A DNA stretch of 63,968 nucleotides, the filler included, from Octopus bimaculoides (Eukaryota), in NCBI RefSeq assembly GCF_001194135.2. It is 5 parts of 4 records of this genome, joined end to end, with 100 filler letters (N's around TTAATTAATTAA, not from the genome) between each part and the next. Parts side by side here need not be neighbours in the genome. Positions count along the whole stretch, not along the records: positions 35,210 to 60,535 come from NC_068984.1; 4 more parts are not named here. One strand, 5' to 3'. The notes below the pieces were generated by a model. It ran no database searches. It saw nothing but the letters and a program-made list of their open reading frames with translations, and had not been told where the DNA came from. A program made the position numbers and the translations under genes. This document shows positions 1-63,968 of the stretch, piece by piece. Within the stretch, counting starts at the first letter, position 1, and every line of letters begins with the position of its first letter.

Positions 1-19
1 TATATATATGTATTTGTGT

Positions 20-210
20 GTCTGTGTTTCTCCCCTACAATTGCTTGACAACCGATGTCGGTGTGTTTACGTCCCTATATCTTAGCAGTTCGGCTAAAGA
101 GACCGATAGAATAAGTACTAGGCTTACAAAGAATAAGTCCTGGAGTTGATTTGTTCAAGTAAAGGTGGTGCTCCAGCATGGCTAATCAAATGACTAAAAC
201 AAGTAAAAGA
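20..210 (+). mobile_element. 3' half (tail module) of an abundant tRNA-headed SINE
   Basis: Closely matches 20330-20502 (aaccgatg..ggtgtgtttacgt..ggtgctccagcatggc..aaatgact.aaacaagtaaaaga) and the reverse complement at 7715-7960. Confidence 0.7.
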
Positions 211-639
211 ATATATATGTATGTGTGTGTATGTACGCATGTGTGTATGTATGTTTGTATATATATGCGTATATATAGATTACACACACACATTCACATG
301 CACACTGGGATAACTGACTAAGTAAAACCCCCTCCTTGTAGTAAAACTGAAACCTAGGGTAATGCTTGTCATAAAACAGCACAAACTTTCAAGCTAAAGT
401 TTATTTATATCTACTGAATTCTTTATGACAAAATACAGATATCGCTCAACCATTAAGTACAGTATGCTTTTGTTTTTTTAGTTCAGTGATGGAGGCTGTC
501 ACTGTTCATATTTTGCTCTTAACTCTTTCATAAGTTAGAGTCTTTGAATTGCAATCATACAATTCATGCGTGCGTGTGTGTGTGTGTGTGTTTTGTTTCA
601 AGTTCCCCTAAATAAGAGTAAAAAAATCTAAGGAACATG

Positions 640-1080
640 AGCAGAATGTATTTAAGTAGAAGGGCTGTATGTAAATAACCAAGGCAACATTTGGGATACT
701 TGACTGGTCTGTAGAAGAAATAACACTCCATAAACATTAAAACACACAAGATCCTGACATCAGCTGGAAATTTCCACAGAAACAGTGATATCAACAGGCT
801 CTACCTAAGAAGAGATGAAGAAAATAGAAGCCTGAGATCAATGCAGACAGCCTTCAAATGCGATCATAGAGTCTTTTTGAGACAGCATCTGCTAAACAAC
901 TGCAGCAAAAATAAATACATAAACCTAGTACTGAAAAGCAAAGAGAACATTATCCTATGTGAGCTCCTCAGGAAGCATTTTCTTTCTGACAACCTCCCAT
1001 CATAGAGATCAGCTGCTCTTGCCGATGTGAATATTTCTTTGAAAATCAAAGAGAAAGAGGACAACTTTGATACCTTCAGA
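640..1080 (+). pseudogene. Degenerate non-LTR retrotransposon RT C-terminal fragment, R4/Dong-like
   Basis: Manual translation gives FGILDWSVEEI then, after a frameshift, KILTSAGNFHRNSDINRLYLRRDEENRSL. This resembles the HPKSDxxRLYLPRxxGGRGL motif of RLE-type LINE RTs. Stops and frameshifts are present. Confidence 0.6.
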
Positions 1081-2593
1081 TTATAAATTCAAAATTATAA
1101 ATTCACATTTAGACAAATAATAATTATTATTATCATTGGTGGACCTGGTTTTGTAAGAAAATGTCTAAGTGAAATCTGGAGAGTATGACAGAGGAACATG
1201 AGCAGACATCTTGCTTAAGAGGTGAATACATAGCTTCTGGAAAGAGAAAGGGAGATGTGAGGTCAAGGTAGAAGGTGAATATGAGAGAGAGAGTATAGGG
1301 ATAGAGGAACAGGAAAGATAGGTGGGTAGGTAAGTGCACTAGATTGAAAAGAGTATGACAGATGATAAAAGATGGGGATTGTGGTGGATGTTGTCTCAGC
1401 TACCAAAGTCACCTCACAAAGCATTGAAAAACCCAGGCTATAGAAGACTCTTGCCCAAAATTACACGTTGTGTGACTGAACAGAAGAACCACATGGTTTT
1501 GAGGCAAACTTCTTAACTGCACATCCATACCTAAAGAAATTATCAAGAAAAAAAAAATTTGCTCAAAGCACATAATGATGAAAATAACTAAATTAAGCAG
1601 AAAATCAGAAAATGTGATACAACAGCATAGAAAAGTTTCAGAAATTCATAGTTGTGCCTCAGCATGATTTGGACCATAATGTATGAAATCAAATGAAAAA
1701 CTATAATAAAAGTTGCAAGAACTGCTTTACACTAATGTTATTTTCAGAAAGTAATTTTTTAGTTCTCTGTCTAATTTGTTATAACCATCATGGCTAAGAC
1801 CATGTTGGAATAAAGGATCCTCCTTTATGTTTATTATCATTTGGGGTGGCAGCCTAATTATATATATGTAAAAATACTTCAGTAAATTCTTTACCATTTC
1901 ATGATATCTTTAATATTCCTATATCTCTTATATTTCTTTTCCTTTTTATCATTCTTTCTTTTTTATCAAGAATGTTCTGGAAAATAGCTTAGACTAAGAA
2001 TGTATTTTATATAGTTTTTCTCTATTTTACTGTATTTGCAATCAATTTCATTTTTTTTCTTCCTTTTTCTTATTTCTGTATACTGCTCAGTTATATATTC
2101 TTTTATATTAAAAGGTTCATATTGTAGTATATATTACAGGTCTATTAGCTATGGTTTGTTTCAGTACCATGCTGTACTAAAGAATATACCTATAGATTTT
2201 TAGCCAACACTGTTTGTAATAGCTGTAAATATCTTGTAAGTAATATATTGCACATAGACATAAGGCATTTACATCTAACTACATACAGTAGTGACTAAAA
2301 ATTCTCTACACGTAGTATGCTACACATAGCTGTAAAATATATATATTTGTATTTGTAATTATATATTAATAATGTATCTCTCTATCTATAGAGAAATGGC
2401 AAATTTAAATGAAAAGTCTTTTTAAAAGTGTTTCATTTAAATTTGCCAAAATTCGTTATCCATATTTACAGTTGAAAAGATCTCAAGGATCGAAACCGGT
2501 ACTGAAATGTTTTTTATAAAAGTATTTTAGCATTTTCTACCTTAACTTTTTTTTCCATATATATATCTACTCGTGTGTTCCTCTTCAACCTTT

Positions 2594-2627
<34 letters not shown>

Positions 2628-2726
2628 NNNNNNNNNNNNNNNNNNNNNNNNNNNNNNNNNNNNNNNNNNNNNNNNNNNNNNNNNNNNNNNNNNNNNNNNN
2701 NNNNNNNNNNNNNNNNNNNNNNNNNN

Positions 2727-3071
2727 TTTGAGCGTGGCCGTTGCCAGTACCGCCTGACTGGCTCCCGTAGGATTTTCGAGCGAGATTGTTGCCAGTGCCC
2801 CTGGACTGGCTCTTGTGCAGGTGGCACATGAGATGCACCATTTTTGAGCGTGGCCGTTGCCAGTATCGCCTGACTGGCCTTCGTGCAGGTGACATGTAAA
2901 AGCACCTACTACACTCTCTGAGTGGTTGGCGTTAGGAAGGGCATCCAGCTGTAGAAATTCTGCCAAATTTAGATTGGAGCCTGGTGTTGCCATCCGGTTT
3001 CACCAGTCCTCAGTCAAGTCGTCCAACCCATGCTAGCATGGAAAGCGGACGTTAAACGATGATGATGATGA
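2727..3071 (+). mobile_element. SINE-like dispersed repeat with hairpin modules and (GAT)n tail
   Basis: Nearly identical to 3921-4199. Ends catgctagcatggaaagcggacgttaaacgatgatgatgat. Related copies at 57430-57663 (+) and 60187-60332 (-). Confidence 0.8.
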
Positions 3072-3920
3072 TATATATATATAGTATGATTATCTACCTG
3101 TCTATCAACTCTAAACAAAGAAAGTGCAATTTGAAATGTTTACTTAGTTCATGAAAATGAGTGAGTACTAATTAGCCCTGGATGTTTACTCCTACAATGG
3201 ACTAATGTCCCATTCAGAGCAAAGTCTTATACTCTCAGCCTAAATACCTCAAAAATCCATATGAGCCCCAACCTCATGAGTTTGTATGCTCAAGGCAGAC
3301 TTTTTTGTCTACTTAGGTAATATTTGGTAATACTTTGTAGTGTGTGCAAAAGCTTTCTCCATTTACTGATGGATTACTGATGGAACAAAAAACATGTTGA
3401 AAGCTGATATTCATACTTGCTGATAAAAATAATATTAGTTTACATGAGTCAACAAGGGGGCGTCTTGACTTTTATTTTTAATGATTTTGTATTGATGATG
3501 AGGTTGTTTCATATGGCCCCTAAAAACCATTTTAAGACTGGGGAGTCTGATGATGTTTATGTTTCTTTTGAGCAGTTGCAAGTTGACAATTACAGGAAAA
3601 ACATAAACAGGAAAAGATTTCCAGGAGATTGATATTCTGGATCAGAAAGACTAGACAAGATGGCTTGTGTGAAGCCTGAGTGGTTGAACACAATGTGGAG
3701 GATGAAAAGAGAAGGGAAGGAAAAGAGTCGATTAGAGGTAGCCATACCTGAGAGACCGATACAACTATTGTAGTAGTGTTAGAAGAGTAAGTGAGAGAAG
3801 ATAGTAAGTCTGTTGACGAGATGATAGAATGTACTGATGAGAAATGTCATGCCATTGAGTCAAATGGTTTTTCTCTGATTGCTCTCTAGGATGATTGTGT
3901 TTGTAAAATAGCAACACCAT

Positions 3921-4199
3921 GGCTCCAGTGCCCCTGGACTGGCTTGTGCGGGTGGCACATAAAAAACACCATTTCGAGCGTGGCCGTTGCCAGTATCGCC
4001 TGACTGGCCTTCGTGCAGGTGACACGTAAAAGCACCTACTACACTCTCTGATTGGTTGGCGTTAGGAAGGGCATCCAGCTGTAGAAACTCTGCCAAATTT
4101 AGATTGGAGCCTGGTGTTGCCATCCGGTTTCACCAGTCCTCAGTCAAGTCGTCCAACCCATGCTAGCATGGAAAGCGGACGTTAAACGATGATGATGAT
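3921..4199 (+). mobile_element. Second copy of the (GAT)n-tailed SINE-like repeat
   Basis: Only a few substitutions relative to 2845-3071. Confidence 0.8.
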
Positions 4200-4989
4200 C
4201 CCAAATAAGGATGTTATTTCCATTATGGGCTTCACTTGTAGGGTTAGTAGTTATAATGAATTGAAGTATTTTATGGCCCTGAAGAGAAAGGACAGTCTTG
4301 TGATTATCCAAAGAGATTATCAGTGATGTTGAGGCCAAACATTTCTAGTGACCTTGAGGGTTCTTGTTATATGGTGTGTCTGTTTAGGTTGAGGTGAGGG
4401 TATGATAATGTTTTTTTGATTTGTGCAATGATTGTGACTTTGTGCTGATGAAAGAGACAAGATTGGTATGGAGTTTATATAGTGTGTGTCGTAGTATAGT
4501 AATACTGAGTTGTGTTTATGTAGTATGCTATAGTAGAGTGGTGTTTATATAGACTAAGTACTGTGTGGGTTTTATTAGATGGCAACTGTATACACTATTA
4601 ATTATGCATGTTTCTAATGTTATAGTGTATTAGTAATATAAGAGTATATATTTTATTTTATTGGGTGATGAATGTATAAAATGAAAGCACATAGCCTAGT
4701 TTTTAGAGTGCTCTGTTTTTGATCATAATGTCCTTGGCTTAATTCTTGGACAGGGTGGTGTATTGAGTTCTTCATCAGGGTACTTCATTTCATGTGACTC
4801 CCATCTACTCAGATGAAAATGAGTACCAGGTGAATGTTGTTGTGGTCCTCTCTTTCACTTTAGCTGTCACACTCTGGATGTTCCAATGAGTCAAAGGCTT
4901 AGGGAGTCAAGGGAGTGCCTATGTCTGTCCCCAATTTCATAGGTATATAAAACAATTAGTGAACATATGATTCATGTTACTTACCCATA

Positions 4990-5260
4990 CTCATTCATCG
5001 ATCAGGGCTGGTTTATTTAAGGTAGTCTGTGTGATTGATGCTTTCAATGTTTTTGTTTACAGAGTCAATGCAGATTTGGTATGAAGTGTTTTGGTTGCTT
5101 GCATGTAGGTGATGATTGAGCATAGAAGGTTGGGGGGGAATGAAAGTGGCATCATCTACATAAGAGTGGCTGTTGCTGGTGATGAGAAGAAAGTTGTGAT
5201 GTACAGGTAACAGAGTGTAGGGTGTAAAACCCAATATTGGGACATTGAAGCTGATAGAAC
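4990..5260 (-). pseudogene. Degenerate LINE reverse transcriptase fragment (CR1/L2/Jockey-like YADD region)
   Basis: Minus strand reads ..VPILGFTPYTLL..SHSYVDDATFI..INSVNKNIESI.., a decayed GVPQGSILGP / YADD signature. Confidence 0.5.
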
Positions 5261-5548
5261 TTGAGACAGACAGAGCTCCATGATTGCTAAATGCAATAGT
5301 GTAATCTGATATGAAGACTCTTATCTAAGAAACAAAAGCTAGATGGAGTCCATAGACAGATAGCTTACCTAGAAATAACAGTTAAATGTCCTTCATGTCT
5401 CATCTTATCATTATAAAAACAGTACACATTGGATAATGTTATTCTAGATGCATTATAATATCTAAGATACGATAAATGCAAAAGGTATAGTATGATATAA
5501 TAGATATAATAATACATCATAGACATAAGATATACTAGATATAATATG

Positions 5549-5720
5549 GGCACAGGTGTGGCTGTGTGGTAAGAAGTTTGCTTCTCAACCACATGGTCTC
5601 AGATTCAGTCTCACTGCATGACACCTTGGGCAAATGTCTTCTAATATAGCCACAGACCAATAAAAGCCATGGAAGTGGATTTGGTAGACAGAACCTGAAA
5701 GAAGCCATCATATATATGGA
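5549..5720 (+). mobile_element. tRNA-derived SINE head
   Basis: gtggctgtgtggtaag (A-box-like) and g.ttcagtc (B-box-like), followed by the shared body ccttgggcaa.tgtcttct..gtggatttggtagac. Homologous to 19960-20120, 63782-63945 and 9060-9215 (-). Confidence 0.75.
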
Positions 5721-5744
5721 TATGTGTGTACATGTGTATGTATG

Positions 5745-5950
5745 ATAGAGTGCTGAAAAGTTCCTGACTTTGGGTAAAAGAAAATACAGGAGGATCAGTT
5801 AATTATGATTTGATTCAACATATTTCCCCCTCACATTCACACAATTATTGCATCAGTCCTTCAGTTTTCCTAAGCCCTGTAAAAGCCATTGCCAATGAGG
5901 CCTTTCGCAATACCCTTAATGCCAGGAACTTTTCAGCACCCCCTCGTCTA
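5745..5950. mobile_element. Mariner-type MITE
   Basis: Terminal inverted repeats gtgctgaaaagttcctg / caggaacttttcagcac. Related element at 63146-63315. Confidence 0.6.
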
Positions 5951-6240
5951 TGTGTGCATGTGTATTATTGTCTCCTTGCCTTGACCTCATATAATAGTTG
6001 TAAATGAATGTCACTGTCACACAAGTGGTGTCCTTTATTTCTAATCTTCTGCAAAAAAATTCCAGATCATAGGGAATATTACCTTACTTAGAAGCAGATT
6101 AGTGTCAGCAACAGGGAAGGCATGCCTCAACAAATACCATCCAATCCATGCAAACATGAAAAGTTGGACATTAAATGATGATGATGATGATGATGATAGG
6201 ATATAATAGATGTAATAATACATCGTAGATATAATAATTC

Positions 6241-6472
6241 AATAGGGTGGGAAATTCATGACAGAAATGTCATTGGATCATAGGTCAGCTGGTTCAGAAG
6301 CTAAACAACAGCATATTAGTCATTAACTAATATTATTTTCTCTTAATATATTACAGATATAATAATTTAATAGGATTGGAAAGTCATGGCAGGAATGTCA
6401 CTGGATCATAACTCAGCTTGTTCAGGAGCTAAACAACAGCATATTAGTCATCAACCAATACTATTTTCTTTT
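6241..6472. repeat. Diverged tandem duplication, about 128-bp period
   Basis: 6241-6345 and 6369-6472 align, sharing gctaaacaacagcatattagtcat. Confidence 0.7.
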
Positions 6473-7131
6473 TGTCTCATACCTGAGTATAATTTAACTG
6501 TTAATTTTAGTAATTAAATATGCATTGTCACATGTCTAATTATAGTGCACAGGTTGTCCTACACAAATTCAATTAGTCAGCATTTCTCTTGCCTTGTAAA
6601 TAAGCAATTTAATTTGAACATTTTGATTGTTTAATGAGTACACATTCACCTGATCTTTAACCTTATCTCTAAACATAAATCTATAAAACAAAACTGTAAC
6701 AATGGCTGGATATGTGTATAGATGTGTGTGTGAAAGAGAGAGAGAGAGAGAGAAAAAAAACTAGAGAGAAAGGGGGAGAGAGAGAGAGAACTAGAGGGAA
6801 GGGGGTGGGAGTGAAAGAAATAGAGAGAAAGGAGACAGAGAGAGAGAAAGTGTGTGTGTTTGTGCACGTGTGCTAGTGTATTTATGTATGTATATTTAAA
6901 TACATGTATAATTGTATATGAATATTTCTTGTAAAATGTGTAGTCTGAAGACATTTTGAAGTGTCTGTTGTTCATAATAGTGTTAATGTTTTGCAGCTTC
7001 AGCCATACACCAATCTCTTTAAACAGTTTTCTTCTTCTTCATGTGTTATATGTACAAAGATTGGTAATCATAAATATTCACCCCCCTCCCTCCTGTCCAA
7101 CACACAACTTGGCATGCTGTTATGAAAATGG

Positions 7132-7175
<44 letters not shown>

Positions 7176-7714
7176 TATTGTTATTATTGCATGCATATAC
7201 ACACACAAACATGCATGCATGCACACATGCACGTGTGTACACACACATACATACATACATACATACATGGTGATTGCTCCATGTCCACAGACGATTGCTG
7301 TCTCTTTGCACTTCCGCGTCATTGACATTTCTGATTTTCTGTCCATGACCTCTCACATGACTATTCACATGTTGCATCACCTCCATCGCTATAGGACTCT
7401 CAGTAGATGAAATGACAAATGAAGCCACCATAAAGAGACATCTGTACTTCATTACATTATTATAATAAACTCTTATATGACACGAGTACCACTCCCTGAG
7501 TCTCTACAGTGACCAATAATTACGTGAAACTGCAGGTTTTTCATCAGAATGTCCCTCTCCTAGAAGGCTGCTGTGACAACAGCCAGTAGACCCTCAGTCT
7601 TGGTGGGCTGGCTAATTAACTCATTGTTGGGACCCAGGTAGGTACTACTACTTCTGGTCAGAATAGACCCAGGAGTAATAATGACAAAGAGGTGGTTCCA
7701 CACTCCTCAAAACT

Positions 7715-7960
7715 GCATTCTTTTACTCTTTTATTTGTTTCTGTGATGAGACTGGCCATGCTGGTGCACCATCCTGAAGGGTTTTAGTCGAAAGAATTGA
7801 CTCAAGTACTTTTATTTTTCTTAAGCCCGGTACTTATTCTGTTGGTCTTTTTTGCTGAACCACTAAGTTACAGGGACATAAACACACCAACACTGGTTGT
7901 CAAGAGATGGTGAGGGACAAGTGCAGACACAAATGCACACACATATGCACATATGTATAC
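7715..7960 (-). mobile_element. SINE tail module (reverse orientation)
   Basis: Reverse complement of the 20330-20502 module, ending in a (CA)/(TA) microsatellite. Confidence 0.7.
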
Positions 7961-8866
7961 AAAGTGCAGTGAATAAACTGTTGTCTAAATTATGCAAAAA
8001 TGAAAATAACACTGCTATTTCATTTTAACAGATATATTTACCAAAATCACATAAAAATATTTTGAAATACTAAAGAGTAAATTTATTCAATAAAATCACC
8101 ACTGGCTTCAATCATGGCCTCCAGACTTTGGAATCTCCTGCAACTCTTCTGGACGGTCTCCTTGTTTAAGTTGGTGAATGCTGCCATAATCCTTGCCTTC
8201 AGTTCATCTTTGGTGTTACAAGGAGTTTTGTTGGTCCCTCTCTCAACTGCACCCCACACACAATAATCAAGGGGGTTGCAGTCTGGGGAGTTAGGTGGCC
8301 AGATGTTAGGGGTGGCGTGGTTGCAGAAATTGACTGACAGCCACAACTGGGTTCTCTTGCTTGTGTATCATGGTGCAGAATCCTGTTGCCAGACATAGGG
8401 TCTTCCAGCAGCTAACATCTTGGCTCAGGGCAGCACTACCTCCTCCAGGAACTTGATACAGGCCTCCGTGTTGAGTTTGAGGCTGTGTGTGAAGATGAAT
8501 GGAGGCATAACATCACTATCACTAGCAATCACTCCAAACACCATGGTGTTGACTAGATGTTTGATTTTTATCACTCTCAATATATGTCCACAGACTGACA
8601 CCCAAACATCATTATTATCATCATCATCGTTTAGCGTCCGCTTTCCAACTCTGAGATATTCATATTGGAGCTTCTGGCGCAAATGCCAAGTAGTACAGCA
8701 TATCGTTTCCAAATTCCTGGCAGAATGAATTGCATCATTGTGCTGTTTTTCTCACAGACCGTGCCCAACTTACCCCACTATACTGTGTAGTTGACAAAAT
8801 CAAAAACAAACAATGAACATGCATGCAATTGAAAATATAAAACATCGACAAATTACCCGTTGCGCC

Positions 8867-8870
<4 letters not shown>
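7958..8870 (-). mobile_element. Internally deleted Tc1/mariner (maT/DD37D-like) transposon relic
   Basis: ORF fragments WPPNSPDCNPLDYCVWGAVE and MVFGVIASDSDVMPPFIF..LNTEACIKFLEEVVLP. Weak TA-flanked terminal similarity (taca..gtgca). A SINE-tail fragment is inserted at about 8610-8650. Confidence 0.75.
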
Positions 8871-8897
<27 letters not shown>

Positions 8898-8909
8898 NNN
8901 NNNNNNNTA

Positions 8910-8939
<30 letters not shown>

Positions 8940-8954
<15 letters not shown>

Positions 8955-9215
8955 CAACACTGGTTGTCAATCAATGGTGGGGAACAAACACAAACACAAA
9001 CACACACACACACATATGCACACACACACACGCACACACACACACACGCATATATATGACAAGCTTCTTTTAGTTTCTGTCTCCCAAATCAACTCAGAAG
9101 GTCTTGGTTGGTCCGAGGCTATTGTAGAAGACACTTGCCTGAAGTGCTATGCTGTGGGACTGAACCCAACACCAAGTGGTTAAGAAGCAAGCTTCTTACC
9201 ACGCAGCCACTCCAT
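8940..9215 (-). mobile_element. tRNA-headed SINE with internal (CA)n
   Basis: Reverse complement of head (cttaccacgcagccac at about 9195) plus microsatellite plus tail piece. Confidence 0.65.
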
Positions 9216-9504
9216 CCTAGATAAAGGTACAAGGAAAAGAAAAAAAGAGAAAATTTGAGTGGATCCAACCTGGAGCTAAACAACAATAACAAGTACAACA
9301 ATTGTTTCTGATTTGGGTACAAAACCAGTAATTTTGTAGGAAGGCATTAGTCAATTTACATTAATTCCATACTAAGTTGTCACTTTAATTTATTGACCCT
9401 GAAAGGATGAATGGAAAAGTTGAACCACAGTGGGATTTGAACTCAGAACATAAATAAAAGTAGAACAAATCCCCATAAAGTATTTTCGTCAACACTCTAA
9501 TGTT

Positions 9505-10430
9505 TCTCCCAAGCCTACATTCTGAGTTCAAATTCAGCTGAGGTAGAGTTTGCATTTCACCCTTTCAGAGTTGATAAAATTAAGCACTAGTTGAGCACTG
9601 AGGTTGATGTAATTAAATAGACCCCACCACCATCATCCCCTGCATCCCCTAAAATTTCAGGTCTTCATCCTCATCATCGTTTAACGTCCGCTTTCCATGC
9701 TAGCATGGAAAGCGGACGTTAAACGACGACGATGATGAAGACCTGAAATTTTAGGGGATGCAGGGGATGATGGTGGTGGGGTCTATTTAATTACATCAAC
9801 CTCAGTGCTCAACTAGTGCTTAATTTTATCAACTCTGAAAGGGTGAATNNNNNNNNNNNNNNNNNNNNNNNNNNNNNNNNNNNNNNNNNNNNNNNNNNNN
9901 NNNNNNNNNNNNNNNNNNNNNNNNNNNNNNNNNNNNNNNNNNNNNNNNNNNNNNNNNNNNNNNNNNNNNNNNNNNNNNNNNNNNNNNNNNNNNNNNNNNN
10001 NNNNNNNNNNNNNNNNNNNNNNNNNNNNNNNNNNNNNNNNNNNNNNNNNNNNNNNNNNNNNNNNNNNNNNNNNNNNNNNNNNNNNNNNNNNNNNNNNNTT
10101 TCACCCTTTCAGAGTTGATAAAATTAAGCACTAGTTGAGCACTGAGGTTGATGTAATTAAATAGACCCCACCACCATCATCCCCTGCATCCCCTAAAATT
10201 TCAGGTCTTCATCCTCATCATCGTTTAACGTCCGCTTTCCATGCTAGCATGGAAAGCGGACGTTAAACGACGACGATGATGAAGACCTGAAATTTTAGGG
10301 GATGCAGGGGATGATGGTGGTGGGGTCTATTTAATTACATCAACCTCAGTGCTCAACTAGTGCTTAATTTTATCAACTCTGAAAGGGTGAATACAAATTC
10401 TACCTCAGCTGAATTTGAACTCAGAATGTA
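9505..10430. repeat. Large fold-back palindrome duplicated on both sides of an N gap
   Basis: 9557-9848 and 10099-10392 are the same ~290-bp palindrome centred on ccatgctagcatgg. The outer SINE flanks are also inverted relative to each other. Confidence 0.85.
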
Positions 10431-10764
10431 AAAGTGGACGAAATACCACTAAGACATTTTGCTCAGCATGTTAATGATTCTGCCAGCTCACCACCTTACC
10501 ACTCTTAACAATAATAATAGTAACAACCACTATACCAAGCTATTTTCATGAAGAACACCAACATTTGAAAAGCCTACTTGTATATATGTGGTTACAATAG
10601 GTTAGTCAAAGCAATGGCTTGAGTGGCTATAAACAGAAAAGACATACGTAAATCACCCAGCTAGTGTTTAGTGGCAAACCGAGACAAAGTATTTTCACAA
10701 ACTTTGTCAACATGATCTGAATATCAACTTCATTCATTGAATCATTGAATATAATAGAGAAAAG

Positions 10765-10826
<62 letters not shown>

Positions 10827-12257
10827 NNNNNNNNNNNNNNNNNNNNNNNNNNNNNNNNNNNNNNNNNNNNNNNNNNNNNNNNNNNNNNNNNNNNNNNNNN
10901 NNNNNNNNNNNNNNNNNNNNNNNNNNNNNNNNNNNNNNNNNNNNNNNNNNNNNNNNNNNNNNNNNNNNNNNNNNNNNNNNNNNNNNNNNNNNNNNNNNNN
11001 NNNNNNNNNNNNNNNNNNNNNNNNNNNNNNNNNNNNNNNNNNNNNNNNNNNNNNNNNNNNNNNNNNNNNNNNNNNNNNNNNNNNNNNNNNNNNNNNNNNN
11101 NNNNNNNNNNNNNNNNNNNNNNNNNNNNNNNNNNNNNNNNNNNNNNNNNNNNNNNNNNNNNNNNNNNNNNNNNNNNNNNNNNNNNNNNNNNNNNNNNNNN
11201 NNNNNNNNNNNNNNNNNNNNNNNNNNNNNNNNNNNNNNNNNNNNNNNNNNNNNNNNNNNNNNNNNNNNNNNNNNNNNNNNNNNNNNNNNNNNNNNNNNNN
11301 NNNNNNNNNNNNNNNNNNNNNNNNNNNNNNNNNNNNNCACCACCACCACCACCACCACCTCTACTCAGCAAGTGGTCCTCATCCTTTCCATGGTTGTCCA
11401 ATGTTTCAGAAATAGCATCCAGATCTCTCTAACATTCAAACTTTTCATCATAGGAAAAGAAAAACATATTGAAGAATGTAATTCTAGCTTCAGAGCATCG
11501 AAGTGGAGTGCACGATCTATGAGAGTTGGGTGCAAGACTTAGAAGAAGAATGTACAAGACCCTTTGAAAGTAGTTGTAAGATATACATTATACTCAGGAC
11601 CATAAATTAGGATTTTAGAAAATGATTGTACATATTAAAATGGAGAGTAGCTTTCACATTTTGAAAAAAAGGCTCATGTAAAAAACTTTATAACCCCAGA
11701 TAAAACTTTTTTTTTGTATCGTTGCATCTGGTGTCCACTGCATCTGGTGTAAAAAATATATAAAAGACAAACAGATCATGGTGATAACATCTTTGATCAT
11801 AAGTCTGTTCAATCAACTACTGACATGGTGCAAAGCAACAATGATAAAAACAACAACAAAAAAATGACAGCTACATACATTAAAACAGAAAAGAAGAACC
11901 TCTTTTGTTTGCAATTTTTGTAAGTTAACAATGTAGTAGCCAGCAGATTTTCAGTACCGGAGATATTCCACCAACCACAAATGTTTATCATGTCACTACT
12001 TCTCTCCACTACTTCCTACTACACATCTCATTTACTTAGCTACTCATATTTTATTTGTTTTGCTTAACTATGAATAAGTCTCCTGTTATTCTTCTTTTCT
12101 ATATGCCACTGTCATACTTTCTTTCTTATAGTTATTTGCAAATTGTTCCGTCCTTGGATGTCGCATCTACTTAATGTCTGTTGAGGATGACATACTTTCT
12201 GAACAATTATACATCATTCCTGGTTGTAAAAACGTCACACACAGACATATACACATG

Positions 12258-12324
<67 letters not shown>

Positions 12325-13109
12325 CATGTATGAGTACATATGTGTATATGTCTCTATATGTTTATGTATGTACATATATGTATGTATGCATACATATATA
12401 TGTGTGTATATCTTATTAAGAATATTCTCTCTTGAGGCTCATCACATAAAGCTATAAATAAAAGCATGTTGAAAATCCCTTTTGAATCGGAAAAGTTGAA
12501 GACTACCCATGGAACTCAAACCCACATCTATCAATCTGATGGGCATTCTACCACGAGACCAATGCAATTCTTTGAATTTCTCAATCTATTTTAGAAACTC
12601 TATTTTTGCCAGCAAACATTGTATGTTATTGATATCATGGGCAGCCTTCAACATTTTCTATACAAAAGGGTTTTTCAACTTAATATTTACATGTTATTAC
12701 TTATAATATTATGTAATGTGCCTTGAGGGCCAATACTCCACAAAAGGATTTATTACTTCCAAAAAAACAATTATTTCATGTTCTTCCAAAAGTTTATAAA
12801 TTCTTATGATGTCAATACAATTCTTGCAAGCAAGAAAAAAGTTCCTAAAATGAAATAGAGGAATTTGAAAGATTGCTTTGGTCCAATGGTAAAGCACCTC
12901 TCATGTCTACAGGGGATGTGGGTTGGAATTCCAAGGGCAGCCTTTGACTTTTTCTATCCAAAAGGAGATTTGCAACCCAATATTTATGTGCTACTATTTC
13001 ATAATTTCCTGCCCAAAGAAAAAGAATTATTTCATATTCACTTAAAAGTTTATAAATTCATAGGGCAGCAAGGCCGCAGCCTCAAGGCTGAAATATATAA
13101 AAGAATAAA

Positions 13110-13150
<41 letters not shown>

Positions 13151-13194
13151 NNNNNNNNNNNNNNNNNNNNNNNNNNNNNNNNNNNNNNNNNNNN

Positions 13195-13206
13195 TTAATT
13201 AATTAA
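13195..13206. other. Artificial scaffold-join linker TTAATTAATTAA inside N44..N44 (also 35154-35165, 60580-60591, 62802-62813)
   Basis: Identical 100-bp N44-TTAATTAATTAA-N44 block occurs four times. The 12-mer places stops in all six frames. Confidence 0.95.
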
Positions 13207-13250
13207 NNNNNNNNNNNNNNNNNNNNNNNNNNNNNNNNNNNNNNNNNNNN

Positions 13251-14000
13251 TCTGTAAACTATGAAACAAATGGTTGTCTGAAAGAGCAAGGTTTGGAGAA
13301 TAATGTGGACGAGGAATTTTTTTCCAACCAATCTCTTCGATCTTCTGTGATGTGATCTTTGCAGTGTGGGGTCGCGCATTGTCCTGATGAAACATCACTA
13401 CTGTTCGATTCACTAAAGCGGGTCTTTTCTTTTCAAAGCTTGGTTCAAACGCTCTAATTGCTGACAGTGAGACTTGAGCATTGATTGTTACGTTACGTGG
13501 TGACAATTCAAAGTGAATTACTTCTTTGCAATCCCACCAGATAGATAGAAGAACCTTTTTTCCATGAAGTTCCCTTCTCGGTATTGGTTGAGCTTTTTCG
13601 CTTTTACCAAGCCACTGTTTACGACGTTTAGCATTTCGATAGAAGATCCATTTTTCGTCACCAGTCACAAGTCTATCTAAAAAGAGTGAAATGAGTTCGC
13701 GAGAATTGAGAGAAGAGCAGATGTCAACTCGGGATTTGCGGTTGCTTTTGGACAATTCAAGAGTCACCCATTTTCCAAATTTAGGAACCTTTCCAAGTTG
13801 TTGAAGATGACGATGAACAGTTGCATAGTTTGAACTAAGCTTTATTGCCAATTCTTCAACTGATAATGCAGGATTTTCTTCAAGTAATGCCTCAAGGAGC
13901 TTATCATCAAACTCAACTGGATGTCTTGTTCAATCTTCATCTTCAAGGCTGAAATCTCCACTTCTGAATTTTGCAAACCATCTTCTGCAAGTTCTTTCAT
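13251..14000 (-). mobile_element. Mariner (DD34D) transposase relic
   Basis: ORF with WV.LEL, LVTGDEKW, FHQDNARPHT and HYSPNLALSDNHLF motifs. Same family as 31482-32721. Confidence 0.9.
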
Positions 14001-15030
14001 TCAAGCATTCTTTCCCATAAACTGAGTGCATATTGAAAACTTTTCAGCTACTGCACTTGTGTGACAAGGAACTCCATCTTGCTGGCATGTAAACTTGAAG
14101 CTCTTAGCCATCTTTTTGAGGTTTCCCTCGTCTCTTGCCTCAGGACACTCAGAAAGAGTCCAGGTCTTTACATTTTTCAAAATCTGAACATAACAAACTC
14201 TTATCAATCTCTCAGCTTTCTCAAACATGATCAATGGCATCTTCTTGCTATCAGAGAGCACACAGGCGAAAATCATCACCTTGACAGGGTTTTCGCACCT
14301 GAAAATAACATTTCTAGCTCTCTTTCGTGAGGAGTTGAAGCCAGAATGCTTCTGTTGCGTCTGTTTGTGTACGTATCTTGAGTGAAAATTCTCTTCATCT
14401 GTGTAAAATATCACTTCAGGATTGTGCTTCACTTAGTCCAAGCTGATCTTCACCGTCTCCAATATTCTAACCTTTTGTCCTGGAATAATAAAGTTGCCTC
14501 ATAGATCTCACGTACAATTTCATTTTCAAGTCTCCTGTCAACGTCCTTTGAACTGTCTCATGTGCTGAATGTCTTATGGATTGAGTTAGATATCTTGTGC
14601 TTTATCTCTCAGCTCCAGGTTGAAATTGTGATCTTCCTTGCGATTACGACCTCCTGATTTAGTTTTCTTCTGCCCAATTCCCTCTTTCTCAAACATATTC
14701 ACAATTCATTTGATGGTTCTTGAATGGAATTTGAAGATGAAAGCCAGAGAATGAATATTGGCACCATTACTGAAGGCCTGGATTATCTTAGCCCTCTCAA
14801 CATTGCTCAGTTGGGAAGACATGATGAAGCTGGCACAAAACGATTTCAGCCAGTTCTCTTTCTAACTAAATATCTCAATGGCTATTTCACTGATTCTTAC
14901 TAAAACTGGTGTCAGTATGGCCAGTTGTCTTATCTGGAAAACACAGGAAATTGCAAATCTATAAGTTCTTTGGTTTTAAAAAGTTTTAAGAATTTGTGAG
15001 CGTGATAATTTTGCTGTTACACCCGGTATA
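14001..15030 (-). mobile_element. Tc1/mariner maT-like transposase relic
   Basis: ORF with IFYTDEENF, KVMIFACVLSDSKKMP and CQQDGVPCH motifs. Directly abuts the mariner at 14000. Confidence 0.75.
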
Positions 15031-15279
15031 TACATGACGAACTTCAGTACAGTTACCGTCTACCAGATTCTATTTACCCAAGCATTAGTTAGCCTGAGGT
15101 TGTGGCAGAGAATGTCATGCAGCAAGATTGAACTTAGAGCCACTTGGTTGCGAAGTTAGATTCTTTTATACATTATAATCAATTTCCAGTCCTCCCAATG
15201 GCAGCATCTATCATCACCAACCACAAGTTTTCAGCAATATAGAGGTAATGTTGACCTGTTTTTGTCTTTTTTTTTTTGT

Positions 15280-15770
15280 TCCCGTTGTATTGTGGATCCT
15301 AAATACTCACCACAATGCTAAACATTCAGTAAGGAATACTATCTGGAAGTTATGCGTCGCCTTCATCATGCTGCACGTCGAAAGCAGCCGGACAAGCGGG
15401 CGACGAAGAATTGGAAACTACACCACGACAATGTACCTGCTTATTCCGTTTACATGATCTACATCACTTGTTTATCAGACTCCATACTCTCCCGACTTGG
15501 TACCGTGTGACTTCTAGCTCGTCCCTAAACGGATAACCATGTTGAAAGGTAAGCAATTTATGTCGCGAAAGGAAACTATGACAAACGCGACGGCAGAGCT
15601 TCATATCATTGCGGAGATACCGTTCCGGAGGCATTGCCAGCAGTGGCAGAACCGCTGGGAGAAATATGTGAACTCCCAAGGTGAGTATTTTGAAAGTGAT
15701 TAAATAAATTTCTGAAATATTCTAAATTGTTTTTTTTTTATGCCCAAATAATATCGGATACTTTTTGAAC
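15280..15770 (+). mobile_element. Mariner transposase C-terminal relic
   Basis: Manual translation gives EYYLEVMRRL..WKLHHDNVPA, SRLGTV (decayed SPDLAP), and WQNRWEKYVNSQGEYFES. Confidence 0.75.
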
Positions 15771-16293
15771 GCTCGTCGTATAGCTACAAGCTAATAATCT
15801 CTCCGTGAGCAGAAGACAGGTAATCGTCCTCACCAGTAACTAATGAGATGAGATTGATGTATTTCTGTTCATGAGGAGATGAACCTTGTGATGTAACTAA
15901 TTCGTTTACTTTTCACCAGTAAACATAAATAAATAAATAAACAGATTTATAAAAAAAGGAACAGAGTATATTTTACGTTTCAGCTTATTCATAGACTGTG
16001 CAATGCATTATTAATTTATTGATCAATAAATCTACGTCAAAAGCCCGTAGAGTGTTCTGCAAATTATGTAGACTAGTTTCGCTCAGTGCCAGTTTGTATA
16101 CAATATAAATAGCTATAAAATATTAATCTCTACGGGTATTCTTCCTTTGAAGAAAAACCTAGCAAATCTACAAACTAATCAGATTGATTTCATTTATCTT
16201 TTCTGTCTACAGAGCGGTAAATCTGTAGTGAATGGGACTTAGTTTACTTTTCACGGCAAGGCTAAATTGTATGTACACCTTAAATTCAAATTA

Positions 16294-16332
<39 letters not shown>

Positions 16333-17766
16333 ACTTGTGTGCCTATGTGTGTTTTTTTCACATCGACGAAGAATGTAAACATTGGTAAGAAAATGGAAAA
16401 CCTGGTGCTTTACCAACGAATCCCCTTACGATGTTTACTTTTCAGCGGGTTACACACACTGCTTTGTCACTTTAGATGTCAAAACTGCAGTGAACCAGTG
16501 ATAAAACCGTTATTCGAATCCTTTCATTGTTCGCGGTATTGTTCCCCATTTCAATATGAAATGTGAATTAAAATAAATATAATAAATTTTTAAAACATCA
16601 AATTATTTCTTTGTAAATTCCCGACCTTGCCATTCTAATGCATTTTCCTGCTGCATTTCAATAAGACAAGAGGGGTATTCTTTCAATTTTTTTACGTAAC
16701 GAGAAGCTGAGATGACCAAGTACATAGAGAATAAGACTATCAGATCTTAGTTTGTACGTTGCTGGTGTGCTGTTCAGTTTGGAAACGGGACAATATATTC
16801 TGCATTAGGCATAGTCCACATAATTGGCAGAAATAGGTGCAAGTGTACATAAACGTTTAAACTTAATCTAAAATCGATCAATCGCCTTCATCTACTATAA
16901 TAGTGAACATGGTTTCTGTTTCCCTCATATTAACTGCCTATGAAATATAAGGTACAGCAGCCCATTCCACTATTGGGTTTTTTAAATGGTTTATTCTGAG
17001 ACCTTATCAGTCTGCTTGCAACGTAGTGGACACTATTAAAGATAAACAGTTTGGCACTGACCTTTGACCGGGCAATAGATGAAGTCTACTACACCATAAC
17101 AACATTAGTCTCTCTATCGGAATCTAACATAGTTACTATCTACTCAATTTGACGCATAAAAGTTTGGTTGACCAAAGGCTGCTTTTGGGAGAATGTATTT
17201 ACTCATGCCACCCCGCTGTGTGATTAATTCAAAAACTATTTTAATCTCGAGGAAAGCTTCTTAACTGCAAAACCCATGCCTTCAGCCATACAGTCATATT
17301 TTAGATGTAATTAGACAACTCGGGTAAGTTTTATTCATCAGTATCAGAAGGTTCATCACCAAATTTTTTTTGGATAACTTGCTGCGACAATTTCAACTTC
17401 TTTAATATATAAAGCATCTCTGCCAGAAAGGAAAGCCGCACGTATGAATTGCCATTTCTCTTCCACACAATAAAAGCACACAAATTCCGCAACATCTAAT
17501 GACGCAAAATGCGTTTACCCTCGAGACATATTCTTGATGAAAACGATAATTATAAATGTACACCTGCTCCGCCAAAAATGTCAGCGATTTCAATTATATT
17601 CTTCTGATTAATTTCCTTACGGTTTGTCTCTATTAAAATATAATTTTCCCCATATATTTGTCTGATTTCGGTTGTTTCGTTATATGACCCTTTTATAATC
17701 GTAGGAAATTTTCGAACACACGAAATAATTGTTCAATATATTTTATTTCATATACTTTAGGCCAAT

Positions 17767-17769
<3 letters not shown>

Positions 17770-17841
<72 letters not shown>
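17770..17841. repeat. (GATA)n microsatellite
   Basis: Direct inspection. Confidence 0.95.
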
Positions 17842-17844
17842 CGA

Positions 17845-18195
17845 CAGTAATTCTTAACCGAGGTCCATATGAACCTTGAGGGTTCTTATAAGATTTTGGT
17901 GGGGTTCATGCAATGAAATAGTAAATTGGTTATCCACAATAGTATTTTAAGAGCCTCTGAAAAGATTTTACACTAGATGTATATATTGATACGTATAGCA
18001 AGAAACAGCTAGGTTTCTTCCTCTCATACTTTACATAGTTCAACCAAAGCAAGTTAATGTGCGAAAAATGAAATAGGAATATTGAAAGGGGTTTCTCTAA
18101 AACTAATTTTTAAACATCGAATGGCTAAGGGGGTCCGTCAGGAAAAAATATTAATCAAAGTAGTCCATAGATAAAAGAACTTTGGGAGCCCCTGG
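17845..18195. mobile_element. hAT-type MITE relic
   Basis: Starts cagtaattcttaacc and ends gggagcccctg, a decayed CAG..CTG-type terminus. Confidence 0.4.
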
Positions 18196-19924
18196 GTTAC
18201 CATAACCATACCTTCATACACAACTAATTGAAGTCAAAGTAAAAAAAGATGTTCTTTGCATCATGCATCTTAACTATAGTGGTTATGGTTATTGTCGTTG
18301 TTGATGTTATGGTAGTTGTGGCTTATGATGTTTCTGTTAATGTTATTTTTAATGCTGTTCATATTTAGCTCTGTGTCATCCGTCATCGAACAGATTCTAT
18401 GATGAAAGTTATTCAAGCTATAACTGTCCCGTATTTTATTCAAGCATAATGTATCTAAGGTTACAATATCCATTATGTACTTCATTCCTTTTAAAGGCTA
18501 CTCATAAATATTACTCATGTTTATACTTCTTGGCAGAATAAAAAGCAACAATCTTCTCAAAATCGCTGATTATTTAAGATTTATCACTCTTGATCGCTAC
18601 TTCTTACCACAATATTTTTTGGTATTCTTTTCTTGAATACAGCAACAGTACTCGACTTTCAACAGGATTGTCAATGATCATGCAATCAACGACATAGAGT
18701 TCTCAGGACGAAAAGAGACAAACTTTGTTCAAAGATCGGACACGAATCAATCACATCGTGATATTACAAGTTGATCTGCTACCTATCTGATAGAAACTTC
18801 TTAGATATTTCTAGCATGTCTAGTTTGTGCATAGAAGCAACCTGGTTTGCTTCTTGCTATTGTTGAAAGGAGTAGAGGGGAGAGAATTAACAGACGTTAT
18901 TGTGAAGAATGTAATATAAACGTATCCATTAACTTGGTAGTCGATGGTGAGACTGTGTTACTTATATATTTATTCTAAGTTCGATAAATTGATCATTACA
19001 TTGTTTAGGTTAATTAGAATATTGCAAAACGGTTGAAATTTTCGGACACCACTGACTTTTTTTATTGTTTGTATGATACATTATTGATTCAATTATCCTC
19101 GGCTCTCTGCATTTAATAAGTTCTTGTTCAATATGTTGATAGGTGCAGTGGATTTACTTACAATTAGTAAAAAAAAAACCTATTAATCTCACCAAAATTC
19201 GTCTGAGAATGCAAGGTCCTAAAATGGATGAATGGCTAAGGGTCCGCTATAGTCCTCATCAGTTTCATCAGATTCATGATTTTATCCTACTATGTGATGA
19301 GTCGATGGTTCATTTCACATCGAAGACACTGCTATTATTGTGGAGTATCCAATTCCAGTTTTGTTCATTTCATTGAATGAAAGCGCCATAAATGGATGGA
19401 CACGTTTACTACGATAACCAACAGCAGCATTGTATAATTATTTCAAATTATAGGCCAGCAATATTAGATGGGGGTATGGATAGTCGATTACGTTCACTGC
19501 AGTATTTGACTGGTACTTTATCGAACCCCGGAAAGATGAAAGGAAAATTTGACCTTTGTGATATTTTAACTCAAAACGTAATGAGTCGAAAGAAATACCG
19601 CAAGGTATTTTGTCCGTCACGCTACTAATTCTGGCAGCAAACTGTCGTGCAGCAGTATATAATTAACGAGCGTTTCTTTGGTAGGTAGTGCTAATTTCCA
19701 TTTGCTTTTGTTTGTTTGTTTGTTTTTTTTNNNNNNNNNNACACGGCATATGATCTAGCATAATGGACCTGTTCCGCACTAAGTATTTATATAAACCTAC
19801 TTCGTAAATATTCCTCTGGTGGCCTTGTTATATATTAAACGTTAATATTAACCAACCCCGAATGCTTCTCCTTTTACTAAGAGTTTTTCAGAAAATAGAA
19901 AAAAAGACAATCTTCTTAAAATTC

Positions 19925-20124
19925 GTAGTGGTTGTGTGGTAAGTAGTTTAGGCCCAGGAGTGGAGTGGCTGTGTGGTAAGTAGCTCGCTTACCAACCTCA
20001 TGGTTCTGGGTTCAGTCCCACTGCGTGTCACCTTGGGCAATTGTCTTCTACTATAGCCTCGGGCCGACCAAAGCCTTGTGAGTGGATTTGGTAGACGGAA
20101 ACTGAAAGAAACCCGTCGTATATA

Positions 20125-20183
<59 letters not shown>

Positions 20184-20502
20184 NNNNNNNNNNNNNNNNN
20201 NNNNNNNNNNNNNNNNNNNNNNNNNNNNNNNNNNNNNNNNNNNNNNNNNNNNNNNNNNNNNNNNNNNNNNNNNNNNNNNNNNNNNNNNNNNNNNNNNNNN
20301 NNNNNNNNNNNNNNNNNNNNNNNNNNNNNAACCGATGCCGGTGTGTTTACGTTCCCGTAACCTAGCGGTTCGGCAAAAACGACTAATAGAATAACAAATA
20401 GGCTTACAAATAGTAAGTCCTGGGGTCGATTTGCTCGACTAAAGGCGGTGCTCCAGCATGGCCGCAGTCAAATGACTGAAACAAGTAAAAGAGTAAAAGA
20501 GT
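19925..20502 (+). mobile_element. Composite SINE: tRNA head (partly duplicated), internal (TA)(TG)n, tail module
   Basis: Head and tail modules seen separately elsewhere are here collinear across the microsatellite and gap. Confidence 0.75.
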
Positions 20503-22530
20503 ATTTGATTTGTAAGATTCTTGATGTGAATTTGTGTGCTGATCTGCTACCTATCTGATAGAAATTTCTTAGATATTTCTAACATGCCTAGTGTGTACCT
20601 AGAAGCAACCTGGTTTGCTTCTTGCTATTGTTGAAAGGAGTAGAGGAGAGAGAATTAACAGACGTTATTGTGAAGAATGTAATAAATGTAATATAAACGC
20701 ACAGATAGATATCAATTTATTCAACATCTGTCAAAGAAGACGGGTTTAACTGTCTTTGAGAGAAACGTTATATGGATGAACGTGTGCGTTTGCGAAGAAA
20801 ACAAGGAGAAAACCAAAACCGCTATCTTTTGTATATGAAAAATGACATAGTCAATATTTAAGAAACACATACGGATGCACACACTTATGTAATAAACACA
20901 CACACACGTGCAGACATACACACACTCACATACACATCTCGGACAGATCTCGAACGAATCTCAACGCTGGAACATAAATTCAAAAGAAATGGAAGTAGAG
21001 AGACGTGTCACTGAAGAGATTGCAACAATGCGATGAAATAATTATTTGACAAAAATAGAAATTACAACACTAACACTTCTGAACATTTGAACGATTAACT
21101 GTTTGACCAAAGTGTTTAACATATGAGTTTATAAACCTAGTAAAAAACGGCTAATCGATAAATTGGTTAACGGAGTGACTAACCCATTTACTAACAATAA
21201 CAATATAGGACCTAACCAGTGCATGTGTTTATTATTACCGGCATAATGCCCCTCCCAAGGTTCAATAGTACTTCTTAAAATTGTTAACTGTTAAAGATTT
21301 ATTATTCTATTAAACTCTATTTCTTGTCACAATATTAGTTGATATTTTTTACTTAAGAATTCCCAACATTACTCTCCTTACAACAGGGTAGTCAATGCAG
21401 CAAGCAACTGAATATACTTGTTATCATCTGCACAGAGTTCTTAAGACGATTGAGACAAAAACTTTTCGTAGACTGGACACCAGTCAATCACATCATAACA
21501 TTGCTAATTGATCNNNNNNNNNNAACAGGCTGAAATGAATCAATGTACAATGAAGTGTTTTACCTGACGTCGAAGCCCATGGGGTAGATTTTAACTCAAT
21601 ATGTATTAGCAGCAAACACACGGCCATGTTCGTTTCGTTGGTAAAATTTGAACAGAGGTTTTAAAAGACTAAATTGGAACTTTCTCTCAATGTATATATT
21701 ATTTAATCTTCTATACATTTCCACACTCTACGATTTCATTTAAACTGTAACTAATTCTGTGATAATGCAAGTTCATTCTCCGATCGGACGCCATTACTGC
21801 TGCGAAATAGCAATCATTGCCAGCTAATGACGTTAATACTGTTACATTTATACCAATACATTTATCATTTACTTAGTAACAAAATATAAGAATTGTTTTT
21901 AGTTCAAATATTTTTTCTCTTCTTCCTCTGCGTTTGCATTAAGCTGAGATTTCTTGCTAGCAGCTTCCATTTGTGAACATTAAGCTAAATATAAGTTGAA
22001 TTTTAAGCTAATCTATTTCCTACCAGCATTAGCAAGACATATGTCGGCATAGCTTAACTTAAACGTCTGCTTTCTAAATGCCAGATCAAATATGTACAAT
22101 GAAATAAATGTCTTCTCACAGATCTCACAAACAACAGTGGTGTAATAACGTTTTAATTAGAATAGCGCTAGTATCTGGTAGGATGTAGTTTCAATTGAAA
22201 TTTGAAGAGTTGCAACCAATTCAGTTTGAGTATAATATAAAATTATACAAGTGACTCATTCTGACGTGGCTGGTCGACATGACCGTTTAATACTGTCATG
22301 TCTTCCAGGGAATAAAAATATCGGAGAACGAGAAAACATTGCTCTGAATGGCAATGCCCAAATCCTGATTGATAAAAGCTATAGCACGCAAGTAATAGGG
22401 TGAACTGAATGATAAACTGTGATGGAAGCACACCACGTTCCAACCGTAACAAGTGTATCTGAATAATATCACTCAATGTGTCATTCTTTTTAAGACGATA
22501 AGGGATTATCTAAGAGAGATTGTTTCAGTC

Positions 22531-22950
22531 TTTATTAAGAGCACAGCCTTCCCTATCGCCAGAGACACTTCATTAACACCCCAACTTTCATTAACACCAC
22601 TATCTTCATCGACACCGCAGTCTTCCTTGACAAAGCACCCGTAATAAACAATACAGCCATCATTGACACTACAGTCTTAACCGACACTAGAACTTCCATC
22701 GGCACCACTCACTTCGCTGATACCACAACTGTTATTCACACTACAGACTACATCGACACAACACCTTTCATCACAGTAGAGCCTTAACTGACACCACCGT
22801 TTTCATTGACATTCCAGCCTTTATCAACGCCACTACATGCATCACAATTGTTCACCAACCCGACAGTTTTCATCGTCACTACCGACTTCATTGGCAGTAA
22901 AACGCACAATTATACCAGAGCGTTCACTGACACATTTTGAGAAAAGTCCA
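22531..22950 (+). repeat. Diverged 18-bp tandem repeat reading as hexapeptides (FIDTTV-like)
   Basis: From 22569 the frame reads FINTPT FINTTI FIDTAV FLDKAP VINNTA IIDTTV LTDTRT SIGTTH FADTTT VIHTTD YIDTTP. It continues after frameshifts. Confidence 0.75.
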
Positions 22951-23683
22951 AAATGTGATTTTCTTGTAACTGATACAATTGCTTTTCATTTCAATCAGTG
23001 GTTTGTTTATTCTTTACAGATTCTTAACACTTTTTTCTATACTGTTATATATCTCTCATACTTTCTAACGTTTGACAAGCGTTGTGGCAATTCTTTAAAT
23101 TTGGTGAGTTTTGAATGAGTTAACCTATGATCAAAATTATTGCAACAAAACCCATCTTCTTTGTTCTCCATATATACTAAATCTAAGACACTTTATCCAA
23201 TGTGCCCTTTCATTTTAAACCAGTTGGATGTAATTTTACAGAGAATTTTGCTGCTGCTTCTAGCAATTCGAAAAGTGACATGGTGGCTTCTTTGTTTGCT
23301 TTATCTAAAAAAAAAGTGACTCAGTTCGATATTGATTGTTACTATCTTTGCTGATTAAATTTACCAAACAAGAAAAGTTACTTAAAATTGTTTTTGTGCT
23401 AGTTCTTGGCTGCGTCCCAGATTATTACTCCTGTAAAACGAATGACTTTACGAATCGAACAACACGTTTATTATGTCAAGAAGAACTTAATATAAGGAGA
23501 ATAATGCGCTCATCTTCTATTAGGTTTTAGTCATTTCAGAACGTTATACTATGATCCTTTTTTTATGCCTAAGAACATCGTTGGTCGAAGTTTATGAGTT
23601 GTCTCCTGTTAGGATATTTCAGCTTCATTGTAAGATACAGAATCATGGACAACTACAAATTATTCTGTATGATATGCGCACTG

Positions 23684-24071
23684 TGGAGGCGCAATGGCCC
23701 AGTGGTTAGGGCAGCGAACTCGCGGTCATAGGATCGCAGTTTCGATTCCCAGACCGGGCGTTGTGAGTGTTTATTGAGCAAAAACACCTAAAGCTCCACA
23801 AGGCTCCGGCAGGGGATGGTGGCGAACCCTGCTGTACTCTTTCACCACAACTTTCTCTTACTCTTACTTCCTGTTTCTGTTGTGCATGTAATTCAAAGGG
23901 TCAGCCTTGTCACACTGTGTCACGCTGAATCTCCCCGAGAGCTACGTTAAGGGTACACGTGTCTGTGGAGTGCTCAACCACTTGCACGTTAATTTCACGA
24001 GCAGGCTGTTCCATTGATCGGATCAACTGGAACCCTCGATGTCGGAAGCGACGGAGTGCCAACAATAACAA
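23684..24071 (+). mobile_element. Full-length tRNA-derived SINE with 13-bp target-site duplication
   Basis: A-box-like tggcccagtgg and B-box-like gtttcgattcc. Short (AAC/AAT) tail. TSD gatatgcgcactg at 23671-23683 and 24072-24084. Confidence 0.9.
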
Positions 24072-24749
24072 GATATGCGCACTGAGTCTATTGACTCAAC
24101 TATCATATCCAGAGCATGTTAGTAAAATAAAAATACGGGTTTATTTTTTATATAGGAGTTCCAATACTTGCGGACCTTTTCACCTTTATACCTTTAGTCT
24201 ACATTTTTAGTTTCACAGGCGAGAGAACGACACCTAAATATATGGTGTACAGTATATCTATTTACATAAAGCCGGATTTATATGGATGGTTTGGAAAACT
24301 ACCTAAATTATTTCTAAGGCCTGGGAAAACAAAATCAGGAAAAGATTTAGAGATTCTAAATACATATATTTTTCCAAAGATTAGACAAAATTAAAAAAAT
24401 AATGGAATTCTACGTATTCTAAAATTTCTTCCAAATAACATGATAAACAAGCAAAATAATGACAAAAATTTAGAACGTACAGGAGCTAAGTAGCATAAAC
24501 ACTAGTTGCTATGTCTACTATTTATAAGATACAGCAGATTTCAACGTAATTGTTTTTGGTACCTTAACGATATACTACATTCCTCGTTTTTCAATTGATA
24601 TGTGGCTACATATCACAAATCTTTCAAATCCGTCTTGTATGTGTGCTTGTTATATGAGTAAGACTTACAGATGATAGATTTAATATACTTACATATTTTC
24701 TGAGGATTGATTTCCAACAAAATTTCGTTCACTTTTTTTCATTTATGTT

Positions 24750-24843
24750 CGATACCTGAACTACTCATTCGATACGTGACGAACTCATTCGATAACTGAC
24801 AAACTATTCGATACCTGACAAACTATTCGATACTTGACACACT
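24750..24843 (+). repeat. Minisatellite, ~19-21 bp unit attcgatacctgacaaact
   Basis: Four to five consecutive diverged units. Confidence 0.8.
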
Positions 24844-24899
24844 AAAAGTTCGGCACGAACTTGTGACAAGATAAGCTGTATTTTGTGTGCTTGAGGTCA

Positions 24900-25800
24900 C
24901 CCAGAAAATGCAAAACCAAAATGGACATTATCGACAAGTCATGCTTTTTTTTTTATTCTTAAAACGGTGAGAAAGCAGCGGAAACTTACAGAAAGATATT
25001 TACTGTGAACAGAGAGGGTGCTGTTTCAGAACGTGTCCCGGAAATGGTTTTTTCAAGGTTTCGATCTGTAAATTTTTCCCGTTCAAGATGCACTTCGCTT
25101 TGGCCAGCCAACTCAGATGAAAAGCGACAAAGTGAAGTTGACCGAAATCAACCTGTGTTATATGACGAAGGTGATTACAGATATTCTTCAAATATCCAAA
25201 TCGAGTGTTGAAAACTATCGACATCAACCTTGTTACATTAGCAAGCTCAATGTTTGCGTCCCTCATCAATTCAATGAGAAAAATATGCTCCAACGAATGT
25301 CCATCTGCGATTCGTTATAGATACATGAAGAAAGAAAACGATCCTCTGTTTTTTAAGAGAATAGTCCAAGGAGACAAAAATAGATCCTCTATAACAATGT
25401 GAATTACAAACGATCGTGAGGGAAGCACGGTGAACCACCATAAACAATCTCCAAAATTAGGACTTCACACTAACAAGGTTCTACTTTCAATTTAGTAAGA
25501 GTGTTGCCTTTTGCGAGCTCCTTCCCCCGAAGAGTTCCATCAATTTGGATGTTGTACTGTGCTAAGCTGGACAAGTTAAAAGCAGTGATCCACCAGAAGT
25601 GTCCAGTGCTAGCTTATTATAAGGGTGTTGTCTTCATCACAACAATGCCAGACTGCACACTTCTTTGCAGACACGACAAACATTACTGTGGCTTGGCTGG
25701 AAAGTTTTGCATCACCCTCCATATTCTCTCAACCTGGTGCCTTAAAATTTCTACCTGTTTCGGTCTCTAAAATTCCTTGAATGAACAAATTGTCAGTTCT
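24900..25800 (+). mobile_element. Degenerate mariner transposase
   Basis: Fragments ..GAVSERV..WFSRFRS, VPHQFNEKNMLQRMSICDSL, VFHHNNAR and HPPYS with many frameshifts. Confidence 0.8.
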
Positions 25801-26860
25801 GAAGAAGGTTTAGAAATTCACCTGGAAGACTTCTTCGCATGCATTATGATAAGGCGCCGAACTGACAGAATCGTTAGCACGCCAAACAAAGTCTGGGCAG
25901 CATTTCTTCTTGTTTTACGTTCTGAAATCAAATTTCAACGAAGTCGACTTTACCTTTCATCCTTATGAGGTCAATAAAATGTGTACCAGTTGATCACCAG
26001 AGTCGATGTAATCGACTAGCACCCGCCCTCTAAAATTACTGGCCTTGTGCCAAAATTTGAAACGTTATGATAATCAGTGTCCAGCTCGCAATTGTTGACA
26101 TATCACCCGCCTAACTTTAGGGCTTCTCTGAACAAGTAGTTTTGTGATGAAGCAATAAAATTCCACAATGTCGAATTAGGTGAATTTGTAATTATTTTTA
26201 TTAACTGTGTTGTCGAACTACTTCATTAGCAGAGTATTGATATTCCATAGAATAACTCTGCGGCTTGTTTAATATTTAAGATTAATTCACTTGTATATTT
26301 ATCACTTACTATAAACAGTTCTCGTTTTTACTGGCTTTTATAGTTCTACATGTAGGCCTGCTGGGAAATTTTATTTATGGTCCTTCAGGGTTACATAAGA
26401 TTTCCTTATACCTAAACATTCGCGTTTCATCTATATTCTGCTAGGCAGCTAGTGTTTATGCAACTTAGCTCCTGTACGTACTAAATTTTTGTGATTATTG
26501 TGCTTGTTTATTATGTTACTTGGAAGAAATTTTAGAATACGTAGAATTCCATTATTATTTTTTAATTTGTCTTATCTTTGGAAAAATATATGTGTTTAGA
26601 ATCTCTAAATCTTTTCCTGATTTTGTTTTCCGAGGCCTTAGAAATAATTTAGGTAGTTTTCCAAACCATCCATATAAATCCGGCTTTATGTAAATAGATA
26701 TACTGTACAACATATATTTAGGTGTCGTTCTCTCGTCTGTGAAACTTAAAATGTATGCATATGTACGTGTGTGTGTGTATATGTGTGTGTGTATGAGTGT
26801 GTGTGTGTATGAGTGTGTGTGCGAGTGAGTGTGTGCGCGTGTATCTTTGTATACAAAGAA

Positions 26861-26932
<72 letters not shown>

Positions 26933-27039
26933 ATATAGATTAATATATATGCATATAGATATATAAACATATATAGAGAGATAAATACATAAACACACAC
27001 ACACACACATAGGTGTGTGTGTGCGAGTATTTATAACAA

Positions 27040-27880
27040 TATTGGTTTCAAATTTTGGTACGACACCAACAATTTGGGTGGGGAAGGTGTAAGTCGATCA
27101 CCTGATCGACTTATCGTTAGTAATCCTTTCTACTATAGGCATAAAGCCTGAAATTCGGTGGGTAGGGTGCAATCACATCGACTCCAGTATCGACTCACCT
27201 GGTATTTATTTTATCAACCTCAAATGAATGAAAGGCAACGTCGACCTCGACAGAATTTGCACTCAGAACATAAAGACGGACGAAATGCCGCTAAGCATTT
27301 TATCCAGAGTGTCAGCGATTTCTTCAAGCTCGTCGCCTTTAGTAGTCTTTTCTGGTATAGGCACAAGACCTGTAATTTGGGATTAAGGAAATAGCCGATT
27401 ACATCGACCCCACTGCTTAGCTGCTACTTATTTTATCGACCCCGAAAAGATAAGACCCAAAATCGACCTCAGCGGTATTTCAACTCAGAACGAAATACCA
27501 ATAAGTATTTCGTCCAGCTACTAACGTTTTTATCGGTTCGCCGCCTGTAATAATCCTCTCTACTATAGACACAAGGCCTGTAATTTGGTGGAAGGTTAAG
27601 TTGATTACATTAGGAGAAATCTGACATATGTAAAAAACATAACTTGGAATTCTTTTAATGCTTATGGTATGGTTTGTGGGTATTTCTTTTCCCTGTCCTA
27701 CATATGTTTGCTGATACATCAACCCCAGTACTCAACCGGTATTTAATTTTATCGACACCGAGGGGATGAAAGGCAAAGTCGAACTCGGCAACATTTGAAC
27801 TCATAAAGTAGCGACGGGCGAAATGCGGATAAGCATTTCGTCCAGCGTGCTAACGCTTCTGCCAGCTCGCCGCCTTTAAT
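27040..27880 (+). repeat. Head-to-tail array of about four diverged SINE units
   Basis: Recurring ctactataggcac/taag.cctg.aattt..tttatcgacc..gaaaggcaa..tcgacctc..aactca..aagcattt unit. Confidence 0.7.
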
Positions 27881-29944
27881 AAACGCTTGGTTATGCACAG
27901 AAAAAAAAACGAAAACAGATTAGAAATAAAATTGTGAGAAGAAATGTTTCCTTTTTCTAACTCACCAGTTTCAATTTGTATCCACTTTTCTTCACAGTTC
28001 TAGCAAATGCGAGATTTTTTCGTTATTTTCTCAAATTGAACATTAAAGTTCAATTTCTTTTTCTTTCTTTTTTTTTTTTTTTACCTTTTTACTTTAGCGC
28101 AGTTGAAATGATTTATATTAGCGTTTCTTTTTATATAATATCAGTGGGGATGATTGCGTTAAAACTGCTTCAGATTTCAAAGCTCTCAATATGAGCTTTA
28201 TTTATTTATTTATGTATTTGTTATTATATTTATTATTTGAAATTAAATTATGAGTTTTGATTATTCAAGACACGAAGAGAAGATTTTATGTTTTTTCTCA
28301 AAAATATTCAATTTCAGGGTAAGTATGAAACGCATTTTTATTATCCAAAAAAAGGCATTCTGTATTTACTTTTTATTTTTTATTATATATGTTCGGTATG
28401 TTTACTTTGATAGTTATGTTAGTAGTAATTAGACAATTTCACTCACTCGCAATAGAGTGAAATATGTACCTTCACTATGTCTATAAAATGGTTCATGTTG
28501 TGAGTTTTGAATATTGTAGCAGTTCAAACGCACGCACTCTGATTAATTTATACATGCATGCCTGCATACACAAATACATACATACGTATATATATATACA
28601 TATGTATTTTTATAAATATATATATATATGTATGTATGTATGTATGTTTGTATATGTCTGTATAAATATATATATATATGTATGTATGTGTATATATATA
28701 TATATCTNNNNNNNNNNNNNGAGAGAGGGAGATAAATGAGAGAGGGAGAGGATGGAGAAGGAGAGAAAGAACAGCTACAGAATGATCATTGATCTATAGC
28801 ATCACACCCCGTTCCCCCACAAAAAGTAAATATAATGAAATCGCTTAGGAGAAATGCAGTAAATTTTAGAAAATGATTTACTCTTGTTCGATATGTAACC
28901 TTTACTTCCAAGGCACATATACACACACACAGAGACACCTGTGTGCAGTGAGAGGTAATACACTGACTAATCTTTGTGTGTTCATCTGATATATCATAAA
29001 CACAATGGATGATATATTTGATATGGTGGTATATATTTATCTTAGCGTCATATCTCTAATAACGTTAGAATGTTCTAGTGCGGAGAGTATAGAGCGAACC
29101 TGCCTCTCCCCAGTACTAATCGGAAGAATACACTGTATAGTTTATTATGTATGCCTGTGTAGTTAAGAAATTCACTTCGCAACCATGTGCTTGCGGTTGG
29201 ACAAGTGACTTTTAGTCTTGCCTCGAGCTGACCAAAGCCTTCTGAGAGAACTGAACAAAATGCTATGAGGTGTTTGGTTACAACTCTTATGTTTTATGTT
29301 TAAACTTTGATGAGGTCGGATTTATCAGTGACAAAATATCAATATTGGATTGCACATATATTGAAAAATACTACAATCATTTCAGCTGAGAACAAAATTG
29401 CAGCCCTAAGCCAGGACCTGAATATTTGCTAACAACCTCCTTCAAGGAAACATGTCTCCGATGTCGGTAAAATAGCATTCAAGCATTGGCATGATATAAT
29501 CGACTATATCCACCACCCACAAAATGTTTAGCATTATGCTACCATCTAGTTAAAAACTGATATCAAATCGGCTTTCAGTTGTTGTTGTTGTTGTTTAGTC
29601 TAGAGTTGTCCCTGTATGAACAGGCCTAGATTAAAATATTCCATTTGTGATCATCCTGATCTGCTTTTGGTTTTGTTATTTGTTTTGCTTTTGTCTTTTA
29701 TCATATTAGTAACTTCATAGTCCGAACTATCCATCTCTTTTGATACGGTAGGTAGTGATTTATTGACAAAATTTTGATTACATTTCTACTTGCTTACGCA
29801 ACCATGTAGAGGCTATTTTCTCGTTTCCACAGGAGAAGAACACCAACCAGTGATTGCTTCTGTTCTTAAAACATATGGAATTCACCAACTATATAAGAGA
29901 GATATTTGAAAAACCGAAACAATGGATCCTGAACGAAACACACA

Positions 29945-30024
<80 letters not shown>

Positions 30025-30034
30025 TACATATATA

Positions 30035-30070
<36 letters not shown>

Positions 30071-30299
30071 GCGACTTTAACATACATGCACACAGATCCT
30101 ACCACACACACACAGAACCTACCACACACACATACACACACACACAGACTACGCACACAAACACAAATCCGCACACAGTTACCACCACACGCTATCACGC
30201 ACACACACATACGCTACCATACATACACACGCTACGACACACACACATTACCATACACGCACATACCATTATCACACTCTCATGTCCCAGAAAGCACTT

Positions 30300-30510
30300 T
30301 CTCTTCATTCCTTCTACTTCCGGTCACTTCAAAAATGTAACGGCACGTGATTGCTGGCGATTTTTTTCCTCCTTCATTTTGGAATTTCCTGTTTTTCCTA
30401 CTTTCGAAGAAGAGCTATGCTCGAAACGTAAAACTAATACTTTTTTTTTTCTATGAGCGTCTTATCACTACGTTGCTTGTGCCACGTCCACACATCCGTT
30501 TGTTTCTTTT
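30300..30510 (+). mobile_element. Penelope-like terminal fragment with decayed hammerhead motif
   Basis: ttcgaaga-a-gagc-tat-gctc-gaaacgta (30403-30430) has stem II and GAAAC-GUA, but the CUGANGA core is imperfect. Confidence 0.45.
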
Positions 30511-31035
30511 TCTTTTTCTTTTTCTCTGTGTTTTTTTAATTGATTTTATATNNNNNNNNNNNNNNNNNNNNNNNNNNNNNNNNNNNNNNNNNNNNNNNNN
30601 NNNNNNNNNNNNNNNNNNNNNNNNNNNNNNNNNNNNNNNNNNNNNNNNNNNNNNNNNNNNNNNNNNNNNNNNNNNNNNNNNNNNNNNNNNNNNNNNNNNN
30701 NNNNNNNNNNNNNNNNNNNNNNNNNNNNNNNNNNNNNNNNNNNNNNNNNNNNNNNNNNNNNNNNNNNNNNNNNNNNNNNNNNNNNNNNNNNNNNNNNNNN
30801 NNNNNNNNNNNNNNNNNNNNNNNNNNNNNNNNNNNNNNNNNNNNNNNNNNNNNNNNNNNNNNNNNNNNNNNNNNNNNNNNNNNNNNNNNNNNNNNNNNNN
30901 NNNNNNNNNNNNNNNNNNNNNNNNNNNNNNNNNNNNNNNNNNNNNNNNNNNNNNNNNNNNNNNNNNNNNNNNNNNNNNNNNNNNNNNNNNNNNNNNNNNN
31001 NNNNNNNNNNNNNNNNNNNNNNNNNNNNNNNNNNN

Positions 31036-31104
<69 letters not shown>

Positions 31105-31222
31105 ATATATGTGTGTGTTTATGTGTGTGTTTATGTGTGTGTGTGTGTCACTAAATGCGACTAAGATGTTAGAAACACATTCTTAGAAATAAGAGCTAAA
31201 ATGGTCTACTGCAGTAGTCATC

Positions 31223-31317
31223 GCACATAATTGTATACATATATAGACAGAGTCTATAATCTTCTGAAAATGCCGTTCGAGAATTCTCTGTCTGTATATA
31301 TGTATACAATTATGTGC
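31223..31317. repeat. Inverted repeat hairpin (30-bp arms, 33-nt loop)
   Basis: gcacataattgtatacatatatagacagag pairs with ctctgtct(gt)atatatgtatacaattatgtgc. Confidence 0.8.
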
Positions 31318-31481
31318 TTAGACTACAGCATTAGAGCTCTTTAGCTCTTATTTGTAACAATGTAGGTGTTTCTAACGCCCTAGTTGTATTTAGTGACAGT
31401 TATAATTTTCCTTTTTGGTAAACATTGCAAACTGCTGTATATTTTAATTATATATATATATATATATTTAATTTATTTATA

Positions 31482-32721
31482 TCAGGTCATCCCATAAGTA
31501 ACGTCCGGACTTTTATATCTTCAATTTGTAAACGCTTTAACAGTATTTTAGAATGTCTAATGGCATCAAATAATATTTATAAGTATCTGGACATATTTAA
31601 ACTAATTAAATTTCATATTGCATGATGATCTAATTGAAATTTCTCTGATTTATAGCTCTTCAAACAGGGAAGTGTCTAAGGAACATTTGCGGCACATAAT
31701 ACTCGAATATTCACTCAGCTTATTTAGAAATGTACATGAATGAAAGAACTTACAGAAGATGGTTTGTAAAATTCAGAAGTGGAGATCTTAACCTCGAAGA
31801 TGAGGCCTGAACAGGACGTCCAATTGAGTTTGATGACAAGCTCCTCTTGGCAAATCTTGGAAAAGATTATGCAGTTTCAGTTGAGGAAATGACAAGCAAG
31901 CTTCGTTCAAGCCATACAACTGTTCACCGCCATCTTAAACAGCTTGGGAAGGTCCCAAAACTCAGAAAATGGGTGCCTCATGATGTGTTTGACGCCAACT
32001 GCAAATCCTGAGTGGACATCTGCTCTTCTTTTCCTCCTCGTGAACTCCTCTCGTTCTTTTTGGACAGACTGGTGACCGGCGATGACAAATGGCTCTTTTA
32101 TCAAAATGTTGAGCGTCGTAGACATTGGCTTGGTGAAGGGGTAAAGGCCCAACCACAACCGAAAAGAAAACTCCATGAGAGGAAGGTTCTTCTCTCTTTT
32201 GTGGGGAGATTTCTAAGGAGCCATCCATTTTTACTTGTTACCAACTAATGCAACAATCAATGCTCAAATCTACTATCAGCAATTAGAGCGTTTGAACGCT
32301 GCTTTGAAGAAGAAAAAAAGTGAATCGAAAGGAAGTGGTGTTTCATTAGGACAATGCAAATCCCCACACTGCAGAGATCACGTCACAGAACATCGAGGAA
32401 CTTGGCTGGGAGAAAATTGCTCATCGACTTTATTCCCCAGACCTTGCTCCTTCAGATTACCATTTGTTTCGTAGCGTACAGAATCATTTGGCTGGGTTAA
32501 CTCTTGAAACAACTGAGGAAGTCGAAACTGACCTTTCAGAGTTCTTCTCTTCGAAACCGATAGAATTTTTCAGTAATGATATTAAAAAGCTTACCAGTAG
32601 ATGGAAAGATGCCAGAAATAATCATGGAAACTATATTGATGATTAAGTTTCATTAAAATGTAAGATTTGATCACTTGTTTTCCTTATTTATAATCCGGAT
32701 ATTACTTATGAGATGACCTGA
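31482..32721 (+). mobile_element. Near full-length mariner (DD34D) element, inactivated
   Basis: 28-bp TIRs tcaggtcatcccataagtaacgtccgga / tccggatattacttatgagatgacctga (25/28 match) with TA at both ends. Motifs WVPHD, LVTGDDKW and YSPDLAPSDYHLF; ends ..GNYIDD*. Frameshifts and stops present. Confidence 0.95.
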
Positions 32722-33989
32722 TATATATATTCTATAGGCAGTATTAAAATAAAATAGCCACACTGTATCGTAATGAACGTATATAGATTATTGGTAGGCC
32801 AATTACTGTGGCATTTGTTCAGAGATATCTTTTATGGACATGCTGGGAAAAGAAAAACAATAAATATCAAAGGAAGACAAATGTTCAGCCCAGCAAGAGC
32901 TACCGTGAACGCCAGATGCATTTCAGGCTTTTGGCGGTCTTCTCAATGACGTGTTCTCATAACACGTCCATAAGAATTGTTGTCTGACGATGAATATTGC
33001 AGTAGCTGGGCCTATCGACACGGTATATACATTTATAGATGCCTATTTTGATTTAATTCTCCCTTAATTGCGAATACTAGATTTTTATTCAGGCAAGCAG
33101 CAATTCGCAACACAAATAAATGCTTCATTCACTGTTTCCTATACCGGGAGTGACGATTTCTCGTCTTAGCATAATAGCTAGCTGCATGTCAACGTCATTA
33201 CGGAGATGCACAAAGGTCAAAGTGCATCAGGTGTTCTTGCTAGCCGGGACGAATTTTCGTCACCCTTCTATATTTATTGTATTTTTTTTTTCTTTTTTGC
33301 ATACGATTCGCGCCATTCAGCATGAATGCTTCTTTCTACGACTCTATAAAGCCCAGAGAGGAAGAAGCTCATTTAAAGAATCTTCGATTAATCACTGACA
33401 AAAATTGCGCTATCTCCTGAGAAGCATACATTATATTTGGATTGCTGGAGAATGATGCTCAGTAGAATGCGACATAATCAGAAGCTGCTGCCTCAAGCCG
33501 TCAAGAGCCTTAAGGTTATTTTCATCATGCTTTTAAGACGTTGGAAACCATTCAGTCTACTTCAGCTTTGCTTCAGATATTGATTTCAAGCAACTTAACT
33601 CAACAGATGTAGCTTGGAATAAAAAGGAGGCTACTCAGATGAAATCTATAATTTAGCCTTACCCAACAACACTGGAGTCTGTAATCTCGTAGCAGCAAAT
33701 CTGAAAGAACAATCATATAATATTCACATATTAAAAGCATATAACAATGACAATGAACACTAACACTCTGCAGAACAGAGCGTTGTCTATTTGATACACG
33801 GCGTCAACAAGAAACTATTGTAAGCATTTACAAGAAATATTCATACTTACGAATCAATGTTGTGGATCAAGAAGAAACAGCTTGCTATGTTGTAAATTTT
33901 TAGATTTATTGGTAACTTCATGGTTGCTTTTTTTAGAAATAATACATTTTCAAAATCTCTCAGAGAGATTTATGCAGTAGTGATACGAT

Positions 33990-34279
33990 GAAGTAGTTGT
34001 ATGCTGTCAACTTAATGTGACAGTCCCCTGAAGGGAATAATACTACTGTTGGTTAGACCTAGGAAGCTGCACCGCTTCCTGTCGGCCTTGACACATTTCC
34101 TGTGTCCTTATGTTTACAAGGGGGAGACAAGCACCTCCACCCAGCTAAGCCTGCATCCAGAGACATGTTTCTGAGTCTTTGCTCATCATCAGTCTGGAGT
34201 AGCTTCCTAGGTCTAACCAACAGTAATATTATTCCCTTCAGGGGACTGTCACATTAAGTTGACAGCATACAACTACTTC
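33990..34279 (-). mobile_element. Small element: 79-bp inverted arms around a 132-bp ribozyme-containing core (Penelope-like terminus)
   Basis: Arms 33990-34068 and 34201-34279 are reverse complements with one mismatch. The core carries the hammerhead motif. Confidence 0.7.
34156..34198 (-). ncRNA. Minimal type I hammerhead ribozyme
   Basis: Minus strand: UCCAGA-CUGAUGA-UGAG-CAAAGA-CUCA-GAAA-C-AU-G-UC-UCUGGA. Stem I 6 bp, intact core, stem II 4 bp, palindromic mini stem III (ACAUGU), GUC cleavage triplet. Confidence 0.85.
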
Positions 34280-35209
34280 TTCATGTTTGCTGTCACACTT
34301 CAGTCACTAAGGTGTCTACACATTTATCAAATTATTTTAAGAATTAAATAAATAAAAGAAAAAATATTATACTAAGTTACAGTTCCAGATGAAATAAAAC
34401 TGTTTTCCCTTTTACTTATTTCTGTGTTCTAATGACATGTCATTCACACAAATAAATTATGTAAAGATGACATCGGCAGAGATTTGAGCTAAGAACCAAA
34501 AAAGACCGGACAAAATGCTGCAAGATATTTTGTCCGACGATCCAAAGATTTTACCAATCTATAGCCTTAAATATGTTATTAATATTGGTTTCAGATTTTG
34601 GCACAAGGTCAGCAATTTCGTCTCCAGTGGTTAACTGATATTCATTTTATTGATCTCAAGAGTATTAAAGGCAAGGTCGCCCCCAGAGACACTTGAACTC
34701 AAAACATAAAGTCAGAAGAAATGTCGCTAAGCATTTTGCCCAGCATCCAAATGATTCTGCCTGTTCGCCACCTCAAATGTGTTATTAACGTTGAGTGCGT
34801 ATCTCTTTGACGAGGCATTCGCTACGAGATTCTGTAAAACTATTGGTATACTGTCTCTCATTTCTTACATAGAAAAACAGCTCTGGACTTTTTATAGCTT
34901 CTCTTCAGCTTGGGTAACGCTGTATATTATATTACAATTTCTGAATATAAATGTGTGCGCATGTACGCATGTGCGTGTGTATGTAGGCATATATGTATGT
35001 ATGCATTTATCTATCTATTTATAAACTCGTTATTCAAGAGGTATATAACACAAAGTACATATAAAGATATCCGTGCATATGCACATATAACTATAAGTAT
35101 ATATATATANNNNNNNNNNNNNNNNNNNNNNNNNNNNNNNNNNNNNNNNNNNNTTAATTAATTAANNNNNNNNNNNNNNNNNNNNNNNNNNNNNNNNNNN
35201 NNNNNNNNN

Positions 35210-35704
35210 GGTGGGCTATAAAGGCCGAGTGCGTTTTCAACAGTATATGCCAGGAAAGCGCACAAAATGGGGGATCAAAGTTTGGAAAAGATTTGTGAAT
35301 CAAATACTGGGTACTGCTCTGGATTTTAATTTTATACTGGCAAAAGAGACAGTAATAAATCCAGTAATGTGCACAACTCTTCTATAATAATATTTTGTTG
35401 TATACCCAATTGAATATTAGCTAATGACCCATTTTCTATAGCGATGTTTGAACAAAAATTTAAATAATTTTATATTTTGTTGAATTTACCTGTAATTAAA
35501 GTCACTTTGTGACAAAAATTTTGGTATAGAATTGGTTGAGAACCTTTCGTAAATTTATCTTCCAAAAATCACATTAATATGTTTGATAAATAAAAAAGTT
35601 AGAGTTGTTTAATGAAACCAGCCTAAATTTATGATTATGTTAGAAATTAATTGAAACACATAAGGGGTGTAATTTGGTTAGAAATATGGTAACGAAAGAG
35701 TTAA
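35210..35704 (+). mobile_element. piggyBac derivative, 3' part
   Basis: Near-identical to 48790-49270. Ends tggtaacgaaagag-TTAA. Starts at a scaffold join. Confidence 0.85.
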
Positions 35705-36343
35705 GGTCCTGATTTCATACACTAGTAGGGGTTTTGACTTTTTTTTTTATAACCAGTCATTTTTTGGAGAAAAAGATTACAAGTTTAGAGAGTTAATCTT
35801 ATCCAACCAACCCATACACACCATTGCTTCACTAATGGAAGCTGCCATTTCTGTTTTTGGAACATGACTAATCTGAAATGCACCATTGATCTATTTCAAT
35901 CTGTGCAGTTTTATAATAAGTTCTCTGTACATGTGGCTGTTATAATCAACTGTGGTGTAATGGTTTACTGCCAGCTCCTTTAGAAAAGAAGCATATATGT
36001 GTCAGTTTCTATACAGGCACAAATTTGATGCAGCCTGTCTTCTATTTGCATCAATCAACAGTGGGTAGTACTATTTCATGTTTTACATTCAGCTTCTTCT
36101 GTTGGAAATAGCTTACTGCATCCTCTAGGCTTTTAGATTTTCCCACAATCTTCTCAAATGTTCCATTGGCTGCTATGACATATCAATTTGTGTCATGTTG
36201 AAGGAATGTTTCCGATGGCTAAGATTGCAAAATATTTCCATCTATCCTGCCACTGTTTGACATAAATGCTGTTCCATGTCCTAATAACTTAGTGGTTCAG
36301 CAAAGGAGGTTCATACAGTAAATACCAAACATTGAAAAGTAAT

Positions 36344-36415
36344 CTGCAGATGATGAAATCTTTCACGATGGTCTTCATTACTCTTTGCTGCTGAAGTTAT
36401 CCAGACCTGATGCAG
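36344..36415 (+). ncRNA. Box C/D snoRNA, SNORD35/snR73-like, copy 1
   Basis: Terminal stem ctgca/tgcag, C box ATGATGA, C' CTGCTGA, D CTGA. Guide TTTCACGATGGTCT pairs over 14 nt (two G-U) with conserved LSU rRNA AGACCGUCGUGAGA. Confidence 0.85.
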
Positions 36416-36765
36416 TATTGCTTTATCAAGCTTTCACAAATGAATGTGTTGAGTCAGAAAGTATATTAATTTTGCTTCATTGACAAGATTTCACCATAAT
36501 TGGGAAATGTAACAGTCTTGGATATGGAGGATTACATTTCTTGAATAATTAGTGGAAATATGAGTTTTTGCTTCTTTTTTTTTTTTTTTTTTTTTTTTTT
36601 CCCCCTTCAATTTTTGAAAATTTTCAAATTTGATATGTAGATGTGATTTTTTTTTAATGCTGAACTTGCTTGCTTGTTACAGAGGCTTGAAGTTTGATAA
36701 ATTTTACAGTCAGAAAATAAGATTTGGGAGCTGGCATTTTTATGTGCAATGACATTACAACAAAG

Positions 36766-36890
36766 GGCACTGTCATGGTATTAGCTGTCAGAAGTGAAAG
36801 TAGAACTGACAAGGAACGTTACTGCTGGTTTGAGTTGATTCTTTGGCTACTGACTAGCCGGAGCTATCTATCTGTCTGTCTATCTCACTA

Positions 36891-36923
<33 letters not shown>

Positions 36924-37313
36924 CTATCACTTGTTCACCTCTGTGACTGTAGAATTTATCAAATTAGAAAACGCAAATTTAATATAAAAATATATTTTCT
37001 GAAATTGCAAATTATTTAAAATATAAGAATATAATTTTCAGCAGAGAGAATTTATCAAAATAGAAAACAAATGAAGTTTAAAAATAATAGGATCGAGGAC
37101 TGCGCGTTCGGGACCGCTCTGTGTGTTTTCAAACGCATGGCTATAGGTGTCAAATTTGTTCCAATAACTTTCGAGTGATAGATACAGAGAGAGACAGACA
37201 GATAGCTAGCTCTGGCCAGTCATGGTATTAGCTGTCAGTAGCCAAAGAATCAACTCAAACCAGCAGTAACGTTCCTTGTCAGATTTTTCTACTTTGTCAC
37301 TTCTGACAGTGCC
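36766..37313. mobile_element. MITE with long imperfect TIRs and 8-bp TSD
   Basis: Ends GGCACTGTC/GACAGTGCC flanked on both sides by CAACAAAG. About 130-150 bp of inverted similarity. Confidence 0.8.
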
Positions 37314-37765
37314 CAACAAAGCATTAAACAACGGAAGTTCTTAAGATTTTTCTAAAAAAAATTTTCACCACAGCCTTTGAATTGATGTAAGATGGGTGTG
37401 TTTTTATGAAAAAAATTTGAAAATTTATATTTTTACACCTTGACCATCCCATTTGGTGTCAAATTTCACCAATTTTGTGGAAACTACACATGGGAGAAGC
37501 AAGAGGGTTGGTGTTAGGAAGGGTATCTGGTTGTAAAGACCCTACCAAGGCAGACATTGAAGCATGGTATAGTCTTCTACCACGCCAGCATGAAAAACAG
37601 ATGTTAACTGATGAGTAGCATACAAAACTACATCAATATACCAAATTTGAAATCACTTGGAACAAAATTGAAGTGAAAGGCAAACAGAAAATATCTGAAA
37701 TATGCTAGTGAATTAGTTTATAATAGATAAGCTTGTAATATTTTCAAATGAATATTGAAAGTAAT

Positions 37766-37837
37766 CTGCAGATGATGAAATCTTTCACGATGGTCTTCAT
37801 TACTTTTTGCTGCTGAAGTTATCCAGACCTGATGCAG
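37766..37837 (+). ncRNA. SNORD35-like box C/D snoRNA, copy 2
   Basis: One substitution from copy 1. All boxes, guide and stem intact. Confidence 0.85.
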
Positions 37838-38212
37838 TATTGCTTCATATAGCTTTCTGAAATGAATGTATGGAGTTAGAATACCTAGCATGTGTGTGTA
37901 GTTTCTGAGAAAGTATATAATTTTGCTTCACTGACAAGAGTTCATCTTAATTGTCTGAAAAATGTGTTATTGTATGTTCATTGTAAACAAACATGTATAT
38001 CACCTATTATCTTTGGAATCCTTTCATTGTCACATTCACTATTAAATTTTTACTAAGTGTAAATTGAAATATCTGATTCAAGCATTGTTGTTGAGACTGT
38101 TAGATACCACAATTTTGTAAAAATAAATTATTTCATAATATGTTAAGTATACATCAGGATGTATGGTAATTAGTGGAAATATTCTAGTGAATAAGTTTGA
38201 TGGCTTCAATAC

Positions 38213-38889
38213 TTTTGTTACCATATTTCTAACCAAAATGTGTTTCAATTAATTTCTAACATAATCATAAATTTAGTCTGGTTTCATTAAACAACTCTAA
38301 CGTTTTTATTTATCAACATATTAATGTTATTTTTGGAAGATAATTTAATGAAAGGTTCTCAATCAGTTTTATACCATAATTTTTGTCACAAAGTGACTCT
38401 AATTACAGGTAAATTCAACAAAATATAAAATTATTAAAATTTTTGTTCAAACATCGCTATAGAAATTGGGTTATTAGCTAATACTCAATTAAATATACAA
38501 CAAAATTTTATTATAGAAGAGTTGTGCACATTACTGGATTCGTCAGGTGAATTTAAACACAGAAAGACAGGTGTACCATAAAGGTATAAGTAAAATGAAA
38601 GACTGGAATCTGTCTGAAGAAAACTAGAAAATAAAATACACATACACCATCAACTAGATTAAATAAGCTCTCCCACATACGTAGATACAATAATGATTTA
38701 CAAAAGAAATTAAACAAAATTTGTCACTCTACATAATGCACATTGGAAAGTTGTTTCAACAGCCCTTCCACTAGGAGCTTTCCTTTTTTGATGAAGGCAT
38801 TCGCGACACTGCTTTTTGTGACCCTGGGTTTTTTTTCTAATTTATGGAGATCGGCTGAATTCAGAGGGATATCCCCTTGGCAGGCTTTG

Positions 38890-38921
<32 letters not shown>

Positions 38922-39960
38922 GAATAACCAGCTCTTAGTTGTGTTGCTGCATCTGCACAGAACTGCAGATGGTCGCATAGCTTTCAAGCCTGTCCCGATT
39001 TGGTATATAGTATAAACGCATTAGTAATACTCATATTTACTATATACCAAACCAGGTATCGCCACCATCGATTCCCTGATCTGCCAACTGGATAATAAGG
39101 CATCATCTGATTCAGCCAATCTACACCACCTATGTACCTGTTATAATAGACGTTCACAAATGGCGTGCCATTTTCATCCACATGTGGCTGTGCACAGGTA
39201 GACAAAATTAATCTGCCTCTTATCTCTGTATGTGGTCGCTAGCAAATTTCCTTTCTGCTGTTGAATTATTTCACCTTTTTTTTTTAATTTTGCTTTTTTT
39301 ATATCCAACGGCAGTCCTTTTCTACTAGCGATCACTGTAGCTCATGAATGTGTTGCCACAGTATCTAAATTCTCCGCAAGTTTGGCCGAACTGAAAAATC
39401 AGTCAAAAATTAATATACGGCCCTGGTTATGGTATGGAAGTGATAAATTCCAGACCACATCATACCCTAGGTCATGCTGACTTCTATAATTGTCTCTTTT
39501 GCCAGTATAAAATTCAAATCCAGAGCAGTACCCAGTATTTGATTCACAAATCTTCCAAACTTTGATCCCCCATTTTGTGGGCTTTCCTGGCATATACTGC
39601 CGGAAGCGTACTCTTCCTTTATACCCCACCATGCCCTCATCGACGGATAAGTATCTCAGGCTTGTGAAATGTTTTATATGTGTTTTGAACACAGTCAATG
39701 AGGGGTCTTATTTAAATATAGGATCAAAGTCTGGTTCTCCATGTACTGGTGTACTGCTTGTGTCTCTATGTAAATACTGAGTCAATTTCAAAAATCGTGT
39801 CCTCGTCATTATACTCAAGACATATTCATCTCCTCAGTAATTTATTATTCTGGGTAACTTTCTAATGCCCATGATAATATTTATAGCAAAATATCCTTCA
39901 ATTTCATTTAAGTGGGGAACCACAAACTGTCCTTTCTTACGCTTTGTTTACTTTTTGGGG
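38213..39960 (-). mobile_element. piggyBac (PGBD4-like) transposase relic, less deleted version
   Basis: Fragments LSVDEGMVGYKGRVRFRQYMPGKPTKWGIK, YNRYIGGVDWLNQM..RWWRYL and a decayed Cys-rich tail. The right-end sequence matches the other copies. Confidence 0.9.
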
Positions 39961-40061
39961 GCGGTTTGATAACTAAAAGGTTAGACATGAGATGGTGACT
40001 TAATTGGTATGGTTTATAATAGATGAGCTTGTTATGTTTTTATATGAATGTTGAAAGTAAT

Positions 40062-40133
40062 CTGCAGATGATGAAATCTTTCACGATGGTCTTCATTACT
40101 CTTTGCTGCTGAAGTTATCCAGACCTGATGCAG
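40062..40133 (+). ncRNA. SNORD35-like box C/D snoRNA, copy 3
   Basis: Identical to copy 1 over the 72 nt. Confidence 0.85.
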
Positions 40134-40703
40134 TATTGCTTTATATAGCTTTCGTGTGAAGTGAGCAAGTATATAATTTTGCTTCACAGACAAGATTCCA
40201 TCATGATTGAGATATGTAACATTGTGTGTTCATTGTAAACAAAGAGGTATACCACCTATCATCGTGTTGACAGGTACACTAGTCAATTTATATTCTTCTC
40301 TCTTTTGGAATCACTTGCCATTTTCGCTAAATTTTTTCCATTAATGTAAATTGAAACGTCTGATTTTAGCAAAGTCTGCTTGTCACTAGGATACAACACA
40401 TTTTTAAAAAATAAATCGTTTCATAATGCATTAGAAATTCATTGGGATATATGGTCTTAGATGTTGATACAATTCTTGAATAATTAGTGGAAATTCAGGA
40501 TCTTTTCTGTTTGCCTTCAATTTTTGAAAATCTTCAAATTTGGTATATAAATGTAATTCAAACTGAATTTGGTTCACATCTGAAATATGCTAGTAAATTA
40601 GTTTAATGACTTCAGTGCATTTATTAACATGATATGGTAATGTAATTGGTTAAGTTTATAATAGATAAGCTTGTAATATTTTCAAATGAATATTGAAAGT
40701 AAT

Positions 40704-40775
40704 CTGCAGATGATGAAATCTTTCACGATGGTCTTCATTACACTTTGCTGCTGAAGTTATCCAGACCTGATGCAG
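40704..40775 (+). ncRNA. SNORD35-like box C/D snoRNA, copy 4
   Basis: One substitution in the internal loop. Boxes and guide intact. Confidence 0.85.
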
Positions 40776-41339
40776 TATATTGCTTCATATAGCTTTCTGA
40801 AATGAATGTATGGAGTTGGAGTACCTAGCATGTGTGTGTAGTTTCTGAAAAAGTTTATAATTTTGCTTCACTGACAAGAGTTCATCTTAATTGTCTGAAA
40901 AATGTGTTATTGTATGTTCATTGTAAACAAACAAGTATACCACCAATCATCAAAAATAAGTGTTATCAGGTTCACTAGTCAATTTATATTCCCTCTTGGG
41001 AATCATTTGTCACATTCACTACTAAATTTTTACTATTGAGTGTAAATTGAAACGTCTGATTCAAGTAAAGTCTACCCATTATTGTTGAGTCTGTTGGATG
41101 CCAAATCTGAAGTCTATAATTTGTAAGAGTTAAAGCATCTTATATTTTGTAAAAATAAATTATGTATACATTGCGATGTATAGTCTTTGGATGTGGAGGA
41201 TACAATTCTTGACTAATTAGAAGTAATATTCTAGTGAATTAGTTTGATGGCTTCAATGCTTTTTTTCTTAAAAAAACAAGAGATGGTAACTTAATTGGTA
41301 AGTTTTATAATAGATGAGCTTATGAATATTGAAAGTAAT

Positions 41340-41411
41340 CTGCAGATGATGAAATAGTTCACGATGGTCTTCATTACTCTTTGCTGCTGAAGTTATCCAG
41401 ACCTGATGCAG
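41340..41411 (+). ncRNA. SNORD35-like box C/D snoRNA, copy 5
   Basis: Two substitutions just after the C box (aatagttcacg). Core guide TTCACGATGGTCT and boxes intact. Confidence 0.8.
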
Positions 41412-41424
41412 TATTGCTTTACAT

Positions 41425-42070
41425 GATCTTAATCCTTGCGCATTCAGATTACTTTGAATTAATCGTGCATTATCTTGCAACTTCGAAATTTCAATGATTG
41501 TTTATTTTAAGAATGGCATTGGTTTTAACCCTTTGGCATTTAAACTAACCAGTATCTGGTTTAACACCTACTCTACAATTTCATTCTATAAGTAATCACA
41601 TCATCAGAATGTCACTGTTACTTGATAATGCATAATTAATTAAAAAGTGTGAATAAATGGGCATTGCATTGACTGTAATCTGAAGGTAGAATATTATGGT
41701 TAGTTTAAATGTTGGAGTTATGGATTAAGTTTGAAGGGGGTGTTAAGATATCGCATTGTTTACCAAATGATATTTTTTTAGTTCTATGAAAAGTGAATAT
41801 AGGTTCTGTGTGGTATTGATCATATTATAGTTTATATAAACAGTTCAGTTTCACATATTGCATCACCTTAACATTTTGGTTACTTTGTCAAATGTAATGC
41901 TTATTTATCTTTGAATTAATCATGCATTATCTCGAAGCTTTGAAATGTCAGTGATGTGATTTATTTTTAGAATATTGTTGGGTAGGTTTAAGAGGCCAGA
42001 TCTGGCTGGTTTTAAACAAAACAAGTAGAATATTTGGATTAATATGGCCAGTTTAAATGCTAAAGGATTA
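41425..42070. mobile_element. Cluster of TTAA-type (piggyBac-like) MITE fragments
   Basis: Recurring tcaaatgtaatgcttatttat..gaattaatcatgcattatc..gccagtttaa..ctaaagg(g)ttaa. Further copies near 47445-47530, 50870-50975, 51130-51310, 52565-52735 and 54385-54570. Confidence 0.65.
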
Positions 42071-42287
42071 AATGGGAAAGATTGCCAAAGTATGTAAGAT
42101 GTGGTTTTGAATAATTAGGATACAGATTTATCCATTTGTTCTGTGATACAAACTTGTTTTAAAGTTATTTAATTTCATATCTTCCATCAAAATTTCTCAA
42201 TTTATATTCTCAATACAGCCTCATAATAAAGCATTTGCGTTTTTGATAATTTAATTAGTGTGTTTAAAAAATCTCCTTAATTTGCAG

Positions 42288-42463
42288 GCATCACCCGCAA
42301 AAGCAGAATTATAGATGTTGTATACAATGCCAGTAATAATGAGCTGGTGAGAATGAAAACTTTGGTAAAAAGTTGCATTGTAACAATTGATGGTACTCCT
42401 TTCCGACAATGGTATGAAGCTCATTATGCTCTGCCTCTGGGTAGGAAAAAAGGCGTGAAATTG
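42288..42463 (+). CDS. RPS8: 40S ribosomal protein S8 (eS8), internal exon, 176 bp
   Basis: tttgcag acceptor and gtaagt donor. Encodes [58 protein letters not shown]. Confidence 0.97.
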
Positions 42464-43259
42464 GTAAGTAATCTTGTACTCTGAACTTCAAAATTAAAAT
42501 GTGGTTGTCATCTATAGTGTTGCGATTTGTAACAACAGTTGAGTTACATGACTGCACTTATATCAAACATTGATATAGTTTTGCATGGTGATGAAAAAAT
42601 TGGATTAATGGTTTTAGCTAGTGCATTACAACCATTTACAGTTATGTAATTTTATGCCTATCAGAAGTCACAACTGACTTTTCATTATTGTTTACCTACA
42701 TGTTGACAATATATGAACGTTACAAAAACTTGAATGTCTTGAAAAGTATTCAAGTGAAGGATGGGGTTTCTCACTTGTGTTAGGCATTTAAAAGTTTTCA
42801 TACCTGAACAAAATCCAACTATACTGTAATAAATAGTATCTCAAATACTTCACCTGTTTTGTCTTGGTGTCAATACATGAGCTTGCAGAGATAGAAATCT
42901 ACTGCCACAATGCCATTTATTCCTTCACTTAAGGCGAGTACTTTCTGTATTTTGAATGTGCGTCCTGTTTTTCAAAGTGGCAAACTTGATACTGTGGCTC
43001 ACCATTCTATGCTGGTATTTCTGGAATATGCAAGTGTACTTGTCAAAGGTTGCTGTTAATCAGTGTTGATGACGGAATCAGTCATCACACCCAGCAATAT
43101 AAAAACAAAACTTTATTTATGAAAAAATCTGTATAGCAACTGGGGTCAAAATCAAAATTTGATTATGACCTTTGGGATCTTGTAATTAGTAAGGACAGTT
43201 TTTACATACCTGCATTGTTGCATATCACAGCTGACTGTACAGGGAATTGTAGTATTCAT

Positions 43260-43351
43260 TTGGAAAGAGATTGCGTGATGAATAATTAAGCCATCTTTCG
43301 GCTGAAATTTAATGTTGTACAATTTTTGAAATTCTGATAATCTCTTTCCAA
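43260..43351 (+). ncRNA. Box C/D snoRNA, SNORD51/SNORD32/snR39-like, copy 1
   Basis: 13-bp terminal stem ttggaaagagatt/aatctctttccaa, C box GTGATGA, D CTGA. Guide CCATCTTTCGG before D' CTGA complements LSU CCGAAAGAUGG. Confidence 0.85.
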
Positions 43352-43839
43352 TAAAGACTTAGGGTAAGTTAATTGACTATTTGAATCTGGAATTTTTTTT
43401 TTTTTTTTTTTTTTTTTTTTCCCCTTTTATTTAATTTCAACAAAACAAGTGGGTGTTCTTGGCTTGCTTTGCTTAGTTCATTTTCAAAGAATCAGTTTTT
43501 ATATTTTGTCATTAATTAGATATGTGTAACTAGTGACGGCAGTAAGGCCTGTCATTTTCATTCGCTAGTTAAAATAAATTACTTATACACAGAGCAGGAT
43601 TTATTGTGGTGTCTCGTCTTAGATCTTGTGACTTCATGTATTTTTGTATTTATTTTGCAGATAGTTTCTATAACACTCTTACTGCTTGTGATTTTCAGAT
43701 CCTATCATGATTTATTCTCTGTGTTCAATTTGTAGTGGTTCAATAAATTGCTGGTTTTTTTTAAATCAAAAATGTTGTTATATCAGTGAATTGAGCATGT
43801 TTGGAACAGAACTGATGACATAAGTATTACACTGGTTTT

Positions 43840-43930
43840 TGGATGGAGACTTTATGATGATTTTTTTAAAGCCATCTTTCGGCTGAACCAGAATGATGTA
43901 TAATTTTCCAAATTCTGATGGTCCCTTCCA
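43840..43930 (+). ncRNA. SNORD51-like snoRNA, copy 2
   Basis: C box ATGATGA, same guide and D', C' ATGATG, D CTGA. Different terminal stem (tggatggagac/gtcccttcca). Confidence 0.8.
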
Positions 43931-44174
43931 AATAGTTTAAAATTTTATGCTAGAGGAAGAACTTGGTAGTCACTTTATATTGTCCTCAGTTCCCTGTGTT
44001 GCATTGTTATTAAAATGGGAATTTGTTTAGAAGTCAACTGGATATAAATTAGATTCTATTTTTATATTGTTACAAGAGAGCTTTTGTGTTTTGTGGCCAA
44101 TGAGGTTGTCTTCAAATTAGGGGGAGAAATCATCTTTGTTTATACAAATACGTGTTTGAAATGTCTGTATTTTG

Positions 44175-44264
44175 CCAAAAGCAGAATGATGAACATATAA
44201 ACTGTAATTGCTAGTTGTATAGTCATGATGCCAGTATGTCATAGTTACACTGACTGCTTTTTGG
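44175..44264 (+). ncRNA. Box C/D snoRNA, SNORD46(U40/U46)-like, copy 1
   Basis: Stem ccaaaagcag/ctgctttttgg and C box ATGATGA. Guide GTCATAGTTAC-A-CTGA complements LSU GUAACUAUGAC. Confidence 0.85.
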
Positions 44265-44360
44265 TATATTTTTCTGAAACATTTCTTCCACATTTGACTT
44301 AGTTTGTTTGAACAAGAAAAAGTTTTGTCATGCTTTGTTTATTCAAATACAGTTTGCTTG

Positions 44361-44447
44361 CCAAAAGTAGAATGATGAATATATATATATATATGCTAAA
44401 TGTTTGGTCTGATACCAGTATGTCATAGTTACTTAGGCTGTGTTTGG
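44361..44447 (+). pseudogene. Decayed SNORD46-like copy
   Basis: C box and guide GTCATAGTTAC retained, but D box replaced by TTAG and terminal stem eroded. Confidence 0.7.
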
Positions 44448-44453
44448 TATGTT

Positions 44454-45850
44454 TTTGTTACCATATTTCTAACCAAATTACACCCCTTATGTGTTTCAAT
44501 TAATTTCTAACATAATCATAAATTTAGTCTGGTTTCATTAAACAACTCTAACGTTTTTATTTATCAACATATTAATGTTATTTTGTGGAAGATAATTTAA
44601 CGAAAGGTTCTCAACCAATTCTATACCAAAATTTTTGTCACAAAGTGACTCTAATTACAGGTAAATTCAACAAAATATAAAATTATTTAATTTTTGTTCA
44701 AACATTGCTATAGAAAATGGGTTATTAGCTAATATTCAATTGGGTATGCAACAAAATATTATAGAAGAGTTGTGCACATTACTGGATTCATTACTGTCTC
44801 TTTTGCCAGTATAACATTCAAATCCAGAGCAGTACCCACTATTTGATTCACAAATCTTCCAAACGTGGGCTTTCCTGGCATATATTGTCGAAAACGCACT
44901 CTGCCTTTATAGCCCACCATATCCTCATCTATAAACTGTTTTATATGTGTTTTGAACACAGTCAATGAGGGGTCTTATTATAAATAAGGGATCAAAGTCT
45001 GGTTTTCCACGTACTGCTCGTGTCTATTACATGTAGATATTGAGTTAATTTTAAAAACCGTATCCTCATCATTATACTTGAGACATATTCGTCTCCAAAG
45101 GGTTCATCACTACTCCAGTAATTTGTTATTCTAGGTAACTTTCTAATGCCCATAATATTTATGGCAAAATATGCCTTAATTTCATTCAAGTTTGTGGGAA
45201 ACCACAAACTATCCTTTTTTACNNNNNNNNNNNNNNNNNNNNNNNNNNNNNNNNNNNNNNNNNNNNNNNNNNNNNNNNNNNNNNNNNNNNNNNNNNNNNN
45301 NNNNNNNNNNNNNNNNNNNNNNNNNNNNNNNNNNNNNNNNNNNNNNNNNNNNNNNNNNNNNNNNNNNNNNNNNNNNNNNNNNNNNNNNNNNNNNNNNNNN
45401 NNNNNNNNNNNNNNNNNNNNNNNNNNNNNNNNNNNNNNNNNNNNNNNNNNNNNNNNNNNNNNNNNNNNNNNNNNNNNNNNNNNNNNNNNNNNNNNNNNNN
45501 NNNNNNNNNTCTTTTTTTTTTTTTTTGCAGTTACAGAGTTAGATTTATCAAGGTCTTCAACGGAAGATCCTTCGAGTTCTGACTCTGCTTGACAGAATAA
45601 AATTCGTAACCATTTTTTTGTCAGGATTACAAATTTTGAAAACACAACAGGATTACAAATATTGAAAAAAATCTCTCAAAATTCACAAAATTAAAAAAAC
45701 ACGTCGATCGTCATACAAAACTATAGCTGAACTGTTTACACAAATATTCACGTGTTTTCACGAATGTACTAACGAGATTTGCTTGGATATTCTCATTTAA
45801 ATATGAATAGGTGATTACGGGTGGTTTTGGGCGGTTTGGTAACGAAAGGG
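44454..45850 (-). mobile_element. Non-autonomous piggyBac inside an RPS8 intron
   Basis: Left end CCCTTTCGTTACC next to TTAA (45851-45854). Transposase remnants FAINIMGIRKLPRITNYWS and MVGYKGRVRFRQYMPGKP. Right end decayed at about 44454. Confidence 0.9.
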
Positions 45851-45899
45851 TTAAACCAGAAAAGTTTGTGCTTTGTTTAGACAAATACAATTTTATTTG

Positions 45900-45990
45900 C
45901 CAAAAGCAGAATGATGACCATATATATGCTGTAGTAGCTAAATGTTTAGCTATGGTGCCAGTATGTCATAGTTACACTGACTGCATTTGG
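45900..45990 (+). ncRNA. SNORD46-like snoRNA, copy 3
   Basis: Stem ccaaaagcag/ctgcatttgg, C box ATGATGA, guide GTCATAGTTACA and D CTGA intact. Confidence 0.85.
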
Positions 45991-46330
45991 TATAATTCTT
46001 GATGTTTTTCCTCTCCTCCTCTTCCTCAGTTGGTCTTTATTCAGGATGGGTGCAGAGTAAGCTTCCTCCAGAAATATTACCTTTTCATTCAACTTTAAGA
46101 TAGATGTTGAGGACTCCATTGAATCTAGATAGCAACAGATTTTTTTTTTTTTCTGCATAATTATTCTGAAATATTGTTCACACATTTATTATGGAGGGTT
46201 GTGCATATCATTACTTCACCATTTTTCTAATGTCTGGGTGGTGATTTTCCATGTGATGTTTGGTAGAAATCTGTTTTGTGTATAATGATTGTGACCTGGT
46301 TTAATGTATATTTTGTTAAAACCTTTATAG

Positions 46331-46460
46331 ACAGAACAAGAAGAATCTGTTCTTAACAAAGTGCGTTCACGGAAAAATCAAAGAAAATACACATTACGGC
46401 GAAAGACAGCTAAAGTTGAACCAGCTCTTCAAGAAGAATTCATGACTGGTCGATTATTAG
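46331..46460 (+). CDS. RPS8: RPS8 internal exon, 130 bp
   Basis: tatag acceptor and gtaagt donor. Encodes TEQEESVLNKVRSRKNQKKYTLRRKTAKVEPALQEEFMTGRLL, in phase with neighbours. Confidence 0.95.
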
Positions 46461-46805
46461 GTAAGTATTATTTTGCATGTTTCGGTCATTGAGTTGCAAC
46501 TATGCTGCAGTGCCTCATTCAAGAGTTCTTTTTAGTCGAACAAACTCCACTGCTTATCAGTCTCTTACATTTTTATTTTGACTGAGTTGCTGATTTACTG
46601 GAGCATAAGCAAATGCATATACGTGTGCATATGCATGTTTTGTATAGTGACATTGCTGTGTTTGGTATCATGTATCTATACAGCAACTGAGGTCAAAACA
46701 AATCTAATTGTTAGCATTAGAGTTTTGTGAAAGGGTAATTGTGTTAAGTACTTGCACTGATGCAAATCACAGCTGACTGACTATGGAGAATTGGGGTATA
46801 TTTGT

Positions 46806-46898
46806 TTGGGATAGAGATTCTATGATGAATAATTAAGCCATCTTTCGGCTGAAATTTAATGTTGTACAAATTTCAAAATTCTGATAATCTCTTTCCAA
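46806..46898 (+). ncRNA. SNORD51-like snoRNA, copy 3 (last RPS8 intron)
   Basis: Nearly identical to 43260-43351 including boxes, guide and terminal stem. Confidence 0.85.
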
Positions 46899-47157
46899 TT
46901 ATGAATTATGCTAAGTTAATTGATAGAGAATTTGAATGAATTAGAAGTGTGGTATATCTGCATGAGTAGTTATGCTTGACATAACCTGATTTAACTTTGA
47001 AGAATTTTGATTATATAGATACGTGTTTCACTATAAATTTGTGTAGTGCCATTGATAGAGCATTTTGTAAAACGATTTGTTGAACAATCTAAATTAGGAA
47101 ATGTAGTGGGGGTTTTTTTTCTGTTTATTAAAGGTTTTTTTTTATTATTCTTTGCAG

Positions 47158-47267
47158 CAAAAATCACTTCACGACCAGGTCAATATGGTAAATCCGATGG
47201 TATTGTACTTGAAGGAAAAGAACTTGAATTTTATATGAGGAAGATCAAGGCGAAGAAAGGGAAATAG
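47158..47267 (+). CDS. RPS8: RPS8 terminal coding exon
   Basis: tttgcag acceptor. Encodes (A)[35 protein letters not shown] followed by TAG. Confidence 0.97.
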
Positions 47268-47388
47268 TTGTCTCGAGTGGAATGTTGCCTATATTTATGG
47301 GAAATCAGGGTATTCCTTGATCTCCTGCTGTGAAAGTGGTCATTCTTTCTGTTGGAATGTCTGTCAGAGATATTACAAAAATTGGGCA

Positions 47389-47394
47389 AATAAA
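47389..47394 (+). terminator. Probable RPS8 polyadenylation signal AATAAA
   Basis: About 120 nt after the stop, followed by GT/T-rich sequence. Confidence 0.7.
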
Positions 47395-47635
47395 GCACAA
47401 TTGTTAAGTGATATGATTCTCTTGTAATTATTTGGTATCAGTATTCCTTTAACCCCTTAGTGTTTTAACTGGTTGAAACTGGCCAGATCTGCCTCCTCAT
47501 ACTTATCCTACAATGTTAACACTTTCATTACTGTATTTCTAACCAAAATATACCCCTTATGTATTTCAATTATTTCTAAAATAGTCATAAATTTGAACTG
47601 GTTTCATTAAAAAAACATATTTCTCAACATGTTAA

Positions 47636-49266
47636 CCCTTTCGTTACCAAACCGCCCAAAGCCGCCCGAAAAAAAATTTGGTTCATGTGACCAAGCTGCC
47701 CAAAACCGCCCGTAATCACCTATTCATATTTAAATGAGAATATCCAAGCAAATCTCATTAGTACATTCGTGAAAATACGTGATTATTTGTGTAAACAGTT
47801 CAGCAATAGTTTTGTACGACGGTCAACGTGTTTTTTTAATTTTGTGAATTTTGGGAGATTTTTTTCCAAATTTGTTCCTGTTGTGTTTTCAAAATTTGTA
47901 ATCCTGACAAAAAAATGGATACGAATTTTATTCTGTCAAGCAGCGAGTCAGAATTCGAAGGATTTTCCGTTGAAGACCTTGATAAATCTAACTCTNNNNN
48001 NNNNNNNNNNNNNNNNNNNNNNNNNNNNNNNNNNNNNNNNNNNNNNNNNNNNNNNNNNNNNNNNNNNNNNNNNNNNNNNNNNNNNNNNNNNNNNNNNNNN
48101 NNNNNNNNNNNNNNNNNNNNNNNNNNNNNNNNNNNNNNNNNNNNNNNNNNNNNNNNNNNNNNNNNNNNNNNNNNNNNNNNNNNNNNNNNNNNNNNNNNNN
48201 NNNNNNNNNNNNNNNNNNNNNNNNNNNNNNNNNNNNNNNNNNNNNNNNNNNNNNNNNNNNNNNNNNNNNNNNNNNNNNNNNNNNNNNNNNNNNNNNNNNN
48301 NNNNNNNNNNNNNNNNNNNNNNNNNNNNNNNNNNNNNNNNNNNNNNNNNNNNNNNNNNNNNNNNNNNNNNNNNNNNNNNNNNNNNNNNNNNNNNNNNNNN
48401 NNNNNNNNNNNNNNNNNNNNNNNNNNNNNNNNNNNNNNNNNNNNNNNNNNNNNNNNNNNNNNNNNNNNNNNNNNNNNNNNNNNNNNNNNTGAGGTTTCCC
48501 ATAAACTTGAATGAAATTAAAGCATATTTTGCCATAAATATTATTATGGGCATTAGAAAGTTACCTAGAATAACAAATTACTGGAGTAGTGATGAACCCT
48601 TTGGCGACGAATATGTCTCAAGTATAATGACGAGGATACGGTTTTTAAAATTGACTCAATATCTACATGTAAGAGAACGAGCAGTACACCAGTACGTGGA
48701 AAACCAGACTTTGATCCCTTATTTAAAATAAGACCCCTCATTGACTGTGTTCAAAGCACATATAAAACAGTTTATAGATAAGGATATGGTAGGCTATAAA
48801 GGCCGAGAGCGTTTTCAACAGTATATGCCAGGAAAGTGCACAAAATGGGGGATCAAAGATTTGTGAATCAAATACTGGGTATTGCTCTGGATTTTAATTT
48901 TATACTGGCAAAAGAGACAGTAACAAATCCAGTAATGTGCACAACTCTTCTATAATAATATTTTGTTGTATACCCAATTGAATATTAGCTAATGACCCAT
49001 TTTCTATAGCGATGTTTGAACAAAAATTTTAATAATTTTATATTTTGTTGAATTTACCTGTAATTAAAGTCACTTTGTGACAAAAATTTTGGTATAGAAT
49101 TGGTTGAGAACCTTTCGTTAATTTATCCTCCAAAAATCACATTAATATGTTGATAAATAAAAAAGTTTGAGTTGTTTAATGAAACCAGCCTAAATTTATG
49201 ATTATGTTAGAAATTAATTGAAACACATAAGGGTGTAATTTGGTTAGAAATATGGTAATGAAAGGG
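47636..49266 (+). mobile_element. Complete non-autonomous piggyBac with TTAA TSDs
   Basis: TTAA-CCCTTTCGTTACCA ... TGGTAATGAAAGGG-TTAA. Internally deleted transposase, same derivative as 44454-45850. Confidence 0.95.
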
Positions 49267-49289
49267 TTAAGGTGATCTTTGGAAGAAAA

Positions 49290-50850
49290 TTTAACGAAAG
49301 GTTCTCAACCGATTCCATTCCATAATTTTGGTCTCTAATTACTGTTAAATTCAACAAAATATAGAATTAAGTTTTGTTCAAACATCACTATAGAAAGCAG
49401 GTTATTTACTAATATTCAATTAGGTATGCAACAAAATTTTACTATAGCGGAATTGTGCACATTACTGGAGTTATTGGCTGAATTTAAACGCAAAAGACAG
49501 GGTATAAATAGAACGAAATACTGGAAGTTGTCTGAAGAAACCTAGAAAATAAAATGCACACCATCAACTGGATGAAATAGACTCTCCCACAGAAACATAC
49601 AATAATGATTTACAAAAGAAATTAATCATAATTCGTGACTCACCTTACAAGCAAACTAAAATTAGAGATAAAGACAATAAAAATGAAGTAAATTTGAAAA
49701 TATTTATAAATTCAAATCTTACAATATTCCTGTCATGAAAACTTGTAAAGCACCCTGCTCTACATAATGCAACCTTGTAGGATGCACATTAGAAAGCTGT
49801 TTCACTTCCACTGGGGCCTTTTTTTTTTTTATGTTGGCATTTGTGACGATCGGCTGAATTCAGAGGCATATTCTTCTGGCAGGTTTTGATTTCCATCCCA
49901 ACTTTTTTTTCTTTCTTTCTTTGTGGAATGACCAGCTCTCAACTGTGTTGCTATATCTGCTCGGAACTGCATATTTGAGCGGATCCTGATTTGGTATATA
50001 GTATAAATGCATTAACAATACTCATATTTACTATACACCAAACCAGGTTATCACCGCCATTTCATTCCCCTGTCTGCCAACTGGATAGTAAGACATCAGC
50101 TGATCTACACTACCCAGGTACCTATTATAATCCAGGTTCACAAATGCCATTTTCATCCACATGTGGTTGTGCATGGGTAGATAGAAACTTGATCTGCTTC
50201 TTATCTCGATGTGGTCGCTGGCAGATTTCCTCTCTGCCGTTGAATTGTTTCACTTTTTTTTATATCCACACAGCATCTAAATTCTCTACAAGTTTGACCA
50301 AACTGGAAAACCAGTCGAAAAAATCATATATGACACTGGTTATGGTATAGAAATGATGAATTCCAGACCACATCATATCATAGGCTGTGCTGACTTACTC
50401 GGCCTTTATAGCCTACCATACCCTCTTCAATGGTTTGTAAAATGTTTCATGTGTTTTGTACACAGTCAATGAGGAGTTGTATTTTAAATAAAATACGGAT
50501 CAAAGTATTGGTTCTCCACTTACTGCTCATATCTCACACATGTAAATACTGTCCTCATTATAGTTGAGACATACTCCGTCTCCAAAGGATTCATTGCTAC
50601 TCCAGTAATTTATAATTCTGGGTAGCTTTCTAAAGCCCATATTAATATTCATGGCAAATTATGCTCCAATTTCATCTACGTTTGTGGGGAACCATAAGCT
50701 ATCCTTTTCTTCACAAGTTAATATATCATGTTGGAAACTATAACTCATTTGTTTATGAAGTGGAATCACGTGTTTTCATGGCTGTAATAACAAGATATGC
50801 GCTGATATTCTCATTTAAATATGAATGTGATTACGGGCGGTTTTGTAAAG
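49290..50850 (-). mobile_element. Older, more diverged piggyBac copy
   Basis: Collinear with 38300-39960 and with the left-end sequence (attctcatttaaatatgaat..gtgattacggg). Many indels. Confidence 0.8.
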
Positions 50851-52015
50851 AAATTGTTAATCTAAAAGTAAATTATTCATAAAAGTCTTGAAGCTATGAG
50901 ATAATACATAGTTAATTCAAAACTGAATAAATAAGCATTGCATCTAACAGAGTAATCTGAATGCTAAAGGGTTAAGGCAGTGATTCTCAGCTGGGATCCA
51001 TGAAAAAATTTTGCCATAGATGTATTTATTGCAAGAAACGACTGTTTCTTTAACGTTTTGCGTGGTTCAACTTGCACAATACTCCAGGAAAAACAGTAAA
51101 TTTTAGAAGAAGTATGTATAAAACTAGTTTTTAACCCATTAGTATTCAGGTTAGTTCGTGAGTGTAATGCTTATTTATTCACATTGTCTTGAATTAATCA
51201 TGCATTATCTTAGCTTTGAAATTTCAATGGTGTGATTGCTTATTTTTAGAATGACATTTTAGGGTAGGTGTGAGAGGCCATATGTGGCCAGTGTGAATAC
51301 TAATGAGTTAAATATCAAATTACTTTGAGTGTCGACTACACTATCCATGACCTGTTGGGTCACCTGGAAAGTCTGCATTTCCCAACAAAGTAGTTTCATG
51401 GGTTTTTCTTTTCACATGCTTTCAACATGACATTCAAATCATGCATAAATGGCTCCTTTCCCCGGGAAAGGAAAGATTTGGCTGCTATTTCTTGCATGCC
51501 CTGTTACCATGTAACAGGTATTTCGGGTCCTTTATCACAAATAGCTGTTACTTGGTAGCAGGGCATGCTAAATAACAGCCAAATCTTTGGAGCTGAATGC
51601 ACTTAGGAAAACATTTTTCTAATTGTATTCCCTTGGGACAATCTTTTGCTTTGACTCTCAGAACTTTCAGCTTGTTTTGTTCGTTAATTTCCGTAAAAAA
51701 AATTTTTGTAAGTGACGATGTAGAGAGTGCCATTTGCACACGTTCACTCTCTCTTGCACATGTACATACAAAGATCTATGCATATGTACATGTACATACA
51801 TCTTTCACTTTAAAATAAATAGGAAATTTATGAAAATTGACGAACTCCAGAGAGTCAAAGTGAAAGGTCCCCATTCGCTTGGGAAAAAAACCATTAAAAT
51901 ATTGTGTTTAAAGAAAGCTAAAATATAAATACTTACTATACAAACTTACATTTTTGAAATCACACTCAGTTACACAATATTTCTAAATGATTACAATGTT
52001 GTGTATGTCAAGTCG

Positions 52016-52057
<42 letters not shown>

Positions 52058-53090
52058 CTTAGTGCAAAGACTGGATATGTGTCGCAGATAGTGAACATGT
52101 GTTTGTGTTGATTGATATGCCATGATATTCACTGTGTGTGTTAACGTCATGGAAGCCATGTTTTTCACATCAAGAAATAAGACAAAAATTGTGTTTAATC
52201 GTTTTCATCAATAGAGGTCCAAATATCAAAAATTTGTACTGCATCGCTGAAGATGAATATGCAAAAACAAAACATTAAGATAAACTATACTATTTCTGAG
52301 ATATTTCGGTTACACACAAGCATCTCTAGAGTTTTAAGTAGTATTATAAGTAAAAAAAATAAATTTTTTTAATGGTTGTGAACCACTGCTTTAAAGGGCC
52401 AGCAAATTAAGTGTATAAGATGCAAATATTAGATATGTATGAGCTGCCTTGCTACAGTTTGAGATGTACATATATCGCAAGGTGAGAATAGTCAGAACTT
52501 GTACTAATCTGATGACTTCTGGTTTAGTAACAACTATATGTATTTAGCCATTCAATATGAAAAGGTTTAAGCCTTTTAGCATGCAGATTATTCTGTCAAA
52601 TGTAATGCTTATTTATTCATGTTTTGGATTAATATTAAGGCTTCAAGTTTTCTGTGCGATTGTTTATTTTTAGAATACCAATGTAGGATAAGTGTAAGAG
52701 ACCAGATCTGGCCAGTTTAAATACTAAGGGATTAGGCAGCATTATTGCTATTATAGAATTGTCAGAGATACAACTACGAGTTTCTATTCTGGAATAAATA
52801 TCTTGTTTGTGAAATGACTAGTTCTGCTTATCTTATAAAATATTTAATTTCCAGAATCAAATGGGAAATGTTCCCAGCCCAATTTCAGAGGCAACCTGTG
52901 TATGTAAGGAGTGGCACATTCATGTGAAAATTAGAATGACAGTTTTTGATGATGTGAAGTAATTTAAGAAGTTTGGGACCAAGAAAGTGATTTCTAGACA
53001 AGATGAAGTATGGATTTCCTCTCCTGTAAAGAGCTGTATTCTTAAGAGACAAAGTGAAAGACAATGATAGAAATGATGTCACTCCACACT

Positions 53091-53225
53091 TTACTGCTCT
53101 GAAAATTTCTCCTCAATGGCTTTCAGGTCGCTTTCCAACTTCGATACATTTTCACATATGTTCCTGGTGAAGCTAAGTTTTATTGCATGATCCAAGCTAA
53201 ATGTCGGGAAGGGTTTTCTTTCCCC
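53091..53225 (-). CDS. Candidate terminal coding exon of an unidentified gene
   Basis: ttcatcaaccttag acceptor, then open frame GERKPFPTFSLDHAIKLSFTRNICENVSKLESDLKAIEEKFSEQ*. Confidence 0.5.
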   Translation of the reverse strand, partial: GERKPFPTFSLDHAIKLSFTRNICENVSKLESDLKAIEEKFSEQ

Positions 53226-53762
53226 CTAAGGTTGATGAAAAGTTGGGTAACATATGCAGCCTTAATGATGAGGCTAAGTACTGCTTTTATTCTGGAATAA
53301 GCATCTCATTTGTGAAATGACAAGTTTTGTTTATCTTATAAAATATTTAATTTCCAGAATGAAATGGGAAATGTTGCCAGCCCAATTTCAGAGACAGCCT
53401 TGTGTTGGTGCATTATATAAAAACAGCTATTTGAGTTATTTTGAATTCTGTAAAGTTAAATTCATAGTTACTCCATGTCCTAAACAACCATATATATGCG
53501 GCAGTACCTTTTGTTTTGAACAACTCTGATCATGAATAAATTGTGCTTTGTATATATATAGATATATATAAAGCATGATTTATTCGTGATCAGAGGCGTT
53601 CATAAACCGAGGTACTATTGTATTAAATGAATATGAGAGAGACAGGAGATAAAGTAAGATTTATTCATGATCAAAGTTGTTCAAAAACTGATGTTCTACT
53701 ATATATATATATTTATTCGAGATTTTTTTTTTTTTTTTCACTCTCCACTTAAAATGGCAAAC

Positions 53763-53879
53763 CAATGACATTGAATCAGTATTGCGTCTATTCATCATTG
53801 CAATATTTGGAACTACATCAGTTGGAGGAAGTGCACTATTGTTGATCAGAAGTTTTTGAGTCAACAAGGAAGATTGTAG
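53763..53879 (-). CDS. Candidate internal exon (117 bp) of the same unidentified gene
   Basis: ttctag acceptor, open frame LQSSLLTQKLLINNSALPPTDVVPNIAMMNRRNTDSMSL, weak gtttg donor. Phase 0 matches the 53225 exon. An alternative acceptor at 53890 is possible. Confidence 0.4.
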
Positions 53880-54619
53880 CTAGAATATTCCTGAAATTAG
53901 ACCTCTTTTAGGGAAAATAAAGATATAAAGCTTAATATAATTGACTACCTAATTCTAAATATGTGGTTAGAATGCATGTCTGTAGGTCCAATTCATAGAT
54001 AGTTACCCTGAATCTTGAACAACTGGAAGCTATGGCAACAGTATAATATATTGATTAGCAAATAATTGCCATTGACATGAATGTATTTTGAATATCAAAA
54101 TTTCAGTTTATTGTAAAGATTCAAATACAAAGATCATTCCCAAGATGTATCTTCCTTTTCACCAGGGGTTATAGTTTTAATACCCAAACCTAATTTAGCA
54201 TGTCAATCTTCTGCAAATATTTGGAGAACTAATTTTTAATCTATAGATTTCTGTTATTTCATGAACATTTGACATTTATTAAATGTTTCAAGTAAAAGAT
54301 AGTCTTTGCATTCTACATAATTGGGAACTGCTGGCCTACACCATATAGTAAAAATATGAAAAGAGAGAGAAAATGCAGAAAAAGAATAATTAAGCATTGA
54401 GATTAGTCTGTCAAGTGTAATGCTTATTTTATTTACATTGTTTTGAATTTGTCATGCATCATCTCACGGCTTTGAGATTTTGATGCAACTTTTTTAGAAT
54501 AAGGATATGTGAATACTATAAAACAAGTAAAATATTGGGTTTGATGTGGCTAGCTTAAATGCTAAGGGTTAATAAAAATGTTTCTTGGATACTGTATTCA
54601 ACATTCATCTGGCTGACTC

Positions 54620-57400
54620 TTTTTGCCATAATTTTCCCTTATATTGTTTTCTTCCCCCAACACCACTTCGTGGGGTTCAGCCTCGCTAGATTGGTTTTTC
54701 ACCATTTCTCAACTCTTCTCCAACTAGGTTCCTTTTAACTGACTGAGTGCATGGTACTTTTGTAACCAACTCTCATATTACATACCCTAGGACCAGCATA
54801 CTCAGTTTACTCTTTTTCACTGTACATTTAATTCTTCTTGTGCCTAGTTTTACTCATTTCATTTGTGCTCCATATGTGTTATATCAATGGAGAAAGCTTT
54901 CTACACTTCTTTTCAATCTTCTCGTATTCAATGCTTGTTTCTCTACCTCACAATATTATTTTTCTTCTATAAGCTTCAAACATTCTACTCTTAACCCAGA
55001 GAATTAAAGCTTCCTGAGCTTTTTTCTACCCAGTTTTCATAAAACAAACGTCTCCACTTTGTACTGCAAGCAAAGTTGTTTATCAATCCATATCAAGCGT
55101 TCCCATTTCACTGACAGCAGTAAGATCTTTCTTCTTCTCCCCTAAGACTTTTGTCTAAGTTAACTGATTCTTTCTGTCAACTATCTCATTGGCATACCTA
55201 TTTTAGCACAGATTAGTTTAAATTATTGGTATGGGCTTGGTGAACTGTAAGTGGCTGAGTCCTGCTGTGCATGCTAAATTTCTTAGTGAACTTGTTTGAC
55301 AGCATTCCTGTACATAACTCATAAAAATCATCTCATTATCATTTTGAATCTGGGTTTTATCCCCATTAATGGGGGTGGCCGGATCTACCTCAATGCCATA
55401 GCAACTGCCCTTTTACCATCTTGCCCAGCTTTGGGCATCCTCCTTTCTCAAGCCAACCCTCCCAATCTCTTCCTCCACATTTTCCTCGGTCTACCTCGCT
55501 TTCGCTGTCCATTTATTTCAGACTCTAGCACCCACTTCAGAACATGCTCCTCATCCCTCCTCAATGGATGCCCATACCACTGCATTCCATTCCTATCAAG
55601 TCCTCAGTCCTTCTCAAAATTGCCATCTCTCTCAAACACCATGTCTCACTCCCATATAGCATTTCTCCCTCAATCCCTCCATTGTCTCACTCATCAGTAC
55701 CTCCATTAGCAGTTCCTCTCTTGCACTCTGTTACCACATCAACCACTATTGAAAACAACACAGATCCCTGATGCACACCAACTTTCACTGCAAACTTCTG
55801 ACAGCTCTGATCCAATTATCACTCGTCTTTACCAACTCATCTCTGCTCTCACTATTACCTGTAGTACACCTCTTTTCTTCAATGCCCACTCAATCACTTT
55901 CCTTGGAACCCTATCAAATGCCTTCTTGGATCAACGAAGCACATGTACAACTCCTCCCCCTTATCTCGGTATTCCTTCTGCAATCTCCTTACAATGAACA
56001 ATGCATTTATTGTCCCCCTTCCTGACATAAAATCAAATTGCATCTCATCCACCCCTTTCTGAATTCTCCTCTCCACCATCTTCATTGCATGCTCCAATAA
56101 CTTCACTCCTCTATACGCCCCACAACTCATTGCATCCCTCTTCCATCCAGCATGCCCTGGCAGTGCTCCATCCTCACAACAATCCCTATCTCTCCATTGC
56201 AGTTATTTCCACACTTACCAGCTGCCTTTCCTGTTTTCATTTCCTTCATTGCCTCCACTACTTCTTCCCAACTAACCCTCTCCACTGGCCCATTCACCAC
56301 AGCAACTTCTACCCTCTGATCCCATTCATAATTCCCTCCATATGCTCCTTCCAAACTCTTCCCCTGTCCTTCTCAATAAAATTCAACCTTCCGTCACTCT
56401 CCTTCATGCATCTTCCTCCTTCAACATCTCTTCCATCATTTTGAAAAATGAATTGATTTAATAAACCTAAACACTATCTGGGTTCTCATCCAGCCCGCTC
56501 AGCCTACTTCCTCTTAGATCTCACAACCACCCTCTGCACATTTCTTCATGTTATTATACCTGGTTTAAAAGACTTCCTCAAATCCGGTGCATCAATGCTT
56601 ACCAACTCCCCAACTCTTTCCCTTGTTTCTTCTTCCTTCAGTTTCCACACCTTTCTCCTCTCAACCGTTCCCTTTCTCACATGCTTTTTAACTTTCCCCT
56701 TATCCAAGTGAGCAACCACCAACCTGTACTGCAACTCACTTGGCACTGTCATCTACACCTTGTGAGATGCTTGTTAAAGGCCTTCTCCTGATCAACAAAT
56801 GTTAATTATAGTGTCTCATGCATCTTCTAACAATCTTCCTAATTAGTTGTACTATAATTCTGTTACTTTCATAACTTACTCCATCTGTTTGCTATCTCTA
56901 AAGTATACCCCTTAGAGCATCTACTTTGTTCTACTAGCAGTTAACGATCCACTCATGACTCCTCTGCTATCTGATCAACTATACAAATGATAGCCAAAGT
57001 ATCTTCAGCCTCTCAGCATTATCCTTGCTAGTCCATCTGCTTATCCTTTATATCTTTAAATGTTCTTTTAATTATATAGTTGTCGAGCACCTTGCTCTCT
57101 CTGAAATCAGTGTAGATCCTCTCCAACACACTCCTTAATCAGCAACCTTTTGAGGTAACATTTCCATACCTCTTCAACATCATGATTCATACTAACACTA
57201 CTCTGCACTCCCAAAATAGTGACCAACTTCTTACTTTCCACTTCTCTATTAAGCATATGTGAGTGGTAAGTTGTCGGACATTTCCTGAAATAAGATGTTG
57301 CAAATGGTTAGGTCATTTTATATCACATGGCCTAGCTTGCTCTCCTGTATCATAACTATAGTTATCATGATGTTCCTCAAAAAATTGCATTGAGCTCACC
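54620..57400 (-). mobile_element. Degenerate RTE-clade LINE
   Basis: RT motifs YRGVKLLEHAMKMVER, QFDFMSGRGTINALFIVRRLQ and LYMCFVD. Endonuclease/linker region has RKVWKLKEEE. Many stops. Confidence 0.85.
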
Positions 57401-57429
57401 ACCATAATAATGAGATCATAAAACATTGG

Positions 57430-57663
57430 ACTGACTCCTGTGCAGGTGGCACATAAAAAACACCACTTGAGAGTGGCCATTGCCAGAACTGCCAGACTGG
57501 CCCTTGTGCCGGTGGCACATAAAAAGTACCCACTACACTCTTGGAGTGGTTGGCATTAGGAAGGGCATCCAGTTGTAGAAACTCTGCCAGATCAGATTGG
57601 AGTCTGGTTCGCCAGTCCCCAGTCAAATCGTCCAACCCATGCTAGCATGGAAAGCGGACGTTA
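57430..57663 (+). mobile_element. (GAT)n-family SINE-like repeat copy
   Basis: Homologous to 2727-3071. Confidence 0.8.
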
Positions 57664-57783
57664 AGTCAGTCCTAAGGTACAGGGATTGCAGTTACTGATG
57701 AAATTTCATTATAGTCACTAATTGATTACCTCAGTATTTTTGTTCTAAGAATATAGTTCATCAACTCCAGGAATGTTACTCAC

Positions 57784-57850
57784 CAAGGACTCTTCTCTAG
57801 CATTTGTACAATCTCCCCAGATTTATCTTTCAACATTGATGATAGTAACC
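57784..57850 (-). CDS. Candidate exon (67 bp) of unidentified gene
   Basis: tttcag acceptor and canonical gtgagt donor. Only one open frame: (G)LLSSMLKDKSGEIVQMLEKSP. Confidence 0.55.
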
Positions 57851-58420
57851 CTGAAATTTTGTATCTGATGGGAAGGGTGGTGGTGTAATTATTAGGTGAT
57901 CAAGTTTTCACATGTTAACATCTAGAGCATCTCATTTGCACTTGTAGCAGTTGATGATACAAAATAAGTATTAGGCCCTGTATAAGAGTTTTTCATTGAT
58001 ATTTTTTTTCTATACTCCGCCTGTCAACTAAATGCATTATATACACATGGAAATGGTTAAGAAAGAAGGGTTGTCAAGAAATCAGAGTGTAACTTATCTG
58101 AATAGGCCAGGTCACTGGCTATGGCTGAGTTAGTAGACCCAGCAATAATTTACTTTTAATTATTTGATATCTACACTGACATTGTAAATGTGTACTTTGC
58201 TCCAAAATGAATTCTAGATTAGTCTTAGTCACCAAATTTTAGTTGAGTATTCTTTGCCTTGGTAATTAACATCTATAAGCTGATTTGCTGTGTGCCTGAA
58301 ACAGGTAGCCCCAAATCAGCTCTGATGGAGTAGATTTTTGATCAAAGGAGTTCAGGTGTAATTATTGCTAATATATTGTCGAAGCTTCAAACAAATAAGT
58401 GAGTAAATTAAATAGAAGAC

Positions 58421-58492
58421 CTCGCATTTGAGATGATGCTTGCATTAGAATACCAGATTCTACCTCTGTTGAAAAGTTCATGGCCAAAGCAT
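58421..58492 (-). CDS. Candidate exon (72 bp)
   Basis: ggacag acceptor, frame ALAMNFSTEVESGILMQASSQMR ending in phase 1, compatible with the 57850 exon. Donor (gtcttc) is weak. Confidence 0.35.
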
Positions 58493-59544
58493 CTGTCCAG
58501 CAATAATTAAAATTCGAGAATAAATGACATGAAGTAAGAAATCCCAATTTTATAACACAACCATACATTTACAGTAGAACAATAACAAACGACCAAAAAG
58601 CATCAAAAACCAATGTAAAGAAAGAAAATGCAGGAGCATATCGTAATAATTACATAAAAGCTTTACTGGTCACCAGTTTTGTCAGTACAATAAATTCTGA
58701 TTTACTTATACATTTTGTGCCAAATCAGTTGTGTTCATAGGTATGTCTGTATGTTTAATTTGTATGTAATGTGTATTTACATACATAAAATCTTACATCT
58801 ATCAAATACAGTAGTTTCAGTAAAAAGACTCAATCCCTATATTTCAAAGAATTAAAATAGCAATTAGCATATTCCCCTATGTCTAGTTAATAAATCAGAA
58901 TTAATGTGGCATAAGAGCTGCATACTCAGCAAGTATTCAATATATGGCAGTCAATTTGCAATATTTTACAATGTGCAAAAATAAAATTAAATCAAAAAAA
59001 AAAAAAAATTCAATATAATAATTTAAATTTTTCATACAAAGGATATCTAAACAAAATTATAATTCTAATAAAAAATACTAAAATACCAGTAATCTCACTC
59101 TTTCACAATTAACAATTAATTTCACATCTCTCCCCATTTTCAATGATACTTACATGTAAGTTTTCAAACTAATTTTGTCCACTTATAATTTTATAACTTC
59201 TGTAACCTTATGAATGTTTGAAAATTTTTTCCATAGCAAAGTTCCTCAAGTTTTCCTTAGCCTTTTTACACTTTGAAAACCAAAAGGATGGCTTGGACAG
59301 TTATTGGTACCGGTCCCACTTTGGTGTAAATCATGACTTATGCTGTTACTTTCACTCAAGCCACATGCACACACTTGTGTTAACTTGCACACCTTAGTGA
59401 GATCAGTTGCACAAACATAAAGAGTCATTCACTCAATGCCTGGATGAAAAAAAAAAATTAAACAAATATATGTTTATGTGAAAAATATCTCTGTGAGCAT
59501 CTCTTAATTTTCCTTTTTTTTTTTTTTTTATATTACATTCACCT

Positions 59545-59624
59545 TCAGAATCGCATTTTGTGTATCTTTAATATTCTTCCAAGTCGCTGTTTGGCAGTGG
59601 CAAATCCCTTCTTAGGTTTCTTGG
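59545..59624 (-). CDS. Candidate last coding exon of an unidentified basic-tailed protein
   Basis: Long pyrimidine tract plus attag acceptor. Encodes KKPKKGFATAKQRLGRILKIHKMRF*. gtgaat donor 2 nt after the stop. A further strong acceptor at 59439 starts a stop-rich (UTR-like) exon. Confidence 0.6.
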
Positions 59625-60026
59625 CTAATTGATGAAAGAGAAAAAGAGAAATATGTCAATGAATGAATTCAATAAATATTTAAGTAAATTTTCATTATAT
59701 TGAAGGTGAAATCCTTATTGTATTTTGATTCCTATAATTGTTCAGTCCTGGTTGAACAACTCTTATTTCAATCACAGGTTGGCCACCTCTAATGTGGCAT
59801 CTTAGGAATTAACCTAATTTGACAAATTATATCTGTGTGTTTGTGCCCCCTACCCCTTTCTTTCTCATGTTAAGTGTGCAGAAGTTGGTGTATTCATTGA
59901 ATATGAACAGAGAAAGAAATTACTTGTTAAATAGAGACATAAAGAGAAATAGCTACAAGATTACATAAACCTATGTAATGTAACAGAAAAGTAATAGTAT
60001 CATTTTATCAGTGTGGAGTTAATATT

Positions 60027-60061
<35 letters not shown>

Positions 60062-60186
60062 GTATATATATATGAATATATATTAATAATCTAGAGAAGA
60101 ACCACCAAAATGCAATTCAAACAATGAAGATCAGACACCATCTAGAAAAACGTACTCTACAAAATACTAATTTAAAAATCTATACA

Positions 60187-60332
60187 TATCATCATCGTTT
60201 AACGTCCGCTTTCCATGCTAGCATGGGTTGGACGATTTGACTGAGGACTGGTGAAACCAGATGGCAACACCAGGCTCCAATCTAAATTTGGCAGAGTTTC
60301 TACAGCTGGATGCCCTTCCTAATGCCAACCAC
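60187..60332 (-). mobile_element. 5'-truncated (GAT)n-family repeat, reverse orientation
   Basis: Reverse complement of 2920-3065. Confidence 0.8.
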
Positions 60333-60635
60333 ATATTTAAATAATTTGAGAAAACTAATTTCCAAATCAATCAGGTACAACCCTTCAGTATTACATGCAT
60401 CTGCATATCGTACCTTGGGGTCTTATTTATCATATATTTATCTAGAAATATACAAAGTATTTAATAAAAGTCAATAATAATTCAGTTTTTGGGGGGTTAA
60501 TAGATATGAGGGTATTCTATTTCAGATAATACAAANNNNNNNNNNNNNNNNNNNNNNNNNNNNNNNNNNNNNNNNNNNNTTAATTAATTAANNNNNNNNN
60601 NNNNNNNNNNNNNNNNNNNNNNNNNNNNNNNNNNN

Positions 60636-60676
<41 letters not shown>

Positions 60677-61965
60677 TGAAATTGACCTATGTACATTTTG
60701 ATGGAACATCCGGAATGATTAATACATATAAAATATTATAAAATACGTAGTCTGTTTCTGAGAACTATTCTATTGGACTTCTGTCTAATCACGTCTTTTA
60801 AGGTACACACACATTCATAGAAAATGTGAGATCATGGTAGAAAATTTTTACGATAATTGATTTATGGAAAAGATTATGTTAAATTTTTGAAATGGAAATC
60901 TGTGAATTAAAATTAAGTTCAAACCTCTACATGGTAGGTAGACCTGGTAGAAATAGCAGCCAAATCTCCCTCAAAACACCCTACTGTATTAATGCGGCAA
61001 TTCTGCGTATTATGTAGTTTGCATGAGAAACTGTAACTAAAGATGAAGATAATTAACCCCACAAAGAGGTGAAAGAAGAGAGACAGCATAGCGAAAGTTT
61101 TGGCTGACTGTCATCCTGTACTTCCCTTGTTGCTTTGTGAACAACTGGTTGTTTTAATGGCGGAACAAAGAGGGGATTTGCATTAGAAAAAGTTTTAATC
61201 GATTTTCTCAGTAAGTATGGGGGCTAGGAAAAAAAAAAGAAGAGGCATCAAGAAGTTGACGTTAAGAATTGCTTTAACAGTTAGAAAATGTTTGATATTT
61301 CAATCATCACCAAAAAATGAAGCTGTAAGAATTTACGGGGAAATTGTATGTAAGAAGTAAAACAGAAATGATTTGTAACTGCCAAAGTTCTGCAACTTAA
61401 TAGCAAACGTATCTAATTTAAGAAAAGTGAAGATAAAAGCTAAGTGCAGAAGTATGGAATAAGTCATTGTGATACGCTTATAGAAAATATAGACACGTAC
61501 CTTTTTAGAGAACAAAATGTAGCTGAGAGATTTGTTATAAAAGTATTATCAGATTCAATAAGATGCGTAATCTTTCCACTTTCGTTTTTATTAATTTTTC
61601 ATTATTCTTAGTTTTATTGAGGGTTAAACATTTTTTTTTAGTTGGGGGAGATAGTCCAATTTTTTTAATGGGAGTGAGATAGCCAAAAAACTATCAAACT
61701 TTGTAACACAATCAGGCGACAGGTACTTTTCTTTCAATAAATTTTTCCTCAACTTCGACTCAATTGTAATTGAAGTTGCAAATTAAATATCTGGATAATT
61801 TTTTGGTGTTAATATTCTTTTATCTGTTGGATTCCATGTCAATTTTTTCCCCACGCTAATANNNNNNNNNNTTTCAAAAAAATCTGAAGATGGAACATCC
61901 AGAATGATTAATACATATTATAAAATATAGGATACTCCATCTCCTCAGGGTCCCATTATTATTGC

Positions 61966-62000
<35 letters not shown>

Positions 62001-62718
62001 GTAATACACAGCCAATAAAAACAGAAAACATTCAAATCCAATGTTCATAGTTGACCCATGAAAATATACAAAACAGGAGGAAAAAGTAATAGATGGCACA
62101 CAACTGTTCATCCCAAATGTGCAAGGAACGAGCAAACGGCAAATTAACTCAAACCTAAAAATTGTATATTATAAAATTCAGTTACTGATCAATTTAGAAC
62201 GTTATAAATTTTTTTAAAAACTGTTATAGCAATAATCATCAAAATAAATAAAGAAAGAAAGAAATCATACCGTAGAAAACAATTTTTAAAAAAAATTATT
62301 AATTATAACATTCAAACTAGAGGATCCTGGTTAAACAGAAGCACACTTAAATAATAATAATGATAATGTTCTTAAATAGAATTCTCTCTAATAAACTCTA
62401 GCACACACCAATATACACAATTAAAAATAAAAATCAATCTTATATCAATTCAGCGCAAACTAGCAAAAAAACTTCAAAAGTATACCTCAGGATTACCACG
62501 CAATATTACACTAAATCTCTACATCCGTGTTACATTTACGTCATCGCAAAATGTAAATAAAAAAAGAAAATTGGTCTTCAATGAAAAAAAACCTTCAATA
62601 AAATTCTAACTCACACATACGGTAACTCCACACTACACTTATCTATATTCTAACTATAGGGCTTTCCTGTAAGTAGGTTATCTCCCTTGACTAGGCGACG
62701 CTCCATATAGATAATTAA

Positions 62719-62743
62719 ACTTCCGGAGGCTACCCACGCCATT
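62719..62743 (-). promoter_or_regulatory. Possible housekeeping promoter/5' end (ETS-like CCGGAAGT and YY1-like ATGGCG motifs)
   Basis: acttccgg at 62719-62726 and cgccatt at 62737-62743 in a locally CpG-containing patch upstream of the minus-strand exons. Confidence 0.3.
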
Positions 62744-62857
62744 GTTATTGTTTTACGNNNNNNNNNNNNNNNNNNNNNNNNNNNNNNNNNNNNNNNNNNN
62801 NTTAATTAATTAANNNNNNNNNNNNNNNNNNNNNNNNNNNNNNNNNNNNNNNNNNNN

Positions 62858-62890
<33 letters not shown>

Positions 62891-62904
62891 TTCATCTGTG
62901 TGTG

Positions 62905-63130
62905 TGTGTGGAGACCCATGACGTAGGGTTAGAGGTATTGCACTCGTGATCGTAAAATCGTGGTTTCATGGCGACACGTTGTGCCCTTGAACAAAACACT
63001 TAATTTCACGTTGCTCTAGTCCACTCAGCTGGCAATTCTGCGATGGATTAGCGTCCTGTCCAGGGAGTCAATATATACACCATAGAATCAGGGAAACCGG
63101 TCTTATGATTCTATGCCCCAGGAAGGATCC
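62905..63130 (+). mobile_element. Degenerate tRNA-like SINE of a different family
   Basis: tRNA-like head (gacgtagggttagag..cgtggtttc) followed by gtgcccttgaacaaaacacttaatttcacgttgctc. Confidence 0.5.
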
Positions 63131-63145
63131 TAGTTCCTTATATAT

Positions 63146-63315
63146 GTACGAGGGGGTGCTGATTTTATTTAGCATATTCTCATATCAGATTGACACACTT
63201 ATAGTAGTGGTCCCGCGTTTTTTTAAAGCCCTGTAAAAGACCTCGGGAGTTTGGACCTCCAGCTAGGCCTTTCACGATACCCTTAAAGCCAGGAACTTTT
63301 CAGCACCCATCCCGT
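63146..63315. mobile_element. Mariner-type MITE fragment
   Basis: tacgagggggtgctga at left, gccaggaacttttcagcaccc at right. Related to 5745-5950. Confidence 0.6.
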
Positions 63316-63781
63316 GTGTATATAAATGTAGTTATGTAAATGTATATATGCATCATAAATTTCGGTACAGCACATATACAGTACGAAAGGAAACAAAAAC
63401 AAAATTATAAAATGAAGTATATTTGTGTATATTAAAAACCTATTCTTGGTTTTCAGTTCTGAAGTAATATATAAATGACTATATAGTTTCGAAAATTCTT
63501 CAACACTCGACAGAACGTGAGTTTGTTTAACTAACACCATGAAATGAGAAGACAAATAGAAAAAAATATTTAAGACGCTGGCTAATTAACAGGCTGTCAA
63601 ATTAAACTTGATATGCAAAAGACACTTGCCCAATCTGGGTTACAGGAAGCGCACAGATGTGAAACAATCTTCTTAACTAAAAACAAAAAAAGAATTGTAA
63701 AAACTAGTTTACTAAAGATGTTCACATGTGTTTTTCTCTTTCGTTTCTTTTTCCTCATCTTTCTTTTTTTTTTGCTGTTGC

Positions 63782-63945
63782 AAAGACGGGGATGTATAGT
63801 AAGAAGTTTGCTTCTCAGCCACATGGCTCCGGTTTCAGTTCCACTGCGTGACACCGTAGGCAAGTGTCTTCTACTATAGGCTCGGGTTTGTACAATAACC
63901 TTATGAGAGGATTTGGTGGACGGAAACTACAAGAAGCGCATCGTA
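63782..63945 (+). mobile_element. tRNA-derived SINE head
   Basis: Homologous to 5549-5720 and 19960-20120. Runs into (TA)n. Confidence 0.75.
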
Positions 63946-63968
63946 TATATATATATATATATATATAT

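What the first reader, a model, noticed from the sequence alone, without database searches (positions are those of the whole stretch)
36344..41411. Five-copy array of a SNORD35-like snoRNA in a single exon-free interval
Seen: five 72-nt C/D snoRNAs differing by 0-2 nt, while their co-duplicated flanks (units of roughly 0.15-0.7 kb) are visibly diverged and interrupted by TEs. No RPS8 exon lies between them. Known: the guide matches the LSU site methylated by human SNORD35A/B (Cm4506, older numbering) and yeast snR73 (Cm2959), close to the peptidyl-transferase centre. In vertebrates intronic snoRNAs are almost always one per intron and U35 sits in RPL13A/RPS11. Inference: purifying selection on a dosage-amplified, polycistronic intronic snoRNA array, which needs endonucleolytic separation or hidden non-coding exons.
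Basis: partly seen in the sequence, partly recalled or inferred. Interest (0 to 1): 0.75.

Follow-up and report, generated by a model that had tools for sequence, protein, structure and literature searches.

The report
Tandem SNORD35-like snoRNA array, RPS8 intron
One intron of an octopod ribosomal protein S8 gene carries five near-identical copies of a small guide RNA for a conserved methylation at the ribosome's catalytic centre, and the same intron in another octopod carries six, so the array is real and under selection but is a new example of a known arrangement.

Summary
Five 72-nt box C/D snoRNAs lie on the + strand at 36344, 37766, 40062, 40704 and 41340. They differ by 0-3 nt pairwise. 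Their flanks differ by 28-56% in nine of ten pairs; c2/c4 are a recent duplicate. Their guide is identical to the Rfam SNORD35 guide consensus.

All five lie in one RPS8 intron (at least 35210-42287). tblastn, poly(A) RNA-seq (exon depth about 1300, inter-copy depth 0-6, no splice joints) and a scan for recursive splice sites found no exons between them. DNA unitigs from four runs confirm the array.

Three things are new here:
- The orthologous Argonauta hians intron holds six copies.
- Every copy in both species carries a 12-19 bp flanking stem, and the stem sequences differ between copies.
- The downstream introns hold multi-copy SNORD38-like and SNORD46-like snoRNAs.

Purifying selection is supported, but within-species similarity also shows lineage-specific duplication and turnover. 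The dosage benefit and endonucleolytic release are inferred, and no data show mature snoRNAs. Several snoRNAs in one intron is a known arrangement in plants and Drosophila and is occasional in mammals. This is a new member of a known kind, of moderate interest.

The parts
36344..36415 (+). SNORD35-like box C/D snoRNA copy c1. Its core is identical to c3. Flanking stem arms lie at 36333-36343 and 36416-36428.
   Evidence: Rfam hit; exact core; flanking duplex of -16.7 kcal/mol.
37766..37837 (+). SNORD35-like copy c2, with C>T at 37805 in the D'-C' spacer. Sister of c4. Stem arms lie at 37755-37765 and 37838-37850.
   Evidence: The downstream flank is 94-96% identical to that of c4.
40062..40133 (+). 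SNORD35-like copy c3. Stem arms lie at 40051-40061 and 40134-40146.
   Evidence: The core unitig sits at 3-4 times single-copy depth in DNA runs.
40704..40775 (+). SNORD35-like copy c4, with T>A at 40742. A 2-nt insertion in the 3' stem arm weakens the duplex to -11.7 kcal/mol.
41340..41411 (+). SNORD35-like copy c5, with CT>AG at 41356-41357 just 5' of the guide. It ends 876 nt upstream of the 3' splice site.
35210..42287 (+). The part of the RPS8 intron held in this piece. The upstream exon (aa about 34-71) lies beyond the piece's edge. The acceptor CAG is at 42285-42287.
   Evidence: tblastn; splice-site sequence; poly(A) RNA-seq depth 0-6 against about 1300 in the exon, with no splice joints.
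42288..42463 (+). RPS8 (eS8) exon encoding aa about 72-130.
   Evidence: tblastn gives 84% identity to human eS8. RNA-seq depth is about 600 in each read orientation, and 1354 reads are spliced from 42463 to 46331.
46331..46460 (+). RPS8 exon encoding aa about 130-172.
47158..47267 (+). Last RPS8 coding exon, with stop codon TAG at 47265-47267.
38984..39698 (-). Decayed piggyBac-type transposase fragments inserted between c2 and c3.
   Evidence: Pfam PF13843, E 2.9e-21 and 7.4e-8.
43270..43338 (+). SNORD38/Me28S-Am982-like C/D snoRNA in the next intron, with a perfect 13-bp flanking stem.
43849..43922 (+). Second SNORD38/Am982-like snoRNA in the same intron.
44179..44259 (+). SNORD46-like C/D snoRNA in the same intron.
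44365..44447 (+). Decayed SNORD46-like copy. Box C is intact, but box D (CTGA) is replaced by TTAGG. It shows what relaxed constraint looks like at this locus.
45904..45986 (+). Second intact SNORD46-like snoRNA in the same intron.
46817..46885 (+). Third SNORD38/Am982-like snoRNA, alone in the last intron.

Best explanation
This is a tandemly duplicated family of functional box C/D methylation-guide genes of the SNORD35/snR73 type. It is hosted on the sense strand of one intron of the ribosomal protein gene RPS8 in an octopod.

Shown:
- There are five copies here and six in the orthologous Argonauta intron.
- Each copy has box C (AUGAUGA), box D (CUGA), a 5-bp terminal stem, a C'-like box (UGCUGA) and the 14-nt antisense element of SNORD35.
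- There are no exons between the copies.
- The cores are conserved against diverged flanks and across species.
- Every copy is embedded in a 12-19 bp duplex formed by the intron sequence just outside the mature ends.

Inferred:
- The guide places the first C of 28S 'AGACCGUCGUGAGA' (human Cm4506, yeast Cm2959, in the peptidyl-transferase centre) five nucleotides from a degenerate D' box (CAUU here; CAGA in one Argonauta copy and in the family consensus).
- The copies lie 0.9-6 kb from the 3' splice site. This is far outside the roughly 70-80 nt window that favours splicing-coupled assembly in mammals. The flanking stems most likely bring boxes C and D together so that each snoRNP assembles regardless of position.
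- The snoRNPs are then freed from the excised intron or from the pre-mRNA by endonucleolytic cuts in the AU-rich spacers, followed by exonucleolytic trimming to the protein-protected ends.
- The array is kept by purifying selection on each copy, combined with continuing tandem duplication, loss and homogenisation. That combination explains the species-specific signatures shared by all copies.
For: - Identity: there are five Rfam SNORD35 hits. The local alignment shows UCACGAUGGUCUUCA identical to the family consensus. SNORD35A/B are assigned to 28S-Cm4506 in PMC8677024.
- Host and exon-free state.
- The array is real.
- Selection: core versus flank gives Fisher p of 2e-8 to 4e-19 in nine of ten pairs.
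- Orthologous array: six copies lie in the same intron of Argonauta hians, between the exons for aa 34-71 and aa 72-132. With the cores masked, nothing in the intron aligns between the species except exons and other snoRNAs.
- Terminal stem: it is 100% paired in 11 copies, with two compensatory double changes in the Argonauta copy whose core starts at 14306.
- Flanking stems: all ten snoRNAs of this gene have box-adjacent duplexes of -11.7 to -18.7 kcal/mol, within the lowest 2% of an intronic background. The six Argonauta copies reach -15.4 to -20.7 kcal/mol, with at least three different arm sequences.
- Decay control: a SNORD46-like copy that lost box D has degenerated.
- Turnover: core differences are 0-3 within this octopod and 10-20 between species. 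c2/c4 here, and the Argonauta copies at 13774 and 15218, are recent duplicates.
Against: - There is no direct evidence that any copy yields a mature snoRNA. Only poly(A)-type RNA-seq and assembled contigs were available, and no small-RNA library could be found.
- Rfam scores are below the curated gathering score (30.8-33.3 against 36).
- The D' box is degenerate.
- The endonuclease step is inferred from topology alone.
- The RNA-seq did not cover 35210-35729, 36556-36934 or 38871-38924, and the upstream end of the intron lies outside the piece.
- Whole-unit fold energies are not better than those of shuffled sequence, as is usual for C/D snoRNAs.
- Full core identity between c1 and c3, whose flanks are near random, suggests that homogenisation and not only selection keeps the cores alike.
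Confidence: 0.6

Rival explanations
1. sno-lncRNA outcome. After splicing and debranching, exonucleases stop at the outermost snoRNPs, so the main product is a long RNA of about 5 kb capped by c1 and c5, or shorter ones between neighbouring copies. Few or none of the internal copies become free snoRNAs.
For: This is the documented fate of two snoRNAs in one mammalian intron (PMC11028025; PMC4234469). No endonuclease for this locus is known.
Against: Internal copies c2-c4 are as conserved as the outer ones, including guide, boxes and stems. In the RNA contigs of run X48, inter-copy DNA has the same low depth (2-6) as intron DNA outside the array. Run X17 has none around c2. These libraries are poorly characterised, so this is weak evidence.
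Confidence: 0.2
2. The one-snoRNA-per-intron rule still holds. Cryptic non-coding exons or recursive (zero-length exon) splice sites split the interval so that each copy is released in its own lariat.
For: Arrays such as SNORD115/116 are organised this way. Transcripts with cryptic exons could be unstable and rare.
Against: Three poly(A) RNA-seq runs give exon depth of about 1300 and inter-copy depth of 0-6, with no GT..AG joints. The only joints belong to repeats. No AG|GTRAGT site with a pyrimidine tract exists in this intron or the Argonauta one. The Argonauta gene model has no exon there.
Confidence: 0.05
3. The copies are non-functional duplicates. Their identity reflects recent duplication or gene conversion, with at most one working copy.
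For: c2/c4 diverge as little in the flanks as in the core. All copies share species-specific substitutions, which shows homogenisation or recent common origin.
Against: Nine of ten pairs have 28-56% flank divergence against 0-4% in the core. The variable core sites fall only in spacer positions. Boxes, guide and stems are intact in all 11 copies of the two species. There are compensatory stem changes. A truly decayed snoRNA copy in the same gene looks quite different.
Confidence: 0.07
4. Each copy is an independent transcription unit with its own promoter inside the intron, as for many nematode snoRNAs, so no processing from the host intron is needed.
For: The units were duplicated with several hundred bases of flank. 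A TATA-like string (TTTATAATAG) lies about 45 nt upstream of c2-c5.
Against: That string is absent from c1 and from all the Argonauta flanks. Upstream conservation ends with the stem arm. The sequence is AT-rich, so TATA-like strings are expected by chance. Flanking stems are a precursor-processing feature.
Confidence: 0.06
5. The array is an assembly artefact, a collapsed or expanded repeat in a draft assembly with N gaps.
For: The piece contains N gaps at 45223-45509 and 47996-48489.
Against: Copy-specific spacers are each present at single-copy depth, and the shared core at 3-4 times that depth, in four DNA runs from at least three studies. An independent chromosome-scale Argonauta assembly shows the same arrangement.
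Confidence: 0.01

Closest known systems
SNORD35A/B (human U35) and yeast snR73; Rfam RF00211
   Same: It is a box C/D architecture with a 5' antisense element identical to the family consensus (UCACGAUGGUCUUCA). The element sits directly upstream of the D' position, so the fifth-nucleotide rule selects the same 28S cytidine (Cm4506 in human, Cm2959 in yeast). It is hosted by a ribosomal protein gene.
   Different: The host is RPS8, not RPL13A or RPS11. There are five to six tandem copies in one intron instead of one per intron. D' is degenerate (CAUU). Scores are 3-5 bits below Rfam's gathering score. The RNA is shorter (72 against about 86 nt). It also has an invariant second element next to box D (AGUUAUCCAGA) that is not in the family consensus.
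Intronic snoRNA gene clusters of rice and Drosophila (Liang et al. 2002; Huang et al. 2004, 2005; as cited in PMC3089462 and PMC2246290)
   Same: Several snoRNAs lie on the sense strand of a single host intron with no exons between them, often as isoform families produced by tandem duplication. Release must involve more than exonucleolytic trimming of a debranched lariat.
   Different: According to PMC3089462, the Drosophila clusters are described as box H/ACA clusters. The rice clusters are in a plant, where polycistronic processing is the norm. This array is a homogeneous C/D family in a lophotrochozoan ribosomal protein gene, and it is conserved between two octopod families. I could not read the primary papers.
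Mammalian sno-lncRNA loci and two-snoRNA introns (for example SNORD49B/A in SNHG29, and the PWS region)
   Same: Two or more C/D snoRNAs lie in one intron.
   Different: In mammals these are pairs, usually arise by alternative splicing, and yield snoRNA-capped long RNAs. Here five to six copies are constitutively in one intron, and all are under constraint as guides. Whether sno-lncRNAs form here is untested.
SNORD115/SNORD116 and SNORD113/114 tandem arrays
   Same: They are tandem arrays of near-identical C/D snoRNAs produced by unit duplication, with concerted evolution.
   Different: Those arrays keep one snoRNA per intron, with non-coding exons between the copies. They are mostly orphan guides in imprinted non-coding hosts. 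This array has no intervening exons, has a canonical rRNA target, and sits in a protein-coding housekeeping gene.
Splicing-independent assembly of intronic C/D snoRNPs aided by external stems (Hirose, Shu and Steitz 2003, cited in PMC3089462; Xenopus U16/U18 endonucleolytic processing, noted in PMC11028025)
   Same: The snoRNAs lie far from the 3' splice site and are flanked by complementary intron sequence that extends the terminal stem.
   Different: That mechanism was shown for single snoRNAs in vertebrate cells. Here it is only inferred from sequence, for ten snoRNAs in this gene and six in Argonauta.

Membership tests
Box C/D snoRNA | Box C (RUGAUGA) near the 5' end and box D (CUGA) near the 3' end. 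| tested here: met
   AUGAUGA and CUGA are invariant in all 5 copies here and all 6 in Argonauta.
Box C/D snoRNA | A short terminal stem that brings boxes C and D together. | tested here: met
   The 5-bp stem CUGCA/UGCAG is 100% paired in 11 sequences. One Argonauta copy has two compensatory double changes and one G-C to G-U change.
Box C/D snoRNA | Internal C' and D' boxes. | tested here: inconclusive
   A C'-like UGCUGA (UGUUGA in one Argonauta copy) is conserved. D' is degenerate: CAUU here, CAUA or CAGA in Argonauta. Degenerate D' boxes are common in this class.
Box C/D snoRNA | Accumulates as a stable RNA of about 60-100 nt bound by fibrillarin, NOP56/58 and SNU13. | not testable with these tools
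   No small-RNA library could be listed. Poly(A) RNA-seq shows only 0-6 reads over the copies.
SNORD35 / snR73 (Rfam RF00211) | Score at or above Rfam's gathering threshold of 36 bits. | tested here: not met
   Scores are 30.8-33.3 bits here and 28.0-33.9 in Argonauta. E-values are still small: 4e-4 to 2e-3 in 25 kb and 3.3e-6 locally.
SNORD35 / snR73 (Rfam RF00211) | An antisense element complementary to 28S around Cm4506/Cm2959, placed so that the target pairs with the fifth nucleotide upstream of D'. | tested here: met
   UCACGAUGGUCUUCA is identical to the consensus and in the same register. The pairing to AGACCGUCGUGA and the fifth-nucleotide count are my reading from established rRNA sequence. 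The octopod's own 28S was not available.
SNORD35 / snR73 (Rfam RF00211) | The target cytidine is 2'-O-methylated in a snoRNA-dependent way. | not testable with these tools
   This needs RiboMeth-seq or primer extension on octopod 28S.
Intronic snoRNA cluster (two or more snoRNAs in one intron) | The copies are on the sense strand of a single intron with no exon between them. | tested here: met
   tblastn; RNA-seq depth and joints; no recursive splice sites; the same arrangement in the Argonauta gene model. About 950 nt of the interval was not covered by RNA-seq.
SNORD115/116-type array (one snoRNA per intron of a repeated non-coding host) | Spliced exons separate every copy. | tested here: not met
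   There are no exons or splice joints between the copies.
sno-lncRNA locus | The inter-snoRNA intron segment accumulates as a stable non-polyadenylated RNA. | tested here: inconclusive
   The RNA contigs of X48 and X17 show no enrichment, but the library types are unknown and contig depth is a poor measure.

The most novel reading that the evidence does not exclude
Octopods, and perhaps molluscs more widely, routinely express C/D snoRNAs as true polycistronic arrays inside single introns of ribosomal protein genes. They would release them by a splicing-position-independent pathway: flanking stems direct snoRNP assembly and an endonuclease cuts the spacers. No such pathway has been characterised for C/D arrays in animals. 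On this reading, the copy number of a peptidyl-transferase-centre methylation guide is held at five to six by selection in two lineages that have turned over all the individual copies.
Probability: 0.25. Interest if true: 0.55.

Novelty: new member of a known kind. Interest (0 to 1): 0.4.

Why it matters
Animal snoRNA biology is built largely on the vertebrate rule of one snoRNA per intron, with release by exonucleolytic trimming of the debranched lariat. A constitutive array of five to six C/D snoRNAs in one intron cannot be resolved by trimming alone. It is conserved in position between two octopod families, and every copy carries a long flanking stem. It therefore gives a clean natural substrate for asking how animals release internal snoRNAs from an intron, and whether sno-lncRNAs form as a by-product.

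The locus also dates host-gene relationships. SNORD46 and SNORD38-type guides sit in RPS8 from human to molluscs. The SNORD35-type guide was found in RPS8 only in the two octopods, and not in a gastropod (two species), a bivalve or a brachiopod. This is a useful datum on snoRNA mobility.

Cephalopod snoRNAs are essentially unannotated. These copies score below Rfam's threshold, so automatic pipelines would miss them.

Tried and rejected
The RNA-seq test therefore had to be run in three pieces and leaves about 950 nt uncovered.
- A search for small-RNA (miRNA-type) libraries holding the core found none, so mature ends and copy-specific expression could not be tested.
- Whole-unit RNA folding gave z-scores of -0.8 to +0.2, which is uninformative. 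The stem signal appears only when the box-adjacent flanks are compared with an intronic background.
- A single consensus structure for the external stems could not be written on the 11-sequence alignment, because the register differs between flank types. Only the 5-bp terminal stem was counted.
- I looked for flank orthology between this octopod's copies and the Argonauta copies, to decide between an ancestral array and parallel expansion. Nothing outside exons and snoRNAs aligns.
- I considered recursive splicing and found no candidate sites.
- I considered independent promoters. The only TATA-like string is not shared by c1 or by Argonauta.
- I tried to find the target of the second conserved element (AGUUAUCCAGA) from remembered rRNA sequence. 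The best partial match is 18S 'UGGAUAACU', which is not a known methylation site, so I leave the target open.
- The primary papers on rice and Drosophila intronic clusters were not held.
- An nhmmer search with the 11-copy profile found no further or decayed SNORD35-like copies in the piece or in the Argonauta locus.

Full report
**What is in the sequence**

An Rfam scan of the piece (35210-60535) gives five + strand matches to SNORD35 (RF00211) at 36345, 37767, 40063, 40705 and 41341. Scores are 30.8-33.3 bits, against a gathering score of 36, with E-values of 4e-4 to 2e-3. An exact-string search places five 72-nt cores at 36344-36415, 37766-37837, 40062-40133, 40704-40775 and 41340-41411.

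Each core reads CUGCAG-AUGAUGA (box C), then AAUC, the antisense element UUUCACGAUGGUCU, a spacer, UGCUGA (a C'-like box), AGUUAUCCAGAC, CUGA (box D) and UGCAG. Copies c1 and c3 are identical. c2 has one change (37805), c4 has one (40742) and c5 has two (41356-41357). All four changes lie outside the boxes, the terminal stem and the core of the guide.

**The flanks**

The copies were duplicated together with their surroundings. The basic unit is about 640 bp: spacings c3-c4 and c4-c5 are 642 and 636 bp, and unit-to-unit identity is 69-75% including the conserved block. The c1-c2 and c2-c3 intervals are enlarged by insertions. These include decayed piggyBac-type transposase fragments (Pfam PF13843, E 2.9e-21) and a second element also present at 35210-35725 and 44453-44918.

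I aligned 120 nt upstream and 240 nt downstream of the conserved block for each pair. Mismatches among aligned columns are 28-56% for nine of the ten pairs, against 0-3 of 72 in the core (Fisher one-sided p from 2e-8 to 4e-19). The exception is c2-c4, with 7% flank divergence, 2 of 72 in the core and p = 0.13. That pair is simply a recent duplicate.

The array is not an assembly artefact. In the DNA unitigs of four runs from at least three studies, the c3-c4, c4-c5 and post-c5 spacers are each present at single-copy depth. The shared 88-nt core unitig is at 3.0-4 times that depth.

**Host gene and organism**

tblastn with human eS8 finds three exons on the + strand. Their limits follow from the splice-site sequence and from 1354 RNA-seq reads spliced from 42463 to 46331. 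The exons are 42288-42463, 46331-46460 and 47158-47267. No match to residues 1-72 exists in the piece even at E = 10, so the upstream exons lie beyond the piece's edge. The five copies share the interval 35210-42287 of one intron.

The encoded eS8 fragment is 97% identical to eS8 of Argonauta hians and at most 79% identical to other molluscs.

**Are there hidden exons?**

Three poly(A)-type RNA-seq runs of the same species were laid on 35730-36555, 36935-38870 and 38925-43390. The RPS8 exon has a depth of about 600 in each read orientation. Unique DNA between and around the copies has 0-6. The only local peaks and 'joints' belong to dispersed repeats: reads are 95-99% identical, occur in both orientations, and run on into unrelated sequence. 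No GT..AG joint lies between any two copies.

A scan for recursive splice sites (AG|GTRAGT behind a pyrimidine tract) found none in this intron or in the Argonauta one. About 950 nt could not be tested (35210-35729, 36556-36934, 38871-38924), because the read tool refuses stretches with long simple repeats. Within these limits, the 'hidden exon' escape is rejected.

**The orthologous locus**

The Argonauta hians RPS8 gene (L001) has exons for aa 34-71 at 12787-12900 and for aa 72-132 at 16711-16893. The 3.8-kb intron between them contains six SNORD35-like copies, whose cores start at 13174, 13774, 14306, 15218, 15907 and 16377. It also contains one SNORD38/51-like snoRNA. The array therefore occupies the same intron in two octopod families.

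With the cores masked, nothing in these introns aligns between the species except exons and the other snoRNAs. Neutral sequence is saturated, yet the cores keep 72-87% identity. The C box, guide, C'-like box, the element AGUUAUCCAGA and the D box are all invariant. The Argonauta copy at 14306 has replaced the terminal stem CUGCA/UGCAG with UAACA/UGUUG. That gives two compensatory double changes and one G-C to G-U change, and the stem is 100% paired in all 11 copies. This is good evidence that individual copies are under selection as RNAs.

**Selection is not the whole story**

Core differences are 0-3 within this octopod, 0-6 among five of the Argonauta copies (14-17 for the sixth), and 10-20 between species. 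All copies of a species share that species' substitutions in the spacer positions. Flanks are alignable within but not between species. Both arrays contain very recent duplicates: c2/c4 here, and the Argonauta copies at 13774 and 15218.

The arrays have therefore been rebuilt by duplication and loss since the two lineages split. Gene conversion may have contributed too: c1 and c3 are identical in the core although their flanks are close to random. That both lineages nevertheless hold five to six copies in the same intron is the only, circumstantial, support for a dosage requirement.

The conserved block is about 95 nt, not 72. The 11 nt before and the 11-13 nt after each core are conserved because they pair: 5'-GAAAGUAAU with AUUGCUU(U/C)-3', after a one-base bulge. 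This extends the terminal stem to 13-17 bp. c2 and c4 turn a G-U pair into G-C.

The same holds for all ten intact snoRNAs in this gene, with duplex energies of -11.7 to -18.7 kcal/mol, within the lowest 2% of 3000 random intronic position pairs. It also holds for the six Argonauta copies, at -15.4 to -20.7 kcal/mol with at least three unrelated arm sequences. The structure is thus kept while the sequence changes.

The copies end 876 nt to about 6 kb from the 3' splice site. Published work on vertebrate intronic C/D snoRNAs (Hirose et al. 2003, cited in PMC3089462; splicing-independent processing noted in PMC11028025) suggests a role for such external stems. I infer that they let each snoRNP assemble independently of its distance from the branch point.

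**How the copies would be released**

Exonucleolytic trimming of a debranched lariat can free at most the outer ends of an array. Two snoRNAs in one mammalian intron give a snoRNA-capped long RNA, a sno-lncRNA. Either the internal copies are separated by endonucleolytic cuts in the spacers, or they remain in such long RNAs.

The equal conservation of the inner and outer copies favours the first. The available RNA contigs show no enrichment of inter-copy sequence over the rest of the intron. Those libraries are poorly described, and no small-RNA data could be found. The endonuclease step is inferred, not shown.

**Wider context in the same gene**

The next intron (42464-46330) contains the following:
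- two SNORD38/Me28S-Am982-like snoRNAs (43270, 43849);
- two SNORD46-like snoRNAs (44179, 45904);
- one decayed SNORD46-like copy that has lost box D (44365-44447).

The last intron contains a third SNORD38-like copy (46817). Human RPS8 also hosts SNORD46 and SNORD38A (PMC6418160).

SNORD46-like or Am982-like snoRNAs were found in the RPS8 genes of Biomphalaria and Potamilus. In Potamilus, three Am982-like copies lie in one intron of about 18 kb. The SNORD35-type guide was absent from the RPS8 loci of Haliotis, Biomphalaria, Potamilus and Lingula. Its residence in RPS8 is therefore derived, at least among the taxa I could sample.

**Comparison with what is known**

The RNA works like SNORD35/snR73. 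Its antisense element is identical to the Rfam consensus and in the same register. SNORD35A/B are the guides for 28S-Cm4506 (PMC8677024). On my reading of the conserved rRNA sequence, the fifth-nucleotide rule selects the first C of AGACCGUCGUGAGA, which is yeast C2959. Formal Rfam membership fails by 3-5 bits, D' is degenerate, and there is an extra conserved element next to box D with no identified target.

The arrangement belongs to the recognised class of 'intronic snoRNA clusters' (Figure 1 of PMC11028025). These are known from rice and Drosophila, where PMC3089462 describes them as H/ACA clusters. It differs from SNORD115/116-type arrays, which keep exons between copies. Cephalopod snoRNAs have so far only been counted by Rfam homology (PMC6962438).

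**Verdict**

- The feature is a new member of a known kind.
- Interest is moderate.

Noticed in passing
window 43270-43338, 43849-43922, 46817-46885: Three SNORD38/Me28S-Am982-like C/D snoRNAs share the guide GCCAUCUUUCGG. Two lie in the same intron as the SNORD46-like copies and one lies alone in the last intron. They are much more diverged from each other (75-80%) than the SNORD35-like copies are, and each has a 13-bp flanking stem.
   Followed up: partly
window 44179-44259, 44365-44447, 45904-45986: There are two intact SNORD46-like snoRNAs plus a tandem third copy that keeps box C but has lost box D (CTGA replaced by TTAGG) and carries a (TA)n expansion. The third copy is a decayed pseudogene.
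   Followed up: partly
DNA unitigs laid on window 40115-40153: In all four DNA runs, a single-copy-depth unitig continues from the core into a downstream flank (AGAAATGAATGTGTGGAGTTAGAATACCTCACATG) that matches none of the five copies. It may be a sixth copy outside the piece, perhaps in the unseen upstream part of the intron, or a divergent allele.
   Followed up: no
all 11 copies; window 40112-40122 in c3: The element AGUUAUCCAGA, directly upstream of box D, is invariant in both species. This suggests a second functional guide. It would pair with UCUGGAUAACU, and I could not identify a target.
   Followed up: partly
L001 15601-15696, 17477-17580, 18088-18194, 18573-18667, 19609-19716, 20046-20124: In Argonauta the SNORD38/51-like family is amplified to at least six copies. 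One sits inside the intron with the SNORD35-like array and five sit in the next intron. Rfam flagged only three of them.
   Followed up: no
L004 22356-22432, 29236-29312, 31160-31237: In the bivalve Potamilus streckersoni, three Am982-like snoRNAs lie in one RPS8 intron of about 18 kb, between exons near 17.3 kb and 35.6 kb. Several snoRNAs in one intron may therefore be common in mollusc RPS8.
   Followed up: partly
window 35210-35725, 38184-38540, 44453-44918; 38984-39698 and 44759-44965 (-): There are three copies of a repeated element (88-91% identical) and decayed piggyBac-type transposase ORFs (PF13843) in the RPS8 introns. Both N gaps (45223-45509, 47996-48489) sit inside such repeats.
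   Followed up: partly
window 53510-53610 and 51480-51580: These near-perfect hairpins match unrelated plant and animal miRNA families on both strands, well below the gathering scores. They look like inverted-repeat (MITE-like) elements, not miRNA genes.
   Followed up: no
window 55894-56354 (-): The ORFs read like fragments of a retroelement reverse transcriptase (for example ...FDFMSGRGTINALFIVRRLQ...). They lie downstream of RPS8 and were not checked against any library.
   Followed up: no
runs X33 and X34: Two 'termite gut metagenome' metatranscriptome runs hold 100% of the sampled words of the octopod RPS8 exon. This looks like cross-sample contamination or index bleed.
   Followed up: no
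run X51, organism E: A different species holds the SNORD35-like core with at least two different upstream and two different downstream flanks. The core unitig is at about 2-4 times the depth of the flank unitigs, which suggests a multi-copy array there too.
   Followed up: partly

What the first reader, a model, noticed from the sequence alone, without database searches (positions are those of the whole stretch)
43260..45990. One RPS8 intron holds five C/D snoRNA copies of two families
Seen: between exons ending 42463 and starting 46331 lie two SNORD51-like and three SNORD46-like copies, each intact copy closed by a long (about 10-13 bp) terminal stem. Known: the guides correspond to LSU Am sites of human SNORD51/32 (yeast Am807) and SNORD46 (yeast Am2256). 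Vertebrate intronic snoRNAs are released by exonucleolytic trimming of one lariat per snoRNA, whereas yeast and plant polycistrons use RNase III cleavage. Inference: this animal uses a polycistronic intronic arrangement, and the long stems may be the processing determinants.
Basis: partly seen in the sequence, partly recalled or inferred. Interest (0 to 1): 0.7.

Follow-up and report, generated by a model that had tools for sequence, protein, structure and literature searches.

The report
Octopus RPS8 intron snoRNA cluster
One intron of the octopus ribosomal-protein S8 gene really does carry several small RNA genes that guide ribosomal RNA methylation, each closed by a long stem; the layout is shared by other cephalopods and molluscs but is of a kind already described in fruit flies and rice.

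Summary
The window is Octopus bimaculoides chromosome CM046604.1 (100% identical). RPS8 intron 4 (42464-46330) holds two SNORD51/Me28S-Am982-like and two intact SNORD46-like box C/D units. A third SNORD46-like copy has lost its D box. Each intact unit is closed by an 11-14 bp flank stem.

The assembly gap lies inside a piggyBac-like transposon that is absent from the gap-free O. sinensis and O. vulgaris loci. It does not affect the finding.

The pattern reaches beyond the finding. Intron 3 holds five SNORD35-like units and intron 5 one more SNORD51-like unit. Argonauta and Sepia carry the same families in the same introns. Between Octopus and Argonauta, only exons and snoRNA units are conserved. 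Multi-copy introns also occur in a bivalve and a snail RPS8.

Flank stems differ in sequence between copies but always pair: mean -14.6 kcal/mol against -6.2 for non-cognate flanks.

Best reading: a conserved intronic snoRNA gene cluster evolving by tandem duplication and decay. External stems probably permit snoRNP assembly far from the 3' splice site. How single snoRNAs are released is unknown. There are no expression data.

Intronic clusters are already known from rice and Drosophila, so this is a new member of a known kind. Interest is modest.

The parts
42288..42463 (+). RPS8 exon 4 (residues 72-129)
   Evidence: tblastn and translation. Identical to Octopus RPS8 P0121.
42464..46330 (+). 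RPS8 intron 4, GT...AG, 3867 nt including an estimated 287-N gap. Hosts the five units of the finding.
43260..43351 (+). SNORD51/Me28S-Am982-like C/D unit, copy 1. C box at 43275, D' guide GCCATCTTTCGG+CTGA at 43290-43305, D box at 43334. 13 bp perfect flank stem plus one G-U pair.
   Evidence: Rfam 38.3 bits, E 0.0026. Stem -18.7 kcal/mol, 0 of 300 controls as good. Fold.
43839..43932 (+). SNORD51-like C/D unit, copy 2. C box at 43854, D box at 43915. 12 bp stem with two mismatches.
   Evidence: Rfam 29.3 bits. Stem -14.5 kcal/mol. Fold.
44174..44265 (+). SNORD46-like C/D unit, copy 1. C box at 44186, guide TGTCATAGTTACA, D box at 44250. 12 bp stem with one bulge.
   Evidence: Rfam SNORD46 29.5 bits; guide plus D box 17/17 identical to the consensus. 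Stem -14.8 kcal/mol.
44360..44449 (+). Defective SNORD46-like copy. C box and guide are kept, the D box is lost, and no closing stem forms. Also defective in O. sinensis and O. vulgaris.
44453..45856 (-). piggyBac-like transposon fragment (DDE_Tnp_1_7) inserted in the spacer. Contains the assembly gap 45223-45509. Absent from the sister species.
45899..45991 (+). SNORD46-like C/D unit, copy 3. C box at 45911, D box at 45977. 11 bp stem with one mismatch. The D box lies 350 nt upstream of the 3' splice site.
   Evidence: Rfam 25.6 bits. Stem -14.4 kcal/mol. Fold z-score -2.2.
46331..46460 (+). RPS8 exon 5 (residues 130-173)
46806..46898 (+). Third SNORD51-like C/D unit, alone in intron 5 (46461-47157). 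13 bp stem.
   Evidence: Rfam 36.5 bits. Stem -13.4 kcal/mol. Motif match.
47158..47267 (+). RPS8 last exon, with stop codon
36330..41426 (+). Array of five SNORD35-like C/D units in intron 3. C box to D box: 36350-36410, 37772-37832, 40068-40128, 40710-40770, 41346-41406. Each has a 14-18 bp bulged flank stem. The array is interrupted by older transposon fragments.
   Evidence: Rfam SNORD35 30.8-33.3 bits against gathering 36. Stems -11.7 to -16.7 kcal/mol. Transposon fragments.

Best explanation
This is a conserved intronic box C/D snoRNA gene cluster in the Octopus bimaculoides RPS8 gene.

RNA polymerase II transcribes the host gene. Intron 4 carries SNORD51/32-type guides, predicted to direct 2'-O-methylation of the LSU site equivalent to human 28S Am1524. 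It also carries SNORD46-type guides for the H69 loop site equivalent to human Am3739/3760. Introns 3 and 5 carry SNORD35-type and a further SNORD51-type guide.

The copies arose by local tandem duplication and turn over by birth and death. Some decay, and transposons insert between them.

The units lie hundreds to thousands of nucleotides from the 3' splice site. That is outside the position where C/D snoRNP assembly is coupled to splicing in vertebrates. Each unit instead carries a long external stem that brings its C and D boxes together, so the core proteins can assemble independently of position. This step is inferred.

Single snoRNAs must then be freed from a multi-unit intron. The likely route is cleavage within the spacers of the pre-mRNA or the debranched lariat, followed by exonucleolytic trimming up to the protein-protected stems. 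This step is also inferred, and the nuclease is unknown.
For: Shown:
- Boxes, guides and stems are present at the stated coordinates and are far beyond chance.
- Guide segments match the SNORD46 and Me28S-Am982/SNORD51 consensus.
- The window is O. bimaculoides.
- The same families sit in the same introns in O. sinensis, O. vulgaris, Argonauta hians and Sepia pharaonis.
- Between Octopus and Argonauta, blastn finds only the exons and the snoRNA units conserved within the introns, at 74-87% identity. This indicates purifying selection on the units.
- For 21 units with different flank sequences, the cognate 5'/3' flank duplex averages -14.6 kcal/mol against -6.2 for non-cognate pairs. The cognate partner ranks first in 18 of 21, and 0 of 20000 permutations reach the observed total. 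Pairing is kept while the sequence changes.
- One Argonauta SNORD35-like copy has TGCA/TGCA changed to AACA/TGTT, two double compensatory changes.
- The defective copy has lost both its D box and its stem.
- A Sepia transcript contig joins exon 4 directly to exon 5 across the three-snoRNA intron.
- Units 262 nt or more from the 3' splice site have stems of -9 to -21 kcal/mol. The Sepia SNORD46 copy 83 nt from the splice site has none: -4.9, equal to random.

From the literature:
- Long external stems make C/D assembly splicing-independent, and the optimal site is about 50 nt upstream of the branch point (PMC5519232).
- Intronic clusters are known in rice and Drosophila (PMC2780460).
- Human SNORD46 is hosted in RPS8 (PMC11495440).
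Against: - There are no RNA data for octopus, so expression and ends of individual copies are unknown.
- All Rfam scores are below the gathering thresholds.
- Copy number varies, and several copies are decayed in the sister species. Not every copy is needed, and some intact-looking ones may be silent.
- The stem-versus-distance trend rests on three near-splice-site units. One of them (Sepia SNORD35-like, 90 nt) still has a -11.8 kcal/mol stem.
- No spacer structure or motif points to a specific endonuclease.
Confidence: 0.7

Rival explanations
1. Redundant duplicates. Only one copy per family, or one per intron, is productively made. The others are silent by-products of tandem duplication on their way to decay.
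For: A defective SNORD46-like copy is shared by three Octopus species. In O. sinensis and O. vulgaris two of the SNORD51-like copies have a C box changed to ATGATAA and a guide G-to-A change, and one SNORD35-like copy is truncated. Copy numbers differ between species.
Against: Two different families with different rRNA targets share intron 4 in all five cephalopods. At least two distinct snoRNAs must therefore come from this intron, unless other genomic copies exist. Intact paralogs keep boxes, guide and stem while their internal non-guide sequence diverges. Multiple units are conserved between Octopus and Argonauta against a background of unalignable intron.
Confidence: 0.12
2. Hidden exons or alternative splicing. 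Minor, possibly NMD-targeted, isoforms use internal splice sites so that each snoRNA is excised in its own smaller intron, as proposed for human multi-snoRNA host genes.
For: Human hosts of multiple snoRNAs make many alternative, NMD-sensitive isoforms that allow differential snoRNA expression (PMC4233243). One strong donor-like motif (TTAGG|GTAAGT) lies at 43364, just after SNORD51-like copy 1, and GGTAAG is kept in O. sinensis.
Against: Only two GTRAGT motifs exist in the whole intron, the real 5' splice site and 43364, whereas four or more internal donors would be needed. No spacer block is conserved between Octopus and Argonauta. The gene models and the Sepia transcript contig splice the intron as one piece. 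Weak or non-consensus sites cannot be excluded without RNA-seq.
Confidence: 0.1
3. sno-lncRNA production. Exonucleases stop at the outermost snoRNPs, so the main stable products are long intron fragments capped by snoRNAs at both ends rather than individual snoRNAs.
For: Two snoRNAs in one intron give sno-lncRNAs in mammals (PMC11028025). The arrangement here meets that structural precondition.
Against: Guides for universally conserved rRNA methylations are under selection in every unit. That argues for mature guide snoRNAs. Spacers are unconserved and tolerate transposon insertion.
Confidence: 0.05
4. Independent transcription units. Each unit has its own promoter inside the intron, as reported for many nematode snoRNAs.
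For: An 18-nt motif, CTTTGTTTATACAAATAC, precedes each SNORD46-like unit in Octopus.
Against: The motif is absent from Argonauta and Sepia, so it is most simply a duplicated flank. Conservation between genera stops about 20 nt outside the boxes, at the stem.
Confidence: 0.03

Closest known systems
Intronic snoRNA gene clusters of rice and Drosophila melanogaster (Liang et al. 2002; Huang et al. 2004, 2005; cited through PMC2780460 and PMC2246290)
   Same: Two or more snoRNA genes, often paralogous isoforms, lie within a single spliceosomal intron of a host gene that is frequently a ribosomal-protein gene. They depend on host transcription.
   Different: The taxon is a cephalopod mollusc, for which I found no description. 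Here every distal unit carries a long external stem. I could not read the primary papers, so a detailed comparison of stems and spacing was not possible.
Human SNORD46 in RPS8 (one snoRNA per intron)
   Same: Same guide element: 17/17 nt including the D box against the Rfam consensus. Same host gene (PMC11495440). Same predicted target, the H69 loop Am (PMC8677024).
   Different: By the one-snoRNA-per-intron rule for vertebrates (PMC11028025), human SNORD46 is taken here to sit alone in its intron; this was not checked directly. Octopus has two intact copies plus one dead copy, sharing the intron with SNORD51-like units 350-2077 nt from the 3' splice site. Scores are below the Rfam gathering threshold.
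Vertebrate intronic C/D snoRNAs with long external stems (splicing-independent assembly; Hirose, Shu and Steitz 2003, summarised in PMC5519232)
   Same: Extended pairing of the sequences flanking the C and D boxes, in units that lie far from the optimal position upstream of the branch point.
   Different: The function of the stems was not tested here. The stems are longer and are found on all units far from the 3' splice site in several lophotrochozoans.
Yeast polycistronic and intronic snoRNAs processed by RNase III (Rnt1p, including the external-stem-dependent release of U18 and snR38; own knowledge) and S. pombe Pac1 (PMC12508059)
   Same: Several snoRNAs lie on one precursor, and a stem is formed by the flanks.
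   Different: No dedicated spacer hairpins were found: spacer folds have z-scores of +0.75 and -1.2. Involvement of RNase III is pure conjecture here.
sno-lncRNAs (mammalian introns holding two snoRNAs; PMC11028025)
   Same: More than one snoRNP-forming unit in one intron.
   Different: Accumulation of the intervening RNA is unknown. The spacers are unconserved.

Membership tests
Box C/D snoRNA | C box RUGAUGA near the 5' end and D box CUGA near the 3' end | tested here: met
   All four intact units in the finding, and the unit in intron 5, have GTGATGA or ATGATGA and CTGA. The copy at 44360-44449 lacks the D box.
Box C/D snoRNA | Terminal stem that brings the C and D boxes together | tested here: met
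   Stems of 11-14 bp at -14.4 to -18.7 kcal/mol. They close the minimum-energy and centroid folds. Cognate against non-cognate flank test.
Box C/D snoRNA | Antisense element of 10 nt or more ending next to D or D', placing the target nucleotide opposite the fifth position | tested here: inconclusive
   The guides equal the Rfam consensus guides of SNORD46 and Me28S-Am982/SNORD51. The fifth position is U in both, which predicts Am. Octopus rRNA was not available to pair directly.
Box C/D snoRNA | Accumulates as a stable RNA of about 70-100 nt bound by fibrillarin, Nop56, Nop58 and Snu13 | not testable with these tools
   No RNA or protein data.
Rfam SNORD46 (RF00218) | Score at or above the curated gathering threshold (40 bits) | tested here: not met
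   29.5 and 25.6 bits; Argonauta 31.5 and 26.1. The loss of score lies in the non-guide interior. Guide and host gene match, so I call these SNORD46-like, probably orthologous, and not Rfam members.
Rfam SNORD51 / snoMe28S-Am982 (clan CL00054) | Score at or above gathering (50 / 49 bits) | tested here: not met
   38.3, 36.5 and 29.3 bits; Argonauta SNORD51 39.5. The D' guide CCAUCUUUCG plus CUGA is shared.
Intronic snoRNA gene cluster | Two or more snoRNA genes within one spliceosomal intron of a host gene | tested here: met
   Exon borders. Gene models span a single intron. The homologous Sepia intron is removed as one piece in a transcript contig.
Intronic snoRNA gene cluster | All members are expressed from the host transcript | not testable with these tools
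   No octopus RNA data. Conservation is indirect support only.
RNase III-processed polycistronic snoRNA precursor (yeast type) | Dedicated stem-loops in the spacers that serve as RNase III substrates | tested here: not met
   Spacers 43353-43839 and 43933-44169 fold no better than shuffles, with z-scores of -1.19 and +0.75. Only the external stems of the units themselves are structured.

The most novel reading that the evidence does not exclude
Cephalopods, and perhaps molluscs generally, may resolve multi-snoRNA introns by a cleavage pathway directed by the long external stems. For example, an RNase III-type or other endonuclease might be recruited by the assembled snoRNP, as for yeast U18 and snR38. 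That would be a polycistron-type processing route working inside animal introns. It might act alongside stable snoRNA-capped intron fragments.
Probability: 0.2. Interest if true: 0.55.

Novelty: new member of a known kind. Interest (0 to 1): 0.3.

Why it matters
It documents intronic snoRNA gene clusters, an exception to the one-snoRNA-per-intron habit of vertebrates, in a lophotrochozoan lineage where I found no description.

It shows that the SNORD46-RPS8 host association is shared by human, molluscs and a brachiopod.

It also offers a natural series for asking how several snoRNAs are freed from one intron, and whether external stems compensate for position in the intron. The series contains paralogs with long stems far from the splice site and a stemless copy at the canonical distance in Sepia.

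None of this overturns current models.

Tried and rejected
- The Rfam gathering-threshold scan found nothing. The units appear only in the E-value scan.
- The search for the N-terminal RPS8 exons in the piece was negative. The piece starts inside intron 3; the exons lie upstream of an assembly gap in the chromosome record.
- RNAalifold on a MAFFT alignment of 12 SNORD51-like units did not recover the terminal stem, because the divergent flanks were misaligned and some were truncated. A column-diagonal scan was ambiguous for the same reason and because bulges differ. I replaced both with per-unit duplex energies, using random and non-cognate controls.
- The primary papers on Drosophila and rice clusters are not held, so I cite them through papers that describe them.
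- No literature on cephalopod snoRNA organisation was found.
- A conserved upstream motif as an independent promoter was rejected, because it is Octopus-specific.
- Dedicated RNase III hairpins in the spacers were rejected on the fold z-scores.
Full report
**What is there**

The piece carries the 3' half of a ribosomal protein S8 gene on the + strand. The exons are 42288-42463, 46331-46460 and 47158-47267, with canonical GT...AG borders. The 137-residue translation is 100% identical to RPS8 of Octopus bimaculoides, O. vulgaris and O. sinensis, and 97% identical to that of Argonauta hians.

The window is 100% identical, gap included, to O. bimaculoides chromosome CM046604.1 of assembly GCA_001194135.2 (locus L008). 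In that record the first coding exons lie upstream of another assembly gap. This explains why I could not find them in the piece. The piece starts inside intron 3.

**The observation**

- Two SNORD51/Me28S-Am982-like units, at 43260-43351 and 43839-43932.
- Three SNORD46-like units, at 44174-44265, 44360-44449 and 45899-45991.

The middle SNORD46-like copy keeps its C box and guide but has lost its D box. Its flanks no longer pair in the predicted fold.

The guide motifs occur three times each in the window, against 0.01 expected by chance. No unit reaches an Rfam gathering score. In the E-value scan they hit SNORD46 (29.5 and 25.6 bits; threshold 40) and snoMe28S-Am982 (38.3 and 29.3; threshold 49). 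The alignment shows the guide plus box segment identical to the consensus: UGUCAUAGUUACACUGA for SNORD46, and CCAUCUUUCG followed by one base and CUGA for the other family.

Published assignments place human SNORD46 at 28S Am3739/3760 in the H69 loop, and SNORD32A/B and SNORD51 at Am1524 (PMC8677024, PMC11550049). The fifth guide position upstream of D or D' is U in both families, which predicts an Am. I could not pair the guides with octopus rRNA itself, and I did not test the yeast numbering.

**The stems**

For every intact unit I took the 22 nt before the C box and the 24 nt after the D box. These form 11-14 bp duplexes at -14.4 to -18.7 kcal/mol in the finding's intron, against about -5 to -7 with random intronic 24-mers. 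The stem closes the unit in the minimum-energy and centroid folds of all intact units, but not of the defective copy.

**The gap**

The Ns at 45223-45509 lie inside a minus-strand piggyBac-like transposon fragment (Pfam DDE_Tnp_1_7, E 5e-17), spanning about 44453-45856. Two other young copies of the same element carry an assembly gap at the homologous internal place. One is at 47632-49258. The other is at the start of the piece, continuing beyond the preceding gap in L008. The gap is therefore a systematic failure to assemble the interior of the element.

In the gap-free loci of O. sinensis and O. vulgaris the transposon is absent. There the defective copy and the last SNORD46-like copy are 199 nt apart guide to guide, instead of 1543 nt. 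The two sides of the gap therefore belong to one intron. The gap can hide only transposon sequence. Reading frame is irrelevant here.

**Beyond the finding's coordinates**

The same habit holds in the neighbouring introns. Intron 3 carries five SNORD35-like units (C boxes at 36350, 37772, 40068, 40710 and 41346; 30.8-33.3 bits against 36), each with a 14-18 bp bulged stem. Intron 5 carries one further SNORD51-like unit (46806-46898).

**Comparison with relatives**

- Argonauta hians (L001, no gaps) has six SNORD35-like units and one SNORD51-like unit in intron 3. It has four SNORD51-like and two SNORD46-like units in intron 4.
- Between the window and Argonauta, blastn finds only the exons (80-85% identity) and the snoRNA units (74-87%). 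The rest of the introns is unalignable. This is the signature of selection on the units.
- It also argues against conserved hidden exons.
- O. sinensis and O. vulgaris keep the same order in intron 4. One extra SNORD51-like pseudo-copy is present, and two SNORD51-like copies are weakened by a C box changed to ATGATAA and a guide G-to-A change.
- Sepia pharaonis (L010) has one SNORD35-like unit each in introns 2 and 3 and a SNORD51-like unit in intron 1. Intron 4 holds one SNORD51-like and two SNORD46-like units.
- A spliced Sepia transcript contig from a public run joins exon 4 directly to exon 5. That three-snoRNA intron is therefore removed as one intron in the main mRNA.
- Outside cephalopods, the bivalve Potamilus has three SNORD51-like units in intron 4 and one SNORD46-like unit in the last intron.
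- The snail Biomphalaria has two SNORD46-like units in its last intron. Haliotis and the brachiopod Lingula have one each.
- Human SNORD46 also sits in RPS8 (PMC11495440). This host association is shared by human, molluscs and a brachiopod.

**Are the stems selected?**

I took 21 units with different flank sequences, from nine loci and three families.
- Cognate 5'/3' flank duplexes average -14.6 kcal/mol, against -6.2 for non-cognate pairings.
- The cognate partner ranks first in 18 of 21 cases.
- None of 20000 permutations reaches the observed total.

Stem sequences differ completely between lineages. Examples are TTGGAAAGAGATT in Octopus, GTGGTTGT...AGTTA in Sepia and AACAGGCAT in Potamilus. 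Pairing is always kept. One Argonauta SNORD35-like copy has changed the inner stem from TGCA/TGCA to AACA/TGTT, two double compensatory changes.

**How it most likely works**

Shown: the genomic arrangement, its conservation, and the selected stems. Everything about RNA processing is inferred.

In vertebrates C/D snoRNP assembly is coupled to splicing, and the preferred position is about 50 nt upstream of the branch point. Long external stems that help the snoRNA fold make assembly splicing-independent (PMC5519232).

Here all Octopus and Argonauta units lie 262-5877 nt from the 3' splice site, and all have long stems. In Sepia the SNORD46-like copy 83 nt from the 3' splice site has no stem beyond chance (-4.9 kcal/mol). 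A SNORD35-like copy at 165 nt has -7.4. A third copy at 90 nt still has -11.8. In Biomphalaria the copy about 75 nt from the splice site has only a 4 bp stem by eye. The trend fits the compensation model but rests on few, related units.

Exonucleolytic trimming of one debranched lariat would leave the outer snoRNPs joined, as in mammalian sno-lncRNAs (PMC11028025). Cleavage within the spacers is therefore needed to release single snoRNAs. I see no dedicated hairpins in the two spacers I folded (z-scores +0.75 and -1.19). That precedent is my own knowledge, and the idea is untested here.

**Rivals**

(a) Only one copy per family or per intron is expressed. Decayed copies and varying copy number support redundancy. 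Against it, two families with different targets share intron 4 in all five cephalopods.

(b) Hidden exons or alternative splicing, as proposed for human multi-snoRNA hosts (PMC4233243). Against it, only two GTRAGT motifs exist in the intron, the true 5' splice site and one at 43364. No spacer block is conserved. The Sepia transcript splices the intron in one piece. RNA-seq is needed to exclude this rival.

(c) sno-lncRNAs as the main product.

(d) Independent promoters. The only repeated upstream motif is Octopus-specific.

**Novelty**

[quoted passage not shown] Reviews list them as a recognised category in animal genomes, beside the predominant one-snoRNA-per-intron rule (PMC11028025). Long external stems are also known (PMC5519232).

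I found no description for cephalopods or other molluscs. This is therefore a new member of a known kind. It is well supported at the genomic level and moderately interesting for snoRNA evolution and biogenesis. It does not surprise in principle.

Noticed in passing
window 36330-41426: Five nearly identical SNORD35-like C/D units lie in RPS8 intron 3. Besides the SNORD35-type guide (CACGATGGTC) they share a second antisense element, GTTATCCAGAnCTGA. It is conserved in Octopus, Argonauta and Sepia, and I did not identify its target.
   Followed up: partly
window 46806-46898: A third intact SNORD51-like unit sits alone in intron 5. In O. sinensis and O. vulgaris the homologous copy has lost its C and D boxes.
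   Followed up: yes
window 44453-45856, 47632-49258, 35210-35697; older fragments 38213-38541, 39491-39986, 50397-50845: There are several copies of one piggyBac-like element. The three young copies each carry an assembly gap at the same internal position. This suggests an interior segment that the assembler could not resolve; a T-run borders the gap at 45510-45527.
   Followed up: partly
window 43359-43369: A strong 5' splice-site-like motif, TTAGG|GTAAGT, lies 12 nt after SNORD51-like copy 1. It is the only GTRAGT in the intron apart from the real donor. GGTAAG is kept at the same place in O. sinensis. Possible meanings are a cryptic donor, a U1 binding site or a chance remnant of the duplicated unit.
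   Followed up: partly
window 51483-51577 and 53510-53610: Near-perfect palindromic hairpins hit several plant and animal miRNA models on both strands, far below the gathering scores. They are probably inverted repeats of transposons rather than miRNA genes.
   Followed up: no
L003 5700-6460, L005 3229, L006 20882-35505, L002 28369: SNORD46-like guides sit in an RPS8 intron in a snail, an abalone, a bivalve and a brachiopod, as in human. This snoRNA-host association is shared by human, molluscs and a brachiopod. The bivalve also has three SNORD51-like copies in one 18 kb intron.
   Followed up: partly
L010 7000-7148 and 5040-5130: In Sepia the SNORD46-like copy 83 nt from the 3' splice site has no extended stem. 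Its paralog 2037 nt away has a split stem of about 16 bp. This is a natural contrast for testing whether stems compensate for position.
   Followed up: partly
window 58640-59626: Blocks conserved with the region downstream of Argonauta RPS8, where a minus-strand JmjC/PHD gene is annotated. Gene order around RPS8 appears to be kept between the two octopods.
   Followed up: no
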